Positions 1 to 64,000 of a stretch of 64,000 nucleotides of DNA are shown here, in pieces. Made by a program: the position numbers and the translations under genes. Within the stretch, counting starts at the first letter, position 1; each line of letters starts with the position of its first letter. The stretch lies in NCBI GenBank assembly GCA_934095865.1, contig CAKOKU010000001.1:10812-74811 (forward strand), given 5' to 3'. Origin of the DNA: an uncultured Bacilli bacterium. GTDB lineage: Bacteria; Bacillota_I; Bacilli_A; RF39; UBA660. The notes below the pieces were generated by a model. The model searched no databases, was not told the DNA's origin, and saw nothing but the letters and a program-made list of their open reading frames with translations.

Positions 1-139
1 CAAGAGAACTAAATCCTTCTATTAATTCTTGATTAATTATTTTTAAAATTCTATTATTCGGAAGTTCATATATTTTAGAACTTTCGCCAATGTGAACTAG
101 CTTTTTTTCTTTAAAAGTTGAAACTTCGATTTTTTCCAT
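1..139 (-). CDS. Partial CDS (first 46 codons, runs off left edge); unknown function, N-terminus resembles the kinase-like paralogues at 19955-22194
   Basis: Reverse-strand ATG at 139 preceded by GGGAGA; open to position 1: MEKIEVSTFKEKKLVHIGESSKIYELPNNRILKIINQELIEGFSSL. Absent from ORF track because no stop lies in the window. G-x4-IYE-x7-K-x-IN pattern shared with the 19955 gene. Confidence 0.5.
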   Translation of the reverse strand, partial: MEKIEVSTFKEKKLVHIGESSKIYELPNNRILKIINQELIEGFSSL

Positions 140-258
140 ATATTAATATTTCTCCCACTGATTTGTTAACTGTTCTGATTTTAATGATAAATTATTATGT
201 TGTCAATCTTTTTCTAGAGTTTTTTAGAATGTTATGATATCCTGATTTTAGGAGATGA

Positions 259-669
259 GTGGATGTGAAAGTAGTAGGAACAATGTTTTTTAAAAATAAT
301 AGTTTGTTGATAGATAAACCAAGGAAGCGTGCGACTTTTCAAATGGTTGGTGGTAAAGTTGAAGATGGGGAAACACCTTTGGAGGCTGCTATAAGAGAAT
401 GTCATGAAGAATTAGGGCCAAAAGCAAGCTTTGATGAAAATTTATTGGAATTAGTAATGGAGTTTGATGAAATAGCAACCAGTGATGGTAAAACGCCAAT
501 TCATTTTTATGTTTTTAAATATAATGGTAATTTAGTTGGTGAGCTTAGTCTTTCTGAAGAGATTGGTGATTTTATGTGGTATACAAGCTCAAATGGCACT
601 GATATATTGTCTAACACTTTAAAACATAAAGTAGTGCCTTATTGTATAAAAAATAAACTTATTAAATAA
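259..669 (+). CDS. NUDIX hydrolase (MutT-like)
   Basis: Nudix box GGKVEDGETPLEAAIRECHEELG; GTG start 7 nt after AGGAG. Confidence 0.85.
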   Translation: MDVKVVGTMFFKNNSLLIDKPRKRATFQMVGGKVEDGETPLEAAIRECHEELGPKASFDENLLELVMEFDEIATSDGKTPIHFYVFKYNGNLVGELSLSEEIGDFMWYTSSNGTDILSNTLKHKVVPYCIKNKLIK

Positions 670-754
670 TTTAACAATTTAAAACGTATTATCATATATA
701 AAATATTATTTGTATTGATTAACTTAGTGTGTTAAAATTGAATAATAGAGGAGT

Positions 755-2575
755 ATGGTTAATATGGATAATAATAATCAAAATCAAATTCCATCACCTG
801 ATGATATTTTTGGAACAGGTAGTGCTAGTAATCAAGGTGATAATAGTTTAACTAATAGTGCAAATTTTGTTAGTGGACAGCAAAGTGCTCAATCACAAAT
901 TGATAATGCTGGTACTTTTGATGCATCAAATAATTTTGGAAATGATATTTTTGGTACGGTAACGGAAACTACCGCTCCAACAAATGAAAATCAAGCTGTT
1001 AATAGTGTCGAACCGGTTTATAATCAGGCTGCTTTTGTAGGTGGAGAACAAAACAATAGTGCAATAACATTTGAAAATGGAAGTAATAATGATACTAGTA
1101 ATTTTCAAAGTAATATGAATATGCAAGAACCTGTCCAAAATAGTAATGAACAGTCTAATCTTGATTTTAATATTAATAATACAGCGTCGGTATCTGAACA
1201 GCCTATAAATGAAGTTCCTAATATCAACACTGCTAATGTTTTGGAAGCTTCTAATAATATAAGCGAGGTCAATAATTTAAATATTGAGTCAAATGCTACT
1301 GTTAATGATAATAATGTCAGTACTTCAACTTTCCAAAATCCTGAATATCAAGAGCAACCTCTTCAGAATGAGCTTGACAATTCCACTGTTAATATTGATC
1401 CAACTATTCAAATTAATAACACTGCCAATTTTCAATCAGTTGTAGATAACAATGTTGGTGGTTCAAATGTTAATTTAGAAACGACTAATCAAGATAATTC
1501 TTTAACAACCCCGGTTAGTGATAACACTAATTTAGGAATAAATACTGATAATGTTAATAACAATTTAAATGAGACTTCCCAAGTAAATGACGAAGACTTG
1601 TTAAAAGCCTATGTTGGTAAGAAGTATGATAAAATTAAAAAAGGAAAATTTAATATTTGGAGTTTCTTTTTTGGCTCTTTGTATTTTATGTACCGTAAAA
1701 TGTTTTTATATGGCATTATTATATATACTATCCAGCTTATTCTTTTAAATGGGGTAAAATACGGCGGTTGGATATGTGTAATTATTGATATAATTTTAGG
1801 CTTGTTTACAAATAAAATTTATTTGCAAGAAGTTAGTAAGAGAGTTAGTAAAATAAAAGCTGATAATAGTGGTAAAAGCTATGATGTAATTGCGACTATT
1901 TGTAAATTGACGGGCGGAACTAGTAAATTATTATTGAGTCTTGGAATGTATGTTATTAGTACAATAACAACTATTGTTTTAATAGTTATGATGATAATGG
2001 GTATAGGTAATTTATTTAAAAGTATAGGTGATACTATTAGCGGTTTAATTAATGGTAAAGTTAACATTAATGTTCCAAATAATGCTGATTCTAATAAAGA
2101 CAGTAATAATGATTTTTCTGATAATACTTCAGAAGAATATAATGGTATCTTATCATTTGATACAACTATAAAAATTAATGATATATTTAGTGTGATTATT
2201 CCTAGCGATTTTAAAGAAGATTCTATGATGAGTGAAGATTATAGTATAAATTATACTTATGATGGTAGTGCTATTTTTGGCGATTGTAGTTTTTCTTTAT
2301 CAAGTCCATTAGGCTATAAGAGTGCTGAAAATTTAGCTAGTTCTATGCATGATTATTATAGTGCCAGTACTGATGCTAGTGCTATGAATAGTGTTACTTA
2401 TAACAATATAACTTGGTATGGCTTTTCTAGTGCTAATAGTCTATCTACTGATTATTATTATCTTACTAATAAAGATGGTAAAATTTATCTTTTTAATTAT
2501 GAAAGTGGTAGAGATAATTTAGAAACTTGTAATATTTATAAAGATATGATTTTTAATAGTATAAAATTAAAATAG
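755..2575 (+). CDS. Membrane protein: N/Q/S-rich low-complexity N-terminal region (~270 aa), DUF2628-like TM core, C-terminal extracytoplasmic domain
   Basis: 606-aa ORF with GAGGAG RBS. Segment KKYDKIKKGKFNIWSFFFGSLYFMYRKMFLYG resembles the DUF2628 TM motif (from memory); further hydrophobic helices follow. Confidence 0.7.
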   Translation: MVNMDNNNQNQIPSPDDIFGTGSASNQGDNSLTNSANFVSGQQSAQSQIDNAGTFDASNNFGNDIFGTVTETTAPTNENQAVNSVEPVYNQAAFVGGEQNNSAITFENGSNNDTSNFQSNMNMQEPVQNSNEQSNLDFNINNTASVSEQPINEVPNINTANVLEASNNISEVNNLNIESNATVNDNNVSTSTFQNPEYQEQPLQNELDNSTVNIDPTIQINNTANFQSVVDNNVGGSNVNLETTNQDNSLTTPVSDNTNLGINTDNVNNNLNETSQVNDEDLLKAYVGKKYDKIKKGKFNIWSFFFGSLYFMYRKMFLYGIIIYTIQLILLNGVKYGGWICVIIDIILGLFTNKIYLQEVSKRVSKIKADNSGKSYDVIATICKLTGGTSKLLLSLGMYVISTITTIVLIVMMIMGIGNLFKSIGDTISGLINGKVNINVPNNADSNKDSNNDFSDNTSEEYNGILSFDTTIKINDIFSVIIPSDFKEDSMMSEDYSINYTYDGSAIFGDCSFSLSSPLGYKSAENLASSMHDYYSASTDASAMNSVTYNNITWYGFSSANSLSTDYYYLTNKDGKIYLFNYESGRDNLETCNIYKDMIFNSIKLK

Positions 2576-2581
2576 CACGAT

Positions 2582-2974
2582 TTATTCGTGCTTTTCATAT
2601 GTCCAAATGCCTAGTTTTCCTTTTGCATATATAGGTTCTTCTAGTATTTCGACTACCTCTAGTTGCCAAGCATATCTTCCTACTTCGTAACGACCAGAAT
2701 TAAATTCTTGTTGGTTTTTTTGAACTTCTTTTATAAACTGGGGTGTCATTAAAATACAATCTTTTAAGATACACTTACATAGGATATGACTTGGGTTAGG
2801 TTTAGATTTTAAATAATTACTAGCTATTGTTATGTTTGCTGATTTACTGAAACTTTTTCCAGCATGAATATAGATTTCACCACGGTAATTAGTTTTCCAA
2901 CTGCGAGTTTCATAAATTTTAATGCCATCTTTAATTAGGGTAGCAAATGGTTCTTTTATAGTTAATACTTTCAT
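2582..2974 (-). CDS. ASCH domain protein
   Basis: 130 aa; MKVLTIKEPFATLIKDGIKIYETRSWKTNYRGEIYIHAGK is typical of ASCH/PUA-like beta-barrel proteins. Confidence 0.65.
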   Translation of the reverse strand: MKVLTIKEPFATLIKDGIKIYETRSWKTNYRGEIYIHAGKSFSKSANITIASNYLKSKPNPSHILCKCILKDCILMTPQFIKEVQKNQQEFNSGRYEVGRYAWQLEVVEILEEPIYAKGKLGIWTYEKHE

Positions 2975-3107
2975 TTAGTTGCTCTCTTTCTTAAGTAATT
3001 ATAACATATTATTAATTTCTAAATCATTGATTAGTTACCTTAGATAGATAAAATCAACTATCATTTTTTTAAAATATTTAATTACGTTTAATATTTTCTT
3101 ATGTAGA

Positions 3108-3136
3108 TTTACATCTTTTTTTAGAGGTGGTATACT
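3108..3136 (+). promoter_or_regulatory. Sigma-A-type promoter candidate for the nifS-like/ttcA-like pair
   Basis: TTTACA (3108-3113), 17-nt spacer, TGG-TATACT (TATACT at 3131-3136), about 30 nt upstream of the start codon. Confidence 0.5.
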
Positions 3137-3166
3137 AAGTTAGATTTTAAGACAAGGGGTGAATGT

Positions 3167-4291
3167 ATGATATATTTCGATTATGCTGCTGCGACGCCAG
3201 TTGATAAAGATGTACTAAATGAATATGTAATGTTAACTAAACATTATGGTAATCCGAATAGTGTTCATAGTCTGGGTTTGGAGAGTTTGAATTTGGTTAA
3301 TAAATATACTGAGAATATGGCAACGTTATTGGGAGTAGATACGGAAGAATTAATTTATACCAGTGGTGCAAGTGAATCAAATAATTTGGCAATAAAAGGA
3401 TGTGCTTTAAGGTATAAAAATTTTGGCAAACACATTTTAATTAGTAGTTTAGAACATAATTCAGTTACAGCTTCAGCTTTGAGTTTACAACAAATGGGAT
3501 TTGAAGTAGAATTAATTCTTGTTAATAAAAATGGTTTAATTGATTGTGAAATGCTAAGAAAAATGATAAGAAATGATACTATTTTAGTGAGTGTTTGTGC
3601 CGTAGATAGTGAAATGGGCTTAGTTCAACCAATTAAAGAAATATCTGATATTGTTAAAAATTATCCACATTGTATTTTTCATACAGACGCTACTCAAGCA
3701 ATTGGTAAAGTAACTTTTGATTTTAGTATTCCTGATTTAGTAACTTTGGCTCCACATAAATTTTATGGTTTAGGTAGTAGTGGTCTACTTATAAAGAAAA
3801 AAAACGTTAGTTTAGTGCCGCAAATAGATGGGGGAAGATCGACGAGTGTTTATAGAAGTGGAACTCCGGATTTGCCTATGATTGGAGCTATGTGTGTAGC
3901 TTTAAATAAGGCTTTAACAAATATTGATAAAAATTGTGATTATGTTACTAATTTGAGCAATAAAATAAAAACTGAATTAAGAGAATATGAAAATGTTATT
4001 TTAAATAATAGAGATAACTCAATTAATTATACAATAAACTTTAGTTTAAAAGGAATGAAGTCTTTAGATATTCAAAAAATGTTAAATGAATATGATATTA
4101 TAGTAGGTACTAAAACATCATGCTGTCCTGTTTTAACACCATCTAAATTAGTGTACGCATTAACAAAAGATAAACAAATTGCCTCTTCGTCGATTAGATT
4201 AAGTATTTCATATTTAACAACAGAAAAAGAAGTTAATACCTTATTAGAGGTTTTTGATAAAATTTATAGGGAGTATTATGGAGAAGTATAA
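3167..4291 (+). CDS. Cysteine desulfurase (class V aminotransferase, NifS/IscS-like)
   Basis: MIYFDYAATTP-type N-terminus; PLP-lysine context LAPHKFYG; C-terminal TSCCP active-site Cys region. Confidence 0.85.
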   Translation: MIYFDYAAATPVDKDVLNEYVMLTKHYGNPNSVHSLGLESLNLVNKYTENMATLLGVDTEELIYTSGASESNNLAIKGCALRYKNFGKHILISSLEHNSVTASALSLQQMGFEVELILVNKNGLIDCEMLRKMIRNDTILVSVCAVDSEMGLVQPIKEISDIVKNYPHCIFHTDATQAIGKVTFDFSIPDLVTLAPHKFYGLGSSGLLIKKKNVSLVPQIDGGRSTSVYRSGTPDLPMIGAMCVALNKALTNIDKNCDYVTNLSNKIKTELREYENVILNNRDNSINYTINFSLKGMKSLDIQKMLNEYDIIVGTKTSCCPVLTPSKLVYALTKDKQIASSSIRLSISYLTTEKEVNTLLEVFDKIYREYYGEV

Positions 4292-5117
4292 AGAAATAGA
4301 AAGAAGTATTATAAAGAAGTTTCGTAAAGAGATTTGGTCAAGATTTACTAAAGCTGTCCGTGATTATGAATTAATTCAAGAGAATGATAATATTATGGTT
4401 TGTATAAGTGGTGGTAAAGATTCATTTTTGCTAGCAAAGTGTATTCAAGAACTTCAAAGACATGGTAAAGTTAATTTTAATGCGCATTATGTAGTAATGG
4501 ATCCTGGTTATAATGAATATAATAAACAATATATTTTGGATAATGCATCTTTACTTAATGTTCCTATTGAAATGTTTAGTACAGATATTTTTGATGTTGT
4601 TAGTACTGTTGATAGTAAGAGTCCATGTTATTTGTGCGCAAGAATGAGAAGAGGACATTTATATAATAAAGCTAAAGAACTTGGCTGTAACAAAATTGCT
4701 TTAGGTCACCATTTTGATGATGTAATTGAAACTACGCTTTTGTCGATGTTTTATGGTGCTGAAATAAAAACCATGTTACCTAAATTACATAGTACAAATT
4801 TTGAAGGCTTAGAGCTTATTCGACCTCTTTATTTAGTTAAAGAACAAGACGTTATTAATTGGCGTGATTATAATGAATTAACTTTTATTAATTGTGCTTG
4901 TCGATTTACTGAAGGATGTTCATTAATAAATGATGGGACGAGTAAACGTAAAGAAATTAAAGAATTAATAAAAAAATTAAGAACAATTAATAATGATATA
5001 GATAATAATATTTTTAAAAGTATGGATAATGTTAATATTAATGCCGTTTTGGGTATAAAAAATGATGGAGAATATAAGAGCTTTTTAGATGATTATAATA
5101 ATAAAATTGCAAAATAA
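4278..5117 (+). CDS. PP-loop ATP pyrophosphatase, TtcA-family tRNA thiolation enzyme
   Basis: SGGKDS PP-loop and PCYLCARMRRG Cys motif. Start moved to the ATG at 4278 (AGGGAG RBS), overlapping the desulfurase stop by 14 nt. Confidence 0.8.
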   Translation: MEKYKEIERSIIKKFRKEIWSRFTKAVRDYELIQENDNIMVCISGGKDSFLLAKCIQELQRHGKVNFNAHYVVMDPGYNEYNKQYILDNASLLNVPIEMFSTDIFDVVSTVDSKSPCYLCARMRRGHLYNKAKELGCNKIALGHHFDDVIETTLLSMFYGAEIKTMLPKLHSTNFEGLELIRPLYLVKEQDVINWRDYNELTFINCACRFTEGCSLINDGTSKRKEIKELIKKLRTINNDIDNNIFKSMDNVNINAVLGIKNDGEYKSFLDDYNNKIAK

Positions 5118-5154
5118 TTTGATGTGTTATTAATGTTTTTGTTAGGTAAATTGA

Positions 5155-5192
5155 ACAGTGAGTTTAAAGCGTGAACTTGCTGTTTTAATTTT
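5155..5192 (+). terminator. Rho-independent terminator candidate
   Basis: ACAGTGAGTT / AACTTGCTGT stem (two G-U pairs) followed by TTTTAATTTTT. Confidence 0.45.
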
Positions 5193-5378
5193 TATTTTGA
5201 TAAAATTAACTTTATTTAATATAAAAAAATAATTTCTTAAATAACAAATAATAAAATAGTAATTTTAATTTATAATTATTGATTAAGTTTTTAAAATAAT
5301 TACTTGTAATTGTCTTAAAATACTGTAAAATTATAGTTGTTAGTACGTGATGTACTTTTTAGTAAGTAGAGGAATAAT

Positions 5379-7268
5379 ATGACTAGAGAAGAATTATTAA
5401 AACTAAAAGAAAAATTAAAGGGATTGAACGCGGAACAAGAAATGGAAAGAGATTTGTATCTTCGTAATATTGCCAATGGTACTATTGAGGGACCTTCTGT
5501 TGGAATTCCATCTATTGATAAGCCTTGGTTAAAATATTACACTGAAAATCAAATGCAAAGAAAAATGCCTGCTATGCGAGTTTATGATTATTTATATGAA
5601 TGTAATAAAGGTCATTTAAATAATATTGCTTTAAGCTATTATGGTAGAAAAATAACTTTTAGAGAACTTTTTGAAAATATAGATAGAACTGCTAAAGCTT
5701 TAATTGGTTTGGGAGTAAAACCTGGTGATATTGTAACAATATCAATGCCTAATACACCAGAGGCTGTATATTTGTTTTATGCTATTAGTAAAATTGGTGT
5801 AATTGGTAATATGGTTGATCCTAGAACCAGTGCTGAAGGAATAAAAAATTATGTTGATGAAGTTAAATCTGACCTAGTAATAATTGTTGATAGTTATTAT
5901 GATAAAGTAAGAGATATGGTTGGAAATTCTACTGTATCAAAAGTGGTTTGCGTGTCGCCATCAGAATCATTACCAGTTGTTTTGAATGTTGCTTACAAAT
6001 TGAAGGATAAAATTGATACTCTAAAAGATTCTGATAAGAAAATTAATTATGGCGAAAATGTCTTAAACTGGAAACAATTTATTCAAAGTGGTGAAAATAT
6101 TAATTTACTGGGTGTATTTTATTATCAAAAAGATTATCCAGTTGTAATTGAACATACTGGTGGTACAACAGGTAAACCAAAAGGCGTAGTTTTAAGCAAT
6201 GAAAATATTAATTCTGTTGCTTTACAAAGCGTTTTAACTGGTATTGATATGAAAAGGGAACATAATTGGATGGATATTATGCCTACCTTTATAGCTTATG
6301 GTGTTGGCATGGGATTACATTTGCCTTTGACAATAGGAATGGAAACAATTTTAATTCCTCAATTTGATCCGGCTAAATTTGATGAACTTATTTTAAAAAA
6401 TAAACCAATTCATATGGTAGGTGTTCCTTCATATTGGGGAACTATCATCAATAGCAAAAGATTGAAAAATAAAGATTTATCTTATATGATTGCTCCAACA
6501 GTAGGTGGCGATGCTATGGATAGAAAACTAGAAATGGATGCTAATGAATATTTAAAGAAACATGGTTGTGCTTCTAAAATTGTTAAAGGCTATGGGATGA
6601 CTGAAGTTACTGGTGGTGTTGCTGGTACTGTTGATGAAAATAATGAAATTGGAAGTGTTGGTATTCCTTTTGTAAAAAGTACAATAGCTATATTTGAACC
6701 ACAAACAGAAAATGAATTAGGATATAATCAAAAGGGTGAGATATGTATTTCAAGTCCAAATATGATGCTTGGTTATTATAATAATTTGGAAGCAACAAAT
6801 GCTATTGTATGGACCCATGCTGATGGAAAAAAATGGATTCACACAGGTGATTCTGGATATATGACAGAAAATGGCAATATTTTTGTTATTGATCGTATTA
6901 AAAGAATGATTATTCGTTATGATGGTTTTAAAGTATTCCCATCAGTAATTGAAGATGTAATTGTTTCTCATCCTGCGGTTGCTGCTTGTAAGGTTGTAGG
7001 TATTCCTGATGTTAATCATAGTCAAGGAAAATTACCAAAGGCTCATGTTGTTTTAAAAGAAGCATATAAATATATGGAAAGTGATATTTATAAAGAATTG
7101 CAAGATTTATGTTTTGTGAGACTTCCAGAATATTGTTTACCAGCTGATTATGAATTTACTGATGAATTACCAGTAACATCAATTGGTAAAATAGATTATC
7201 GTAAGCTTGAAGAAATGGATTTAGAAAAAATAACAGCTGGTAAAAAACATATATTGAAGAATAATTAG
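5379..7268 (+). CDS. AMP-dependent (adenylate-forming) acyl-CoA/acyl-carrier ligase
   Basis: ANL superfamily motifs TGGTTGKPKGV, GYGMTE, GDSGYMTENG, IGKIDYRKL. Confidence 0.85.
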   Translation: MTREELLKLKEKLKGLNAEQEMERDLYLRNIANGTIEGPSVGIPSIDKPWLKYYTENQMQRKMPAMRVYDYLYECNKGHLNNIALSYYGRKITFRELFENIDRTAKALIGLGVKPGDIVTISMPNTPEAVYLFYAISKIGVIGNMVDPRTSAEGIKNYVDEVKSDLVIIVDSYYDKVRDMVGNSTVSKVVCVSPSESLPVVLNVAYKLKDKIDTLKDSDKKINYGENVLNWKQFIQSGENINLLGVFYYQKDYPVVIEHTGGTTGKPKGVVLSNENINSVALQSVLTGIDMKREHNWMDIMPTFIAYGVGMGLHLPLTIGMETILIPQFDPAKFDELILKNKPIHMVGVPSYWGTIINSKRLKNKDLSYMIAPTVGGDAMDRKLEMDANEYLKKHGCASKIVKGYGMTEVTGGVAGTVDENNEIGSVGIPFVKSTIAIFEPQTENELGYNQKGEICISSPNMMLGYYNNLEATNAIVWTHADGKKWIHTGDSGYMTENGNIFVIDRIKRMIIRYDGFKVFPSVIEDVIVSHPAVAACKVVGIPDVNHSQGKLPKAHVVLKEAYKYMESDIYKELQDLCFVRLPEYCLPADYEFTDELPVTSIGKIDYRKLEEMDLEKITAGKKHILKNN

Positions 7269-7288
7269 AATGTGGTTGGTGAACTAGT

Positions 7289-9568
7289 ATGATAATAGGG
7301 ATGTCGTTTATTGTTTGCAGCTTAATTTATACATTACTACTTTGTGTTATATATTTTTCTAAATCAAGAATAAAGACAATAGAAACAAGAATGTATGCTG
7401 TACTTTTGATATTAAATGTTGTTGGTTTAATTTTAGAGTTCTTTTGTTGCTTAACTGTTAAAAATCAAGCTGTTATTCCAATTATTAATACGATTGTGAA
7501 TAGAGCCTATTTAGTTTATTTTACTACTTTTATCACGTTATTTACAATTTATATTTATATTATTTGTAATAAAAAGGATTCTGTTAATAAACATTTACTT
7601 CAATTGTTTAACAAGTATGAAATTACGTGGTTTTCTTTATTATTTATTGTGCTGTTGGTTGGGGTATTGTTTTTTCCAATTGAATATTATTATGATGGTG
7701 TGTCTGTTTATTCATTTGGAGCGGCTCCCAATGTTTTAATGATATTTAGTGCTATATACATGATTATTGATGTCATTTCTGTATCTTTAAATATTAAAAA
7801 GATAAAAAAAAGAAAATTAATTCCTTTAATTACATTATTTATTTGTTTTGTAATTGCGTTTATTGTAAGAAATATTAATCCTGGCATTATTCTTATTACT
7901 TGTTCTTTTGCTTTTGTAACAGCTGTAATGTATTTTACAATTGAAAATCCTGATTTAAAAATGGTTAATCAATTAGAACTTGCTAAAAATGAAGCAGAAA
8001 AAGCGAATAGGGCAAAGTCAGATTTCTTGTCTAGTATGAGTCATGAAATAAGAACGCCATTAAATGCTATTGTTGGTCTTTCTAATGATATGAAAGAACG
8101 TGGTAATTGTCCAGAAGATATGAAAGAAGATCTTAATGATATTGTTAGTGCTTCTAATACTTTATTAGAAATAGTTGGAAATATTATGGATATTAATAAG
8201 ATAGAGTCTGATAAAATGGAAATTATTGAGATTCCATATAATTTTAAAGAAGAAATAGAAACTTTAGCGCGTATTGATTCAGTTAGAATTGGTGACAAAC
8301 CAATTGAATTAAAGGTTGATATTGAACAAGATATTCCTTATGAGTTGATTGGGGATAAGGGGCATATTAAGGAAATTGTTAATAATTTATTATCTAATGC
8401 GATTAAATATACCGATGCCGGAACAATTAACTTGAGTGCCAAATGTATAAATAAAGATAATATTTGCAAGCTTATTATAACTTGTAGAGATACTGGTAGA
8501 GGTATTAAAGCAGAAAATATTACTAGATTGTTTAGTAAGTTTGATAGATTAGATGTTGAAAGAAATACAACAGTTGAAGGTACTGGTTTAGGACTTGCTA
8601 TTACCAAAAAATTAGTAGAGCTGATGGGTGGGTCTATTAATGTGCAGTCAACGTTTGGTGAAGGTTCAATTTTTATGGTTACCATACCACAAAGAATTGG
8701 AAAGATGAGCAAACCACTTACTGAAGAGGAACTACTTAATACAGCGCAGATAATGTTAGATGCTAATAAGAATATTGAAATTTATGCTGATAAGAGAATC
8801 TTAGTAGTAGATGATAATAAATTAAATATTAAAGTTGCTAGACGAGCTTTGGAACCTTTGAAATTTGCTTTAATAGATGATGCTGGAAATGGTCAAGAAT
8901 GTCTAGATAAAATAAAAGCAGGAAACAACTATGATGTTATTTTGATGGATATTATGATGCCAATTATGAGTGGTGAGACAGCTATTAAAAAATTACACGA
9001 AATAAAAGGTTTTAATACACCCGTAGTTGCCTTGACTGCGGATGCTATAAGTGGCGCCGAAGAAAAATATAAAAGTGAAGGCTTTGTAAGCTATATTGCA
9101 AAACCTTTTAGTAAAGAACAAATAAAATTAAAATTAGATAGTATTTTTAATAAATCAATAAGCAATGAGGATGTAGATAAGGAAACTAACATATCTAGTG
9201 AAGCCAAAGAAAATTATTTGTTAGACAATGGTATAAATTATAGGAATGGCATTGAATTGTTTGGAGATATAGAAACTTATAATGAAATGCTAAGTGATTG
9301 GTATCATGATTGTGAACAAAAATGGTCAAAAGTCAAAGAATTGTACCAAAATTCTGATATGAAAAATTATTCTGTTGAAGTTCATTCTTTAAAAAGTGAT
9401 AGTAAATATTTTGGCTTTACTAAATTGGCGGAATTAGCGTTAAATCATGAACTAAGAAGTAAGGAAAATGACCTTAAATATGTTAAAAGTAATTTTAAGA
9501 CGTTAGAAAAAGAATATCAAAGAATTGTTAAAATTGTTGCTGTATATTTAAAAAATAAAGAAAGTTAA
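7289..9568 (+). CDS. Hybrid sensor histidine kinase (polytopic TM sensor, HisKA, HATPase_c, REC, HPt)
   Basis: About 6-7 TM helices. H-box SHEIRTPLN; G-boxes DTGRGI and GTGLGL; receiver DVILMDIMMP and KPF; C-terminal HPt VHSLKSDSKYFG (His codon 9383-9385). Confidence 0.9.
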   Translation: MIIGMSFIVCSLIYTLLLCVIYFSKSRIKTIETRMYAVLLILNVVGLILEFFCCLTVKNQAVIPIINTIVNRAYLVYFTTFITLFTIYIYIICNKKDSVNKHLLQLFNKYEITWFSLLFIVLLVGVLFFPIEYYYDGVSVYSFGAAPNVLMIFSAIYMIIDVISVSLNIKKIKKRKLIPLITLFICFVIAFIVRNINPGIILITCSFAFVTAVMYFTIENPDLKMVNQLELAKNEAEKANRAKSDFLSSMSHEIRTPLNAIVGLSNDMKERGNCPEDMKEDLNDIVSASNTLLEIVGNIMDINKIESDKMEIIEIPYNFKEEIETLARIDSVRIGDKPIELKVDIEQDIPYELIGDKGHIKEIVNNLLSNAIKYTDAGTINLSAKCINKDNICKLIITCRDTGRGIKAENITRLFSKFDRLDVERNTTVEGTGLGLAITKKLVELMGGSINVQSTFGEGSIFMVTIPQRIGKMSKPLTEEELLNTAQIMLDANKNIEIYADKRILVVDDNKLNIKVARRALEPLKFALIDDAGNGQECLDKIKAGNNYDVILMDIMMPIMSGETAIKKLHEIKGFNTPVVALTADAISGAEEKYKSEGFVSYIAKPFSKEQIKLKLDSIFNKSISNEDVDKETNISSEAKENYLLDNGINYRNGIELFGDIETYNEMLSDWYHDCEQKWSKVKELYQNSDMKNYSVEVHSLKSDSKYFGFTKLAELALNHELRSKENDLKYVKSNFKTLEKEYQRIVKIVAVYLKNKES

Positions 9569-9626
9569 TAATTAGTTTACTTTCTTTTTTTTGTTTGCTA
9601 GAATAATTTTTGAATTAGGAGCTATT

Positions 9627-10574
9627 ATGAAAAACTATGGTATAATGCATTTTCAATATGCAAATTTAGAAAATTTTACATCTGCTATGGGGATGGAAAT
9701 TCGAAAAAAAATGAATAAATATTTACGAGATATTTTAAAAAAGGCAGCGAAAGAGGAGATTGTTGTTGAACATTATCCACAACTTCATGATGACGAAGCT
9801 TATATTTTTGTTTCTTTGCATAATTTTGTAGAAGATACAATTGTTAATTTAGCGACAATTGATCGAAATGCTTATCTTCTATTTGGGACGACTGACCAGT
9901 TAAAAGTAAATAAGGAGATGTACTTTGCTTGGCTAAATGGTTTTATTTATGTTGATAGAACAGATAAAACTAATCGTGCCATGGCTTTAGAAAAAATGGC
10001 TAGAGTTTTAAATAATGGTAATAGTGTTTTGATTTTTCCCGAGGGTGGATTTAATAATACTGAAAATGTATTATGTCAAAAATTATTTGCTAGTCCATTT
10101 ATTTTAGCTAAAAAAACCGGTGCTAAAGTCGTACCAATTGCTCCTTTTTATGAGTATGGTTCTTCTAAAGTTTATATAAATGTTGGCGAACCATTAGATT
10201 TAGCAGCATTCGATGATAAGAAAGAGGCCCTTTTGTACCTACGCGATATTTTATCAACATTGTTATATGAATTAATAGAAAAATATTCAACACCCATAGC
10301 CAGAGCTGAATTACAAGGCGATTTTAGAATGGCATTTATGGAACAAAGAAAAAAAGAATATATGAAAACGAAATGGACTAAGGATGTTTGGGATGAAGAA
10401 TTAACTAGATATTATGATGCCAAAGAAAGAGATTATTTAGATATGCTTGCAAGTATTGACAATATAAAAGTAACTATTGAAAATGGTGGTATTTTGGGTC
10501 CAACTTTAGTAAGAAGGCTTGAAGATAAAAAATATGATTTTAAACAATATATGCATGAAAATTGGAACAAATAA
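9627..10574 (+). CDS. PlsC/LPLAT-family acyltransferase (1-acyl-sn-glycerol-3-phosphate acyltransferase-like)
   Basis: H-x4-D motif HNFVED and FPEGG motif. Start moved to the ATG at 9627 (AGGAG RBS). Confidence 0.7.
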   Translation: MKNYGIMHFQYANLENFTSAMGMEIRKKMNKYLRDILKKAAKEEIVVEHYPQLHDDEAYIFVSLHNFVEDTIVNLATIDRNAYLLFGTTDQLKVNKEMYFAWLNGFIYVDRTDKTNRAMALEKMARVLNNGNSVLIFPEGGFNNTENVLCQKLFASPFILAKKTGAKVVPIAPFYEYGSSKVYINVGEPLDLAAFDDKKEALLYLRDILSTLLYELIEKYSTPIARAELQGDFRMAFMEQRKKEYMKTKWTKDVWDEELTRYYDAKERDYLDMLASIDNIKVTIENGGILGPTLVRRLEDKKYDFKQYMHENWNK

Positions 10575-10615
10575 AATTTAAATGTTATAATAAACCTATA
10601 ATAGGAGTTGATTTT

Positions 10616-12859
10616 ATGCATTTTCAATCATTGGAATTTGAATTACCCTTTTTCTCGTTTATTTTTATCTTTATGTTATGGATTGTGTATACTTTTAAGA
10701 AAAAAGTGCCGTTAGTAGAAAACAAACCATACGAAGTAATTTTATATTGTTCGTTATTTTCCTCTTTTTTAGATACGATTGTTCATATAATTAGTGCATT
10801 TTCAACTTTAAATGAATTAAATACTACATATTTTAGATTAATAGATTTTCTGAATAAGATAATGTCGACTTTATTTGTTATTATTTTTAGTTGTTTACTT
10901 TTATACACTTTAATTATATCTTATCCTAAAGTAAAGGAGAATTTTAAAAAGTATGCTTTAAGTTTCATAATAGTTGATAGTTTATTTTTTATCACGACAT
11001 TATTTACTTATATTGAAATAATTGAGATTGTTGGCGTTAGAAATGTTAATGGTTTGACTATTTATTTGGGTTATACTTTTGTAGCATTATTTTTACTTGC
11101 TAGTATTATTACTACAATCATTAATTTTAAAAAAGATAAAAGATATTATGCTGTTTATTCAATATTACTGACGATGATTCTTTTATATGCCTGTTCATTA
11201 GTTTTTAAAGGTTTAATTATTTATGATGTTATTTTAGCTTTATTATGTTACATTATGTATTTTACAATTGAAAATCCTGATATTAAAATGATTAAAAAGT
11301 TAGAGTTTTTAAGAGATGAAGCAGAAAAGGCCAACCGAGCTAAGACAGATTTTTTGGCTAGTATGAGTCATGAGATAAGAACTCCTTTAAATGCCATTAT
11401 TGGCTTTTCTAATGATATTATTGAACACAAAGAAGATGCCTCGGAAGAGATTCTAGATGATAGTAAAAATATAGTAATGGCTTCTAATACATTGTTAGAA
11501 ATTGTTGGTAATATTTTAGATATTAATAAGATTGAGGCAAATAAATTAGAAGTTGAAGAAGTAAGTTATAAATTAAGAGATGAAATTTATAGTTTATGTG
11601 AGATTAATAAAATAAGAATTGGTCAAAAAAATATTGTATTTAATGTTAAAATTGATGATAATGTGCCAGATAATTTAATTGGTGATAAGCTAAAGTTAAA
11701 AACCATAGTTAATAATCTAGTAACGAATGCGATTAAATATACCGAACATGGAAAAATTGATTTACAGATAGGGTTAATTGGTAAACTAGATGGTGATGTA
11801 GTTAATCTTAAGATTGTTTGCGAAGATACTGGTATTGGTATAAAAGAAGAAAATATTAGTAAGTTATTTACGAAATTTGAGAGATTAGATGTAGAAAAAA
11901 ATTCAACAATCGAAGGCACTGGCTTGGGATTGGTAATTACAAAAGCTTTAGTAGAAATACTCGGAGGCACAATAAAGGTTGAATCTTTTTATGGTATGGG
12001 ATCTAAGTTTATTGTTAATATTCCTCAAAAAATTAATAGAAGTACCATTATTACAGAAAATGGTAGTCTTAATAAAGAATTACAAAAAGAATCTATTAAT
12101 GATACTTTATACACTGATAAAAAAGTTTTAATTGTCGATGATAATAAGTTAAATATTAAAGTAGCTCGTCGCGTTTTAAAATCAATTGGTCTTAATTCTG
12201 ATGAATGTTATAATGGTGCCGAATGTTTGGAAAAGATTAAGCAAGGCAATAAATACGATGTTATTTTAACGGATATTATGATGCCAGTCATGAATGGCGA
12301 ACAAGCGCTTTTAGAGTTAAAAAAATTGCCTAATTTTGTAATGCCTGTAATTGCTTTAACTGCGGATGCTGTCAGTGGTGCTGAAGAAAAATATAGAAGT
12401 GAAGGCTTCGATGAATATATTTCTAAACCTTTTACGAAAGAACAGTTGCAATTTAAACTATCAAAAGTTTTGCAGAATAGTCAGCTAGATTTTACCTTTT
12501 TAAGCAAAAATGGTATTAATTTTGAGAAAAGTGATTTATATCTTAAAAATTCTTCTCAATATCTACAAAATTTAATGAAATGGCATAAAAATAGTAAAGA
12601 TGAATTTAAGATGTTAAAGCAGTCATGCGAGGAGTTTAATCTTGTCCATTACAGGAATGCTATTGAAAGATTACTAAATGAATGTAGTGAACTTGGGTTT
12701 GTCGATTTAAAAATTATTGCTGAAGAACATGAATTGCAATGTCGCGATGAAAAAAATAGTGATTATATTGTCAAGTATTTTAGTGAACTTGAAAAAGAAT
12801 ATAAAAAGATTGTTTTGACTTTAGATAAGTTCTTTAACAATAAAGATGGGGTGAAGTGA
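10616..12859 (+). CDS. Hybrid sensor histidine kinase, paralogue of 7289-9568, with degenerate HPt
   Basis: Same architecture: SHEIRTPLN, DTGIGI, GTGLGL, DVILTDIMMP. In a gapless alignment of the C-terminal domain, Glu (12665-12667) sits where the paralogue has the HPt His. Start moved to the ATG at 10616 (AGGAG RBS). Confidence 0.9.
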   Translation: MHFQSLEFELPFFSFIFIFMLWIVYTFKKKVPLVENKPYEVILYCSLFSSFLDTIVHIISAFSTLNELNTTYFRLIDFLNKIMSTLFVIIFSCLLLYTLIISYPKVKENFKKYALSFIIVDSLFFITTLFTYIEIIEIVGVRNVNGLTIYLGYTFVALFLLASIITTIINFKKDKRYYAVYSILLTMILLYACSLVFKGLIIYDVILALLCYIMYFTIENPDIKMIKKLEFLRDEAEKANRAKTDFLASMSHEIRTPLNAIIGFSNDIIEHKEDASEEILDDSKNIVMASNTLLEIVGNILDINKIEANKLEVEEVSYKLRDEIYSLCEINKIRIGQKNIVFNVKIDDNVPDNLIGDKLKLKTIVNNLVTNAIKYTEHGKIDLQIGLIGKLDGDVVNLKIVCEDTGIGIKEENISKLFTKFERLDVEKNSTIEGTGLGLVITKALVEILGGTIKVESFYGMGSKFIVNIPQKINRSTIITENGSLNKELQKESINDTLYTDKKVLIVDDNKLNIKVARRVLKSIGLNSDECYNGAECLEKIKQGNKYDVILTDIMMPVMNGEQALLELKKLPNFVMPVIALTADAVSGAEEKYRSEGFDEYISKPFTKEQLQFKLSKVLQNSQLDFTFLSKNGINFEKSDLYLKNSSQYLQNLMKWHKNSKDEFKMLKQSCEEFNLVHYRNAIERLLNECSELGFVDLKIIAEEHELQCRDEKNSDYIVKYFSELEKEYKKIVLTLDKFFNNKDGVK

Positions 12860-13140
12860 TGCAAAGATTACAATTTCAAGTCCAAGATAATATAGGAAAA
12901 ACAATAATGTATGATGTGATTGCCACTTATCAACATGATAAAGGTAAAAATTTTATTATCTATACGGATAGAACTTTAAATAAAGAGGGAAAGTTAAATG
13001 TATATTATTCATTATACAAAGAAGCGGATAAAAATATTGAATTAATAGAAGTTACTGATATGGAAGATAAAAAGATAGGGTTAGAATTACTTAAAGAAAT
13101 ACTTAAATTATTAGAAAATGACAATGAAAAGAGAAGCTAA
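12856..13140 (+). CDS. Small acidic protein, DUF1292-like
   Basis: 94 aa, overlaps the kinase stop (GTGATG). The pattern YDVIATY...GKNFIIYTD...EGKLNVYYSLY...IELIEVTDMED resembles DUF1292. The start could instead be the ATG at 12859. Confidence 0.55.
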   Translation: MMQRLQFQVQDNIGKTIMYDVIATYQHDKGKNFIIYTDRTLNKEGKLNVYYSLYKEADKNIELIEVTDMEDKKIGLELLKEILKLLENDNEKRS

Positions 13141-13206
13141 TAACACTTTAAATAGGTGTTATTTTTTCTATAATTTTGATATACTAAAATGGCATTTGAG
13201 GTTTAT

Positions 13207-15027
13207 ATGATTAATAAAGTAAAAGATATGATTTTTTATAATTTAAAGGAATTAATAATCTTTCAGTTAGTATTTAAAGTTACTAGTTTTTTAATATTTA
13301 TGCCATTATTTTTAAACCTTTTTAATATAATTATGAAAGTTACAGGTTATAATTATCTAACCTTAGAGAATATTACAGGTTTTATTATTAATCCATTGGT
13401 TATTATATTATTGATAATGTTAATTCTTTTTATGATGATGTTTAACTTTTTTGATTTAAGTACAATTATAGTACTTTTGGATGCCTCATATCAGAAAAAA
13501 GCTGTGGATATTAAGGAAGCTTTAGGAATATCTTTAAAAAAATCATTACAAGTTTTTAAAATTAATAACTTGCCTTTGGCTTTTATGTTGTTGTTTTTGA
13601 TACCGTTCTTAAATATAGGAATAGCTTCTGGTTTTGTTTCTTCTATATCTGTTCCTGAATTTGTTATGGATTATATTAATAATAATATATTATTTAAAAT
13701 TATATTTTGGCTAATATTTTCTGGTCTTTTGATTATTCTTTTAAGATGGTTATATGCAATACACTATTATGTTTTAGAAAATAATAATTTTCGACAAGCA
13801 AGAGCTAAAAGCATCAAGTTAAATGCTAAAAATCGCTTGTTAGATTTGATTAAGATGATAGTGGTTCAGTTAATAATTTTTTTGTTATATATAATTTTTC
13901 TCTTCTTGGGAATTGCCATAATTTATTTAATATACTTGTCTTTAAAAAAGATAGTAGTAGTTAGCAGTATTTTTATAACTATAATTGGTATCTTTTTAGG
14001 ATTATCACTTGTTATTGTTGCTTTGCTGTCTACTCCGATTAGTTATGCTTGCATGAGTGCCTTGTTTTATCAAAATAAGATAAAAAGTGGTGAGAAAATA
14101 AAACATATACAGTTTAATAAAATTAAAAAAATAACTATAAGTACCGTTAGATGGCGTCGTTTTAAGACTAGTTTGGTTTTATGCAGTGTCTTAACAGGCA
14201 GTGTGTTTACGTATGGTTTAGTAACGGGTAGATATAACTTTAATATTGAATATATTAAAAAACAAGAAATTACTGCGCATCGGGGGAGTTCAATTAAATA
14301 TCCTGAAAATACGATGTTAGCATTTATTGGTGCTTTAAATGAACAAGCTAATTGGATTGAGTTAGACGTTCAACAAACAAAGGATGATGTCTTAGTAGTT
14401 AGTCATGATAATAATTTAAAACGCACGACTGGAAAAGATATTAACATCACAGATGTGAACTATGATGAAATCGAAGAAATAGACGTTGGGAGCTATCTAA
14501 ATTCTAATTACCCTATATCATATATACCAAGATTAGAAGATGTTATAAAATGGGCTAGTTCAAATAATATGAAAGTTAATATTGAATTGAAACCAAATGG
14601 AATGGAAAATGACTTAGAAGAAAAAGTCATAGCATTAATCAAAAAGTATAATTTTGAAGATAATTGTGTGGTTGCTTCTGGTAAGTATGAAGTTTTAGAA
14701 AAAGTTAAAGAAATAGATGATGATATTAAAACGGCCTATGTAATGAGTTTCTTTTATGGTGATATTATAAAATTGGATAAAGTAGATGTTTTTAGTATAG
14801 AAGCATCTAGTATCAATAGTGAATTAGTTAAAAAGATTCATAATAATGGTAAGGAAATCTATGCTTGGACTGTTAATAATAGTGATAGTATAAATAAAAT
14901 GTTAGAACTTAATGTTGATAATATTATTACGGATGATGTAGAATTAGCATATAGATTATTATTTAAAAGTAGAAGTAGTAATTTAGTTTTTGTTTATATC
15001 AAATATGTAGAGAAAGTGTTTAGGTAG
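13207..15027 (+). CDS. Membrane-anchored glycerophosphodiester phosphodiesterase (GDPD)
   Basis: N-terminal multi-TM domain, then ITAHRGSS..YPENT, ELDVQQTKDDVLVVSHD and IELK motifs. Start placed at 13207 (GAGG RBS); 13189 is the alternative. Confidence 0.85.
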   Translation: MINKVKDMIFYNLKELIIFQLVFKVTSFLIFMPLFLNLFNIIMKVTGYNYLTLENITGFIINPLVIILLIMLILFMMMFNFFDLSTIIVLLDASYQKKAVDIKEALGISLKKSLQVFKINNLPLAFMLLFLIPFLNIGIASGFVSSISVPEFVMDYINNNILFKIIFWLIFSGLLIILLRWLYAIHYYVLENNNFRQARAKSIKLNAKNRLLDLIKMIVVQLIIFLLYIIFLFLGIAIIYLIYLSLKKIVVVSSIFITIIGIFLGLSLVIVALLSTPISYACMSALFYQNKIKSGEKIKHIQFNKIKKITISTVRWRRFKTSLVLCSVLTGSVFTYGLVTGRYNFNIEYIKKQEITAHRGSSIKYPENTMLAFIGALNEQANWIELDVQQTKDDVLVVSHDNNLKRTTGKDINITDVNYDEIEEIDVGSYLNSNYPISYIPRLEDVIKWASSNNMKVNIELKPNGMENDLEEKVIALIKKYNFEDNCVVASGKYEVLEKVKEIDDDIKTAYVMSFFYGDIIKLDKVDVFSIEASSINSELVKKIHNNGKEIYAWTVNNSDSINKMLELNVDNIITDDVELAYRLLFKSRSSNLVFVYIKYVEKVFR

Positions 15028-15028
15028 T

Positions 15029-16636
15029 ATGAAAAAGAATAAGAAATATATTTTGCTAGTAATATTTTGGTTGGTTTTAGCAAATTTGGAATTTTTAGTT
15101 TTTAAAAATCTTATTTATGGTCATGATATTCATTTTCATATTGCCAGAATAAATGGTATTGTTGATAGTTTAAGAGCGGGAATTTTTCCGGCCCTAATAT
15201 ATCCGAACTATCTTAATGGTTATGGGTATGCTAACGGTATTTTTTATGCTGATATTTTTCTTTACATTCCAGCTATCCTTAGTTTGTTGGGACTTAGTGT
15301 CGTTAATAGTTATAAAGTATTCATGATTATAGTGAATATTGGTATATTTTTTAGCATGAAATTTGCTATAAAGAAAGTAACAAAGAATGATTATGTTAGT
15401 CTTATTATTGCTCTTATTTATTTAATGAGTTCTTATAAGATAAGTGATATGTTTTTGCGAGCTGCTGTTGGTGAGGTTATAGCGTTTGTCTTCTTTCCAT
15501 TATTTATGCTAGGTCTTTATAGTATTTTTTATGGTGATAAAAAAGATTGGTATTGGTTTACAATTGGTATAGTTGGTATCTGCTTTTGTCATAATTTGAG
15601 TCTTGTCATGGCTTTTATACTAGTATGTTTTTGCTTTCTATTAAATATCAAAAAGATGTTTACGGATAAAGAGCGCTTGTTAACTTTATTAAAAGGTGGG
15701 ATTTTGGGCGTACTTCTTTCTTCTTGTTTTTTAGGTACTTTACTTGAAGCCATGAAAAGTGATAGCTTTAGGTATAGTAATTTAGTAGGCAGTGATATGG
15801 TGGTCATGCGTGCTGCTAATCCTTTATATAGCATTGTGGCCATTCCTTCTGGTACGCATCCATGGCAGCCATTAGGCATTGGTTTAATTTTCGTCTTTTT
15901 ACTTGCTTTTTTACGAAAAATGATTAACAAAGTTCAAAATAAAAATGATAATAAATTTAGTATTGACTGTTTGCTATTGGGGATTGTTTTTCTTGTTATG
16001 GCAACGACTATATTCCCTTGGAACATATTTAAAAATGTATTAGGAATAATTCAATTTCCATGGCGATTTTATATGTTGGTTACGATCTTGTTATTGTTTG
16101 GCTTTGCTATTTTGCTAACTAATTATAAAAAATTAAACAAGAAAATATTTACTTTTATTGTTTGCGGTTTCATGTTTGGCACGTGGGCAGTTGGCTTTTT
16201 GTATCATTACCGCTTTGAGCATTTAGATGAATATAAGCCTTATTATATTAGTAATGGTGAGTATGTTCCGGTTGGCGTTGATACGGATTTTATTAATGCT
16301 CGTGGTGAGGTAATTACTTCGAATAATGAAGAATTACATACAGTTTTTGTAAGAAATGGTATTAATCTAGATATAAATTATAGTAATAATGAAGGGAATA
16401 ATACCTATATTGAATTACCGCTTGTTTATTATAAAGGTTATGTTGCTAAAGAAAATAATACTAAGTTAACAGTTGCAAAAGGAGATAATGGTCTTGTTAG
16501 AGTTTATCTTCCTAATAAAGAAGGCAGTATAAAAGAGTATTATGGTTTTACAAATATTCGAATTATTTCTTATAGTATATCAATTTTAAGTTTGGTAATT
16601 TTTATTTATCTAATAAAAAAAGAAAAGCAAAAGTAA
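15029..16636 (+). CDS. Polytopic membrane protein, possibly a GT-C-fold glycosyltransferase
   Basis: More than 12 predicted TM helices, a GHDIHFHIARING motif in the first loop, and a C-terminal soluble domain plus a final TM. The functional call is a guess from architecture. Confidence 0.6.
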   Translation: MKKNKKYILLVIFWLVLANLEFLVFKNLIYGHDIHFHIARINGIVDSLRAGIFPALIYPNYLNGYGYANGIFYADIFLYIPAILSLLGLSVVNSYKVFMIIVNIGIFFSMKFAIKKVTKNDYVSLIIALIYLMSSYKISDMFLRAAVGEVIAFVFFPLFMLGLYSIFYGDKKDWYWFTIGIVGICFCHNLSLVMAFILVCFCFLLNIKKMFTDKERLLTLLKGGILGVLLSSCFLGTLLEAMKSDSFRYSNLVGSDMVVMRAANPLYSIVAIPSGTHPWQPLGIGLIFVFLLAFLRKMINKVQNKNDNKFSIDCLLLGIVFLVMATTIFPWNIFKNVLGIIQFPWRFYMLVTILLLFGFAILLTNYKKLNKKIFTFIVCGFMFGTWAVGFLYHYRFEHLDEYKPYYISNGEYVPVGVDTDFINARGEVITSNNEELHTVFVRNGINLDINYSNNEGNNTYIELPLVYYKGYVAKENNTKLTVAKGDNGLVRVYLPNKEGSIKEYYGFTNIRIISYSISILSLVIFIYLIKKEKQK

Positions 16637-16709
16637 TTAATTATTTTGGTAAAATCTACTTGTTATAATTTATGAAATTAAAATAAAAATATTGGAGGTG
16701 GTAACGAAA

Positions 16710-18596
16710 ATGAAATATGTAATAAAAAATGGCGCTGTTAGCATTGATGGAAAAAGTGTGTTAGAGTGCATTAATTTAGAAATAAATGATCATGATAAGA
16801 TAGCTATTGTTGGGAAGAATGGGGCTGGTAAAACTACGTTATTAAATGCCATTGTTGATAATAATTTATTGGAAGAAGGTATTGGTGATGATAAGTTTCA
16901 GATAATAAAACAGGGAAATCCGAGTATTGGTTATCTAAAACAAATAGAACTAAATGATAATAATACATTGATTGAAGAAGTTAGAAAACCGTTTGCAAAT
17001 CTAATAAAAATGGAAGAAAAATTAAATAATTTGTTATTAAAAATGCAATCTGGTAGTGATTCAAAAGCTACTATGGGGTATTCAGTTTTAGAAGAACAAT
17101 TTAAATTAAATGATGGCTATAATTATAAGAAAGAATATGAAGTTTTATTAAAAAAATTTGGCTTTACTGAGGAAGATAAAAATAAATTATTAAAAGATTT
17201 TTCTGGTGGTCAAAAAACTAAGATAGCTTTTGTTAAAATGCTTTTAGATAAACCTGATATACTTCTTTTAGATGAACCGACAAATCATTTAGATGTAGAT
17301 ACTGTTGAGTGGCTTGAAGAATATTTAAGAAATTACAAGAAGGCCATTATTTTAGTATCACATGATAGAATGTTTATTAATAATATTGTTGATATTGTTT
17401 ATGATATTAGTTACGGTGCTACGACGAAATATACGGGTAATTATGATTATTATGAAAAGCAAAAGCAATTAAATTATGAAAAAGCCTTAAAGGATTATGA
17501 GTACCAACAAAAAGAAATCAAGAAACTTACTAGTATATATGAGAGATTTAGAAGTAAACCATCGAAAGCTAGTATGGCGATGTCTAGATTACATATGTTA
17601 GAAAAAATGGATATTTTAGAACGACCAAATAAAATAGAAGCAATGACTTTTAGAACTAATATGGATAATATTCCTAATTGTGGTAGAGATGTCTTAATAA
17701 CTAATGATTTACAAGTTGGCTATGAACAATCTCTTTATACTTTAAATCTGTTTGTGCGTAGAAAAGATAAATTGGGTATTATAGGACCAAATGGATTAGG
17801 CAAATCAACGATTTTAAAAACAATTGCTGGTAAAACTCCGCAACTTGGTGGTACTTTTACTTGGAATAATGGAGTTAAAATAGGCTATTTTGATCAAAAT
17901 TTAGCGATGTTAGATGAAAATAACAGTATTTTGGAAGAATTTATGGCTACTTATCCAACAATTTTGGAATATGAAGCTCGTACGTTTTTGGGATCATTTT
18001 TATTTAAAGGTGATGATGTATATAAGAAGTTGAATGTTTTATCTGGTGGCGAAAGAGTAAGACTCCAGTTATGTAAAATCTTTTATAGTAAGCCTAATGT
18101 TTTATTATTGGATGAACCGACAAATCATTTAGACATCGTTGGCCGTGAATATTTAGAGGAAATTTTAAGTGTTTATGGTGGTACAATTATATTTGTATCT
18201 CATGATAGATATTTTATCAAAAAAGTTGCTAATTCTTTATTAGTATTAAATAAAGAAAGTGCTACTTATTATGCTGGTGGTTATACTGATTACTTGAATA
18301 ATATTAAAACAACTGTTAGCAGTGTTGATGTTAATTCAAAGGAAAATAAAAATTTAACAGGTAATAAAGAGAAGAAAAATAATTATACTTTAAGTAAAGA
18401 ACTAAAAGCTTTAGAGCGAAATATAAGTAAATTAGAATTGAATATTAAAAAATTGGAAGAAAGTCTATATTTGGAAGAAATTTATAATAATCGCGAAAAA
18501 CTGGTTGCTGTAAATAATGAGATTAGTGCAAAGAAGGAAGAATTGGAAAGTCTTAATAATAAGTGGTTAGAATTGTCTGTTGAACTTGAGAATTAA
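16710..18596 (+). CDS. ABC-F family ATPase (two ABC domains, no TMD)
   Basis: Two Walker A motifs (GKNGAGKTT, GPNGLGKST), two signature motifs (FSGGQK, LSGGER) and a C-terminal coiled coil. Start at the ATG at 16710 after GGAGGTGG. Confidence 0.9.
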   Translation: MKYVIKNGAVSIDGKSVLECINLEINDHDKIAIVGKNGAGKTTLLNAIVDNNLLEEGIGDDKFQIIKQGNPSIGYLKQIELNDNNTLIEEVRKPFANLIKMEEKLNNLLLKMQSGSDSKATMGYSVLEEQFKLNDGYNYKKEYEVLLKKFGFTEEDKNKLLKDFSGGQKTKIAFVKMLLDKPDILLLDEPTNHLDVDTVEWLEEYLRNYKKAIILVSHDRMFINNIVDIVYDISYGATTKYTGNYDYYEKQKQLNYEKALKDYEYQQKEIKKLTSIYERFRSKPSKASMAMSRLHMLEKMDILERPNKIEAMTFRTNMDNIPNCGRDVLITNDLQVGYEQSLYTLNLFVRRKDKLGIIGPNGLGKSTILKTIAGKTPQLGGTFTWNNGVKIGYFDQNLAMLDENNSILEEFMATYPTILEYEARTFLGSFLFKGDDVYKKLNVLSGGERVRLQLCKIFYSKPNVLLLDEPTNHLDIVGREYLEEILSVYGGTIIFVSHDRYFIKKVANSLLVLNKESATYYAGGYTDYLNNIKTTVSSVDVNSKENKNLTGNKEKKNNYTLSKELKALERNISKLELNIKKLEESLYLEEIYNNREKLVAVNNEISAKKEELESLNNKWLELSVELEN

Positions 18597-18889
18597 TGCC
18601 TAAAATATGCAAAGTAAGGGCTTTTGTGTATAGTAAGAAAGAATTTAATAAATCTCTTCAATGTATTAAGGATATAAATGAGAAAACTTTAATTTTAGCT
18701 ATTGAAAATATGAATTTGGTTTCACTAAATTTTAATATTCATGATTATGATCCTTCAGATTTTAAAAAAGTTAATGAAACTGTTTATAGAAAAGAAGAAG
18801 AATTGTATAAAATTAATGGTTACTTTTCTGCTTTGTCTTTAATAGGTGTTATGTTAGTCGATTTAGGTTTAGTAATAGAATCAGATTAA
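18596..18889 (+). CDS. Hypothetical protein, hydrophobic C-terminus
   Basis: 97-aa ORF whose ATG overlaps the ABC-F stop (TAATG). No recognisable motif. Confidence 0.4.
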   Translation: MPKICKVRAFVYSKKEFNKSLQCIKDINEKTLILAIENMNLVSLNFNIHDYDPSDFKKVNETVYRKEEELYKINGYFSALSLIGVMLVDLGLVIESD

Positions 18890-19006
18890 TGTAGTTGTTA
18901 AAAAATATGTAAAATAGAAATCATATATATGTAAATTATTCTTAAAAAACAAATAGAAAATTAAAAATGTGGTAAAATATTCTTAGAATAAAAGGAGATT
19001 AAAAGA

Positions 19007-19786
19007 ATGACAAAATATGATTTTAAAGATAAAGTTGTGTTGATTACTGGGGCCGGTAGTGGCATTGGAGAAGAATGTGCTAAGAGATTTAGCGAAAGTG
19101 GTGCGATTGTTGTCTTATGTGACAATAAAGAAGACAGAATTCAGAAAGTAAAAGAAGAACTCGGCGGTAAATGCGTAGCTTGTAAAATTGATGTTACCAA
19201 TTATGCTAATATAGAAAAACTAGTTAAATTTGTTGTAGATAAGTTAGGACATATAGATGTGGTAGTAAATTCGGCTGGAATTTGTAAGTTGATGCCAATT
19301 GATGAAATGTCAATTGAAACTGTTGATGCCTTGATAGATATAAATTTAAAAGGCACAGTTTATATGAGTAAAGCTTTAGCGCCTATTATGAAAAATCAAA
19401 AATCAGGAAAAATTATTAATATGTCTAGTATAGCTGGTCGTATTTGTAATAGTGGTTCAAATGTTTATGCTACTACAAAGGCTGGTATTATGGCCATAAC
19501 TAGTAGTATGGCTCGTGAATTAGCTGAATATAATGTTAATGTTAATTCAGTTTTACCAGGTATTGTACGCACTAATATGTGGGAAGGTATCTTAGATGAC
19601 TTTACTAATAAAGATGATTCTATAAGAGAACAAACATTTAAACAATCTACTGATGCTATTCCTTTAAAAAGACCACAAACAGTTGATGATATAGCTAATA
19701 TGGTTTTATTCTTAGCTAGTGAAGATGCTAAAAATATTACAGCTCAAAATATTGCTGTTGATGGTGGATATACTTTTGATATGTAA
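19007..19786 (+). CDS. Short-chain dehydrogenase/reductase (FabG-like)
   Basis: TGAGSGIG cofactor motif, NSAG, catalytic YATTKAG (YxxxK). AGGAG RBS. Confidence 0.85.
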   Translation: MTKYDFKDKVVLITGAGSGIGEECAKRFSESGAIVVLCDNKEDRIQKVKEELGGKCVACKIDVTNYANIEKLVKFVVDKLGHIDVVVNSAGICKLMPIDEMSIETVDALIDINLKGTVYMSKALAPIMKNQKSGKIINMSSIAGRICNSGSNVYATTKAGIMAITSSMARELAEYNVNVNSVLPGIVRTNMWEGILDDFTNKDDSIREQTFKQSTDAIPLKRPQTVDDIANMVLFLASEDAKNITAQNIAVDGGYTFDM

Positions 19787-19810
19787 GGTACTAGAAATAG
19801 TATCTTTTTT
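19787..19810 (+). terminator. Rho-independent terminator
   Basis: GGTACTA-gaaa-TAGTATC followed by TTTTTT. Confidence 0.6.
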
Positions 19811-19900
19811 AAATTTAAGTATTAATTAATTTATAAAAAATGTAATTAAAGATTAATTGATGTTATGCTTATTATCTCATTGAGTAGTTAAAAAATTTAA

Positions 19901-19929
19901 TTGACATTGCTAATAATATGTAATATCCT
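19901..19929 (+). promoter_or_regulatory. Promoter-like element TTGACA-17-TATCCT
   Basis: TTAATTGACA ... TATCCT. The same layout recurs at 21396-21424 upstream of the third paralogue. Confidence 0.4.
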
Positions 19930-19954
19930 ATTATGAATTTATGGGGTGATAAGT

Positions 19955-20680
19955 GTGGCACTTATAAGAGTAAAAGGTATTGAAGAATTAAATTTAAGAG
20001 GTAAATCAATTAATGCTGGCGACCATGGTGAAATCTATGAATTTGATTCTACACATTATTTTAAAAGAATAAATGATGCTGATGGATTATTAAATAATAC
20101 TACAAATTATCAACGTAAAAACATATTAGAGTTTTTGATGAAATTTAAAGGTACAAAACATTTAGTTTTTCCTGAAGATATTTATGTTACTAAAGAGCAA
20201 TTGCTTGGCTATACTTCTGTGAAGAAGGATGCCAAACCGTTAGCGTCTTTAGATGATGATGCCAGATTAGCCGATGTTTTAAAATCTTTTAAAGTATTAC
20301 TAAAAGAATTAAAAATTTTAGCAAATGGTGGTGTTTTTAATTATGATTTATCTCCCGACAATGTCTTATTTGATAAAGAAATGTGGGTTATAGATTTTGA
20401 TGAAAGTTCTTATAATAAAAAGCTTAGCTATGAAAGAATGGTTTTGCGTCTTTTCCAAACTGTTAGAGATTCAATAGTTGGTGATTGCTATGCTTCGCCT
20501 TTATTAAGACAAAGAGATTTAGAAGAGTTATACCGTCAATTTGTGTCGTATGAGTCTTTAGATTATGATGCCTATTTTCGCTTATTAATATCAAATGCCG
20601 AGTATGCAAATTATTTTAAAAGAGTAAAAACGGTCGGCGATTTAAGAAGAAGCTTAGAAATAGCAAAGAAAAATTTATGA
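19955..20680 (+). CDS. Minimal protein-kinase-like fold protein, paralogue 1 (motifs intact)
   Basis: NYDLSPDNVLF (20339-20371) matches a kinase catalytic loop; VIDFDES (DFD at 20393-20401) matches the metal-binding motif. FKRIN gives a candidate VAIK-type Lys. GTG start at 19955 yields MALIRVKGIEE, parallel to the paralogues. Confidence 0.6.
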   Translation: MALIRVKGIEELNLRGKSINAGDHGEIYEFDSTHYFKRINDADGLLNNTTNYQRKNILEFLMKFKGTKHLVFPEDIYVTKEQLLGYTSVKKDAKPLASLDDDARLADVLKSFKVLLKELKILANGGVFNYDLSPDNVLFDKEMWVIDFDESSYNKKLSYERMVLRLFQTVRDSIVGDCYASPLLRQRDLEELYRQFVSYESLDYDAYFRLLISNAEYANYFKRVKTVGDLRRSLEIAKKNL

Positions 20681-21373
20681 GTAAAATAAGAGTTAAAAGT
20701 ATAGAAGAAATACCATTAAAAAGTGATGAAATTAATCGTGGCAATGGTGGTGTTATATATTTAACTAGAGCTGGCGATTATTTTAAATTATTAAATCCAG
20801 AATATAGATTTTGGCAAAACAGTAGTAATTACAATCGCCTTAGAATTCTAGAAAAACTGATGGGTCTTGGTCCTACTAATTATTTGGTATTACCTAAAGA
20901 TATTTATGTTACAGATGAAGCACTACTTGGTTATACCATGAATATTTGTAATGGAATACCATTGGGCTATTTTGCTGATAATATAAAATATGGTGATATT
21001 GTTAGAGCTTTTAATAATATTTTGAAAGAAATAAGATTTAGCTATTGAAAATATTGATATTTGCAGTGATAATGTGCTATTTGATGGTGTAAATCTTTAT
21101 ATGTTGGATTTTGATAATAGCATTAGTGATGTTAATCCAGAAATTGCATATAGATTGATGGCAAATGGTCTTTTAGGACTGGTATTAAGCAAAATTATAG
21201 ATGATTTTGTGGTTCCTGATAAAGATTTAATTAATTTTAAAAATCAGCTTGATATGCTAAGAAGTGAGAATCATAGTTTTTATTTACTTTTATTAAAATA
21301 TAAGTTAGAAAGATATTGTGGGATGGATATTAAAACTGTTGGTGATATTCGCCGAATATTACGTTTGCTTTAG
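20677..21373 (+). pseudogene. Kinase-like paralogue 2, split by a frameshift near 21034
   Basis: ORFs 20677-21048 and 21074-21373 are the N- and C-terminal halves. Shifting +1 at 21034/21035 restores LKEI/DLAIENIDICSDNVLFDGVNLYMLDFDNS, colinear with paralogue 1. Confidence 0.7.
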
Positions 21374-21395
21374 CTTCTATAATAGGTGATTTTAA

Positions 21396-21424
21396 TTGAC
21401 TTTCTTAAGAATTAATTATATCCT
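21396..21424 (+). promoter_or_regulatory. Promoter-like element TTGACT-17-TATCCT
   Basis: TTAATTGACT ... TATCCT, duplicated from the 19901 element. Confidence 0.4.
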
Positions 21425-21447
21425 AAGTAGTATGAAAAGGTGAAATT

Positions 21448-22194
21448 ATGGCAATTATAAAAGTTAAGAATATACAAGAGATTGGTTTTAGTAATGATAT
21501 AGTACGTACAAGCAGAACTGGCGTTAATTATACTATGCCTGGACAGGATAATGTTGTTTTCAAAAGATTAAATAATGATACTGGTTTTTTAGATTCACAA
21601 GAAAGTGAGGACCGTTTTAATACTTTAGTTGAATTGATGAATAATGGTAAGGTTTATACCGGTTGTGAAATTCCTCAAGATATATATATTTCTGGGGATG
21701 GGGTATATTTATATGGATATTCATTATTAGATAGTGGTAAATCATCTTTAAAAAGTAGACAAAACTATGATGGAAGTTATATTAAATTTTTAATTGATTA
21801 TAAAAAATTTTTAGCTGAACTTCGTGAAATGGCAAATCATGGAGTTAGTCATTATGGCATTGATTCTTCGACTTTATTATATAGTCGTAACGATGGCTTT
21901 ACTTTAAGTAGTGTAGATGAGTGCAGACATTCTGGTTATATTGCTCTATATCAGGAAATGGGTGCAAAATCTTTTGAAGTTATTAAAGGATATATTACAA
22001 GGGGTTACGAAGAATCGCCAATTTTAAGAGATGGTGGCTTACAAGCGTTAGAAGAAGCATTTAAAAATCGTAGTCGTGCTTGTTATATGAGATATTTATA
22101 TAAATTACAATTTGAGACTTCGATGGAATTAGGTAGTCCAGCTACAAGTATTGAAGATGTAAGAAATGGTCTAAAACATAGTTTAAAAAGATAA
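21448..22194 (+). CDS. Kinase-like paralogue 3 with degenerate catalytic motifs (predicted pseudokinase)
   Basis: N-terminus MAIIKVKNIQE and VFKRLNN are conserved. The catalytic loop becomes HYGIDSSTLLY and DFD becomes SSVDE. AAGGTG RBS. Confidence 0.6.
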   Translation: MAIIKVKNIQEIGFSNDIVRTSRTGVNYTMPGQDNVVFKRLNNDTGFLDSQESEDRFNTLVELMNNGKVYTGCEIPQDIYISGDGVYLYGYSLLDSGKSSLKSRQNYDGSYIKFLIDYKKFLAELREMANHGVSHYGIDSSTLLYSRNDGFTLSSVDECRHSGYIALYQEMGAKSFEVIKGYITRGYEESPILRDGGLQALEEAFKNRSRACYMRYLYKLQFETSMELGSPATSIEDVRNGLKHSLKR

Positions 22195-22202
22195 TCATAA
22201 AT

Positions 22203-22234
22203 GTACCATCTAAATATCTAGGTGGTGCTTTTTT
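22203..22234 (+). terminator. Rho-independent terminator
   Basis: GTACCATCTA-aatatc-TAGGTGGTGC followed by TTTTTT. Confidence 0.65.
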
Positions 22235-22300
22235 AATGTCTTTGATAATATAAATATGGTATACTATTCTAGTAAGAAATTATGAAATGGAAAATTGACA

Positions 22301-23399
22301 ATGGATATAAGAGAAATTAAGTTAAAATATAATGATTTAGTTAATAAAGTTAGTGAAATTGGGAGGTCTCTTTGACGTAGAGGCTAAAAAAAATAGAATA
22401 AAGGAACTAGAAACTGCTTTAAACGATAGCTCTATTTGGAGTGATTTAGAACGTGCAAATAAGATTAATGCTGAATTGACTAATTTAAAAAAAGAAATAA
22501 GTGGCATAAGTAAAATTAATCTTAGTATAGAAACAATTGCCTTAATGTTAGATGAAGCAACAAGTGATGCTGAACTTATGAATGAAGTGGCATTAGAGAT
22601 TGAAAATGTTTCTAAAGAAGTTGAGGAACTTTATATAGCAACTCTTTTAAATGGACCTTATGATAATTTAAATTGCTTTTTAGAAATTCATCCTGGAGCT
22701 GGTGGTACCGAGGCTTGTGATTGGGCAAGTATGCTTCTTAGAATGTATGAACGTTTTTGTGAAAAAAATAATTATAAATATGAAGTAATAGATTTTCTTA
22801 AAGGGGAAGAAGCCGGTGTTAAGTCTGTAACTTTAAGAATTAGCGGGTTTAATGCTTATGGTTATTTTAAAGGCGAAAAGGGTATTCATCGTTTGGTAAG
22901 AATATCTCCATTTGATTCAAATAAGAGAAGACACACGTCTTTTGCTTCTGTTAGTGTAGTTCCTGAATTTGAAAAGATAAGTGATATTGAAATAAAAGAT
23001 GAAGACTTAAAAATAGACGTTTTTCATTCTAGTGGGGCTGGCGGTCAATCTGTTAATACTTCTGATAGTGCCGTAAGAATTACCCATTTACCAACTAATA
23101 TAGTTGTTAGTTGTCAGGTAGAACGTAGTCAATTAAGAAATAAAGAACGTGCAATGGAAATGTTAAAATCAAAGTTATATCAATTAGAAGTTGAAAAAAA
23201 AGAAGCTGAATTAAATAAAGAAAAAGGCTTAAATTCTAGTATTAATTTCGGTAGTCAAATAAGAAATTATGTTTTAGAACCATATACTTTAGTGAAGGAT
23301 GTAAGAAGTGGTTATGAAACTAGTCAAGCATTTAAAGTATTAGATGGAGATATTTTAGATATAATGCAATCAGTTTTAAAAAAGAATATAAATAAGTAA
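22301..23399 (+). CDS. prfB: Peptide chain release factor 2, expressed through a programmed +1 frameshift
   Basis: Frame 0 reads MDIREIKLKYNDLVNKVSEIGRSL then TGA (22373-22375). The +1 frame continues DVEAKKNRIKELE. RF2 motifs SPF and GGQ (SGAGGQSVN) are present. Confidence 0.92.
22361..22376 (+). promoter_or_regulatory. RF2 autoregulatory +1 frameshift site
   Basis: Internal SD-like GGGAGG, then TCT CTT TGA C (slippery CUU-UGA-C). Confidence 0.9.
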
Positions 23400-23439
23400 A
23401 AAATTATAAAAGTGGATATAGAGGTCGAGAAATAAAAAC

Positions 23440-25095
23440 ATGAAAAAGTTAACTAGTTGTAGAAGAAAGGCGGCTTTTTTTCTTTCTTTATGTATAGTAA
23501 TTAATACTACTTGTTTTAGTTTGTTAGGTAATAAAAAAAGTGATGTAAAAAATAATGCTGGTATGGTTGAGGCTTTAGAGTATGAGGATACGATTGAAGC
23601 AACTGAGATTGACCAGCAAAAATGTTTGAAATTAATTGAAGAAATAAAAAGAATAAGCTTCAATGCCCAAGAAAAAACTTTATTAAGTGAAGCTGAACTT
23701 GATAGTTTTTTAAATAGAAAGACAGTTGGAGAATGTACTTATTCTTTTGATGGGGATTATACGGATATTCTGCGAGCTATTCGAGATAACTCACGGGCTT
23801 TTATAGATTCAGATAAAACTGCAAATTATCACTCTTTAGATGATGTTGATTACTTAAGAAGTTTAGGTAAATATGTTGATGTTAATGCCGAAGAAATGGC
23901 TTTATGGATTAATGAATGTTTGAAAAGTAGGATAAATAAAGTATTAGCGTCTGGAAATAAAGAACATATTCATAAATTAGCTTACTTAAAAATAGTTTTT
24001 AGGACTTTGCCAGAAGAAGAATTGGGTAATTATGATTCAGATAACAATACAATAGTTTTATCTATTCAGAATTTCTTAAAAAAATGTTTTATTAAAGATG
24101 ATTTTTATGCTGGTATTTATAATATTTTCAATCATGAAATTAATCATGCTTTTCAATACCCTTGTTCAGATATTTTAGAAATAAATGGTATTCAATATTG
24201 TGCCTTTTATAAAGAAAGTTCGGCTGAAAGTTATAATTGGTTAAAAAATCAATGCCCATATCAATCAAAAAATAAAAAATATAATTATACTTATGGATAT
24301 TTAGAAGAAAGAAAACATGAAGGAGATATTTTATTAATTAATTTTTTAGATACTTCTAAATCTTTAGATGGATATTATGATGTTATTTTTAACAATGATA
24401 TGTTAGGTCTTGGCAGTTATTTAGGCCTTGATTTTAGTCAAACAAAAGAATTAGTTTGTGCGATGTATTTAATGGATGCTGCAAGTTTAAGAAATAACTA
24501 TTGGCAACAGGCTTTTCATACTCAAGATTTAGCCAGTATTGATGCTAACATTGATAAAACAGTTGGAATGCTGGTTAATGGTGTTTCTGAAGGCGTGGTT
24601 TTAAAATTATCATTGACTAATTTATTAATGAAGACATTAGATGGCAGTGTAACATTAGAAGAAAATTTAGCCCTTTATTATTTCATTTTGGTTAATATAT
24701 TTGATTCAGTTTGTTATAGTGATTATGATTATGCCAATGAAATTTCAACAGTAACTTATTATCAAGAATTTTGTTCAAAGTATCAAATAATGCAGGAAAT
24801 TTATTTTGAATTTTTAAGTAATTATTATGGTGTAGATATTGATGAGATAGTTGAAATGTTCTCTGATATTATTAATAGTGATTTTTTGACTTGCCTTAGT
24901 GATTATGTTGAATATGATCAAGTAGATGATAGTAAGTATGGCATTTTGATTAAAAGATTAATGACTACTTATCCAACAATGTATTTTATTGCTAATGACG
25001 GGACGGTATTTTCTAATTTTAATATTGATAGTATTAGAATGCTATTAGCAGATAGCGCTATAAAAAGTAAATATTTAGTGTTAACTTTGGGGTAA
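23440..25095 (+). CDS. Exported HExxH protein, paralogue 1 (putative zinc metallopeptidase of an unrecognised family)
   Basis: N-terminal signal or lipoprotein-like peptide (FFLSLCIVINTTC). HEINH at 24133-24147. Colinear similarity to the next two genes. Confidence 0.6.
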   Translation: MKKLTSCRRKAAFFLSLCIVINTTCFSLLGNKKSDVKNNAGMVEALEYEDTIEATEIDQQKCLKLIEEIKRISFNAQEKTLLSEAELDSFLNRKTVGECTYSFDGDYTDILRAIRDNSRAFIDSDKTANYHSLDDVDYLRSLGKYVDVNAEEMALWINECLKSRINKVLASGNKEHIHKLAYLKIVFRTLPEEELGNYDSDNNTIVLSIQNFLKKCFIKDDFYAGIYNIFNHEINHAFQYPCSDILEINGIQYCAFYKESSAESYNWLKNQCPYQSKNKKYNYTYGYLEERKHEGDILLINFLDTSKSLDGYYDVIFNNDMLGLGSYLGLDFSQTKELVCAMYLMDAASLRNNYWQQAFHTQDLASIDANIDKTVGMLVNGVSEGVVLKLSLTNLLMKTLDGSVTLEENLALYYFILVNIFDSVCYSDYDYANEISTVTYYQEFCSKYQIMQEIYFEFLSNYYGVDIDEIVEMFSDIINSDFLTCLSDYVEYDQVDDSKYGILIKRLMTTYPTMYFIANDGTVFSNFNIDSIRMLLADSAIKSKYLVLTLG

Positions 25096-25154
25096 ATAAT
25101 ATTTTGACTTTTTAGAAAATTTCTTTATAATATAGCTTACGGAGGTTTTTAGCA

Positions 25155-26864
25155 TTGAATAATATGAAAAAAAGACTAACATCGTTATTATTGGTGTTCT
25201 GCATCACGGTAAGTAATACGGGATGTAAGGTCTTTAAGCGTGCTAAAAATGACATAGAACTTAATGATTCTAGTGTTTCAGTTAGTGATATTGAGGCTAG
25301 TAATACAGAATTAGAAATTGCCTTTAGAGAATTTGTATCTTCCTTAGATAAAGTCGATGGTGTTGATAAAAAAATCCATTTTACAAAAAAAGAAGAGATA
25401 GAAATAACTACTTTGACTCCAACTCATGCTTGTGTTTATGAGTTTACGGGAACTGGACTAGATTTAATTGAATTAATAGAACAAAATACTGGCGAGTATT
25501 TAGAAGCACATAGTGAATATAAGAGCTTTTTTGATGATAGTTATATGAGTGAGGAGTCTTATGTAAATTACTTTGGGTTGGAACTTAATGAAGATGATAT
25601 CAAAAGAGTAAAAGAAGTTATGGCTGATGCCTTATACAATAAAGTGTTGTATGTCTTAAATAATGATACTGATGATGATGTTCATAAGTTAGCAACTTTA
25701 AGCATTGTGTTTGTAGAAGACTTTGCTAATTCCAATAGCAACTTTAGAACATATGGCGTGTATGAAAATAGTGAGAATGTTATTAAGATTTCTTTAAAAA
25801 ATATTTTGGATAGTTCAAATAGCTATTTTCGGGTAATTCAATCAGCTTATAATGCTGCTGCTCATGAACTAAGTCATATTGATGATTATGCTTGCTCTGA
25901 TCGATTGTTAGCTGGTGATAACGAAAAGATAGATTTTTTGAATAGAGAGTTTGTATCTTCACTAAGAGAAGCTGAAAATTCTAGTTTTCAACAAAGTGGC
26001 ATGGTAGATAATCCTTGGCGTACTTATATGTCATCATCCGATTATTGTTATGATAGCTTTCGCCAATTTGAATCATGTTTATTTTTAACTAATGCTTTTG
26101 ATAAAGATAAGACAATTGCTGATTATTATTTAGCTTTTAAGAGTAGTGATTTATCAAAATTATATGAATATTTTTCTCTGATGACTAAAGAAGAGCAAAT
26201 AGAATTTATTAAAATAATTTATGCTTATGATGCCACTCAGGCCAGAAACAATTATGCAGCTAGTTTTACTAGTGAAGATGCTAAAGAAAGATATTGGCAA
26301 GTTGAAGATAGTTTAGAAAAAAGTTATTTTATTAGTATTTTAAAGATGGCCTTGATTAATTTGGCTCAATATAATGTTAATAATGAAGGGGATTTAAACT
26401 GTAAAGATAACTTGATGCTTTATTATTATATTATGATTACTATTGCAGATAATGCAGCTTTAGCTGATGTAGATAGTAATGGGGAGGCAGTAGTTTATTT
26501 TTATGATAGTTTTTGTCGTAATTATAAACAGATTGAGGAAAGCTTTTTCAGATTTTTAAGTGCTTGTTATGGAATGTCAGTGGAAGAAGTTCAAGAAATG
26601 TATAAAAAAACTTCAAGTGATGAATTACTGACTAAGATAAATAAGATAGATTGTTATGATGAAAATAAGTTAACAAGAATTGGTCGGCTTTTTGATAAGT
26701 TTAGCAATTTAAAGGTTGCTTTAAGAAGCCGAGATAAAGATATAGATACAGGGTTAATGATAGATAATATTTGGTTACAAGTTTTAGAGCAGCTTAATGA
26801 TTATGATGATGAAAAGCAAAATATATTAGGGTTAAATGTAGTAAGGAGAAATTATCATGAATAA
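25155..26864 (+). CDS. Lipoprotein with HExxH motif, paralogue 2
   Basis: Lipobox-like LLLVFCITVSNTGC. HELSH at 25863-25877. TTG start 9 nt after GGAGG (alternative ATG at 25164). Confidence 0.6.
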   Translation: MNNMKKRLTSLLLVFCITVSNTGCKVFKRAKNDIELNDSSVSVSDIEASNTELEIAFREFVSSLDKVDGVDKKIHFTKKEEIEITTLTPTHACVYEFTGTGLDLIELIEQNTGEYLEAHSEYKSFFDDSYMSEESYVNYFGLELNEDDIKRVKEVMADALYNKVLYVLNNDTDDDVHKLATLSIVFVEDFANSNSNFRTYGVYENSENVIKISLKNILDSSNSYFRVIQSAYNAAAHELSHIDDYACSDRLLAGDNEKIDFLNREFVSSLREAENSSFQQSGMVDNPWRTYMSSSDYCYDSFRQFESCLFLTNAFDKDKTIADYYLAFKSSDLSKLYEYFSLMTKEEQIEFIKIIYAYDATQARNNYAASFTSEDAKERYWQVEDSLEKSYFISILKMALINLAQYNVNNEGDLNCKDNLMLYYYIMITIADNAALADVDSNGEAVVYFYDSFCRNYKQIEESFFRFLSACYGMSVEEVQEMYKKTSSDELLTKINKIDCYDENKLTRIGRLFDKFSNLKVALRSRDKDIDTGLMIDNIWLQVLEQLNDYDDEKQNILGLNVVRRNYHE

Positions 26865-28602
26865 TAATATGAGTTATGGTGAAAAATCGATTGAAAAAAG
26901 AAGAAAACAAGAGGCTAAGAGAAATAAAATTTTAGGATCAATTGCTTTAGTGGTTGCTATTAATGTGGCTTTAGTAAGTGCTTATTTACATGGTGGTGTT
27001 GGTGCTGTCTTAGCAGCGGTCAAGAAAAATAAGAGTGAAGATGAAGAATCTGCAATTGCTTTAATGACAACTTCTGCTAGAGTTACTGGCGATGGTATTT
27101 CTGAGAATAATGATTTTAGTGAAATTTTATTTTTAAGTCAAAAAGAACAAGAAGAATTGTTAAGAAGAATTAATGATGGTTATCAAGATAAATGTACTTT
27201 TGAAAAAGAATGCAGTGCTGCTGATATAGTTAATACTATCATGAGTAATAGTGCTGATTTTGCTAGTAATCATCCTGGTTATTTATCACTATTTGATTAT
27301 GAAGGGTTAGCTTCTTATATTTTAACTAATGATATTGATATAGATGATTTTGATACGGCTATGAAAGCTATGACTACTGGGGTAATTTTTGTTGTTAAAG
27401 ATGCTTGTGCCAAATATGATGATGGTGTGATTGGCTCTAAAAGTGATATTCACAATTTAATGGATGTAAAGTTGGTACTAGATATTGAAGGTAAGAATCA
27501 AGTTGATGATGTTAATTGTATTGCCATTGACTATAAAGGTATTACTAGCCAAATAGAGGATAATCAACAGAAAAAGGTTGTTTATAATAGCGCTTTTATG
27601 GAATTAATGATTAGTAAACTTACTCGTATTATTCAACGTGATTGTCCTGAGTATGGAGCCGAGTCTAAAGTGTTGACTTATGATAGTGAGGTAGTTCCTT
27701 TTATACTAGATACTAGTACTATAAGTGTAATACCTAATTATTATGGTATAACATTGTCTAATAATTTTGATAAGACTTTACTTTTTGAAAGAAATGCTGA
27801 AGCCAAGCTTCTATTGCTTACTTTATTTGATAGAGATAAAGATATAAGTTGGTATTATAATGCTATAAATAAAAATGATTTAGCGAGCTTTTGTGAATAT
27901 TTTGGAGCTAATAGTAGTGAAGAACAACTTAGATTGTTTAATTTAATTGCCTCATATGATGCGGTTTATATGAGAAATTCTTATTATAAGAAAGTTAGAA
28001 ATATGCTTGATTTAACTGATTATACATCTTATGCTAAGGAAAAATTGGCTCAAAGAGTAGAAGATAAAATTGATTTTAGTAATGATGCTACTATTTTAGG
28101 TATTGCTATTGATAAAATGATTACAGATGCTAATAGCCACGCAGATTTGAGCATGATAGATTATTTTGACTTATTTGATTTTGTTTCTAGTGTTGCTTTT
28201 GCTGATACTTATTCTTCAGATAGTACTATGTCATTTGACGTATCTGATACTTTAATTGCCAAATATTTTGAACTTAAAGATAAATTTATTAAATCTATGG
28301 CAGTAAGATATGATTGTTCATTGGAAGATGCTTTAAACGCTTATGAAAATAATCGTCATAATTCATTATTTTTCTCATCTTTAGCTTATAAATCCGGTAG
28401 TGTTTATTATGATCCATCTGTTAGCTTGGACGATTATCCTTTCTTAGCAGATCAATACAGCTCTTCAAAAGGTGTATGTGATGATCTTTTAAAAGTATTT
28501 GGCAATTTAGATGATATTGCTAGATTATGTCCTAACTTTTATAAAGGCGTTCCAGAAAATGTTTTAGAATCTGGTAAAAAATTAAATAAAGATTTAAATT
28601 AA
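26857..28602 (+). CDS. Membrane-anchored paralogue 3 with degenerate metal site (MELMI in place of HExxH)
   Basis: Overlaps the upstream gene by 8 nt (AAGGAG RBS). N-terminal TM ILGSIALVVAINVALVSAYL without a lipobox Cys. MELMI at 27598-27612 aligns with the HExxH of its paralogues. Confidence 0.6.
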   Translation: MNNNMSYGEKSIEKRRKQEAKRNKILGSIALVVAINVALVSAYLHGGVGAVLAAVKKNKSEDEESAIALMTTSARVTGDGISENNDFSEILFLSQKEQEELLRRINDGYQDKCTFEKECSAADIVNTIMSNSADFASNHPGYLSLFDYEGLASYILTNDIDIDDFDTAMKAMTTGVIFVVKDACAKYDDGVIGSKSDIHNLMDVKLVLDIEGKNQVDDVNCIAIDYKGITSQIEDNQQKKVVYNSAFMELMISKLTRIIQRDCPEYGAESKVLTYDSEVVPFILDTSTISVIPNYYGITLSNNFDKTLLFERNAEAKLLLLTLFDRDKDISWYYNAINKNDLASFCEYFGANSSEEQLRLFNLIASYDAVYMRNSYYKKVRNMLDLTDYTSYAKEKLAQRVEDKIDFSNDATILGIAIDKMITDANSHADLSMIDYFDLFDFVSSVAFADTYSSDSTMSFDVSDTLIAKYFELKDKFIKSMAVRYDCSLEDALNAYENNRHNSLFFSSLAYKSGSVYYDPSVSLDDYPFLADQYSSSKGVCDDLLKVFGNLDDIARLCPNFYKGVPENVLESGKKLNKDLN

Positions 28603-28630
28603 AATAATATTTATTTTGTTTCTATTTGAA

Positions 28631-28661
28631 TATCTGTTTTTAAAAAGACAGGTATTTTTTT
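28631..28661 (+). terminator. Rho-independent terminator candidate
   Basis: TATCTGTTTTT / AAAAAGACAGGTA imperfect stem followed by TTTTTTT. Confidence 0.45.
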
Positions 28662-28695
28662 CTGCTTAATGGATATAATATATAATCTTTTTTTG

Positions 28696-28720
28696 TTCAT
28701 AGAGTTACATACTCTATGAA
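28696..28720. repeat. Perfect 10-bp-stem hairpin, copy A (TTCATAGAGT-TACAT-ACTCTATGAA)
   Basis: The 25-nt sequence recurs as its exact reverse complement at 28958-28982. Confidence 0.9.
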
Positions 28721-28816
28721 TACGTAATTACGTGCATCTATTCTTAATTTCTATTGTAATTTTACCATATTTTAAACACTTTTGGTACCTAATAAAATGC
28801 TTTTTAGTGTAAATTA

Positions 28817-28924
28817 TAGTCAATTTTGTAGTCAAAAAATTTGGATAAATCAGTTAAAAATACTTAAATGAAATGGGATTTAATAAAAATCTAAATAAAT
28901 AATTTTTAGTCAAATTTATAGTCA
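28817..28924 (+). repeat. Two pairs of TAGTCA direct repeats, each pair with 12-nt register
   Basis: TAGTCA at 28817, 28829, 28907 and 28919. GTACCTAAT direct repeat at 28785 and 28946. Confidence 0.8.
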
Positions 28925-28957
28925 GATTACTGTTTTAATTAGTGAGTACCTAATGTT

Positions 28958-28982
28958 TTCATAGAGTATGTAACTCTATGAA
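28958..28982. repeat. Hairpin copy B (TTCATAGAGT-ATGTA-ACTCTATGAA), reverse complement of copy A
   Basis: Identical stem with the loop inverted relative to copy A. The two copies are separated by 237 nt. Confidence 0.9.
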
Positions 28983-29062
28983 AAGTACACTTTAAGAAAA
29001 CAAAAAGCGACAAAAGCATAGATTTCTTAATTTATGGAATAATAAATATGAAAGGGATTATT

Positions 29063-31069
29063 ATGAAGAATAAGAAATTATGGTTAGTTGGTACTCTAAG
29101 TATATTTGGCTTGGCTTTGATTATTGGAACATCGTATGCGTATTGGCGATTTAGTAAAATCAGTGATGGTAGTAATGCTGCCTTGTCTGGATGTTTTAGT
29201 GTATCACTTTCTAATGAAGCTAATGCTATAAGTTTGGAAAATGCTTATCCAATAAGTGATGAAGATGGCAAGAAACTAAAGCCATATAGCTTTACAATAA
29301 CTAATACTTGTAGTATTTTTGCTAAATATTATGTTAATTTAGAAATGCTTGAAGGTACAACTTTAAATAGTAAATATGTTGCAGTAAGGGTTAATAATGA
29401 GAATATTCAATTACTTAGTGAATTTAATGAAGATACAAATAAAAGCTTATCTACGAGTACAGAAGCAAGGACTTTAGCTACTGGGTATTTAGGCTCTGGT
29501 GATTCAATAGATTATAGTGTAGCTTTTTGGATGGATGAAAGTGTTACTATTAATGATACCGATGCAATGAATAAGAATTTTAAAAGTAAGATTATGGTAA
29601 AAGCAGAACCTAGTAGTTATTCACCAGTTGATTCTGGGTATAACACATTGCATGATGCCATTTTAGCTAATGAATATCAAACGACACCAGAGATTGCAAT
29701 TGAGAAAATCAAGGCTAAGCAAAGTTCTAGTATAACAGATAATGGTGATGGGACTTATACAGTGACTAATACAGCCCCGATTATTAAGTGGACATCTGTT
29801 ATAGGTGATGCTGTTACGAAAGATATTGTTAAACCATCGATTGATGCGATTAAATCAGATTCTCAAACTGTTGACTTGACTGAAAACGATGTTAAGTTGA
29901 AATTTTATAAAAATATTTCGTTTAATACAGATACAGGAAAGTATACTTTATCTGATCCTATTTATGTTGAACCAGATTTATTAAGCTATGATGAATCGAC
30001 TCATTATTATTTTAAAAATGAATATATATCATATAATTATTCGACCAAAAAGTTGTATACCGTTGTAGAAAATGATGGTATAAGTGTATATGAAGTAACT
30101 GGTGCATATAAAACTGATACAAAAACTATTTGGAATGGCATCGAATATTCTGCATTAAATTATAAATTGTCTTTAGTGACTATGACTGAATCAGAATTAG
30201 AAACAGATAAGTCTGACAAAGGCTTGTATGCTGGTACAGATGATTATGGTACAACCTACTATTATAGAGGAAATGTAAAAAATAATAATGTTTATTTTGC
30301 TGGCTATTATTGGCAAGTAGTAAGAATAAATGGTGATGGTTCAATTAGATTAATGTATAATGGACAAGTAAAAAATGCGTCTGGTATTGACCAATCGATT
30401 AACAATAAATTATATCAATTTAATGTTTCTTATAATTCCCCTGCATATGTAGGTTATATGTATGGAGATATAAATGCTTCAAATTTTGAAGCTGTTCATA
30501 AAAATGAAAATTCATCTACTGTGAAAAAGGTTATTGATTCTTGGTATACGAGTAATATTGTTAAAAATGATTATTCAAGTTATGTATCCATCAACGCTGG
30601 TTTTTGTGGAGATAGAAGTATTTATAGCGGTGATGGTATTAAAATTGATAAATCTACGGCATTTAGTTCTTTGTGGCGTCGTTTGAATCAAATTTTTCAA
30701 TTTAAGTGTTCTAATATGAACAATGATTTGTATACTGCCTCTGAATCAAATATAGGTAATAAATCTTTAACATATCCAGTAGGTTTAGTGACGTATGACG
30801 AATTGGTTTTAGCAGGTTTAAACGATCAGCAATTAAATAAGTTATCTTACGCATATTCTTCACAAAATTATTGGACTATGACGCCTGGTAGTTTCAGTTC
30901 AACATTTGGGTATGCTTATGCGTGGCGTAGTGACAATCCTGGTTTTCTTTCATATCGTTGGGTAAATATGAGTAATAGTGTTCGTCCTGTTATTAACTTA
31001 AAGGCCGACGTTGAAATAACTGAAGGCATAGGTACGGCCAATGACCCTTATGTAATAAAAACAGAATAA
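29063..31069 (+). CDS. Large secreted protein: SipW-type signal peptide, TasA/camelysin-like N-terminal domain, C-terminal surface domain
   Basis: MKNKKLWLVGTLSIFGLALIIGTSYAYW matches the GT-x-AYF SipW-cognate signal class. ENAYPISD...YSFTITNTCSIFAKYYVNL resembles the TasA/M73 beta-sandwich. The C-terminus YWTMTP...VRPVINLKADVEITEGIGTANDPYVI resembles a DUF6273-like surface domain (from memory). Start at 29063 (AAAGGGA RBS); 29048 is the alternative. Confidence 0.6.
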   Translation: MKNKKLWLVGTLSIFGLALIIGTSYAYWRFSKISDGSNAALSGCFSVSLSNEANAISLENAYPISDEDGKKLKPYSFTITNTCSIFAKYYVNLEMLEGTTLNSKYVAVRVNNENIQLLSEFNEDTNKSLSTSTEARTLATGYLGSGDSIDYSVAFWMDESVTINDTDAMNKNFKSKIMVKAEPSSYSPVDSGYNTLHDAILANEYQTTPEIAIEKIKAKQSSSITDNGDGTYTVTNTAPIIKWTSVIGDAVTKDIVKPSIDAIKSDSQTVDLTENDVKLKFYKNISFNTDTGKYTLSDPIYVEPDLLSYDESTHYYFKNEYISYNYSTKKLYTVVENDGISVYEVTGAYKTDTKTIWNGIEYSALNYKLSLVTMTESELETDKSDKGLYAGTDDYGTTYYYRGNVKNNNVYFAGYYWQVVRINGDGSIRLMYNGQVKNASGIDQSINNKLYQFNVSYNSPAYVGYMYGDINASNFEAVHKNENSSTVKKVIDSWYTSNIVKNDYSSYVSINAGFCGDRSIYSGDGIKIDKSTAFSSLWRRLNQIFQFKCSNMNNDLYTASESNIGNKSLTYPVGLVTYDELVLAGLNDQQLNKLSYAYSSQNYWTMTPGSFSSTFGYAYAWRSDNPGFLSYRWVNMSNSVRPVINLKADVEITEGIGTANDPYVIKTE

Positions 31070-31176
31070 AAGCATAAAAATAAATAATTAGCATAATATA
31101 TAGAGAGATAACTTTTAACAGAGTTTATCTTAATCTTCCTTTTTTAATAGTCTTTAAATTCTCCTTACTATTTTAC

Positions 31177-31206
31177 AAGGCACAGTAGATGTGCTTTGTT
31201 TTTTTG
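31177..31206 (+). terminator. Rho-independent terminator
   Basis: AAGGCACA-gtaga-TGTGCTTT followed by GTTTTTTT. It lies inside the ORF-track N-terminal extension of the next gene. Confidence 0.55.
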
Positions 31207-31245
31207 ACTTTAAATTGTATAATAATATTAGATAGGATTAGAATT

Positions 31246-32106
31246 ATGAAAAAGAAAATACAGTTTGTAATAGGAATATTTATAGTAGCCTTTATTTTTA
31301 ATTTGTTTTATGTACCTAATAATTTGGCTGCCACTGGTGTAAGTGGATTATCCATAGTATTAGGTAATTTTATAAATATAGATAAGTCTTTATTTGTTGG
31401 CGCTGTTAATTTAGTCTTAATATTAATATCATTTATTTTTTTAGGCAAAGAAAGTACATATAATACGATTGTTGGTTCATTACTATTACCTTTTTTTATT
31501 AAAATAACTAGTTATTTGACTGGCTTAATTGATATTAGCAGTGTTGATTTGTTAATAAAAGCTGTTGTCGGTGGTATAGTATCAGGTTATGGTTTAGGTC
31601 TTGTTTTTAAAAGTGGATATACTACGGGCGGTACTGATATCATAGAAGCCATTATTTGTAAATACTTTCATATGTCAATGGATAAATCAATAATTTTAGT
31701 AGATGGTTTCGTTGTTTTATTAACAGGTTTTGTTTTTGGAATAGAACATTTAATTTATGCTCTTATTATTTTAGTTTGTCAAAGTATTTATTCTAATAGA
31801 TTTATGTTGGAAATAAAGGAAGATAAAATCTTATTTATTAATTCAAAGAAACATAGTGAAATTATTAAATTTCTTAAAGAAACATATAATTATGGAATAT
31901 CTATATTAGATGGTGTTGGGGGATATAGTGATACTATGAATAAAATATTGATGGTATCAGTAAGATATAATTATTATTTAGAAATTAAAGAAGCTATATT
32001 ACTTATTGATCCTAATGCTTTTATTACAGTTTGTAATTCACATGAAACAGTTTATCTTAATAAAGAGGAGAGAAGTCATAATAAGAAAGTAATCTTAGAT
32101 AAATAA
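31246..32106 (+). CDS. YitT-family membrane protein (DUF2179 C-terminal domain)
   Basis: NNLAATGVSGLS, GYTTGGTDI, and a C-terminal DGVGGYS...VCNSHE domain. Start moved to 31246. Confidence 0.8.
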   Translation: MKKKIQFVIGIFIVAFIFNLFYVPNNLAATGVSGLSIVLGNFINIDKSLFVGAVNLVLILISFIFLGKESTYNTIVGSLLLPFFIKITSYLTGLIDISSVDLLIKAVVGGIVSGYGLGLVFKSGYTTGGTDIIEAIICKYFHMSMDKSIILVDGFVVLLTGFVFGIEHLIYALIILVCQSIYSNRFMLEIKEDKILFINSKKHSEIIKFLKETYNYGISILDGVGGYSDTMNKILMVSVRYNYYLEIKEAILLIDPNAFITVCNSHETVYLNKEERSHNKKVILDK

Positions 32107-32204
32107 AAAATGGTGAAGTTTGGGCTTTAAGAGCAAAATATTTTTCTTGTAATTTTAACGAAATTGTAGTAATATCTTAAAAGTATTAAAGGAAGTGGGT
32201 TAAT

Positions 32205-34010
32205 ATGGATAAGATTATAAATATTGCAGTAGTAGCGCACGTTGATGCCGGTAAAAGTACATTAGTAGATGCCCTATTACAACAAAATGGGGTTTTTCGT
32301 GATAATGAGGTAGTCCATGAGCAAGTTATGGATAGTAATGACTTAGAAAGAGAAAGAGGAATTACTATTTATTCTAAAAACTGTGCTATTAGATATAAAG
32401 GCTATAAAATTAATATTGTAGATACACCTGGTCATGCTGATTTTTCTAGTGAAGTAGAAAGAATAATGCGTACTGTTGATACTGTAATTTTAATTGTAGA
32501 TGCTAAAGAAGGCCCAATGCCACAAACAAGATTTGTTCTTAAAAAAGCTTTAGAACAAAATTTAAGACCAATTCTATTTATTAATAAAATAGATAAGAAA
32601 GATGCGAGACCAGAAGAAGTAGTAAATATGACTTTTGATTTGTTTATGGAATTGAATGCTACTGATGAACAATTAGATTTCCCAATTGTATATGGTGTTG
32701 CTAGAGATGGAAAGGCTACTTTAGATTTAAATAATTTAGCTGATGATATTTCTCCTTTGTTAGATACTGTTTTAAAACAAGTTAAACCATATGAAGGTAG
32801 TGTAGATGATAATCTTCAATTACAAATTTCACAATTAGATTATGATTCCTTTATTGGTCGTTTAGGAATTGGCCGCGTTACTAAAGGGGTTGTAAAATCA
32901 GGAGAAATGGTTACTTTGTGTCGTAATGATGGAAAGGTTGAATCATTTAGAATATCTAAGTTATTTGTTAATGAAGGTATTAAAAAGAAAGAAGTTAATG
33001 AAGCTTACTATGGTGATATTGTAACTGTTGCTGGTTGTAAAGATATTTCTATTGGTGATACATTATGTCCTCAAGGTCTTGTTGATCCATTACCTCCAAT
33101 TGTAATTGAAAGACCAACACTATCAATGAACTTTATGGTTAACTCATCTCCTTTTGCTGGTCAAAGTGGTAAGTTCTTAACATCAAGACATATTAAAGAT
33201 AGATTAGAAAAAGAATTAGAAACTAATGTTGGTTTAGAAGTAGAGGAATTACCTGGTACTGATGGTTTTAAAGTTTCTGGACGTGGAGAGCTACACTTAT
33301 CTGTATTATTAGAAGAAATGCGCCGTGAAGGATATGAATTATGTGTATCTAAACCAGAAGTTTTATATGAAGAAATTGATGGTCGTAAATGCGAACCATA
33401 TGAGACAGTAATTGTTAATACACCAAGTGATTATGCTTCAACAATTATAGCTGATTTACAAGAAAGAAAAGCTACATTGTTAGTAATGACAAATGGTGAA
33501 GAAGGTTATACACATTTAGAGTTTAGTGCTCCTACACGTGGATTGATTGGTTACCGTAGTGCATTTATTACTAATACTAAAGGTGAAGGTATTATGGTTC
33601 GTTCTTTTGATGAGTATAAACCATATGCTGGTGAAATAAGAGGCCGTAAAAATGGTGTTCTTGTTTCTATGGAAACTGGTAAGACTTTGGGTTATTCACT
33701 ATACAACTTACAAGACAGAGGCCAAATGATTGTTGGGCCAAGCGTAGATGTTTATGTAGGTATGATTGTTGGTATTCATAATAGAGATAATGATTTAAAT
33801 GTTAACCCATGTAAGAATAAAGAAATGTCAAATACAAGAAGTAAATCTGCTGATGATGCTATTGCATTAGTTACTCCTAAAACATTTAGTTTAGAAGAAG
33901 CTTTAGAGTTTATTGAAGAAGATGAATATGTAGAAGTTACTCCAGCTGTTATTAGACTTCGTAAGAAAATTCTTGATCCAAATGAAAGATTTAGAGTTAA
34001 TAGAAAATAA
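32205..34010 (+). CDS. typA: Translational GTPase TypA/BipA
   Basis: NIAVVAHVDAGKSTLVD, DTPGHADF, NKIDK; full-length colinearity with BipA. Confidence 0.95.
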   Translation: MDKIINIAVVAHVDAGKSTLVDALLQQNGVFRDNEVVHEQVMDSNDLERERGITIYSKNCAIRYKGYKINIVDTPGHADFSSEVERIMRTVDTVILIVDAKEGPMPQTRFVLKKALEQNLRPILFINKIDKKDARPEEVVNMTFDLFMELNATDEQLDFPIVYGVARDGKATLDLNNLADDISPLLDTVLKQVKPYEGSVDDNLQLQISQLDYDSFIGRLGIGRVTKGVVKSGEMVTLCRNDGKVESFRISKLFVNEGIKKKEVNEAYYGDIVTVAGCKDISIGDTLCPQGLVDPLPPIVIERPTLSMNFMVNSSPFAGQSGKFLTSRHIKDRLEKELETNVGLEVEELPGTDGFKVSGRGELHLSVLLEEMRREGYELCVSKPEVLYEEIDGRKCEPYETVIVNTPSDYASTIIADLQERKATLLVMTNGEEGYTHLEFSAPTRGLIGYRSAFITNTKGEGIMVRSFDEYKPYAGEIRGRKNGVLVSMETGKTLGYSLYNLQDRGQMIVGPSVDVYVGMIVGIHNRDNDLNVNPCKNKEMSNTRSKSADDAIALVTPKTFSLEEALEFIEEDEYVEVTPAVIRLRKKILDPNERFRVNRK

Positions 34011-34021
34011 TTAAACAAAGT

Positions 34022-34057
34022 AAACTTAAGATGTTAGATTATGTCTTAAGTTTTTTT
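34022..34057 (+). terminator. Rho-independent terminator
   Basis: AAACTTAAGA ... TCTTAAGTTT (10-bp stem) followed by a T-run. Confidence 0.7.
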
Positions 34058-34207
34058 AATTATCATTTATAATTTTTTAGAATTATAAATGGTAAAGTTT
34101 GCTCTATGATAAATATAAAGAAACAGGTGATTTGTGAACAAATAATTCACTTAAAAATACTTGGAAATAGTGGATTTTGTGCTATAATTTTAATGGAGGT
34201 AAAGAAA

Positions 34208-35746
34208 ATGGAAAAGAAAGATGAAAAAAAGAAAAATTCATCAAAAGCTGCTAAAGTAAAAAACAATACTAAAACAACTTCTAAAGTAGAAGAAGAAAAA
34301 GTAGCCGCTGTAAAGATTGTTAAAGAAGAAAATAAGAAATCAACATCTAAAGCAAATAGTCATTTCTTATTTAAGATTTTAGCAATTTGTATTCTAGTGG
34401 CAGTTGTATTTACTTGGGTAATTCCTGTTGGAAGTTTTAGTAGTGGTACGTTTACTAGTGGTGAATTAGAGAGAAAAGGCATTGCTGATATATTTTTAAA
34501 TATATTCTATGCTAGTAACCATTATCTATTACAAGTTGTTTTTGTCTTAATAGTAGGGTTATTTTATGGTGTACTTGCGAAGACTGACGGTTATAAAGCT
34601 TTGATAAATAAAGCAACGGAATTTTGGATTGATAAAAAAACACGTTTTGTTTTAATTCATACGTTGTTAATTGCTTTGTTTGCATCAACTGCTACTCAAA
34701 GTTTTCCAACATTAATTTTTATACCAATGATAATTAGTATTGCCAGTCGTTTAGGCTTTGGTAAAATATCTTCTATTGCAATGACATTTGGTGCTATTAT
34801 GATTGGTACTGTTGGTCAAACGACTTCATTAGTTGGTATTAATTATTTAGTTAGTACTATGGGTATAGAAGTTGGAACTAATTTATTAGCAAGATTTGGT
34901 ATACTTGCCTTTGGCTATCTTCTTTTGAATTTATTAATTATTAAGAATATGAAAAAAGATAAAGCTGAAGAAGAATTAGATTTAATACCATTAACTGGTA
35001 ATGAAAATAAGGGAAAAGCTTGGCCATATATTGTTTTATTTAGTGTATTATTAGTAGTAGCTGTACTTGGTTTTATGCCATGGTCATCAGTATTTGATAT
35101 TACAATATTTGATACATTCCATACTTGGATAACTGAAAAAGCTACTATTACAATTGGTGGAACATCACATGCTGTTTTAAGTTATATATTAGGTACAACT
35201 TCTACTTTTGGCGAATGGGATTTATATACTTATGCTTATGTTTCAATGATTGCTTTAGTATTTGTTAAACTATTTAGCAAGATTAAATTCGATGAAGCTT
35301 TAGATGGCGCAGTCGAAGGCATGAAGAAACTTGTTAAACCAGCTTTGTTTGTAGTTTTAGCTTATACTATGTTTGAGTTCTGTTACTCACAATACTCAAC
35401 TGGTTTTGTTAATACAATTGTAAATGGCATTGTTGGTGAAAAGTTTAATGTATTTAGTAATACATTTGCTAATATTATTGCTGATTTCTTCCATGTTGAT
35501 TTTGGATATACTGCTTTCGTATTTGGTAGTGTGTTTGCATCAAGATTTAAAGATTACGTTGCAACTATTTTAGTAATTATGACATCAATTAATGGTTTAG
35601 TTTCTATGGTAACACCAACAAGTGTTGTCTTATTAACTGGTTTAAGTATGTATGATGCATCTTATAAAAAATGGTTAAAATACATTTGGAAATTAGCTCT
35701 AGTTTTATTAGTAATATTAGTTGCATTTTTCTTAGTACTTGCTTAA
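34208..35746 (+). CDS. YfcC-family (DcuC-like) integral membrane transporter with Lys-rich N-terminal tail
   Basis: FTWVIPVGSF motif after the first TM and about 12 TM segments. Start moved to the ATG at 34208 after GGAGGT. Confidence 0.7.
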   Translation: MEKKDEKKKNSSKAAKVKNNTKTTSKVEEEKVAAVKIVKEENKKSTSKANSHFLFKILAICILVAVVFTWVIPVGSFSSGTFTSGELERKGIADIFLNIFYASNHYLLQVVFVLIVGLFYGVLAKTDGYKALINKATEFWIDKKTRFVLIHTLLIALFASTATQSFPTLIFIPMIISIASRLGFGKISSIAMTFGAIMIGTVGQTTSLVGINYLVSTMGIEVGTNLLARFGILAFGYLLLNLLIIKNMKKDKAEEELDLIPLTGNENKGKAWPYIVLFSVLLVVAVLGFMPWSSVFDITIFDTFHTWITEKATITIGGTSHAVLSYILGTTSTFGEWDLYTYAYVSMIALVFVKLFSKIKFDEALDGAVEGMKKLVKPALFVVLAYTMFEFCYSQYSTGFVNTIVNGIVGEKFNVFSNTFANIIADFFHVDFGYTAFVFGSVFASRFKDYVATILVIMTSINGLVSMVTPTSVVLLTGLSMYDASYKKWLKYIWKLALVLLVILVAFFLVLA

Positions 35747-35752
35747 AAAATG

Positions 35753-35776
35753 AAGCTCCTAAATTGGGGCTTTTTT
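35753..35776 (+). terminator. Rho-independent terminator
   Basis: AAGCTCC-taaatt-GGGGCTT followed by TTTTT. Confidence 0.55.
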
Positions 35777-35812
35777 AAATGCTTTAGAAATTTTTGGATG
35801 TGAAATTAAATG

Positions 35813-35841
35813 TTGATTTCAAAGTGGTAGTTTGCTATAAT
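35813..35841 (+). promoter_or_regulatory. Strong sigma-A promoter of the rpsF-ssb-rpsR operon
   Basis: TTGATT (35813-35818), 17-nt spacer, TGC-TATAAT (35836-35841). Confidence 0.7.
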
Positions 35842-35847
35842 ACTAAG

Positions 35848-35915
35848 CGAGTAACAAATTACTCCTTGCTTCACATTAAAGTGTAAGCCGAGTGACCAAG
35901 AGGAGGTGTAGAAAA
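35848..35915 (+). promoter_or_regulatory. Structured 5' leader of rpsF (candidate S6:S18-binding leader)
   Basis: Hairpin GAGTAA-caaa-TTACTC (35849-35864). Then CTTG[CTTCAC-attaaa-GTGTAAG]CCGAGTGAC-CAAG closes directly onto the AGGAGG SD. Confidence 0.4.
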
Positions 35916-36206
35916 ATGAATAAATACGAAATGATGTTCATTGTTAAAGCTACTATGGAAGAAGCTAATGTTAAAGCTGTTGCTGATAATATGAAAAAAT
36001 TAGCTGAAAGTTTAAGTGCTAAAATAGATAGCTTTAAGGAAATGGGCGAAAAGAAACTAGCATATCCTATAAAAAAAGAAATTAATGGTTATTATTTTGT
36101 AATGACTATGGCTGCTAGCAAAGATGCTGTTAAAGAAATTGACCGTAAAGCATCAATCGATGAAAATATAATTAGACATTTAATTATTAAATTAGATGAG
36201 GAGTAA
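35916..36206 (+). CDS. rpsF: 30S ribosomal protein S6
   Basis: MNKYEMMFIVKATMEE... Start at 35916 after AGGAGG. Confidence 0.95.
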   Translation: MNKYEMMFIVKATMEEANVKAVADNMKKLAESLSAKIDSFKEMGEKKLAYPIKKEINGYYFVMTMAASKDAVKEIDRKASIDENIIRHLIIKLDEE

Positions 36207-36209
36207 GGT

Positions 36210-36704
36210 ATGAATAAAGTTATTTTAATTGGTAGATTGACTAGAGATCCAGAAATGCGTACGACAACTACTGGTAATGCGACAGCATCATTTACTATTG
36301 CTGTTAGTAGACCTTTTACTAATCAACAAGGTGAAAGAGAAGCTGATTTTATCAACTGTGTAGTTTGGCGTAAACAAGCAGAAAATGTTTCAAAGTATTG
36401 TAGTAAAGGTTCACAGGTTGCTGTTGAAGGAAGATTGCAAACAAGAAGTTATGATGCAAATGATGGAACAAAGCGTTATGTTACTGAAGTAATTGCTGAT
36501 AATGTAACATTCTTAGGTTCTAGAGCTGGTGCCGGTCAATCAACTAATGACAATACAACATCATCTTATAATTCAAATTATCAATCTAATCAAAATGTGA
36601 TGGGTGGAGCTAGTAATGATATTGCTACAACTGATTTGGATATGGATCCATATGCAGCGATGGGCAATGAGATATCATTAACTGACGATGATCTACCTTT
36701 CTAG
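36210..36704 (+). CDS. ssb: Single-stranded DNA-binding protein
   Basis: MNKVILIGRLTRDPEMR OB-fold, Gly/Asn/Ser-rich tail, C-terminal DDDLPF. Confidence 0.95.
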   Translation: MNKVILIGRLTRDPEMRTTTTGNATASFTIAVSRPFTNQQGEREADFINCVVWRKQAENVSKYCSKGSQVAVEGRLQTRSYDANDGTKRYVTEVIADNVTFLGSRAGAGQSTNDNTTSSYNSNYQSNQNVMGGASNDIATTDLDMDPYAAMGNEISLTDDDLPF

Positions 36705-36719
36705 GAAGGAATAGAAAAA

Positions 36720-36938
36720 ATGGCAGAATTTTACCGTAAGAAAAAAAGAATATGTCAAATGTGTGCTGGTAAGTCTATTGATTACAAAGATGTTCCTATT
36801 ATTTTAAAGTATGTAACTGAAAAAGGAAAAATCGTTAATAGAAGACAAAGCGGTGCATGTGCTAAACATCAAAGACATATTGCACAACAAATTAAATATG
36901 CAAGATTTATGGCTTTAATACCATATGTAAAAGACTAG
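36720..36938 (+). CDS. rpsR: 30S ribosomal protein S18
   Basis: IDYKDV...KIVNRRQSGACAKHQRHIAQQIKYARFMALIPY. Confidence 0.95.
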   Translation: MAEFYRKKKRICQMCAGKSIDYKDVPIILKYVTEKGKIVNRRQSGACAKHQRHIAQQIKYARFMALIPYVKD

Positions 36939-36961
36939 GTACTTGAAAAAGTATCTTTTTC
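36938..36961 (+). terminator. Rho-independent terminator
   Basis: GGTACTT-gaaa-AAGTATC followed by TTTTTC. Confidence 0.6.
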
Positions 36962-37098
36962 TTTTGTAATAAAATACAAATATTATCTATAATTAATTAT
37001 AATAATTTACTTAAAGTATATATTAAAAAATATAAATTTTATGTGAGTAAATTTATTTGAAAAAAGTGTTTGGAAATAGGCTGATTTGATAAAATTTT

Positions 37099-37127
37099 TT
37101 GACTGATAAGATGATATTTGGTACAAT
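37099..37127 (+). promoter_or_regulatory. Sigma-A promoter candidate for rplI-dnaB
   Basis: TTGACT (37099-37104), 17-nt spacer, TGG-TACAAT (37122-37127). Confidence 0.6.
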
Positions 37128-37154
37128 AGGTAGGAATTAAAAAGGAGAGGCATA

Positions 37155-37595
37155 ATGAAAGTTATATTACTTAAAGATGTAAAAAAACAAGGAAAAAAAG
37201 ATGAGATAATTGAAGTTAGTGATGGCTATGCCATGAATTATTTAATTAAAAATGGGTTAGCTGTTGCAGCGACAAAGACAAGTACAAAGATTTTATCAAA
37301 AGAATTAGATGATCGTAAGGTTGCAGAAGAAGCTTTTGTTAAAGAAATGGAAGCAATGCGTGATAAAATAGTTAGAGAAGATATTACGTTTAAAGTTAAA
37401 ACTGGTGCTATGGACAAAGTATTTGGTAATATTTCTTCAAAACAAATTGCTGATTATTTGAATAAGTTAGGATATAAAGTTGACAAGAAACAAATTCAAA
37501 TTGATAGTCCGATTGATACTTTAGGAGTACATAATGTAACTCTAGAATTACATAAAAAAGTTAGATTTAACATTAGAATTAATATAGTGAAGTAG
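37155..37595 (+). CDS. rplI: 50S ribosomal protein L9
   Basis: [37 protein letters not shown]. Confidence 0.95.
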
Positions 37596-37603
37596 GTGAT
37601 AGT

Positions 37604-38956
37604 ATGGCAAGGAAGATGCCACAAAATCTAGATGCTGAAATGTCTGTATTGGGTGTTTGCTTTCTTGATGAACGTGTGATTGGCAAAGTCTTAGAAGAAG
37701 TAACAGAAGATATGTTCTATAATGATGCTAATCGAAAAATTTTTCTTGCTATAAAAAGTTTACATACTAATGGAGTTCCAGTTGATGTAACAACAATTGC
37801 TGATGAACTTGATAAGAGTAAATCTTTAGCCGCTGTTGGTGGAATTGAGTATTTAACAGATGTTATATCATCTGTGGTTACAGTTGCTAATTTAGATTAT
37901 TATATAAATATTATAAAAGAAAAAATGATAGTGCGTAATTTAATTACGACAGCTACGGATATAGTAACTGAAGCATATAATGAAGAAGATGATATTACAT
38001 CGCTTTTAGATAATGCTGAAAAAAATATTCTTGATGTTATTAGATCAAGACAAACAACAGAGTTTGCTCCGATTGGTGATGTTTTGGCTAGAGCTCAAGC
38101 TCAATTAGAATTTTTATCACAAAATCGCAGTGTTATTTCAGGATTAGAAACTGGCTTCTACGATTTAGATAAAGCTACCAGTGGTTTGCATGAGGGTGAA
38201 ATGATTGTTATTGCGGCTCGTCCCGGTATGGGAAAAACTGCTTTTGCTTTAAATATAGCAACCCATGCAGCGATGACGACAAAAAAGGCAGTGGCTATTT
38301 TTAACTTAGAAATGTCAGCTGAACAATTGGTTAATCGTATGATAAGTGCCGTCGGTGGTATTGAAGGTAAAAAATTAACTAATGGTCAGTTAGGCCAAAC
38401 CGATTGGCGAAAATATAATGAAGCTATGAGTCAGTTAGCTGACACTAATATTTATATAGAAGATAATTCGGGTATTACGGTTAATGATATAAGGGCTAAA
38501 TGTCGTAGATTAGCCAGCAAAAAAGAAGGCTTAGGTTTAATAATAATCGATTACTTACAGCTTCTTACCATAGGCGGTCGAAGACCAGATTCTCGTCAGC
38601 AAGAAGTATCAGATATTTCCCGTTCCATAAAAATGATGGCAATGGAATTGAAAGTGCCAGTTATAGCCTTAGCGCAACTTTCGCGTAATGCTGAAAAAAG
38701 AGAAAATAATGAACCAATGCTAGCAGATTTAAGAGAATCAGGTTCAATTGAACAAGATGCTGATATAGTCATGTTTATTAATAGAAAAGATTATTACAAA
38801 GCTAAAACAGAATTAGGAAAGAATGAAAATGTGGAGACTGATATTATCATTGCAAAACACAGAAAAGGGGGAACCGGTAAATTTACCGTTTTATTTGAAC
38901 CAACCATGATGAATTTTAAAAATTATATGGTTTTGGAAAAAGAAGGAGAATATTAA
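37604..38956 (+). CDS. dnaB: Replicative DNA helicase (DnaB family; DnaC in B. subtilis nomenclature)
   Basis: PQNLDAEMSVLG N-terminus, Walker A ARPGMGKT, IIDYLQL, SRxxE...DLRESGSIEQDAD. Confidence 0.95.
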   Translation: MARKMPQNLDAEMSVLGVCFLDERVIGKVLEEVTEDMFYNDANRKIFLAIKSLHTNGVPVDVTTIADELDKSKSLAAVGGIEYLTDVISSVVTVANLDYYINIIKEKMIVRNLITTATDIVTEAYNEEDDITSLLDNAEKNILDVIRSRQTTEFAPIGDVLARAQAQLEFLSQNRSVISGLETGFYDLDKATSGLHEGEMIVIAARPGMGKTAFALNIATHAAMTTKKAVAIFNLEMSAEQLVNRMISAVGGIEGKKLTNGQLGQTDWRKYNEAMSQLADTNIYIEDNSGITVNDIRAKCRRLASKKEGLGLIIIDYLQLLTIGGRRPDSRQQEVSDISRSIKMMAMELKVPVIALAQLSRNAEKRENNEPMLADLRESGSIEQDADIVMFINRKDYYKAKTELGKNENVETDIIIAKHRKGGTGKFTVLFEPTMMNFKNYMVLEKEGEY

Positions 38957-40461
38957 TGAGTAAAAAAACTAGAGTTCTTTGTATACTGACAACTTTAATT
39001 TTTGGAGTAGCTATGTTTATTGCAACATCATATAAAACTAGTTATGCTGATGAAATTGAAGGTGTTTATCAAGTATATTTAAATGGTGAAAAACTAGGAA
39101 TGATTAGTAGCCAAGATGAACTATATAATTTAATTAATGAAGAGCAGTCGGCAATTAAGGATGAGTACGATGTTGCTCAAGTATATCCCCCAAAAGGATT
39201 TTCAATTACTAAATTAAACACTTATAGTGCTACTGTCGACAGTGCATCTGATATTTATGAAAAGATAAAAGAAGCTAAAAACTTTACTGTAAAAGGTTAT
39301 ACTATAACTGTTAGTAGTAAGGGTGATGATGCTAAAGTTTTATATAAAATAAATGTATTAGATGAAAATGTTTTTGAAGAAGCTTTAAAAAAATTGGTGT
39401 TATCATTTATTCCTGAAGATGAGTATTTAGCCTATATAAATAATGAGCAAAAAGAAATTGTTGATACGGGTGAACGTATAGAAAATTTATATTTTCAAGA
39501 AAACATTTCCATTAAAGAGACTTATATTAGTACTGATGAGAAAATATTTACTGATGTGGAAGATTTAAGTAAGTATTTATTATTTGGTAGTGATAATGAA
39601 GAAGTAGAGTATACAGTAAAATTAGGTGATACTATTAGTAGTATTGCTGAAACAAATGAGTTAAATGTTTCGGAATTTTTAGTAGCTAATCCAAAGTATA
39701 AGAGTGCTGATGATTTATTGGCCGTTGGAGATAAAGTAATTATTTCCTTGATTAATCCAAAATTAAGTTTGGTTTATGATAAATATGTTGTTGAAGATGT
39801 TGAAGAAAAATATTCAACAGAAATAAAATATGATAACTCAAAAAATACTAGTTATAAATATGTTCAACAAAAAGGTGTTAATGGTATAAGACGTGTTGCT
39901 TCTCGTACTCAAGTTATCAATGGTGATGCTAACCAACAATCAGTAATTGATACCGCTAATACTTATATGGTAAGAGATACTGTAAATGAAATTATTGTTA
40001 AAGGTAGAAAAACTACATCAAGTTGGGGTAGTTATATTGATGATGGTACAGAATATGCATGGCCAACTTTGAAACCGTATAAAATTACCTCTGGTTTTGG
40101 TACAAGATACTTATTTAACCGTACAAGTCATGATGGTATAGATATTTCAGGTACTGGTTATGGTTCACCAATTTATGCTATTGCTGCTGGTACTGTTTAT
40201 CATGTTGGTTATTATGGCCCAGGTGGAAGGGCATTTGGTTTAAATATTATCATTAAGCATTCTAATGGTGCTTACTCAGCATATGGCCATTTGTCTGATA
40301 CTTATGTTCAAAAAGATCAATATGTTGAACGTGCTCAAAAGATAGGAGCAATGGGAAAAAGTGGTCAAGTAACAGGTACTCACCTTCACCTTGGTTATTG
40401 GATAGGTGTACCTTGGAAACCAGGAAGTAAGGCTATAAATCCATTGTTGTTGTATAAGTAA
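38956..40461 (+). CDS. Secreted M23 family peptidoglycan metalloendopeptidase with LysM (and G5-like) domains
   Basis: N-terminal TM/signal. LysM segment YTVKLGDTISSIAETNELNVSEFLVANP. M23 motifs HDGIDISG and GTHLHLG. Confidence 0.85.
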   Translation: MSKKTRVLCILTTLIFGVAMFIATSYKTSYADEIEGVYQVYLNGEKLGMISSQDELYNLINEEQSAIKDEYDVAQVYPPKGFSITKLNTYSATVDSASDIYEKIKEAKNFTVKGYTITVSSKGDDAKVLYKINVLDENVFEEALKKLVLSFIPEDEYLAYINNEQKEIVDTGERIENLYFQENISIKETYISTDEKIFTDVEDLSKYLLFGSDNEEVEYTVKLGDTISSIAETNELNVSEFLVANPKYKSADDLLAVGDKVIISLINPKLSLVYDKYVVEDVEEKYSTEIKYDNSKNTSYKYVQQKGVNGIRRVASRTQVINGDANQQSVIDTANTYMVRDTVNEIIVKGRKTTSSWGSYIDDGTEYAWPTLKPYKITSGFGTRYLFNRTSHDGIDISGTGYGSPIYAIAAGTVYHVGYYGPGGRAFGLNIIIKHSNGAYSAYGHLSDTYVQKDQYVERAQKIGAMGKSGQVTGTHLHLGYWIGVPWKPGSKAINPLLLYK

Positions 40462-41234
40462 TGAGAATTTGTGTTTTGGCTAGTGGTTCTAAAGGGAATG
40501 TTACTTATGTAGAGACAAAAGAACATAAGATATTACTAGATATAGGAACTAATTTAAGATATATAAAAAATCAGCTAGAGGAACTTGGCGTTTCTCTAGC
40601 TGATATTGATATAATTCTAGTTTCCCATGTTCATACTGATCATATTGGCGCCTTAAATCAATATATAAAAAAATATAATGGAAATGTTTATATGACGATG
40701 GGAATGTTAGAAGAACTAGGTATTGATGCACCAATAAATAAATATTCTAATTTACAAATTTATAATGATAATTTATATTTGGATGATTTAAAAGTAGAAA
40801 TAATAAAAACCAGTCATGATACAAAAGATTCAAAAGGCTTTATTTTAAGTGAAGGCTTGAAAAGCTTAGTATACTTAACCGATACTGGTTATTTAAACCA
40901 AAAATATTTTTCAATCCTAAGTAATAGAAACGTTTATTTGTTTGAGAGTAATCATGATGTAGAAATGCTTTTAAATGGCAAGTATCCAGCTTGGTTAAAA
41001 GACCGTGTATCTGGTCCTTATGGCCATTTGTCAAATCAAGATGCTTCTGTTTATTTAGCAAAACTAATTGGTCCAGATACCAAAAAGATTGTTTTATTGC
41101 ACTTATCTCATGAAAATAATACAGAAGATATAGCACTATCAACTTTTAGAAAAACATTAATAGAGTATGATGTTTGTTTTACTAATGTTTGTTGTGCCAA
41201 ACAAAATGAACGAATTGAGGAAATAATCATATGA
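40461..41234 (+). CDS. MBL-fold metallo-hydrolase (WalJ/YycJ-like)
   Basis: VSHVHTDHIG motif. Position upstream of rlmH matches the B. subtilis walJ...rlmH neighbourhood. Confidence 0.8.
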   Translation: MRICVLASGSKGNVTYVETKEHKILLDIGTNLRYIKNQLEELGVSLADIDIILVSHVHTDHIGALNQYIKKYNGNVYMTMGMLEELGIDAPINKYSNLQIYNDNLYLDDLKVEIIKTSHDTKDSKGFILSEGLKSLVYLTDTGYLNQKYFSILSNRNVYLFESNHDVEMLLNGKYPAWLKDRVSGPYGHLSNQDASVYLAKLIGPDTKKIVLLHLSHENNTEDIALSTFRKTLIEYDVCFTNVCCAKQNERIEEIII

Positions 41235-41665
41235 TTAAGTTGATTTGTGTAGGAAAAATAAAAGAAAAGTATTTGAGTGATTTAATTGCTGATTATGCTA
41301 AAAGAATAAATAAATATCATAAATTAAATGTAATTGAATTAAAAGATAGTGATATAGTATCAGAAAGTAAAGAGATTATTAAACATATAGGTTCAAATGA
41401 TTATGTCGTCGCTTTAGCTATTGAAGGAGAAGAAATGTCATCTTTAGGATTTGCTAAGTTTTTAAATAATACATTTAATCATTATGGGACGATTACTTTT
41501 ATTATTGGTGGTTCTGATGGAATATTAGAAAATATTAAAATGAGTGCTAATAAGAAATTATCTTTTTCGAAGATGACGATGCCACATGGGTTATTTAGAG
41601 GTGTCTTTTTAGAGCAATTATATAGAGCTTTTAAAATAAATAATAATGAAACTTACCATAAATAA
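41231..41665 (+). CDS. rlmH: 23S rRNA (pseudouridine1915-N3)-methyltransferase RlmH
   Basis: SPOUT fold: MIKLICVGKIKEKYL... IGGSDG ... HGLFRGVFLEQLYRA. Confidence 0.9.
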   Translation: MIKLICVGKIKEKYLSDLIADYAKRINKYHKLNVIELKDSDIVSESKEIIKHIGSNDYVVALAIEGEEMSSLGFAKFLNNTFNHYGTITFIIGGSDGILENIKMSANKKLSFSKMTMPHGLFRGVFLEQLYRAFKINNNETYHK

Positions 41666-41668
41666 TTA

Positions 41669-41707
41669 GAAGATTGCAAAAATAAAAGACAGTAATCTTC
41701 TTTTTTG
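41669..41707 (+). terminator. Rho-independent terminator
   Basis: AGAAGATT ... AATCTTCT followed by TTTTT. Confidence 0.6.
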
Positions 41708-41739
41708 ATAAAATAGTGAAGGAAAAGGAATGAAGTAAA

Positions 41740-42399
41740 ATGATAGGAAACGATTGGGATAATGAATTAAAAGTTATTTGGAATAGCCCAAACTTTAATA
41801 AATTTTATAATAATGTATTAAAACTATATGATAAAGAAGAAATTTATCCGCCCAAAGAAGATATATTTAGAGCCCTTAAACTTACCCCTTATAAAGATGT
41901 TAAGGTTGTGATAGTAGGTCAGGATCCTTATCATGGTAAGGGTGAGGCCATGGGGTTATCTTTCTCTGTTCATAAAGATATTAAAATTCCACCATCATTA
42001 AAAAATATTTATCAAGAATTGTATGATGATTTAGGAATTACGCCTCATGGTGATGGTGATTTAACAAGATGGGCCGAAGAGGGAGTTTTGCTGTTGAATA
42101 GTGTTTTAACGGTAAAAAAAGATAGTCCAGCTTCCCATAAAAATTTAGGTTGGGAACCACTTACTGATTACATAATAAAAAAAGTAAATGCCAAGACCAC
42201 ACCAGTAGTATTTATCTTGTGGGGAGCATTTGCTAAGTCAAAACAGATTTATATAACTAATCCAATTCATTTAGTTATCACAAGTTCACATCCATCACCA
42301 TTTAGTTGTCGTAGTGGTTTCTTTGGAAGTCGACCCTTTTCAAGAACAAATGAGTTTTTGAAGAAAAATAATATTGATCAAATAAATTGGCAATTATAA
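41740..42399 (+). CDS. ung: Uracil-DNA glycosylase
   Basis: GQDPYH, PPSL.NI, and HPSPFS-type C-terminal motif. Confidence 0.95.
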   Translation: MIGNDWDNELKVIWNSPNFNKFYNNVLKLYDKEEIYPPKEDIFRALKLTPYKDVKVVIVGQDPYHGKGEAMGLSFSVHKDIKIPPSLKNIYQELYDDLGITPHGDGDLTRWAEEGVLLLNSVLTVKKDSPASHKNLGWEPLTDYIIKKVNAKTTPVVFILWGAFAKSKQIYITNPIHLVITSSHPSPFSCRSGFFGSRPFSRTNEFLKKNNIDQINWQL

Positions 42400-42939
42400 T
42401 TTAAAATCTTCAATGTCATCATCATTCATATCCTTATTATCAAAAAAATTGCGGATACTAATATGATGAAATTTAGCAATAATATTAGACGGAAATTTTC
42501 TAACTAATTCATTTGATTTAGAAGTATATTTATTATAAAATTTTTTAGCAGCATTAATTCTTTCATCCATAACTCGAATATCGTTGGTATAATCACGGTA
42601 TTCTTTTATTTCTTCTAGAGCTGGGAAATCATCTTGAATTTTAGTAATCAAAAGATGAGTATCTATTAACTTACGCTCTAATTGAAAATTAGAAATACTT
42701 TCATTTTTAAGCTCGTTAAGATTTTTAAAATTAATCTTGGTATCAGTTATATTTGCCTTAACTAAGTTTTCTAATTTTAATAATAAATCGTACTTACTTC
42801 GCAAAGCCTCATCAATCATACTTTCAGCTTCATCAATTTTTGTTTTGTAGTTTTGTAGCGAATTATAATAGTAAATGTATGTAATAACTAAAAGACAAAT
42901 AATAATTAATAATATTAAAATTGCGTAAACAAATGCCAT
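42394..42939 (-). CDS. lemA: LemA family protein
   Basis: N-terminal TM followed by YYNSLQNYKTKIDEAESMIDEALRSKYDLL. Confidence 0.8.
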   Translation of the reverse strand: MAFVYAILILLIIICLLVITYIYYYNSLQNYKTKIDEAESMIDEALRSKYDLLLKLENLVKANITDTKINFKNLNELKNESISNFQLERKLIDTHLLITKIQDDFPALEEIKEYRDYTNDIRVMDERINAAKKFYNKYTSKSNELVRKFPSNIIAKFHHISIRNFFDNKDMNDDDIEDFKL

Positions 42940-43075
42940 AAAAATACCTCATATTCTATGTTAAGTATAACATGTATCATTTTAAACATAAAGATTATAC
43001 TGTAAAAAAATTGGATTATTAAGTAATTGCTTACAAAAATCTAGTTATTTATGTTATCCTTATAGTGGTGATGAT

Positions 43076-43576
43076 ATGCAGATAAAGAGATTAGTAGTCG
43101 GTGAATTACAAGAAAATTGTTATATTTTAGAAAAAGATGGTAAATATTTAGTTATTGACCCTGGTGATGAATTTAAAAAAATAGATAAAGAGATTAAAGG
43201 CGAATTAGAAGAAATTTTAGTCACACATTATCATGATGATCATATTGGCGCGTTAGATAAATTAAAAAATAAATATGGAATAGAAGAGAATACTTTTAAA
43301 AGAAAAACATTTAATTACGAAATAATAGAAACTCCGGGTCATACATCTAATTCTTTAACTTTTTATTTTAAAGAAGATAATATTATGTTTACAGGTGATT
43401 TTTTGTTTGCTAATTCCATTGGCAGAATGGATATGCCAACTGGTAGTCAAAAAGATATGCTGGCATCTTTAGATAAAATAAAAAAATATCCAAGAGATAC
43501 AATAATTTGTCCTGGACATTATATAAGTAACACTTTGGGTGGTGCTTTAGATATTGTTGATAGTTTCTTTGATTAA
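43076..43576 (+). CDS. MBL-fold metallo-hydrolase (glyoxalase II-like, short form)
   Basis: THYHDDHIG; TPGHTSNS; GDFLF...GRMD. Confidence 0.8.
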   Translation: MQIKRLVVGELQENCYILEKDGKYLVIDPGDEFKKIDKEIKGELEEILVTHYHDDHIGALDKLKNKYGIEENTFKRKTFNYEIIETPGHTSNSLTFYFKEDNIMFTGDFLFANSIGRMDMPTGSQKDMLASLDKIKKYPRDTIICPGHYISNTLGGALDIVDSFFD

Positions 43577-43989
43577 AAATTTTTTTCGGAGTAGCTATGG
43601 CTGTAATTAATTCTTTCGTCAAAAGTAACATAGTTTAAATAAATCATTAAGATTAAGTCCCATTCGCCAGTATTAGGATTGCTGATTATTAAATGATCAC
43701 GGCCGGCTTCTTCAATACGACCAGCAAAAATTTTATTACGCCATTCGGTTGAATCTGGGAAACTAACGTAAGCTTTTACCATCTTACCTTTATTTAGCCT
43801 TAATATATTTTCAATGTAGCTTTGTTCCATAGGCAAGCTGGTTCCTTGTTGATAATTAGGACTCTGTTGGTAATTGTTATTGGCGTTTGTGCCCATATTT
43901 TGATTAGGTATTTGATTGTTATTCATGTTTACATCATAGTTATTTTGGTTTGTTGGAAATGTTGGATTTGGATAATATGTTCCATTCAT
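43573..43989 (-). CDS. gerQ: Spore coat protein GerQ
   Basis: Q/N-rich N-terminus, then QSYIENILRLNKGKMVKAYVSF...AGRDHLIISNP...IYLNYVTFDE, closely colinear with B. subtilis GerQ. Start at 43989 (AGAGGTG RBS). Confidence 0.85.
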   Translation of the reverse strand: MNGTYYPNPTFPTNQNNYDVNMNNNQIPNQNMGTNANNNYQQSPNYQQGTSLPMEQSYIENILRLNKGKMVKAYVSFPDSTEWRNKIFAGRIEEAGRDHLIISNPNTGEWDLILMIYLNYVTFDERINYSHSYSEKNF

Positions 43990-44103
43990 ATAAAATTCAC
44001 CTCTCTTAACTATATGCAAAATTTTAAAAATATAGTATGATTAATATGAAGCTAGAAGATATAATATAACTTAATAAAGAATGAAGGGAAGATACATTTT
44101 GTA

Positions 44104-44991
44104 ATGAATAAAGTATTAGATAAAATTAAAAATAAAAAAAGATTAAAAAATGTGTTATTGTTCTTTTTAGGCTTAACAATTTTGGCTATAAATTACAATA
44201 TGTTTGCTTTACCTAATAGTTTTAATATTGGCGGAATGAGTGGTATTGCAACGATGCTTAACTATTTGTGTGGTTTAAAGCCTTCTTATTTTATTTTTGG
44301 TAGTAGTTGTTTTCTTTTGTTAATATCATATTTTACTTTGGATAAAGAAACTACCTATAACAGCATAGTAGGGGCAATTATGTATCCGTTGCTGATTGAA
44401 CTTTTTAGACCATTTTGTGATATGTTATTGCCTTCCTTCCAATTTTCAAATATAGTTATTACGTTGATTATGTGTGGTGTTTTATTAGGCATAGGTAATG
44501 GCTTTGTCTATAAAAGTGGGTTTACTACTGGTGGCAGTGATATTATTATGAAACTTATTCATAAATATCAACATCTAACTGAAGGTACCAGTCAATTAAT
44601 TATGAATACTATTATAATTTTACTTGGAGTAGTTGTTTTTGGCGTTCCTAGTTTGATATATTCACTAATTATCATTTTGATATCTACTAATATTGTTGAT
44701 AAAATTTTAATTGGTATTTCTAATAGTAAAATGTTTATGATATCAAGTAAAAAGGCTAAAGAAATAAAAGAGTATGCTATAAACTCATTAAATACAGGCG
44801 TTACTATTTTTACAACTACTGGTGGTTATATGTTTGTAAAAAGAAAGATGTTAATGATTGTTGTGCCTACTAGATTGTATAATGCTTTTAAAGAAAAAAT
44901 ATTAGAGATAGACAATGAAGCTTTTATTGTTGTAAGTGATTGCTATGAAGTAACTGGTGGTCAAAGAAGAAGTAATCATTTGTTCTTTTAA
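44104..44991 (+). CDS. YitT-family membrane protein (DUF2179), second copy
   Basis: GFTTGGSDI motif and C-terminal DUF2179-like domain. Paralogue of 31246-32106. Confidence 0.8.
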   Translation: MNKVLDKIKNKKRLKNVLLFFLGLTILAINYNMFALPNSFNIGGMSGIATMLNYLCGLKPSYFIFGSSCFLLLISYFTLDKETTYNSIVGAIMYPLLIELFRPFCDMLLPSFQFSNIVITLIMCGVLLGIGNGFVYKSGFTTGGSDIIMKLIHKYQHLTEGTSQLIMNTIIILLGVVVFGVPSLIYSLIIILISTNIVDKILIGISNSKMFMISSKKAKEIKEYAINSLNTGVTIFTTTGGYMFVKRKMLMIVVPTRLYNAFKEKILEIDNEAFIVVSDCYEVTGGQRRSNHLFF

Positions 44992-45053
44992 CATAAAAAT
45001 TATGAAAGGGTATCTTGCTTATATACTATCTAAGAAAATAATGGAAATAATAA

Positions 45054-46145
45054 ATGAAAATAAAGATAATAAGGGTTGTACAGGTATTTTTAATATTAGG
45101 AATAATAGTTTGTTCATTGGGGCTTTTGACGTGTAAGATTTTTAATAAATTTTTAGAAGAAAACTATAACGTGAATGATAAAATTATTGTTAGAAGTTAT
45201 TTTGGCGAAGATCAAAATTTAATAAATAAAGATTATGTTGATGTACCTGTAAGTAATGATAGTAGTAATTCTTTAGAAAATAATGATAATTTAAGTAGTA
45301 GTGTTGTTGATATTAAAAATATGGCTTTTTCTAGGAATAAGGTCGAAGTTGTTAACAGCAGTTATAATATTCCTGATAGCATAAAAGATTTAATTTTACA
45401 AGATATAAATTCTTATTATGATAAATCATCATTCTATTTTATTGATTTAATAGATGGTACAGGTATTGGCTATAATATAGATAGTATTTATCAGTCAGCC
45501 AGTATTATTAAAGCTGCATATTGCTTGTATCTATATAAAGCTCTAAGTATTGGTAATATAAATTTTGATGAACATTTAACATATACTTCTAATTTTTATA
45601 GTTCTGGTAGTGGCATTTTAAAGAATGATGATGTTGGTAGTGAATATAGTGTTCGTGAATTGGTTTATGATACGATTGTATACAGTGATAATATTGCTTA
45701 TAAGATGCTTCATCATCGTTTTGGTGTGTTGGAATATAACAAAATGTTAGATGAATTAGGTGTTAGGCAAATGCACTTATCATATGTTAATCCGTGGGGA
45801 CTTATAACACTTCGAGATATGGCTTTAATATGGCAAGAGATATATAATTTTGCTTTGCAAAGTTCCTTTGGGGAAGAATATTTAAATTTATTATCTAGTA
45901 ATGCTTATAATTATTTTAGCGGTACCATACCTAATTACAACAGTGCTACTAAAGAAGGATTTACTAAAGATGTTACCAATTCATCGGGTATCTTATTTGG
46001 ATATCATCCATACTTATTATTGGTATCAGCTAAAAGCTATTATGATGGCAGTTCTTATTATCAAGTAAAGAAAGAACTTCGAACTATCGGAATGTTAGTT
46101 AATGATTATGAACAGTACATGCTTAATAAGGATAGTGTCAAATAA
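45054..46145 (+). CDS. Membrane-anchored class A beta-lactamase-like serine hydrolase
   Basis: SxxK (SASIIK), SDN (YSDN), and KEG in place of KTG. N-terminal TM anchor. Confidence 0.7.
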   Translation: MKIKIIRVVQVFLILGIIVCSLGLLTCKIFNKFLEENYNVNDKIIVRSYFGEDQNLINKDYVDVPVSNDSSNSLENNDNLSSSVVDIKNMAFSRNKVEVVNSSYNIPDSIKDLILQDINSYYDKSSFYFIDLIDGTGIGYNIDSIYQSASIIKAAYCLYLYKALSIGNINFDEHLTYTSNFYSSGSGILKNDDVGSEYSVRELVYDTIVYSDNIAYKMLHHRFGVLEYNKMLDELGVRQMHLSYVNPWGLITLRDMALIWQEIYNFALQSSFGEEYLNLLSSNAYNYFSGTIPNYNSATKEGFTKDVTNSSGILFGYHPYLLLVSAKSYYDGSSYYQVKKELRTIGMLVNDYEQYMLNKDSVK

Positions 46146-46206
46146 ATGGCATATCCTTTTATTTTGCGTGATTTTATGGTATATTTGTTATAGTAAGGTG
46201 GTAATA

Positions 46207-46908
46207 GTGAAGTTCATAGAGATAAAAAATTGTTCTAAAGTTTATAAAAATGGTGTTACAGCACTTGCTAATATAAATTTAAGCATTAAGAAAGGCGAGT
46301 TTGTCTTTATAATTGGGCAGACAGCTTCTGGCAAGTCGACTTTAATTAAAATGTTGTACCGTGAAGAAAAGCCAACCAAAGGTGAAGTATTTGTCGGTGG
46401 TATTAACGTATCAAAACTTAGAAATGGTAAGGTATATAAATTACGTCGAAAATTAGGTGTTGTTTTTCAAGATTTTAAATTATTGCCTAAATTAACGGTT
46501 TATGAAAATGTAGCTTTTGGTTTGGAAAGCATTGGTCTTAAGAGTAGTGAGATTAGACCTAAAGTTATGAACGCCCTAGAACGAGTTGGTTTAAAAGATA
46601 AGTACCGTTCTTTGCCAAAAGAACTATCAGGTGGTGAACAGCAACGTGTGTGTATAGCTCGTGCAATTGTTAATGAGCCAAAACTACTAATATGTGATGA
46701 ACCAACAGGTAATTTAGATCCAGAAACATCAAAAGATATTATGGATGTTATAGATAATATTAATAAAGATTTAGGAACCACAGTGGTGATGGCTACGCAT
46801 GATAAAGATATTGTTAATAGAATGAAAAAGAGAGTTGTAACCATTGAAGGTGGTCTTAAAGTTAGTGATGTTATGAATGGAGGTTATAAAGTTCATGAAA
46901 GTAATTAG
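46207..46908 (+). CDS. ftsE: Cell division ATP-binding protein FtsE
   Basis: GTG start after AAGGTGG. Walker A GQTASGKST, signature LSGGEQQR, Walker B LLICDEPTGNLD. Confidence 0.9.
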   Translation: MKFIEIKNCSKVYKNGVTALANINLSIKKGEFVFIIGQTASGKSTLIKMLYREEKPTKGEVFVGGINVSKLRNGKVYKLRRKLGVVFQDFKLLPKLTVYENVAFGLESIGLKSSEIRPKVMNALERVGLKDKYRSLPKELSGGEQQRVCIARAIVNEPKLLICDEPTGNLDPETSKDIMDVIDNINKDLGTTVVMATHDKDIVNRMKKRVVTIEGGLKVSDVMNGGYKVHESN

Positions 46909-47788
46909 AATATTGTTACGTAATTTTCGTGATGCGCTTAGAAGTGTTATTCGTAATTTTAGTTTATCTATTGCATCAATTACTTGTATAGCAATAACCT
47001 TAATTTTAGTGGCTCTCTCCATCGTTATAAGTGCTAATGTAAATCATTTTACAGCTACTTTAGAAAAAACATTAAATATTGTTGTTTATATAAATGAGGA
47101 TGTTACATCAGAACGGGAAAAGGAAATTGAAGAAGAAATTAAAAGCTTAAAAAATTATGATACTTTGATATATAAATCTAAAGATCAATGGAAAGAAGAA
47201 ATGCAACAAACTAGTGATGAATTAAATACAACTTTAAGTTATTTAGATGAAAATCCTTTATTAGATTCTATTATTGTCAAAGTTGATGATATAAAAAGTT
47301 TATCTACGGTAGCTGGGGCTATTAAAAATATTGAAGGTGTTAAATCGGCAAAGTATGGTGAAGATACGGTTGATAAAATGGTTTTTATGTTTGATATTAT
47401 TCAAAAAGTAACTATTGTAATTGTATGTGCCTTGATTTTAGTTACGGCTTTCTTAATTAGTAATACGATTAAATTAACTATCTTTTCTCGTAAAAATGAA
47501 ATTGAGATTATGCGTTTAGTCGGTACGAGTAATTTTGCTATTAGACAACCATTTATAATTGAAGGTTTTATCTTAGGAGTTATTGGGGCGATTATACCAG
47601 TGATTATAACGGTTTATGGTTATATATTGTTCTATGATCATTTTGATGGATATTTGTTTTCTCACATTATTGAACTTATTCGTCCAATGAATTTGGTATG
47701 GTTTGTATCACTTATATTAGTCATTGTCGGTGGCATTGTTGGTATGTTTGGTAGTGCTAGAGCCGTTAGAAAGTATTTGAAAATATGA
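46895..47788 (+). CDS. ftsX: Cell division permease FtsX
   Basis: Start at 46895 after GGAGG, overlapping the ftsE stop. 4-TM FtsX topology with a large first loop and EIEIMRLVG motif. Confidence 0.9.
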   Translation: MKVIRILLRNFRDALRSVIRNFSLSIASITCIAITLILVALSIVISANVNHFTATLEKTLNIVVYINEDVTSEREKEIEEEIKSLKNYDTLIYKSKDQWKEEMQQTSDELNTTLSYLDENPLLDSIIVKVDDIKSLSTVAGAIKNIEGVKSAKYGEDTVDKMVFMFDIIQKVTIVIVCALILVTAFLISNTIKLTIFSRKNEIEIMRLVGTSNFAIRQPFIIEGFILGVIGAIIPVIITVYGYILFYDHFDGYLFSHIIELIRPMNLVWFVSLILVIVGGIVGMFGSARAVRKYLKI

Positions 47789-49011
47789 TGAAAAAGGTAA
47801 TAAATTATAGTTTTCGTTTGTTCTTGTGCTTTTTTATGTTGATCCCGTATTTTTTAGAGCCTTTTAGTGTTATGGCAGCGACTAATAATAGCAAAGCAAC
47901 TACAATCGCTGGGTTAAGAAAAGAATTGGAAGCGTTGAAAAAACAGAAGACTGATGCTCAAAATAGCAAAAAACAAACTCAAAGTGAAATTAATAAAAAT
48001 AAACAAGCCGTCGCGGATGCTAGAGCTGAACAAAGTAGAATTGTAGAAGAAGTTGCTGATGCAGAGGCTAAAATAACTAAAAGTAATGAGGATATTTCGA
48101 AGGCTGAACAAGATATGAATACTGTCTTGAAATATTATCAATTAAGTAGTAATCAGAATGAGTATTTAGAATACATTACAGGAGCAACGACACCAACCGA
48201 TTTCATTATGCGTGTCGAAGCCGTGTCACAGATAGCTGGGTATTATAAGTCAAAAGTAGAAGAACTTGATAGTTTAATTAAAGAAAATGAACAGTTAAAG
48301 ATAGATTTAGCTAATAAGAATGATGAATTAGATGAAAAAATTGCTAATACAGATAAGGCTATTAGTAAATTGAATAATGATTTGTCGGCTATAAATGATA
48401 TCAATGATGATATTGATGCACAGATAAAAAACCAACAAAATTTAATTAATTATTATAAGACCGTTTGTAGTAGTGAAACTCAATTATTATCTTCTTGTGT
48501 TAGTGTAACAGCATCTTCTGGCTGGTTAAAACCAGTTGTAAAAGGCCGAATTAATTCTCGTTGGGGATACCGTAATCCAGTATTAAATACAGGTTCTTTC
48601 CATAATGCTCATGATATTGGTGGTAATGCTGAAGGAACCCCTGTTTATGCTGCTGCTGCTGGTACGGTTGCTGCTATTACAGTAAAAGCTAGTTGTGGTG
48701 GTAATAAAGTTTATATTCATGCTAATGTTTTAGGAAAAGCTTATACTATGCAATATGCCCATCTTTTAACTATTAAAGTTAAAGTTGGTGATGAAGTAAA
48801 TGTTAATACTATAATAGGTACTGTTGGTGGTGGGTCGACTGCTGCTAAAAATGGTGGTTATGATACTTGTACTACTGGTACTCATCTTCATTTCGGTATT
48901 TCAAAAGGCTATTATTTGAAAGATTATACAAGGTGGTCAAAATTTATTGCCAATTCTATTGAACCTCCTGGATATCCTAAAACTGGAGTATGGTGGTATT
49001 CAAGAAAATAA
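47785..49011 (+). CDS. Coiled-coil M23 peptidoglycan hydrolase (FtsEX-partnered, EnvC/PcsB analogue)
   Basis: Signal peptide, about 200 aa of heptad-rich coiled coil, and M23 motifs HNAHDIGG and GTHLHFG. Overlaps the ftsX stop. Confidence 0.85.
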   Translation: MMKKVINYSFRLFLCFFMLIPYFLEPFSVMAATNNSKATTIAGLRKELEALKKQKTDAQNSKKQTQSEINKNKQAVADARAEQSRIVEEVADAEAKITKSNEDISKAEQDMNTVLKYYQLSSNQNEYLEYITGATTPTDFIMRVEAVSQIAGYYKSKVEELDSLIKENEQLKIDLANKNDELDEKIANTDKAISKLNNDLSAINDINDDIDAQIKNQQNLINYYKTVCSSETQLLSSCVSVTASSGWLKPVVKGRINSRWGYRNPVLNTGSFHNAHDIGGNAEGTPVYAAAAGTVAAITVKASCGGNKVYIHANVLGKAYTMQYAHLLTIKVKVGDEVNVNTIIGTVGGGSTAAKNGGYDTCTTGTHLHFGISKGYYLKDYTRWSKFIANSIEPPGYPKTGVWWYSRK

Positions 49012-49024
49012 TTATATAAAAATG

Positions 49025-49067
49025 AAAAGAACTATTAGACTAATCTTATTGAGCTAATAGTTCTTTT
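49025..49067 (+). terminator. Rho-independent terminator
   Basis: 14-bp stem AAAAGAACTATTAG ... CTAATAGTTCTTTT followed by a T/A-rich tail. Confidence 0.7.
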
Positions 49068-49453
49068 ATAAAATCTTAAGGACACGAGCCGAAGTAAGGT
49101 ATTAGAATTAGAAAAATATGGAAGTTATATCTTTTGTTATTTGTTTATTTGAAAATTAGTTATAAATGGGGTAATTCTATGGACATAACAGCCAATTGCT
49201 CGTGTCGATTGGTAGATTAACATAAAGTTTTATGGCTTGCAAAGTGCTAAAGTTTATAGATTAGATATATATTAAAATATAAATGTGATAATTAGACTAG
49301 GCAAGTTTGGGTGTTTAGTTATTGTTAAATATCTAATTAAGAAGTTTAGCTAATTTAAAATAATTTGCAGAAAAAATATGGTACAATACTTTGTGGTTAA
49401 TAACTATTTTAAAGAAAGGAATTATCATTTATTGTGATTAATGGCGTGATAAT

Positions 49454-50383
49454 ATGACTTATACAACGAAAACCAAAGATGAAATAGCAAGAATTGAAGA
49501 AGATTTAGTAAGTAGTTTAGCCGAACTTTCGGGTTTTATAAGATTTGACGGTGAAGTAAATCAACATGAAATAATTTTGACAATTGAGAATGCTGCTGTT
49601 GCTAGAAGAATTTATAAATTAATGAAAAATTGTTTTGATATTCGTCCTAAAATAATGGTTCGGGTTCAAAATAGATTTAGAGTTCGTCAATTATATATAC
49701 TTACGTATAATACTAATACGGCTGATATTTTAGAAAAACTTAATATATATAAAAATGGTAAAAAGACTTTGCCGGAAGAGTATTTTTTAGCTACAAAAGA
49801 AGAGAAGGCAGCTTTTTTAAGAGGCTTATTTTTGGCAACTGGTAGTATTAGTAATCCGCAAACAAGTGGTTACCATTTGGAATTTAGTGTTCCTACGAAA
49901 AAGGAAGCTGATTATATTGTTAAGCTATTAAAAGAGTTTAATGTTATATCTAAAGTGTTAAAAAGAAAAACAAGATATATGGTTTATATTAAACAGGCTG
50001 AAATGATAAGTGATTTATTAAAGTTATTTGGAGCGATTAATAGTATGTTTTTCTTTGAAGATATTAGAATATACCGTGATCATAAAAATATGGTTAATAG
50101 ACTTAATAATTGTGAGATTGCTAATCAAGAAAAAACTACTATTACGGGACTAAAACAGTTAGATGATATCAATTATTTAAAAGAACATGATTTAATTGGC
50201 CTTTTAGATGAAAGAATTCAGGAAGTAATAGAGTATAGAGTAAAATATCCAGAAACTTCTTATCAAGAATTGGCAGAAATAGTGTCAGTAGAAACAGGCA
50301 ATCCAATTAGTAAATCGGGAATAAATCATTATTTCCGGAAAATAAAAACTTTGATAGAAAATCATAAGAAAAAACAAGGCTAA
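49454..50383 (+). CDS. whiA: DNA-binding protein WhiA
   Basis: TKDEIARIE...LAELSGFIRFDG, degenerate LAGLIDADG region GLFLATGSISNP, C-terminal HTH. Confidence 0.9.
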   Translation: MTYTTKTKDEIARIEEDLVSSLAELSGFIRFDGEVNQHEIILTIENAAVARRIYKLMKNCFDIRPKIMVRVQNRFRVRQLYILTYNTNTADILEKLNIYKNGKKTLPEEYFLATKEEKAAFLRGLFLATGSISNPQTSGYHLEFSVPTKKEADYIVKLLKEFNVISKVLKRKTRYMVYIKQAEMISDLLKLFGAINSMFFFEDIRIYRDHKNMVNRLNNCEIANQEKTTITGLKQLDDINYLKEHDLIGLLDERIQEVIEYRVKYPETSYQELAEIVSVETGNPISKSGINHYFRKIKTLIENHKKKQG

Positions 50384-50452
50384 TATTATTAATGATGTGG
50401 ACATTGGCCTTAGCTTTTGATAAAATTGACTTAAGATAGGAAGTGTGGTTTT

Positions 50453-51838
50453 ATGGTTGATGACGAAAAAAAGAAGAAAAACAAGTGGATTGTTTTAGGA
50501 AGTATTATTTTGTTAATTCTTTTAGGGTTGTGGGTTAGTTTTTATACATTGATGAATAATCCTAAATATGTGATAACAAAATCTATAACCAAGACTTTTA
50601 GTGTGGTAAAACAAGAAGTTAAAAATGAGTCTTTGTTTGCTAATGACACTTTTAGTTTTAACGTAAAGGCCTCTTTTGGTGGAGATACTCTTAGTGGTGC
50701 TTTAGATGGTGATGTTTTAAAACTTGGTGGTTATTTAGACCGAACAAATAAAAGATTAAGTTTGAATGGTCGCTTAATTGAAGATGATAAAACATTGCTT
50801 GATGGTGTTTTGACAATTAAAGATGATGAAAAATATGTTAGCAGTGCCAATTTATTTGATAATATTTATAGTTTGAAAAATTATGCTTGTGATGATGATT
50901 CTATAATTTGTGATTTTTTAAAAGCTGACTTTTTTGATGGAAATTATAATTATAATTTGGAAGAAATATTAACTGATTTTGAACAGGCTTTTAAAAAGAG
51001 TATAGATAATAATAATGTATTTCGTAATAAAGGTTCCTTTAAAGATAGTAATGCAAATTATAATAAGTATACATATAAATTAAATAAAGATACTTTGAAT
51101 GATATTTATAGTAGATTAAATGATGATAGTAAGAAATTATTATATGATGTTTATTATTTCATTAGTGATGCTGAAGATGTTAATGATGCCAAGTTACTTT
51201 TAGAAAGTGATATTAATAATTGGACAGATAGTTTAGAATTTAATATTTATACAAATGGTTTATTAAATGAATTTAAGGCTTTAGAAATAGGTAATAATGA
51301 TTCTTTTATTAATATAGAGTATAGTAGGGATGATAATGATCTAGTTATTCGTGTACCTGAATATAATATTAAAGTTGATGTATTAGCTAGTAACAATGAG
51401 ATAACAACTACTTTGTATTATAAAAATACTTTATTAGCCCGTGAAATAAAAAAGCTTGAAGATTCTAAAGAAACGATTGATGTCGAAATTTCTTTGATGG
51501 GGGCAAATTTTACTGCCAAGATTATTCATAATTATACTAAGGATAGAACTTCCGTAAATGGTTCATATGATGCGACAATAGATGCTAATTTCTTGTTCTT
51601 TGATTTTAATGGGACGGGAAATATAGAATATAATGTTAGTAAAAATATAGATTCTGGTTATATTGATGTTGGTAAGGCTATTGATATAAATGAATTTACT
51701 AAGGAAGATAATGAGAAACTAGAAAGTACTTTAAATGATTTCTTTAAATCAAGAATTGGTAGCAATATTAGTGATATCTTTGGTGATGGAATTGATGTTG
51801 ATGACGGTATTGATGACTATTTTAGTTTAGAGGCATAA
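50453..51838 (+). CDS. Hypothetical membrane-anchored protein (D/N-rich ectodomain)
   Basis: 461-aa ORF with one N-terminal TM (WIVLGSIILLILLGLWVSFYTL). No motif recognised. Confidence 0.55.
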   Translation: MVDDEKKKKNKWIVLGSIILLILLGLWVSFYTLMNNPKYVITKSITKTFSVVKQEVKNESLFANDTFSFNVKASFGGDTLSGALDGDVLKLGGYLDRTNKRLSLNGRLIEDDKTLLDGVLTIKDDEKYVSSANLFDNIYSLKNYACDDDSIICDFLKADFFDGNYNYNLEEILTDFEQAFKKSIDNNNVFRNKGSFKDSNANYNKYTYKLNKDTLNDIYSRLNDDSKKLLYDVYYFISDAEDVNDAKLLLESDINNWTDSLEFNIYTNGLLNEFKALEIGNNDSFINIEYSRDDNDLVIRVPEYNIKVDVLASNNEITTTLYYKNTLLAREIKKLEDSKETIDVEISLMGANFTAKIIHNYTKDRTSVNGSYDATIDANFLFFDFNGTGNIEYNVSKNIDSGYIDVGKAIDINEFTKEDNEKLESTLNDFFKSRIGSNISDIFGDGIDVDDGIDDYFSLEA

Positions 51839-51877
51839 AAAAATTAGTTTGCAGAAAATGCAAGCTAATTTTTTTTG
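51836..51877. terminator. Bidirectional terminator between convergent genes
   Basis: AATTAGTTTGCA-gaaaa-TGCAAGCTAATT, flanked by an A-run upstream and a T-run downstream. Confidence 0.65.
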
Positions 51878-52347
51878 CTATCAGTGGAACCAAAACCACC
51901 TTTTCTAACTCCCGTAGCATTATCATCATCAGTGATTAAATATTTTTGGAAGATAACTTGACCAATTATATCTCCTTTTTTGATAATTAAATCTTCGGTA
52001 CCAAAGTTCCAGTATTGAAAGAAGAAATGACCATCATTAGTTTCATTACAGTAATAATCAGCATCTATAATTCCAATTGAATTACTCATCATAAATCCCT
52101 TTTTAGGGCCACTACTACGATTTACTAACATATAGAACTCATCTTTTTGACAATATGCTTTAAGACCAGTAGGTATAAGGGTTGGCTTATCTCCATGCTT
52201 GTATGGAGGTATTACAATATCTTCGGCAGCTTCAATATCATAACCAGCTGCGGCCGCAGTTTTTCTTACAGGAATGTGAATATCTTTATCTTCATATCCT
52301 TTAGCAATTTCAAATCCTCTTAATTTCATTTTAATTCTCACTTTCAT
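51865..52347 (-). CDS. dut: dUTP diphosphatase (trimeric dUTPase family)
   Basis: AAAGYDI, NSIGIIDADY, GGFGSTD motifs. The alternative start at 52329 would remove the overlap with nrdG. Confidence 0.85.
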   Translation of the reverse strand: MKVRIKMKLRGFEIAKGYEDKDIHIPVRKTAAAAGYDIEAAEDIVIPPYKHGDKPTLIPTGLKAYCQKDEFYMLVNRSSGPKKGFMMSNSIGIIDADYYCNETNDGHFFFQYWNFGTEDLIIKKGDIIGQVIFQKYLITDDDNATGVRKGGFGSTDSKKN

Positions 52348-52831
52348 ATAATATTATTTTATTGGCTTTTAGTGTTTTTTGAATGTCGATTACTCTTTGA
52401 TTAGAAGAGCCACACCATTTTAATCTTGGGTCGTGTAGTTCTTCTTTGAATTGACCGTCGATTAGAACATCTATATAATTCAAAGCTTCTTTGTTAGGTA
52501 TATTTTCAAATAAATAGCCGGTCCACAACCATATTGTTTTGTTTGGGTATTTTTCTTTAAAAGCTTTGGCTAATTCTTTTGTTGCTTCGATGGTATTAGG
52601 ATGTAATGGTTCACCACCTAAGATTGATAGACCTTTAATATAATCATCTTTAGCTAGATTAATTATTTCTGCTATTTCGTTATTAGTAAAGTCTTGTCCT
52701 TCGTTGAAATCCCATGTTTCTTTATTAAAACAACCTTTACAATGAAAAGGGCAACCTTGCATGAAGATTGAAACCCTTACACCAGGACCATTAGCAATGT
52801 CCATTTTTCTTATTTTATTAAATTTTGCCAT
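52331..52831 (-). CDS. nrdG: Anaerobic ribonucleoside-triphosphate reductase activating protein (radical SAM)
   Basis: GCPFHCKGCFN cluster motif; directly downstream of nrdD. Confidence 0.9.
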   Translation of the reverse strand: MAKFNKIRKMDIANGPGVRVSIFMQGCPFHCKGCFNKETWDFNEGQDFTNNEIAEIINLAKDDYIKGLSILGGEPLHPNTIEATKELAKAFKEKYPNKTIWLWTGYLFENIPNKEALNYIDVLIDGQFKEELHDPRLKWCGSSNQRVIDIQKTLKANKIILYESEN

Positions 52832-52833
52832 GG

Positions 52834-54987
52834 TTAGGCATCCTTATTATCAATATGAATAACACGGTCTTTTATCTCTTGGGTACGGCCTTTATTCCAG
52901 AAGTTAGTACCAATATAACCGCAAGTACGACGCGCAACATTTAACTTATTGTGATCACGATTACCGCAATTAGGGCAATACCATTCTAAATTGTCATCAA
53001 TAAGAATTTCACCTGTATAACCACATTCATGGCAATAATCACTTTTAGTATTTAATTCAGCATACATTATGTTGTTGTAAATAAATTTGATTACTTCTAA
53101 GACAGCGTCTAAATTATTTGTTAAGTTTGCTGTTTCTACATAACTAATAGCTCCACCTGGACTTAATTTTTGGAATTCACTTTCTAATTTTAATTTAGAG
53201 AAAGCATCAATTTCTTCAAATACAGGAACGTGATAAGAGTTGGTAATGTAATTTCTATCAGTGATTCCTTTAATAACGCCAAATCTTTCTTTTAAGCACT
53301 TAGCAAATTTATAAGTAGTAGCTTCAATTGGTGTGCCGTAAACTGAGTAATCAATGTCTTCAGCATTTTTCCATTCGTTACATTTATCTACTAATTTTTG
53401 CATTACTTTAAGGCCAAATTCTCTTCCTTCAGCGCCATCAGTGTGGCTTTTTCCAGTCATAAATTTAACACATTCGTAAAGTCCGGCATATCCTAGAGAT
53501 ATTGTTGAATATCCGTGATGTAGTAAATCGTGAATTGATTCGCCTTTTTTTAAACGGGCAAGGGCTCCGTGTTGCCATAATATTGGAGCGACATCACTGG
53601 TAACCTTTGATAATCTCTTATGTCTTATTTGAAGAGCACGATGACATAATTCTAATCTTTCATCCATTAAACGCCAGAATGTATCCATATCTTTATCACT
53701 AGAAAGGGCAACATCAACTAAATTTAGTGTAACAACACCTTGGTTGAAGCGACCATAATATTTTGGCTTGCCATTTTCATCAACATATGGAGTTAAGAAA
53801 CTACGACATCCCATGCATGGATAGCAGTTACCATTACCATTTTTATCAATTTTATTAGCTTTCATGATTTTTTCTGAAATATAGTCAGGTACCATACGTT
53901 TTGCTGTACATTCAGCGGCTAATTTAGTTAAGTAGTAGTATTTGCCATCAGGATTAATATTATCTTCTTCTAAGATATATAATAATTTAGGGAAGGCTGG
54001 CGTTATATATACGCCTTTTTCGTTTTTCATCCCTTGAATTCTTTGACGTAATACTTCTTCAATTAACATGGCAAGCTCTTCTTTGTATTCAGTAGTTTCT
54101 CCTAGGTACATACATACTGATAAGAATGGGGCTTGACCGTTAGTTGTTGTCATCGAATTAATTTGATATTGGAAAGTTTGAACACCATCGGTAATTTCCT
54201 TTTTTAAATCCTCATCGACAAATTTAGCAATTTGAGCTTTAGTTAGTTTTCTTTCTTTGTACTTTTTCTCATAATATTCTTTACTTGATCTAATAAATGG
54301 AGCTAGATGAGTTAAGGTTACGGTGCAGCCACCATATTGACTAGAGTTAACAGCAGTAATAATTTGAGTAGCAATTGTCATTGCCGTTAGGAAACGATGG
54401 GGTTTTTCAATCATAACGCCATTGATACTTGTACCATTTTGAAGCATATCATCTAGGTCGATTAAGTCGCAGTTGTGTAGTGCATTTTGTGCAAAATAGT
54501 CGGCATCATGGAAATGAATGATTCCGGCATCATGAGCTGCAACAATATCTTCTGGTAATAAGAAACGACGTGTAATATCTGTGCTGGTAATGCCTGCTAG
54601 ATAATCTCTTTGAGTTGTTACTATCTTAGCATTTTTGTTAGAATTTTCAGTGTTCCAATATTCAGATTCACCGTCAATAAGTTCTTTAATAGCTAAATCA
54701 GTAGTATTACTTCTTCTAACTAATTCTCTTGTGTAACGGTAAGTAATATATTTTTTGGCTAATTCGTATTTACCAATACTCATTAGTTTGACTTCAATTA
54801 TATCTTGAATGTCTTCAACTAAAATACGTTTTTTACCAAGTCTTTCTATATATTTAATAATATTTTTAATTTGAATTGGAGAGGCTTGATCTTCTTCTTC
54901 AACTTCATAATTAGCCTTATTAATAGCAGCTTCGATTTTTTCTGGGCACCAATCTACCATGTGTCCGTCTCTTTTAATAACTTTCAT
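52834..54987 (-). CDS. nrdD: Anaerobic ribonucleoside-triphosphate reductase
   Basis: ATP-cone MKVIKRDGHMV, C-terminal Zn ribbon CHECGY...CPNCG, and glycyl-radical motif RRTCGYIG. Start at 54987 (AAAGGG RBS). Confidence 0.93.
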   Translation of the reverse strand: MKVIKRDGHMVDWCPEKIEAAINKANYEVEEEDQASPIQIKNIIKYIERLGKKRILVEDIQDIIEVKLMSIGKYELAKKYITYRYTRELVRRSNTTDLAIKELIDGESEYWNTENSNKNAKIVTTQRDYLAGITSTDITRRFLLPEDIVAAHDAGIIHFHDADYFAQNALHNCDLIDLDDMLQNGTSINGVMIEKPHRFLTAMTIATQIITAVNSSQYGGCTVTLTHLAPFIRSSKEYYEKKYKERKLTKAQIAKFVDEDLKKEITDGVQTFQYQINSMTTTNGQAPFLSVCMYLGETTEYKEELAMLIEEVLRQRIQGMKNEKGVYITPAFPKLLYILEEDNINPDGKYYYLTKLAAECTAKRMVPDYISEKIMKANKIDKNGNGNCYPCMGCRSFLTPYVDENGKPKYYGRFNQGVVTLNLVDVALSSDKDMDTFWRLMDERLELCHRALQIRHKRLSKVTSDVAPILWQHGALARLKKGESIHDLLHHGYSTISLGYAGLYECVKFMTGKSHTDGAEGREFGLKVMQKLVDKCNEWKNAEDIDYSVYGTPIEATTYKFAKCLKERFGVIKGITDRNYITNSYHVPVFEEIDAFSKLKLESEFQKLSPGGAISYVETANLTNNLDAVLEVIKFIYNNIMYAELNTKSDYCHECGYTGEILIDDNLEWYCPNCGNRDHNKLNVARRTCGYIGTNFWNKGRTQEIKDRVIHIDNKDA

Positions 54988-55037
54988 ATAATACCCTTTC
55001 ATGAACATCTTCAATATATCATATCTTCATATTATCA

Positions 55038-55057
55038 ATTGTTGCAATTGCAACAAT
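55038..55057. promoter_or_regulatory. Perfect 20-bp palindrome ATTGTTGCAATTGCAACAAT in the nrdD / crp-like divergent region (candidate operator)
   Basis: Reverse complement identical to itself. Contains TGTTG-N6-CAACA, a CRP/FNR-type 5-6-5 layout. Confidence 0.5.
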
Positions 55058-55097
55058 GATTAATTTTTGGTATATTTTTATTCAGAGGTGTGTCAAT

Positions 55098-55730
55098 ATG
55101 GTTTCATTGTTTCAAAATATAACTCTAAATGAAAAGGGGAAAATTCTTAAATTATTAAACACTACTATCTTTACATATCAAAAAGGTGTAAATGTTTCTT
55201 ATTCATTTAATGACAGTGAGACGGTTGGGGTTATTTTAGAAGGCTCTTTAGATATTGTTAGAATAGATTACAATGGTAATCGAACGATTATAGATACAGT
55301 TTATGAAGATGAACTGTTTGGTAGTTCTATAACTAGTATTATAAATAATGATTATGAGATAGTAACCAAAGAAGAAGTTAGGATTTTATGGATAGATTAT
55401 AATCATATTTTAAAAAATAGTGATACTTCTTTAGCTTATAATCAGTTTTTAAAAAATTTATTATCTATTCTTTTAGAATACAATATTTTAAAAAATGAAC
55501 GAATTGAAATATTAACCCAAAAAACAATCAGAAATAAATTACTAGAATATTTTCGTTTAACTGTTCAAAAAAATAAATCTAAAGTAATTTATTTAAAGAG
55601 TACATGGCAAGATTTGGCTGATTATTTAGCCATTGATCGTTCGGCAATGAGTAGGGAGCTAAAGAATTTAAAGGATGAAGGGTTTATTATAGTTAAAGGT
55701 CGTGTTATTACGCTTTGTTATACTTTTTAG
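55098..55730 (+). CDS. Crp/Fnr-family transcriptional regulator (no N-terminal Cys cluster)
   Basis: cNMP-binding-like beta-roll, then HTH TWQDLADYLAIDRSAMSRELKNLKDEGFI. Start at 55098 (AGAGGTG RBS). Confidence 0.8.
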   Translation: MVSLFQNITLNEKGKILKLLNTTIFTYQKGVNVSYSFNDSETVGVILEGSLDIVRIDYNGNRTIIDTVYEDELFGSSITSIINNDYEIVTKEEVRILWIDYNHILKNSDTSLAYNQFLKNLLSILLEYNILKNERIEILTQKTIRNKLLEYFRLTVQKNKSKVIYLKSTWQDLADYLAIDRSAMSRELKNLKDEGFIIVKGRVITLCYTF

Positions 55731-55831
55731 AAAATTGATGTTTGTTATTTAATTAAGGTTTTAAGATTTATTCTTAAGGCTTTTTTTATAAAATTATTCT
55801 TTAAACATATACTTATTTAGGTGATGTCTAT

Positions 55832-56911
55832 TTGAAGAAAATTGATTATAAGTTATTAATTTTAAGTATTATTGCTGGATTTTTAGGAATTGTGATGATT
55901 TATTCAGCTAGTAATGTTTGGGCCGAGTATAAATTTAATGATCCCTTAAAGTATGTTAAACATCAATTTTTGTTTTATATTATAGGCATATTAATTATGT
56001 TATTTTTATCTAAAATAGATTATCAGAAATATTATAAGTATGCAAATAAAATACTGTTTGTCTGTTTTGTTCTTTTGGTACTAGTGCTTATTCCTGGTGT
56101 TGGTAAGGTAAGAAATGGGGCACGAAGTTGGTTTGGCATCGGTTCTTTTGGCATTCAACCATCAGAGTTTGCTAAAATAGGATTGATAATTTTTGTTTCT
56201 AAGTATTTAGCTAATAATGATAAGAGTGTTAAAGATGTTGTTAAGGGTTTATTTCCTATTTTAGGCATTATTTTTCTTTTCTTTGGACTTATTATGTTGG
56301 AACCTGATTTTGGTCAAGGGATGGTTATTGTTTTAACCTTGATAATGATAATTTTTATTTCTGGTGCCAATGTATCTTTTTTTGTTAAGTGTGGTATTTT
56401 AGGTTTATTTGGTATTGTTGGTCTTATTATAGTTGCGCCATACCGTTTAGCACGTATTATTTCTTTTGTTAATCCATGGGTAGATCCTTTAGGAAGTGGC
56501 TTTCAAATCATTCAAAGTCTTTATGCCATTGGACCCGGTGGCTTGTTGGGACTTGGTTTTGGTTCATCTATTCAAAAACATTTTTATTTGCCAGAACCCC
56601 AAACTGATTTTATTTTTTCGATTATTTCTGAAGAATTTGGCTTTTTAGGAGTATTATTTGTAACGGGAATCTTCTTTTTATTATTTTATTTTGCTATGAA
56701 AATTAGTTTACGTGCTAAGAATTTATTTGCTAAATATTTAGTCTTTGGCTTAGCTTTTGGCATTTTAATTCAAGCTTTACTTAATTTATGTGTTGTTGTC
56801 GGCTTAATTCCTGTAACAGGTGTTACCCTTCCTTTCTTTAGTTATGGTGGCTCTAGTTTATTAGTTTCTTTTGCTTCTATTGGCATAATTTTAAATGCTA
56901 GTAAAGATTAA
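55832..56911 (+). CDS. SEDS-family peptidoglycan glycosyltransferase (FtsW/RodA/SpoVE)
   Basis: TTG start after AGGTGA. QPSEFAK, EPDFG, PEPQTDFIFS, GVTLPFFSYGGSS motifs. Confidence 0.9.
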   Translation: MKKIDYKLLILSIIAGFLGIVMIYSASNVWAEYKFNDPLKYVKHQFLFYIIGILIMLFLSKIDYQKYYKYANKILFVCFVLLVLVLIPGVGKVRNGARSWFGIGSFGIQPSEFAKIGLIIFVSKYLANNDKSVKDVVKGLFPILGIIFLFFGLIMLEPDFGQGMVIVLTLIMIIFISGANVSFFVKCGILGLFGIVGLIIVAPYRLARIISFVNPWVDPLGSGFQIIQSLYAIGPGGLLGLGFGSSIQKHFYLPEPQTDFIFSIISEEFGFLGVLFVTGIFFLLFYFAMKISLRAKNLFAKYLVFGLAFGILIQALLNLCVVVGLIPVTGVTLPFFSYGGSSLLVSFASIGIILNASKD

Positions 56912-56998
56912 TCATAGGCATTTATGTAAAGACATAAAATTTAAAAGACTTTTGTCTTATAATTTGATATAATTAATTAGATAGTAAAGGGGTATTTT

Positions 56999-58657
56999 AT
57001 GAATGAAACAATAAGAGTTACTTATAATGGTAATAAATCTTTAGAAGTTTTAAAAAATACGAAAATTATAGATATCTTAAGTAAGATTACTGATATTAAT
57101 AAAGATGAAGTAGTAGGTGTTAAAATAGGTAATTCCTTAGTAAATATGGAAAATACTTTGAAAAAAGATGCTACGCTTAATTTTATAGATGCCAATGATT
57201 TAGCTGGTTATAAAATGTATCAAGCTGGTCTAAAATTTATTTTACTTGTTGCTTTGAGAGAATTGTATGGTAAAGATATAACTTTAACTTTTGATCATTC
57301 TATAATGCGAGGAATCCATGTTAGCGTTAGTCTTGGTTGTAGCGTTAATAACGAAGAAATTTTAAAGATCAAAAAGAAAGTGCAAGAATTAATAAAAGCA
57401 GATTTAAGAATCATGAAACTTAATGTTTCTAGTAGGGAAGTGTTTGCTTATTATAATTTAATTGGAGATATTCCTTGTGGTTATAATGTTTTAAATATTC
57501 GTGATGAATTTGTTACGTTATATAAATTAAAAAATTATTTTGGCTATTTTTATACAGAAATGCCTTATAGTACGGCTTGTCTGAAAAACTTTGATATTGT
57601 TGCTTTGAGTAACAATGAATTAGTGCTTTTATTTCCTAGTCCCCATAGTAGTTCTTCTACTTTAAGTTATGTTCATTATGAAAAGGTTATTGAGTGTTTT
57701 AAACAAGAAAAAGAATGGTTAAATAAAGTAGGTATTCCTTATATTTATCAAGTAAATAAATGGGTTGCTAAAGGTAATGTCAAAGATTTAATTAGGTTAG
57801 CAGAAGTTAATTTTGATAATAAAATTCATGAAGTAGCTTTAAAAATTATTGCAAAAAAGAGTCGCTTTGTAATGATTGCTGGTCCTTCAAGTAGTGGGAA
57901 AACGACGACTAGTAAAAAGTTGGCTTTAGATTTAGAAGCTAAAGGATATAAGACTTTGCAAATAAGTGTTGATGACTATTTTAAAGATCGTGTTGATACA
58001 CCTAAACTACCGGATGGAAGCTTGGATTTTGAGAGTATTAATGCTATTGATGTAGGGCTATTGAATAGTGATATTAATAAATTACTTAGTGGTAAGGGGG
58101 TAAAATTGCCTAAATTTAATTTTATCTCGGTTAAAAAAGAATTTGGCTCTGATGAAGTAACTATTACGGAAGATTATATTATCTTAATGGAGGGTTTGCA
58201 CTGTCTAAATGATGCTTTAACTCCAGAGATTGACCAAAGTCTTAAGTATAAAATTTATTTAAGCCCTTTTATGCCCCTTAATGTAGATAGTAATAATTAT
58301 ATAAGTACGACTGATTTACGCCTTATTAGACGTTTGATTCGAGATAATAGAACTAGAGGTCATGATGTTAGTAAGACGATTGCCACTTGGCAGTCAGTTC
58401 GAAGGGGAGAAGAAGAATATATTTTCCCTTATATTAATACGAGTGATGTAATTATTAATACAGCTCTTGTTTATGAGCTTGGTGTTTTAAGGGTATTTGC
58501 TGAACCTTTATTATTCTCAGTTGATACAAGTTCTATTTACTATGAGGAAGCAAGAAGATTATTAAACTTTTTGAAGATTTATTACCCTATATCTAGTGAA
58601 TATATAAGTGATGCTTGTGTTTTAAGAGAATTTATTGGGGGTTCAATATTTGAATAA
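56999..58657 (+). CDS. Uridine kinase-family nucleoside kinase with ThrRS-like (TGS/second additional) N-terminal region
   Basis: P-loop GPSSSGKTTT in the C-terminal half; long N-terminal extension. Confidence 0.7.
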   Translation: MNETIRVTYNGNKSLEVLKNTKIIDILSKITDINKDEVVGVKIGNSLVNMENTLKKDATLNFIDANDLAGYKMYQAGLKFILLVALRELYGKDITLTFDHSIMRGIHVSVSLGCSVNNEEILKIKKKVQELIKADLRIMKLNVSSREVFAYYNLIGDIPCGYNVLNIRDEFVTLYKLKNYFGYFYTEMPYSTACLKNFDIVALSNNELVLLFPSPHSSSSTLSYVHYEKVIECFKQEKEWLNKVGIPYIYQVNKWVAKGNVKDLIRLAEVNFDNKIHEVALKIIAKKSRFVMIAGPSSSGKTTTSKKLALDLEAKGYKTLQISVDDYFKDRVDTPKLPDGSLDFESINAIDVGLLNSDINKLLSGKGVKLPKFNFISVKKEFGSDEVTITEDYIILMEGLHCLNDALTPEIDQSLKYKIYLSPFMPLNVDSNNYISTTDLRLIRRLIRDNRTRGHDVSKTIATWQSVRRGEEEYIFPYINTSDVIINTALVYELGVLRVFAEPLLFSVDTSSIYYEEARRLLNFLKIYYPISSEYISDACVLREFIGGSIFE

Positions 58658-58678
58658 AGAAAAGAAAGAGGAAGAAAA

Positions 58679-59695
58679 ATGATTAAAGTTGCAATTAATG
58701 GTTTTGGAAGAATTGGCCGTTTGGCTTTTAGAGAAATGATTACTAGTAAAGATTTAGATGTTGTTGCTATTAATGATTTATCAAGTAGTGAAGAATTATG
58801 TTATTTATTAAAGTATGATTCTAATCATCGTAGTTTTCATGAAAATGAGATAAGTTTTGATGATGATAATTTGATTATTGCTGGGGTTAAAAAGGTAAAG
58901 ATATTTAGCCAAAAAGATCCTGTTAATTTGCCTTGGCGTGATTTGGGGGTTGATGTTGTCTTAGAGTGTAGTGGCCATTTTACTAAAGTCGAGGATGCTA
59001 ATAAGCATATTATAGCGGGCGCTAAAAGTGTTATCATTTCGGCACCTTGTAAGGGTAATGCTAAAACAATTGTTTATAATGTTAATAACAGTACGTTAGA
59101 TGGTAGTGAACAAATTATCTCGGCGGCTTCTTGCACAACTAACTGTTTGGCTCCGGTAATTGATGTGATTGAAAAAAATATTGGCGTCGTTTGTGGCTCA
59201 ATGAGTACAATTCATGCTTATACGAACGATCAAGCGACTTTAGATATAACTCATCAAAAAGGAATTTATGCCCGTCGTGGTCGTGCTTGTGCGATGAATA
59301 TTGTTCCTGCTAGTACAGGAGCAGCAAGTGCGATTGGTAAAGTAATCCCATCTTTAGAAGGTAAAATTATAGGTAAGGCTTTTAGAGTTCCCGTTTCCGA
59401 TGGTTCAATGATAGATTTAACTTTAGAATTAAAAAAAGAAGTAACGAAAGAAGAACTAAATCGTTTATTTATTAACAACGCCAATGAAACTTTGAGAGTA
59501 ACTAATGATCCTATTGTTTCTAGTGATTGTATTGGTAAGAAATGTGGGGCCATTGTCGATTTATTATCAACAGAAGTTTTAAAAAGTGGTGATAAGACTT
59601 TGTGCAAAGTTGTAGCTTGGTATGATAATGAGGTTGGTTACACTCATCAGATGATTGAAACTTTAAGATATTTTATGAGTTTGAAAAAAAATTAA
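58679..59695 (+). CDS. gap: Glyceraldehyde-3-phosphate dehydrogenase
   Basis: NGFGRIGR, active site ASCTTNCLAP, WYDNEVGY. Confidence 0.95.
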   Translation: MIKVAINGFGRIGRLAFREMITSKDLDVVAINDLSSSEELCYLLKYDSNHRSFHENEISFDDDNLIIAGVKKVKIFSQKDPVNLPWRDLGVDVVLECSGHFTKVEDANKHIIAGAKSVIISAPCKGNAKTIVYNVNNSTLDGSEQIISAASCTTNCLAPVIDVIEKNIGVVCGSMSTIHAYTNDQATLDITHQKGIYARRGRACAMNIVPASTGAASAIGKVIPSLEGKIIGKAFRVPVSDGSMIDLTLELKKEVTKEELNRLFINNANETLRVTNDPIVSSDCIGKKCGAIVDLLSTEVLKSGDKTLCKVVAWYDNEVGYTHQMIETLRYFMSLKKN

Positions 59696-59886
59696 AAAAA
59701 TAAGTCGAATTTTGTTGAAAATTTACTAAAAATGATAACTTTGTGTCGAGAATATGTAATTTTTCTGAAAATAAAGATTATTTACAGTTTTTTAGGGATA
59801 TATTTGGTATAATTGTTGATGTTTATTTGGAAGAAAAATAAATAATAGAAAAAGGAGAAATGTATTTAATATACATATAATAAAAA

Positions 59887-60480
59887 ATGAAAAATGAAGA
59901 AAATAAGGGGTCGCATTATTTTAATAATACAAGGGTGTGTATTATAGATGCTGATGGTCAACCTATCAATTTTTGTATGAGTGAACAAGAGTTTAGACAA
60001 CATTATGGTGATGGAAGTTATTCTTATCATGGACAAACTTTGAAAAGCGCTGTTATGTGGAAGATGGGTCGTGATGATTTTCCGTTTACTGATTTATATC
60101 CAGTAAATATGGCTTTACAATTAGCCGAAACTTTTAAATGGGCTTCGGTTATGGTAGCTCCAATTGCAGAAGCTTCGCCAGAAATATTTGGAACGGTTGT
60201 TTTACCAAAGGGTGAAGAAATAACAGATGCACAAGAGCAAGCTGTAATAGGCTATTTAGAAGCGACTTCTTCAAAAGGCGGTTTTACAGGACTACCACCT
60301 TTAAAATTTGGTGAAGGTGTTTTAGTGTATAAAGCACAAAGTAACGAACTTGATAATGTTGGACCAGTTATAATTGGGTCGTCTCCTGAAGGCCATTTGC
60401 CAAAAGAGATATTAGAAGAAACTATTAATTCTTTTAGAGGAATAACTTTAGAACAACAAGGTGTTTTAAAAAGAGCTTAG
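59887..60480 (+). CDS. Hypothetical protein (197 aa) inserted between gap and pgk
   Basis: Long ORF with coding-like composition and no motif recognised. It has no SD of its own and is preceded by a six-codon mini-ORF (59860-59880) that has a strong SD. Confidence 0.55.
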   Translation: MKNEENKGSHYFNNTRVCIIDADGQPINFCMSEQEFRQHYGDGSYSYHGQTLKSAVMWKMGRDDFPFTDLYPVNMALQLAETFKWASVMVAPIAEASPEIFGTVVLPKGEEITDAQEQAVIGYLEATSSKGGFTGLPPLKFGEGVLVYKAQSNELDNVGPVIIGSSPEGHLPKEILEETINSFRGITLEQQGVLKRA

Positions 60481-60502
60481 TTAAAATTTAAGAAAGGCAG
60501 TA

Positions 60503-61708
60503 TTGAAGATGAAATGTTTATTACAAGAAATGGATGTTAAAAATAAAAGGGTAATAGTTCGTTGTGATTTTAATGTACCGGTAAGTAATGGTAAAATTCT
60601 TGATGATACTAAGATTAAAGCTTCGTTAGAAACTATTAATTATTTAATACAAAATGATTGTAAAATTATATTATTGTCGCATTTTGGTAAAGTTAAGACT
60701 GAAAGTGATAAGCAAAAATATAGTTTAAAAATTGTTGCTAAACGTTTAAATGAGTTAGTATCCACTAATGTAATATTTTCACCGGAAACAAGGAGTAGCT
60801 TTTTAGAATTAAAAGTTATGGATTTACAACCAAAAGATATTTTATTGGTAGAAAATACTCGTTTTGAGGATGTTCCTAATGGCTTTGAGAGTAATAATGA
60901 TCCTCAATTGGCTGCTTATTTTGCTTCTTTAGGTGATATCTTTGTTTTAGATGCCTTTGCTAGTAGTCATCGTCTACACGCCTCAACTAGTGGTATTGCT
61001 AAGTTTATACCTAGTTGTTTAGGATTTTGTGTTCAAAAGGAAATGAATATGCTTGATAAGTATGTTTTGAATGCTAAAAGACCATTTTGTATTGTTATGG
61101 GTGGCGCTAAAATTGATGATAAACTTTTATTGATGGAAAAGCTATTGTCTAAATGCGATTATATGCTTTTAACTGGGGGTCTTGCTAATAGTGTACTTAA
61201 ATCTTTAGGTCTTAATGTTGGTGAGTCTTTAGCTACTAATGATTTGAAAATGCTTTCTGATGTAAAAGAAATGCTAATAAAATATCACAAGAAGATTGTG
61301 TTACCATTTGATGCTATTGTTGGTAGAAAATATGATGATAATTTTGCTGATGCACGTGATATTAATAAAATAGGTGTTGATGAAGTTATTGGAGATATTG
61401 GCCCAAAGACTTTAAATCAATATAGTAAAATATTTAATACGGCTGCGACTATTTTTGTTAATGGTACTGCTGGTAAATATGAAGATCCTAGATTTAGTAA
61501 TGGCACTTTAGAATTATTCAATGCTTTAAGTAATTGTAGCGCCGATGTTGTTTTAGGCGGTGGTGATTGTGTCAGTGCCGCTAATAAATTCCATATGGCT
61601 GATAAGTTTACTTATACTTCAACTGGTGGTGGTGCAACATTGGAATATATAATTAATGACACTTTGCCAGCGATTGAAGCTATAATGGATAAAGAAGAAA
61701 CTTTATAA
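60503..61708 (+). CDS. pgk: Phosphoglycerate kinase
   Basis: KRVIVRCDFNVP, HFGK, ENTRF, GGGD motifs. The start could instead be the ATG at 60509. Confidence 0.93.
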   Translation: MKMKCLLQEMDVKNKRVIVRCDFNVPVSNGKILDDTKIKASLETINYLIQNDCKIILLSHFGKVKTESDKQKYSLKIVAKRLNELVSTNVIFSPETRSSFLELKVMDLQPKDILLVENTRFEDVPNGFESNNDPQLAAYFASLGDIFVLDAFASSHRLHASTSGIAKFIPSCLGFCVQKEMNMLDKYVLNAKRPFCIVMGGAKIDDKLLLMEKLLSKCDYMLLTGGLANSVLKSLGLNVGESLATNDLKMLSDVKEMLIKYHKKIVLPFDAIVGRKYDDNFADARDINKIGVDEVIGDIGPKTLNQYSKIFNTAATIFVNGTAGKYEDPRFSNGTLELFNALSNCSADVVLGGGDCVSAANKFHMADKFTYTSTGGGATLEYIINDTLPAIEAIMDKEETL

Positions 61709-61801
61709 GAATTTGTTCGACAAATTATGTCAAAATAATTTGTAGGTATTTAGTAACTTTTGCTTTATAATGAATATAGGTAGTATGAAAGGGAAAAAAT
61801 A

Positions 61802-62569
61802 ATGATTAATGTACTTATGATAGATGAAGTATCTAGTATTAAGGCAGTAAAAACATATTTGAGTAGTAAAAGTAGTACCAATGTTAATATAAAGTATAGT
61901 TGTTCTGATGGCCTAGAGGCTGTTAATTTAATAAAAAAAGAAAAAGATAATATTGATTGTATCATTATGGGAATGATTTTACCTTCGTTGGATGGTATGG
62001 GTATTTTAAAATTTTTAAAAAATGAAAATATAGATAAAAAAGTTATAATTTATACTTATAATAATAATTTGTCTTTATTACAAACTTTGAATTCATATAA
62101 TGTTGTTTTCTACTTATTTAAAAATGTTGATTTAAGTATTTTAGAAGAAAGAGTAAATGATGCTTGTGCAATATCAATGAATAATGATTTTAATTTAAGT
62201 GTAAGCAAAAGCAGTAAAAAGACCAAAGAAATATCTAAATTATTACATGAGCTTGGAATGCCTAGTCATATTAAAGGATATCAATATATTAGAGATTCTA
62301 TTGAAATGATGTATAAGAATCCTTCGACATTTGGTGGAATAACAAAAGAAGTTTATCCATATATAGCTGATAAATATAATACAACACCATCAAGAGTGGA
62401 AAGAGCAATTAGACATGCTATTGAAGTTAGTTGGACGAGGGGTGATTATGATTTAATGGAAGAAATCTTTGGTCATTCAGTAGATTTTGATCGAGCTAAA
62501 CCAACTAATTCAGAGTTTTTGGCAACCTTAGCGGATAAACTTTGTATTGATAATCATGTTAATGTTTAA
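61802..62569 (+). CDS. spo0A: Spo0A-family sporulation transcription factor with atypical receiver (Gly at the phospho-acceptor position)
   Basis: The C-terminal Spo0A signature is nearly invariant: HIKGYQYIRDSI, TPSRVERAIRHAIEVSWTRG, KPTNSEF. The receiver reads DCIIMGMILPSLDG where B. subtilis has DVLVLDIIMPHLDG. Confidence 0.85.
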   Translation: MINVLMIDEVSSIKAVKTYLSSKSSTNVNIKYSCSDGLEAVNLIKKEKDNIDCIIMGMILPSLDGMGILKFLKNENIDKKVIIYTYNNNLSLLQTLNSYNVVFYLFKNVDLSILEERVNDACAISMNNDFNLSVSKSSKKTKEISKLLHELGMPSHIKGYQYIRDSIEMMYKNPSTFGGITKEVYPYIADKYNTTPSRVERAIRHAIEVSWTRGDYDLMEEIFGHSVDFDRAKPTNSEFLATLADKLCIDNHVNV

Positions 62570-62749
62570 ATAATGATATCTTAACTTAAAAGGTTAGGAA
62601 TCTTTTTTTGCCAAATGACGATTTTTAGGGCTTTTAACTAGCATTATAGTTTAAAAAATGTTGAAATATTGAGAACTTATGCTATAATAAAATTACAGAT
62701 TTGAGTGGGCATTTTAAAAATTCCCACTTTTATTTATATGCGAGGTTCT

Positions 62750-63004
62750 ATGGAAAGTAATTTAGAAAAGTTAAGGCAATTAGTAAGTGATGCTCTAAAA
62801 TGCAGAGATATTATGGTTACTGATGTGTGCTATCATAAAGAAAATAATTATAATTTTTTAACTATTGAGTTGGATAAAGTTAATGGTATTGACTTAGATG
62901 AAATAGTAGAAGCTACGAATATAATTAATCCAATTGTGGATAAGTTAGATTTTATAGATGAATCTTATATCTTAGATGTTATAAGTAAAGAAAGAGGAGT
63001 TTAA
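62750..63004 (+). CDS. rimP: Ribosome maturation factor RimP, N-terminal domain only
   Basis: Position immediately upstream of nusA. Colinear with the RimP N-domain up to SYILDVISKERGV, then a stop. Start at 62750 (GAGG RBS). Confidence 0.65.
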   Translation: MESNLEKLRQLVSDALKCRDIMVTDVCYHKENNYNFLTIELDKVNGIDLDEIVEATNIINPIVDKLDFIDESYILDVISKERGV

Positions 63005-63005
63005 A

Positions 63006-64000
63006 ATGAGAAGAAAAAAAGAAAGTGAAAATGTTGTAGATAGTGGTCTTGAATTTATTAAGGCTCTAAATACAGTAACAGAAGAAAAAGGTATTTCTAA
63101 AGATTTGATTATTGAGGCAATGAAACAAGCTTTAATGACTGCTTATAAGAAAAATTATGATTCACGTACTAATGTTCGTGTTGATTTTGATGAATTTACT
63201 GGCAAATTTAAAGTTATTTCTTATTATGTAGTTGTTGATGATTATATTGATTCTACTTATGAAGTAGATGAAGAAGGTAATGAAGTAGAGATTCCTCCTC
63301 AAATTAATCCTGATGCTCAAATGTTATTAGAAGATGCTAGAGAAATTGATCCAGATATTCAAGTTGGTGAAACTATTGAAAAAGAAGTTACACCTCATGA
63401 TTTTGGCCGTGTTGCTGCTGGGGCTGCTAAACAAGTAGTTACTCAAAGAATTAGAGAAGCGGAAAAAGAATCAATTGTTAATGAATTTGGTGATAAACAA
63501 GATGAAATGTTAGTTGGTTTACTGGCGATGGAAGATCAAAGAAATTATTATATTGATTTAGGTCGTGCTCGTGGTGTTTTACCAAAGAGTGAGATGATTC
63601 CTGGTGAAACAGTAAAAATGGGTTCTTCAATCAAAGTATATGTTACAAAGGTTGAAGCTGGTACTAAAGGACCATTAATTCTTTTATCTCGTAAACATTA
63701 TGGCTTTGTAAAAAGATTGTTTGAATCAGAAATTCCTGAGTTGGCTGATGGTACGATTATTTTATATCAAGTAGCCAGAGAACCAGGTGTTCGTTCTAAA
63801 GTTGCTGTTTATTCAACTAATGATAAGATTGATCCAATTGGTGCTTGTATTGGTGCTAAGGGTAGCAGAATTGCAAATATCTTAAAAGAATTAAATGGTG
63901 AAAAAGTTGATTTAGTACGTTATAGTGAAGATCCGGCTGAATTTATTAAAAATGCGATGGCTCCAGCTCAAAATGTAATTGTTTCTATTAAGGATGCGGA
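63006..64000 (+). CDS. nusA: Transcription termination/antitermination factor NusA (partial, runs off right edge)
   Basis: Open from the ATG at 63006 to the window end. EEKGISKDLIIEAMKQALMTAYKK, S1 domain GRARGVLPKSEMIPGE, KH motif DPIGACIGAKGSRI. Not in the ORF track because no stop lies in the window. Confidence 0.93.
   Translation, partial: MRRKKESENVVDSGLEFIKALNTVTEEKGISKDLIIEAMKQALMTAYKKNYDSRTNVRVDFDEFTGKFKVISYYVVVDDYIDSTYEVDEEGNEVEIPPQINPDAQMLLEDAREIDPDIQVGETIEKEVTPHDFGRVAAGAAKQVVTQRIREAEKESIVNEFGDKQDEMLVGLLAMEDQRNYYIDLGRARGVLPKSEMIPGETVKMGSSIKVYVTKVEAGTKGPLILLSRKHYGFVKRLFESEIPELADGTIILYQVAREPGVRSKVAVYSTNDKIDPIGACIGAKGSRIANILKELNGEKVDLVRYSEDPAEFIKNAMAPAQNVIVSIKDA

Follow-up and report, generated by a model that had tools for sequence, protein, structure and literature searches.

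Within the window, the whole stretch of 64,000 nucleotides analysed here, two copies of a 25-nt sequence face each other across the intergenic region upstream of a gene for a putative surface protein, with short paired repeats between them. What is this arrangement for? The initial annotation offered four readings, namely an invertible promoter, a miniature inverted-repeat transposable element (MITE), a structured small RNA and an operator array. We suggest that positions 28696–28982 very probably form an inverton, a switch based on site-specific DNA inversion, for the surface-protein gene starting at 29063. The intergenic gap itself is genuine, but its length of 445 nt, counted to a start at 29048, is better given as ~460 nt, because the ATG at 29063 is the most likely gene start. 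The features of the region, named according to the inversion reading, are as follows:

28628–28661, plus strand: intrinsic-terminator-like hairpin with a 13-bp stem and T-run, ending the upstream gene (581 aa) and lying outside the switch
28696–28720: gene-distal core site, comprising arm TTCATAGAG (28696–28704), spacer TTACATA (28705–28711) and arm CTCTATGAA (28712–28720)
28721–28957: invertible segment of 237 bp, flipped exactly between the sites at orthologous loci
28722–28733: 12-bp palindrome ACGTAATTACGT, within the segment next to the distal site, conserved in position, with the family consensus CGAAATTTCG
28759–28767, minus strand: predicted extended −10 element TGGTAAAAT, directed away from the downstream gene
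28817–28834, plus strand: first TAGTCA-N6-TAGTCA pair, conserved, putative arm-type sites
28907–28924, plus strand: second TAGTCA-N6-TAGTCA pair, conserved, putative arm-type sites
28958–28982: gene-proximal core site, with spacer TATGTAA, the reverse complement of the distal spacer
28983–29062, plus strand: fixed 5′ leader of the regulated gene, with a conserved box, a short repeat and the ribosome-binding site AAAGGGA
29063–31069, plus strand: regulated gene, encoding an exported or membrane-anchored protein of ~668 aa

Core sites and their crossover spacers

The 25-mers TTCATAGAGTTACATACTCTATGAA (28696–28720) and TTCATAGAGTATGTAACTCTATGAA (28958–28982) were checked in the sequence and are exact reverse complements separated by 237 nt, a pattern of inverted pairs that was found in 0 of 100 shuffles of the window. 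Neither is followed by a T-tract on its 3′ side (plus strand), in agreement with the initial annotation. The repeats described there as 25-nt hairpins do recur, but are better parsed as two 9-bp arms around a 7-bp spacer, because in two paralogous copies site positions 10 and 16 are non-complementary within a site and reverse-complementary between the partner sites. The most plausible reading of each is a tyrosine-recombinase core site, with the two inverted arms and the asymmetric spacer of 6–8 bp that characterize such sites (here 9-7-9), and the hairpin shape is a consequence of protein-binding symmetry.

Further copies of the site, for which the initial annotation had proposed a search, are present both in this genome and in its relatives. 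The 1.2-Mb genome harbors six site pairs, each with its own spacer and with sites spaced 262–265 bp apart, and every pair lies 5′ of a paralogous exported-protein gene in the same relative orientation. Across the genus there are at least 119 distinct site pairs, with hundreds in relatives, and the richest genome of the genus reaches up to ~37 pairs in roughly 1.9 Mb, such that the density of switches ranges from ~1 per 200 kb here to ~1 per 40–50 kb in the richest relatives. The units fall into two length classes of 277–280 and 287–291 bp, approximately one helical turn apart. As expected for invertons, they are short non-coding segments, bounded by inverted repeats and adjoining the 5′ end of a gene.

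Identity of the spacers, a hallmark of tyrosine-recombinase sites, is nearly complete within the genus, where partner spacers are exact reverse complements in 116 of the 119 pairs. Since 39 different spacers occur among these pairs, random spacer pairing would be expected to produce only ~5% matches. In this genome, the arms are perfect in 21 of 24 cases and the spacers are exactly matched in all six pairs, while other genera carry the variant core TCATAAAG-N7-CTTTATGA. In richer genomes the spacers are not unique, so spacer identity alone is insufficient to insulate the loci from one another. A serine invertase of the Hin/Gin type is ruled out by the site geometry, namely the odd length and the 7-bp asymmetric centre, as well as by the size of the serine recombinases, all of which are large; Hin/Gin systems employ a 2-bp central crossover, a Fis-bound enhancer and a small serine recombinase.

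Orientation of the segment, its predicted promoter and the regulated gene

The proposal of an invertible promoter is supported by spacer covariation, by loci found in both orientations, by contig breaks at sites and by a linked recombinase. Comparison of two orthologous loci (L056 and L150) reveals collinear flanks that are ~95% identical (by eye), whereas the sequence between the sites is precisely reverse-complemented. Such flips, located exactly at the sites, were seen in 8 of 21 orthologous comparisons and at 4 independent loci. Thus, both orientations exist in nature (between genomes), as the definition of an inverton demands. Scored against a single adjacent gene, 82 units share the state seen in the window and 12 show the other. 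In addition, at least 16 unpaired sites in relatives are no more than 250 bp from a true contig end, five of them no more than 4 bp, and contigs ending on sites are expected when a sample contains mixed orientations. In the assembly studied here, all six copies share one state and no contig ends at a site. A look-up of the 673-aa protein for other assemblies of the window locus found nothing on record, and metagenome scans returned no match to the fixed junction of this locus (proximal site plus right flank) or to the ON-state junction of this locus and its closest paralogues. We infer that the segment still flips in this strain.

The segment would carry an outward-reading promoter, with an extended −10 element ~40–50 bp inside one end. 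On the minus strand, the predicted element is associated with a predicted transcription start at ~28752, and the box ATTTTAYCATA is kept in 6/6 copies of the element in the genome. The genus consensus of the extended −10 is TGgTATATT, accompanied by TTTAAA 17 nt upstream, and relatives among the Lachnospiraceae exhibit a near-consensus promoter, TTGACA-17-TATCAT, at the equivalent relative place. A generic promoter scan of the region returned sites that are not more numerous than in shuffled sequence. The window copy is probably in the OFF state, because the conserved extended −10 faces away from the gene; after inversion, the promoter would read through the proximal site into the gene and turn it ON.

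Outside the switch, the separate terminator-like hairpin reported in the initial annotation is real, folding at 28628–28657 with a ΔG of −11.3 kcal/mol and a z-score of −3.6 before a T-run. A second copy of the palindrome found just inside the distal site is located outside the proximal site in some loci. Within the fixed leader, the box AAGTACACTTTAAGAAAAC (28983–29001) is conserved, and TTCTTAATTT at 29024–29033 is a direct repeat of 28741–28750. The regulated protein has no match in Pfam, NCBIfam or PDB searches and hence no known domain. Its gene is one of seven paralogues in the genome, six of which lie directly behind a switch; the paralogues are 54–76% identical, and the 445-aa members have the C-terminal ~320 aa in common.

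Two kinds of direct repeat had been noted within the segment. The 9-nt repeat GTACCTAAT (28785 and 28946) is present, but is not conserved in the paralogous copies and is most likely due to chance. The TAGTCA pairs in 12-nt register at 28817/28829 and 28907/28919, which we confirm, are conserved in 6/6 genome copies and across the genus, and a degenerate third repeat, TAGTGT, lies beside the first pair at 28804. TAGTCA/TTGAC pairs with the 12-bp register persist in other genera despite the different core, and also occur in switches of Lachnospiraceae and Clostridia, where they precede unrelated genes. The suggestion of an operator array holds insofar as the pairs are very probably bound by protein, but a gene-specific regulator is not indicated, given that the switches precede unrelated genes. 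Rather, with the pairs recurring in variant form in the switches of other lineages, they appear to belong to the recombination machinery, most likely as arm-type recombinase sites.

The candidate recombinase and competing explanations

The most likely recombinase of the switches is a 357-aa, three-domain tyrosine recombinase related to Tn916 and lambda Int (G000:C10:3833-4906). Among the genomes of the genus, orthologues with 74–77% identity occur in 10 of 13 that bear sites versus 0 of 4 that are site-free (Fisher p = 0.015). No orthologue was found in three site-bearing genomes (58–89% complete) or in G133, and G104 retains only a deleted remnant, which adjoins a core site. In six genomes the recombinase gene is located 160–250 bp from a switch. 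This proximity is linkage rather than control of the recombinase by the switch, as the neighboring switch serves a divergent gene of the 445-aa family and a terminator and a separate TGCTATAAT promoter precede the recombinase gene in these six genomes. A homologue in a Clostridia genome (36% identical) is flanked by two core sites that are identical and whose spacers are reverse complements of each other. A 53%-identical homologue from another lineage lacks an obvious switch next to it.

In this genome the recombinase gene is intact; it retains every catalytic residue and has a promoter of its own. The protein matches the catalytic domain PF00589 (E 6e-25) and the core-binding (SAM-like) domain PF14659 (E 6e-9), and Arg195, Lys231, His304, Arg307, His330 and Tyr340, which by motif reading we take to be the expected catalytic positions of a tyrosine recombinase, are invariant or nearly so in the alignment. 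Structurally, it most closely matches Tn1549 Int and full-length lambda Int, and the fold corresponds to residues 82–397 of Tn1549 Int. The N-terminal domain is predicted to comprise three strands (residues 8–10, 16–25 and 28–36) followed by a helix (39–61) with pLDDT 71–93; alone, it yields no significant Foldseek match, no Pfam match and a non-significant sequence match to the arm-binding domain of Tn916 Int (E 0.18–0.46). Here and in homologues, the gene sits among housekeeping genes with no mobile element around it, and these neighbors, together with sites arranged for inversion, speak against a role as the integrase of a phage or conjugative element.

Other recombinases fit less well. A 285-aa tyrosine recombinase (C3:48184-49041) was discarded, since no other genome of the genus carries an orthologue of it. 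Xer-like matches of ~25% identity occur in all genomes of the genus, both site-bearing and site-free; they probably stem from the two Xer-like recombinases on C4, which are probably a housekeeping pair and might also act as helpers.

In the mechanism that we propose, the recombinase would bind the 9-bp arms of two core sites that are inverted with respect to each other, pair the sites, exchange strands within the matching 7-bp crossover spacers and thereby flip the 237 bp between them. The two TAGTCA-N6-TAGTCA pairs would act as arm-type sites for the extra N-terminal domain of the enzyme, aiding synapse in cis. More tentatively, and somewhat short of probable, a heterobivalent integrase of the lambda/Tn916 type may have been domesticated as a genome-wide invertase, with each switch equipped with its own TAGTCA arm-type sites. 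Four protomers could then connect four arm sites with four core half-sites in an intasome that forms only in cis, and this requirement, combined with the variable 7-bp “barcodes”, would keep dozens of identical-armed sites apart. The same family of sites and enzymes would also underlie inversions of promoters and genes in Clostridia and Lachnospiraceae.

A credible, if doubtful, alternative accepts the switch and assigns the TAGTCA repeats to another role, either as −35-like elements or as sites of a separate transcription factor or DNA-bending protein. On the promoter strand TAGTCA reads TTGACTA, within which TTGACT is a good −35 hexamer; the generic promoter scan lists TTGACT-18-TACACT on the minus strand, and all of the repeats are directed the same way as the putative promoter. 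Moreover, the arm-binding fold of the N-terminal domain is not confirmed by the comparisons described above. However, the layout of four to five repeats, arranged as two tandem pairs with a 12-bp interval, is not that of a promoter, and in the Lachnospiraceae a separate promoter occupies the opposite end of the segment, with hundreds of bases between it and the TTGAC pairs. The repeats also accompany the core sites and the recombinase family, rather than the regulated gene.

The switches would be relics if inversion had ceased in this strain and left the six genes fixed in one state. We consider this unlikely. It would account for the common orientation of the six copies and for the lack of contig breaks at sites in the assembly, and G104, where the recombinase has decayed and the sites are retained, provides a precedent. 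Nevertheless, the recombinase gene is intact here, 21 of the 24 arms are perfect and the six spacer pairs are matched; furthermore, a consensus dominated by the OFF state would also be expected from a population with rare ON cells.

That the 25-mers are palindromic operators, with a dimeric transcription factor looping the DNA between them and no recombination, is highly improbable: perfect inverted arms of 9–10 bp, in two copies flanking a promoter region, would suit such a factor, but the reading predicts neither non-symmetric centres that match in 116 of 119 pairs yet differ between loci, nor exact flips at the sites, nor contigs ending on them. Equally hard to credit is the MITE, for which the terminal inverted repeats of the 287-bp unit and its six copies in the genome, with hundreds in relatives, could be cited; there are no target-site duplications and no associated transposase, all copies hold the same position and orientation before one paralogous family with a conserved right flank, and the interior is only 57–67% identical while the arms are intact and the spacers pair-specific. 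A structured small RNA or riboregulator, with the hairpins acting as RNA, has very little to recommend it, since, although both 25-mers fold stably (ΔG −13.5 to −14.4 kcal/mol) and the predicted ON-state mRNA would be able to pair, through its leader, with the fixed 5′ UTR in 5/6 copies by duplex energy, it is the loop that varies rather than the stem, covariation links the two hairpins rather than the halves of one, full-length fold tests are mixed and no Rfam match was found (E ≤ 1). Similarity between leader and UTR is higher within a locus than across loci (p = 3e-5), again with mixed fold tests.

Relation to known switches and implications

A close parallel to the inversion switch is the mpl (P35 lipoprotein) family of Mycoplasma penetrans, a bacterium with a small, low-GC genome in which each paralogous surface gene has its own invertible promoter and a chromosomal tyrosine recombinase flips these promoters, resulting in combinatorial surface variation. 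The organism studied here likewise has a small, low-GC genome and many paralogous surface-protein genes, each with a short, putative invertible promoter. However, the mpl switches use 12-bp repeats, a ~135-bp segment and Xer-like recombinases, whereas here we observe 25-bp 9-7-9 sites, a segment of 237–241 bp, internal TAGTCA pairs, a three-domain Tn916/lambda-Int-like candidate and unrelated regulated proteins. The fimS switch of E. coli is likewise a promoter segment (~300 bp) flipped by tyrosine recombinases (FimB/FimE) that turns a surface structure on or off, as we suggest for the candidate here, and it requires sites for accessory proteins (the host factors IHF and Lrp) inside or near the segment, a place comparable to that of the putative arm-type sites; it is a single locus with 9-bp repeats and small two-domain recombinases encoded adjacently.

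Symmetric arms around an asymmetric spacer are shared with Cre/loxP and FLP/FRT, in which the spacer sets orientation and must match, such that sites with different spacers do not cross-react. Those systems have 13-bp arms, 8-bp spacers, no accessory sites and engineered spacer variants, in contrast to the 9-bp arms, 7-bp spacers and natural variants found here, and they are not known to serve as natural promoter switches. The lambda core site has 9-bp inverted arms and a 7-bp overlap, and the integrases of lambda and Tn916/Tn1549 are heterobivalent enzymes that integrate and excise mobile elements. The likeness to these integrases (PDB 1Z1B, 6EMY) extends to the 9-7-9 core, the predicted fold, the predicted extra N-terminal domain of β-sheet plus helix and the short direct repeats away from the core that resemble arm-type sites, whereas here the gene is chromosomal, without an element, and the sites are arranged for inversion at many loci.

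Among gut bacteria, invertons include the capsule and surface-protein promoters of Bacteroides and the cwpV and flagellar switches of Clostridioides difficile. The present switches resemble these gut invertons, which are flipped by site-specific recombinases, in being short, putatively promoter-bearing segments between inverted repeats, upstream of surface-structure genes, with many loci per genome. The site sequence and motif set are absent from two surveys of gut-bacterial invertons (PMC11892184, PMC11602134), one of which (PMC11892184) reports that Bacillus-like Firmicutes carry a median of 0 invertons per genome, compared with up to ~37 pairs in this genus. A literature search found neither the site nor any link between a heterobivalent integrase and phase-variable inversion, and the integrase-like enzyme is apparently of a type previously unlinked to such switching.

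Promoter inversion is a well-known route to phase variation, with most descriptions coming from Bacteroidota, Enterobacteria, C. difficile and mycoplasmas, and many such switches are now seen in an uncultured gut lineage with small genomes. From the density of the switches, surface variation is probably central to the persistence of these organisms in the human gut, and the set of surface proteins deduced from an assembly would understate what single cells express. The core sites also account for many contig breaks in assemblies of these organisms. Taken together, the integrase-like enzyme, the 9-7-9 core with its naturally varying spacers and the paired internal repeats suggest a way in which a single recombinase could operate many independent switches without scrambling the chromosome. 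If true, this would represent a natural, compact set of many independent switches under one enzyme, which could yield orthogonal recombination sites for synthetic biology.

Anatomy of the paired sites

The element under study spans window positions 28696–28982, 5′ of an exported-protein gene, and comprises or adjoins the following features:

28628–28657: terminator-like hairpin (dG −11.3 kcal/mol), followed by a T-run
28696–28720: distal 25-mer, farther from the gene, TTCATAGAGTTACATACTCTATGAA
28767–28759, minus strand: conserved box, TGGTAAAAT
28817/28829 and 28907/28919: two TAGTCA pairs
28958–28982: proximal 25-mer, exact reverse complement of TTCATAGAGTTACATACTCTATGAA, with 237 nt between the copies
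29063–31069, plus strand: the regulated gene

The mirrored 25-nt hairpins, the TAGTCA pairs and the terminator-like hairpin of the initial annotation were all recovered, and the 25-mer pair pattern is unique within the window and absent from all 100 shuffled versions. A 9-nt direct repeat noted at the same time, GTACCTAAT, is indeed present at 28785–28793 and 28946–28954, but is conserved in no paralogous copy and most likely reflects chance. The 25-mers fold as hairpins (dG −14.4 and −13.5 kcal/mol), a by-product of site symmetry; the reading of the region as a structured sRNA is rejected.

When the whole source genome (1.2 Mb, 36 contigs, 28% G+C, 79% complete) was searched for further 25-mers, six site pairs were found in total, with a spacing of 262–265 bp. 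The site centres vary among the six pairs (TTACATA, TTATATA, TTTCTAA, TTGCATA, CTAAATA and CTACAAA), and those of partner sites are mutually reverse-complementary in every pair. Because this mirroring holds even for the CTAAATA and CTACAAA sites, where positions 10 and 16 of a single site cannot base-pair with each other, the sites parse as 9-bp arms, TTCATAGAG and CTCTATGAA, around an asymmetric 7-bp spacer. An arms-plus-spacer layout is shared by the core sites of tyrosine recombinases, including the lambda core (9-7-9), loxP and FRT, where the spacer is the region of strand exchange, must match between partners and determines site orientation, such that sites in inverted orientation lead to inversion.

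When up to one mismatch is allowed, the site is present in 13 of 17 congeneric genomes, one of which has 74 sites, and in none of 44 genomes sampled from 43 other genera. A wider scan, covering genomes of 185,579 species, returned Mycoplasma sp. CAG:956, uncultured Tenericutes UMGS735 and Hadza-gut "uncultured Bacilli" genomes, scattered single matches that could be chance and, in Clostridia and Lachnospiraceae, three pairs that proved informative (loci L053, L132 and L069). Among the 119 distinct site pairs collected from these loci, spacers are exactly reverse-complementary in 116, with 39 spacer variants. The units fall into two length classes, 277–280 and 287–291 bp, with none between; this step of ~11 bp, about one helical turn, suggests a phasing constraint on the internal repeats relative to the core sites. 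In three genomes from the same family but other genera (G104, G108 and G133), a variant core, TCATAAAG-N7-CTTTATGA, is used within the same architecture, with a spacing of 265–282 bp, reverse-complementary spacers and retained TAGTCA pairs.

Paralogous surface genes and evidence for inversion

A large open reading frame lies immediately 3′ of each of the six pairs in the source genome, and protein comparison identifies the six encoded proteins as paralogues. Five paralogues of ~670–700 aa share 54–76% mutual identity; four of these are directly behind a switch and the gene for the fifth (679 aa) is preceded by the 677-aa gene of the second switch. Two further paralogues of 445 aa have their C-terminal ~320 aa in common with the larger ones (36–39% identity). 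All carry an N-terminal hydrophobic anchor or signal, and none has a match in Pfam, NCBIfam or PDB sequences. Three genes upstream of the window element (23440–28602; 551, 569 and 581 aa) encode distant paralogues with 24–30% mutual identity and no Pfam match; they end at the terminator-like hairpin and lie outside the switch.

Aligned by their downstream genes, all six elements have the same orientation and retain, in order, both sites, a 10–12-bp palindrome immediately internal to the distal site, the box ATTTTAYCATA, both TAGTCA-N6-TAGTCA pairs and, outside the proximal site, AAGTACACTTTAAGAAAAC. The inner segments are only 57–67% identical, except for one recent duplicate pair (94%), with the arms intact, and no target-site duplications are present at the six copies, which together argue against a mobile element; the reading as a miniature inverted-repeat (MITE) element is therefore rejected.

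Direct comparison of orthologous loci supports the invertible-promoter reading, one of four offered initially. Between two genomes (loci L056 and L150), the flanks are collinear and ~95% identical by eye, whereas the inner segment aligns only after one copy is reverse-complemented, with breaks exactly at the sites. Flipped segments were seen in 8 of 21 comparisons among unit pairs with both flanks in common, representing four independent loci. Where a unit adjoins one outward-reading gene, its orientation to that gene matches the window's state in 82 units and is opposite in 12; fifteen units are flanked by genes on both sides. In addition, true contig ends are found no more than 250 bp from at least 16 unpaired sites, and no more than 4 bp from five of these, which is the expected assembler outcome when a sample mixes both orientations. 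Look-ups for the locus in the window found no further assembly of it. Overall, the window element is very probably an invertible promoter.

Putative promoter orientation and internal repeats

The conserved box has the genus consensus TGgTATATT, with TTTAAA 17 nt upstream, and is a putative extended −10 promoter located ~40–50 bp inside the distal site and directed outward, away from the gene. A generic promoter scan was uninformative in the AT-rich DNA of the window. Near-consensus promoters (TTGACA-17-TATCAT/TATGAT) occupy the equivalent place in L132 and L069, where they are also directed away from the operon. Since the putative promoter of the window likewise points away from the gene, we consider the state captured here to be most likely OFF; in the inverted segment, the promoter would lie ~135 nt 5′ of the start codon. 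The sequence TTCTTAATTT, just inside the distal site (28741–28750), has a direct repeat within the fixed 5′ UTR (29024–29033), so that an mRNA starting in the inverted segment could base-pair through its 5′ end with the UTR immediately before the ribosome-binding site. Leader–UTR similarity is greater within a locus than across loci (p = 3e-5), and fold tests are mixed, with the duplex favoured in five of six copies and present in the best fold of only two of six.

At four of the six copies (C1:122584–122871, C5:11450–11736, C5:86089–86378 and C7:30473–30762), a run of 6–7 U follows the distal site (at C1:122584, C5:11450, C5:86089 and C7:30762) when read in the direction of the OFF-state promoter, and would, with the distal-site hairpin, serve as a terminator of OFF-state transcripts; the run is absent from the window's own copy. 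At a further copy (C6:39718–40005), the putative promoter is OFF for a 707-aa surface gene and points towards a 350-aa gene on the opposite flank, and this switch may thus alternate between two targets.

The genus consensus contains up to five TAGTCA repeats in one direction, including two tandem pairs with a 12-bp register. In L132 (6653–7248) and L069 (4250–5394), both Lachnospiraceae, the same core arms surround segments of 0.57 and 1.1 kb, respectively, that adjoin outward-reading operons (a glycosyltransferase operon in L132) and contain TTGAC(C/G)-N6-TTGACGG pairs in the same 12-bp register, which is also that of TGACG pairs in L053. The repeats therefore go with the sites and the enzyme family rather than with the regulated gene; the reading as an operator array for a gene-specific regulator is rejected. 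The correspondence of four repeats to four protomers, the extra N-terminal domain of the candidate recombinase and the helical-turn length classes suggest that the TAGTCA pairs are plausibly arm-type recombinase sites. The main alternative, that the repeats are a promoter element or the site of a separate factor, is possible.

The candidate recombinase and relation to known invertons

The source genome encodes four intact tyrosine recombinases and five large serine recombinases. A 285-aa tyrosine recombinase (C3:48184–49041) was rejected because it has no orthologue in the other 16 genomes of the genus, and probably belongs to a strain-specific mobile element. Two Xer-like enzymes are encoded on C4; every genome of the genus, site-bearing or site-free, has distant matches (~25% identity) that are probably counterparts of these two. 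The 357-aa enzyme (C10:3833–4906) has 74–77% identical orthologues in 10 of 13 site-bearing and none of four site-free genomes (Fisher p = 0.015), the three site-bearing genomes without one being 58–89% complete. We regard this enzyme as the probable recombinase of these switches.

The protein combines Phage_int_SAM_3 and Phage_integrase domains, and R195, K231, H304, R307, H330 and Y340, invariant or nearly so in the family alignment, can be read as the catalytic set. Its best sequence and fold match is Tn1549 Int, and full-length lambda Int also matches. At its N terminus, the predicted model (pLDDT 89.7) includes an extra module made up of three strands and one helix (residues 8–61), with the motif RKGESIFKRKDGRYEARYIK, conserved across the recombinase family and weakly resembling the arm-binding domain of Tn916 Int (E 0.18–0.46); this domain alone gave no significant fold match.

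In six of the ten genomes, the recombinase gene lies 160–250 bp from a switch that belongs to a divergent 445-aa-family gene. As a terminator and a TGCTATAAT promoter intervene, this represents linkage only, and control of the recombinase gene by the switch is rejected. Homologues in two genomes (G068 and G093) abut TAGTCA pairs. Independently, in L053 (3906–5396; Clostridia genome RGIG2197, goat colon), two sites that have the identical arms and the reverse-complementary spacers TAAACCC/GGGTTTA enclose a 1.4-kb segment carrying a 383-aa homologue (36% identity, E 5e-76), such that the recombinase gene itself appears invertible. The recombinase gene is chromosomal and outside any mobile element, as are its 53%-identical homologues.

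In G104, the only recombinase copy kept is an internally deleted, in-frame remnant of 161 aa (C13:32257–32739), in which the N-terminal domain is fused to the last ~80 residues, with a core site 50 bp upstream; either the switches of this genome are frozen or another recombinase copy was left unbinned.

Two recent inverton surveys mention neither the site nor the lineage (PMC11892184, PMC11602134), and Bacillus-like Firmicutes have a median of zero invertons per genome (PMC11892184). In the literature searched, the site sequence was not found in this context, nor was a link between heterobivalent integrases and phase-variable inversion. The element is an inverton in kind. Its closest analogue in logic is the mpl family of Mycoplasma penetrans, in which many paralogous surface genes reportedly each carry their own invertible promoter, and the invertons known from gut Bacteroides and C. 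difficile are similar as well. Four features set the element apart: its 9-7-9 site with naturally variable spacers, its internal repeat pairs, its candidate enzyme, a three-domain recombinase of the integrase type that no mobile element carries, and the switch density for a genome of ~1.2–1.9 Mb.

Follow-up and report, generated by a model that had tools for sequence, protein, structure and literature searches.

Endospore formation is regarded as being universally triggered by the phosphorylation of Spo0A at its receiver aspartate (e.g., PMC3485338). Within the 64,000-nucleotide stretch of DNA from an uncultured Bacilli bacterium that was analyzed here (referred to as the window), a preliminary description made from the sequence alone had pointed out a reading frame resembling spo0A, in which glycine appeared to take the place of this aspartate. 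The locus therefore raises the question of whether the gene truly is spo0A, whether the phospho-acceptor has been lost and, if so, how the regulator may work without it.

The assignment to Spo0A was evaluated by profile searches, by comparison with crystallized domains and by structure prediction. Residues 144–247 cover the whole Pfam model of Spo0A_C (PF08769; E 5.7e-41), residues 8–118 match Response_reg (PF00072; E 3.1e-12), and the protein passes, marginally, the NCBIfam equivalog model spore_0_A (TIGR02875) with 210 bits against a cutoff of 200. In phmmer comparisons, the Spo0A_C domain matched 1lq1 and 1fc3, the Spo0A DNA-binding domains of B. subtilis and G. stearothermophilus, with E 1e-38; both structures have the same recognition helix, SRVERAIRHAIEV. 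The AlphaFold2 model (mean pLDDT 88, and 96 around residue 57) displays five strand/helix pairs in the receiver, which Foldseek superposed on the Spo0A receiver 5wq0 (TM 0.91, rmsd 1.5 Å), while the C-terminal domain of the model superposed on 1lq1 (TM 0.88). A member of the same protein cluster, MDD5835921.1, has been named 'sporulation transcription factor Spo0A' by NCBI. The identity of the open reading frame as a Spo0A orthologue, as originally proposed, was thus confirmed by the Spo0A_C and TIGR02875 matches, the identical recognition helix and the position of the gene (see below). The features of the locus are summarized in Table 1.

Table 1. Position of spo0A, its domains, pocket codons and promoter elements, and of gerQ, counted from the first nucleotide of the window.
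Feature	Position	Strand	Basis
gerQ, spore coat protein (PF09671)	43573..43989	-	Pfam; only spore-specific gene found in the window
Perfect 0A box TGTCGAA, starting 86 nt upstream of the spo0A ATG	61716..61722	-	Sequence; conservation
Near-0A-box element TGTCAAA, facing the first box; putative function	61728..61734	+	Alignment A3
TATAAT, probable -10 of the spo0A promoter	61766..61771	+	Invariant in alignment A3
spo0A coding sequence	61802..62569	+	Open reading frame with ATG start, 255 aa and stop; Pfam and TIGR02875 matches
Receiver (REC) domain, residues 1–123, (beta-alpha)5 fold, without acceptor Asp	61802..62170	+	AlphaFold2, Foldseek, dN/dS
Codons D8-E9, remnant of the acidic pair (B. subtilis D10-D11)	61823..61828	+	D8 invariant
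Codon 57, GGA (Gly), phospho-acceptor position (B. subtilis Asp56)	61970..61972	+	Alignments, model, assemblies
Codon T85 (ACT), conserved Thr/Ser switch position (B. subtilis T86)	62054..62056	+	Alignment, sequence
Codons K107-N108; Lys (AAA, 62120–62122) kept, Asn in place of Pro	62120..62125	+	Alignment
Spo0A_C DNA-binding/transactivation domain, residues 142–251	62225..62554	+	phmmer, Foldseek, dN/dS

The glycine had been placed opposite Asp56 of B. subtilis Spo0A by anchoring on P-x-L-D-G, and this placement was upheld by every approach applied. By phmmer, the segment DCIIMGMILPSLDG pairs without gaps and with high posterior with DLVLLDMKIPGMDG of Spo0F from the PDB, leaving G57 opposite the acceptor aspartate. 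When 122 and, subsequently, 202 unique homologues were aligned with B. subtilis Spo0A by MAFFT, G57 fell into the Asp56 column, which is bracketed by the invariant D52 and by P61-x-x-D64-G65. In the AlphaFold2 model, strand beta3 comprises residues 53–56 and is immediately followed by G57, as is the case for the canonical acceptor site. Gly57 was therefore confirmed as the acceptor position by pairwise, multiple and structure-based alignment, and also when structure was taken into account (phmmer, MAFFT, AlphaFold2 and Foldseek) no aspartate came to lie there. The nearby D52 just precedes strand beta3 at the end opposite to the pocket and is conserved across Spo0A proteins, canonical ones included; a role of D52 as acceptor, or a misalignment, was ruled out by phmmer, MAFFT and the AlphaFold2 model. 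As the acceptor position is occupied by glycine, phosphorylation at the canonical aspartate is impossible, and activation of this protein by that route, already doubted in the preliminary description, is ruled out.

The codon was then compared between independent assemblies. The identical protein was recovered from 19 contigs of independent samples; three of these contigs show 6, 7 and 11 nt differences to the window, and each of the three has GGA at codon 57. GGA was read in seven assemblies that differ from one another at other sites. Because these contigs were fetched by exact identity of the protein, the finding that all strain differences are synonymous is biased, and the variants of the 90% cluster were surveyed instead. 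All ten distinct protein variants of this cluster have G57 and an intact reading frame, and the differences between them are mostly located in the interdomain linker (positions 133, 136 and 137) or are conservative (K46E, F71L, V109I). Gly57 is fixed in the species, and a sequencing error was ruled out by the seven GGA assemblies and the ten G57 variants.

The loss of the aspartate had been described as a feature of a single organism. This holds for glycine in the species of the window, but the loss as such extends across a clade. Among 202 unique sequences, the acceptor column contains D in 126, S in 40, N in 31, G in 2 and E in 2 sequences. The species of the window has Gly (GGA), its closest relatives at 69–75% identity, including CAG:956, have Ser (TCA, TCT or TCC), and a basal relative has Glu; among the codons used in the column are GGA for Gly, TCN for Ser and GAT or GAC for Asp. 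The sister group of this Glu/Gly/Ser clade, which includes CAG:605, has Asp in the unusual context 'MDTILPSLDG'. Asn ('LLNPVLP') is found in about 32 sequences that form a clade of their own, and nearly all other RF39-type species are canonical ('DDN...LDLIMPxKDG...T...KP'). The closest genomes are metagenome-assembled genomes of uncultured gut Bacilli, among them 'Mycoplasma sp. CAG:956' and 'Coprobacillus sp. CAG:605', which we take to belong to the order RF39 (GTDB). This RF39-type clade is both large and abundant: its clusters have 84–133 members, and its contigs occur in hundreds of samples.

Fitch parsimony on a neighbor-joining tree, the only type of tree that was used, yielded seven changes at the acceptor column. 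The Glu/Gly/Ser group was monophyletic in 73 of 100 bootstraps, and in 93 of 100 when its Asp-bearing sister group was included. The Asn clade was separated from the Glu/Gly/Ser group in all 100 bootstraps, with Asp-bearing lineages in between, and the acceptor was thus lost at least two times independently, in addition to two singletons. On these trees, the loss of the aspartate is a trait of the clade rather than of one species. A single clade uniting all sequences with a remodeled pocket was recovered in 0 of 100 bootstraps, and only the better-supported sub-clades are claimed here.

The remaining pocket residues were compared column by column. As noted in the preliminary description, the N-terminal acidic pair and the Thr and Lys positions are still there, as D8, E9, T85 and K107, whereas the proline following the lysine has been replaced by Asn. 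At the second acidic position, 99% of the canonical relatives have Asp, whereas the Asp-less clade has Glu. The conserved Lys occurs in 201 of 202 sequences, and the residue behind it, which is Pro in 100% of the canonical relatives, is Gly, Asn or Ser in the remodeled clade. In those relatives that are close to the Asp-less clade and still possess the aspartate, other features of the pocket have already changed: the equivalent of B. subtilis D11 is S or N, T or S is found in helix alpha1 at the hydrophobic position equivalent to L15 of B. subtilis, the residue following the acceptor has changed from L to P or T, Y104 is F, and the Pro after K108 is gone in most sequences (58–100%, depending on the group). 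D10, T/S86 and K108 (B. subtilis numbering) were retained throughout. The position in helix alpha1 is part of the phosphodonor docking surface in the Spo0F:Spo0B complex, to which the change at this site may be tied. We read this pattern as a stepwise abandonment of the pocket for phosphotransfer, upon which the then dispensable aspartate would have been free to be replaced. As D8, T85 and K107 are conserved, the pocket may still bind something.

Loss of a functional residue may also accompany the decay of a gene, and substitution rates were therefore determined for both domains according to Nei and Gojobori. Only close pairs were used for dN/dS, since dS is saturated in more distant pairs of species. 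With pooled dS, dN/dS of the receiver was 0.018–0.034 in close pairs of Asp-less (Ser-type) species; with dS determined per domain and the pair of loci L001/L002 included, it was 0.027–0.059 in Asp-less pairs. The corresponding values were 0–0.026 for the DNA-binding domain of Asp-less pairs and 0.017–0.07 for the receiver of close canonical pairs in which both partners have the aspartate. The lineage with glycine is not accelerated, as receiver dN between the window and L001 was 0.213 compared to 0.237 between L001 and L003, a pair in which both have Ser. By this measure, the Asp-less receiver is under purifying selection as strong as that in canonical relatives. A pseudogene or decaying gene was ruled out by the dN/dS values and the intact reading frames.

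The region upstream of spo0A provided further information on the DNA-binding function. Of 85 spo0A loci, 77 have, as in the window (Table 1), a perfect 0A box in this orientation in the 300 nt preceding the gene, almost always at -60 to -140, against a background of 0.04 per 300 nt; the 77 loci include every locus with Gly and every locus with Ser. In an alignment of eight diverged intergenic regions (alignment A3), the 0A box, the adjacent CAAAA element and TATAAT are invariant and the rest has drifted. Within the TGTCAAA element, only the CAAAA core and one A two bases 3' of it are invariant. Enrichment of 0A boxes over the whole window was not significant (6 against 3.3 expected; 6 were reached in 9 of 100 shuffles), and the significance of the box upstream of spo0A, the only intergenic one of the six, derives from its conservation across loci and not from an enrichment in the window. 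The spo0A promoter, because of its weak -35 region, escaped a consensus-based promoter and terminator scan, in which no terminator was detected either; the probable -10 element is defined solely by its conservation. The spo0A gene of C. difficile also has a consensus 0A box upstream, at -75, to which the DNA-binding domain binds tightly (PMC3485338). The maintenance of the box under selection implies that the aspartate-less protein likely still binds DNA, and spo0A may be autoregulated through this predicted 0A box.

The surroundings of the gene were compared between the loci. In the window, the gene order is gap, a 197-aa open reading frame, pgk, spo0A, rimP, nusA and infB. Of 80 species-representative loci, 71 have pgk upstream of spo0A, and the context gap-pgk-(tpiA)-spo0A-gpmI is common to canonical and Asp-less species: canonical relatives display pgk-...-tpiA-spo0A, and others display spo0A-gpmI. 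This common place in a glycolytic gene cluster identifies the aspartate-less gene as the positional orthologue of the canonical RF39-type spo0A.

The preliminary description had also listed gerQ, whiA and a SEDS gene as present in spite of the lost aspartate. All three are found in the window, but whiA and the SEDS gene provide no evidence for sporulation and only gerQ is spore-specific. The SEDS protein has its best match to spoVE at 439 bits, below the cutoff of 448.8 bits, and passes the cutoff for ftsW, and it can therefore not be taken as a sign of sporulation. GerQ homologues are 80–86% identical across the clade and occur on hundreds of contigs. One gerQ locus that is collinear with the window overlaps the spo0A locus of CAG:956 at 98–99% nucleotide identity, indicating that the Ser-type species has kept gerQ as well. 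Searches with Pfam and NCBIfam identified no other sporulation genes among the remaining reading frames of the window, and none were found in about 10 kb past each window end on other contigs. Two hybrid histidine kinases are encoded in the window. RF39 bacteria are predicted to form spores, and spoIIE, spoIIAB and further genes have also been reported as missing from them (PMC10868615). Thirty non-spore-formers encode Spo0A, and cultured spore-formers with genomes smaller than 2.3 Mb are unknown apart from Arthromitus (Galperin et al.; PMC3533761). A control of sporulation by the aspartate-less Spo0A appears conceivable, with the conserved gerQ and the prediction of spores for RF39 as indirect signs.

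The best reading of these results is that the protein is a Spo0A with an aspartate-less receiver that works without aspartate phosphorylation, which we consider probable, with some reserve; the mechanism is pieced together as follows. The receiver of Spo0A would have evolved into an aspartate-less receiver that takes up no phosphoryl group at the canonical site. The change would have begun at the base of the wider RF39-type clade with the loss of the Mg-binding second aspartate, the hydrophobic residue in alpha1 and the proline after the conserved lysine; the acceptor aspartate would then have become dispensable and been replaced several times, by Asn and by Glu, Gly or Ser. The DNA-binding domain would still recognize 0A boxes, including that of its own promoter. 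The receiver would have kept its fold under selection, probably as a module for dimerization or for binding a partner, and activity would be set by the amount of the protein through autoregulated transcription, by interactions with proteins or ligands, or by both, with neither kinase nor phosphorelay involved. Glu, Gly and Ser vary among close orthologues whose receivers are otherwise conserved, which speaks against a requirement for a particular chemistry at this site, such as a phosphorylation of Ser in place of Asp. Both the independence from phosphorylation and the role of the receiver are inferred here. Of the two consequences envisaged in the preliminary description, phosphorylation-independent control is thus the favored one, whereas decay of the gene is disfavored because of purifying selection on the receiver, the kept 0A box and the conservation of gerQ.

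Several other explanations were weighed against this one. The chance that the glycine arose from faulty sequencing, assembly or alignment is negligible, given GGA in seven assemblies differing elsewhere, G57 in ten protein variants and the agreement of three alignment methods. An inactive relic heading for loss might be suspected from the missing key catalytic residue and the marginal TIGR02875 score; however, dN/dS of 0.02–0.06 (receiver) and no more than 0.03 (DNA-binding domain), reading frames intact in all variants and conserved promoter elements render it highly improbable. It would also be conceivable that the gene is a paralogue and that a canonical, Asp-containing Spo0A encoded elsewhere in the genome is active instead, as aspartate-less REC-Spo0A_C proteins do occur sporadically elsewhere. 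We regard this as very unlikely, as the gene occupies the same place in the glycolytic cluster and has the same 0A box in its promoter as canonical RF39 spo0A loci, and as no second locus in the seven closest genomes occurred among the best 80 hits.

Two further alternatives concern the input and the output of the regulator. A phosphorylation switch could have been retained at another residue or with another type of kinase, for instance a Ser/Thr kinase with Ser57 of the sister species or T85 as its target, or a different Asp such as D8 or D52. Ser at the acceptor position of the sister clade is a conceivable kinase target, D8, T85, K107 and D52 are conserved, and the two hybrid histidine kinases of the window would fit such a switch. 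However, Gly, Ser and Glu alternate among close orthologues and Gly is not phosphorylatable, D52 is far from the pocket in the model and conserved in canonical Spo0A as well, and neither the second Mg-binding acidic residue nor the Lys-Pro motif has been preserved, so that this explanation appears quite unlikely. Alternatively, the lineage may not sporulate at all, with Spo0A being kept and repurposed for other genes of stationary phase or host adaptation. The small genomes, with Arthromitus as the sole known cultured spore-former below 2.3 Mb, the 30 non-spore-formers that encode Spo0A (PMC3533761), the reported lack of spoIIE, spoIIAB and others in RF39 (PMC10868615) and the single spore-specific gene in about 84 kb examined are all in line with this; the intact spore-specific gerQ, with its 80–86% identity across the clade, and the prediction of spores for RF39 (PMC10868615) speak against it, and on balance we deem it unlikely. 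Repurposing would affect what the regulator controls and could go together with a phosphorylation-independent mechanism. Returning to the aspartate-less Spo0A that works without phosphorylation, a more far-reaching version is a serious possibility that falls short of being probable: a widespread RF39-type clade of the human and animal gut would start endospore formation without input from a phosphorelay or kinase, having dropped the phospho-switch at the base of the clade and then repeatedly lost the aspartate, and entry into sporulation would be set by the autoregulated abundance of Spo0A, by a new partner of the receiver, or by both.

A natural Spo0A without the aspartate, which is under purifying selection and present throughout a clade that occurs in many gut metagenomes, shows that the master regulator can be rewired, and raises the question of which signal governs sporulation in gut bacteria with minimal genomes. 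The natural variants with Gly, Ser, Glu, Asn or Asp, which have the same DNA-binding domain and promoter box, offer a system to study roles of a receiver beyond the phosphate. They also call for caution in the prediction of sporulation from genomes, as the presence of spo0A or a TIGR02875 match is uninformative with respect to an intact phospho-switch.

With canonical Spo0A (B. subtilis, G. stearothermophilus, C. difficile; TIGR02875; 1LQ1, 1FC3, 5WQ0), the protein shares the two-domain architecture, the fold and an identical recognition helix, and its gene, as that of C. difficile, is preceded by a 0A box. Unlike canonical Spo0A, it has Gly for Asp56, Glu as the second acidic residue, Asn for Pro and a shorter interdomain linker. 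In Bacillus and Clostridium, spo0A is usually located downstream of spoIVB, whereas spo0A of the window lies in a glycolytic cluster (gap-pgk-spo0A). A receiver-deleted B. subtilis Spo0A, sad67, is known as a bypass form. Such B. subtilis bypass forms are laboratory constructs, while here the full-length receiver is kept and conserved in nature. The isolated DNA-binding domain of Spo0A binds its targets without phosphorylation once the inhibition by the receiver is gone (PMC3485338).

Among response regulators in general, the protein resembles those with aspartate-less receivers (ALRs), in which the receiver fold is likewise kept under selection without an acceptor aspartate. Examples of ALRs or atypical response regulators are ChxR, HP1043, RitR and FrzS. 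The developmental response regulators WhiI and BldM of Streptomyces have a degenerate phosphorylation pocket and act without phosphorylation through heterodimerization. They parallel the proposal made here in that development of the sporulation type would be controlled without phosphorylation; unlike Spo0A, they have an output domain of the NarL/FixJ type, stem from Actinobacteria and act as heterodimers, and homology is limited to the receiver fold. Gly, Ser, Asn and Glu are common replacements in ALRs (Maule et al., 2015; PMC4395418), and selection on such a domain implies a role other than accepting a phosphoryl group. The survey lists, without comment, 7 ALRs among 391 proteins with Response_reg~Spo0A_C architecture in its S6 Table (PMC4395418). 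In a scan of metagenomes that covered 1.84 billion cluster representatives, 21 of 107 full-length REC-Spo0A_C representatives at 50% identity lacked the acceptor aspartate, many of them with a conserved DNA-binding domain and one of them named Spo0A [Clostridia bacterium]. These aspartate-less proteins form small clusters of 1–8 members, in contrast to the clusters of 84–133 members in the RF39 clade. No aspartate-less Spo0A orthologue was found described in the full-text literature on Spo0A, RF39, UBA660 and atypical or phosphorylation-independent regulators. In comparison with ALRs in general, the output domain here is Spo0A_C, and the protein is the positional orthologue of a master regulator throughout a whole clade. 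Thus, Spo0A and aspartate-less receivers are each known, and what stands out is that, in an abundant clade of gut bacteria, the aspartate is missing from the positional orthologue of this master regulator.

The spo0A gene of RF39-type genomes is located within a glycolytic cluster, gap-pgk-(tpiA)-spo0A-gpmI (58679-62569 in the window; spo0A-region loci L001-L080 and L100), and pgk was found upstream of spo0A in 71 of the 80 species loci. In the window species, spo0A is followed by rimP-nusA-infB in place of gpmI. Upstream of spo0A, a near-0A-box element, TGTCAAA, faces the perfect 0A box (TGTCGAA) at a distance of 5 bp. Within this element, the CAAAA core and one more A two bases 3' of it were invariant across the eight diverged species of the intergenic alignment A3, and the element may represent a second half-site.

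Two hybrid histidine kinase genes are present in the window, and the genome thus still encodes His-Asp signalling components. An acyltransferase gene is situated between the two. Compared with the collinear sister species (loci L100 and L102/L103), the window harbors an extra block, located between a 461-aa ORF and a PRK-domain gene. Among the remaining ORFs, four consecutive large ones at 23440-31069 on the forward strand (551, 569, 581, and 673 aa) gave no Pfam matches at an E-value of 1e-5. The Pfam scan also returned none for the ORFs at 755-2575, 15029-16636, and 50453-51838, and for the last of these an NCBIfam scan was likewise negative.

Features of the window and the analyses by which they were identified
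Feature	Position	Strand	Basis
Hybrid histidine kinase 1, HisKA-HATPase_c-receiver, 759 aa	7289-9568	+	Domain scan
Hybrid histidine kinase 2, HisKA-HATPase_c-receiver, 765 aa	10562-12859	+	Domain scan
Extra block: dut-nrdG-nrdD (-); Crp-like regulator; FtsW/SpoVE-like SEDS gene	51865-56911		Comparison with L100, L102/L103
Near-0A-box element TGTCAAA	61728-61734	+	Alignment A3

In four metagenomic proteins of 394-454 aa (P0121, P0122, P0123, and P0126), Spo0A_C domains occur in tandem arrays of three or four, and a receiver is lacking from all four proteins. By domain composition, they are covalently multimerised Spo0A DNA-binding domains without a receiver.

Locus L008 and protein P0085 possess an Asp at the acceptor position though nested inside the Asn clade, a separate RF39-type Spo0A clade with Asn in this column. 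The L008 codon is GAT. The pattern fits a single-nucleotide reversal from AAT to GAT, or, alternatively, an error in the tree. Among the 107 full-length representatives of 50%-identity clusters most similar to the window Spo0A (P0130-P0262), about one fifth (21) lacked Asp in the acceptor column, which was occupied by E, N, S, G, C, R, or P, or, in one case, by a gap. The clusters of these 21 are small, and one is annotated as Spo0A [Clostridia bacterium]. In many of them, the DNA-binding domain is 55-70% identical to its counterpart in B. subtilis.
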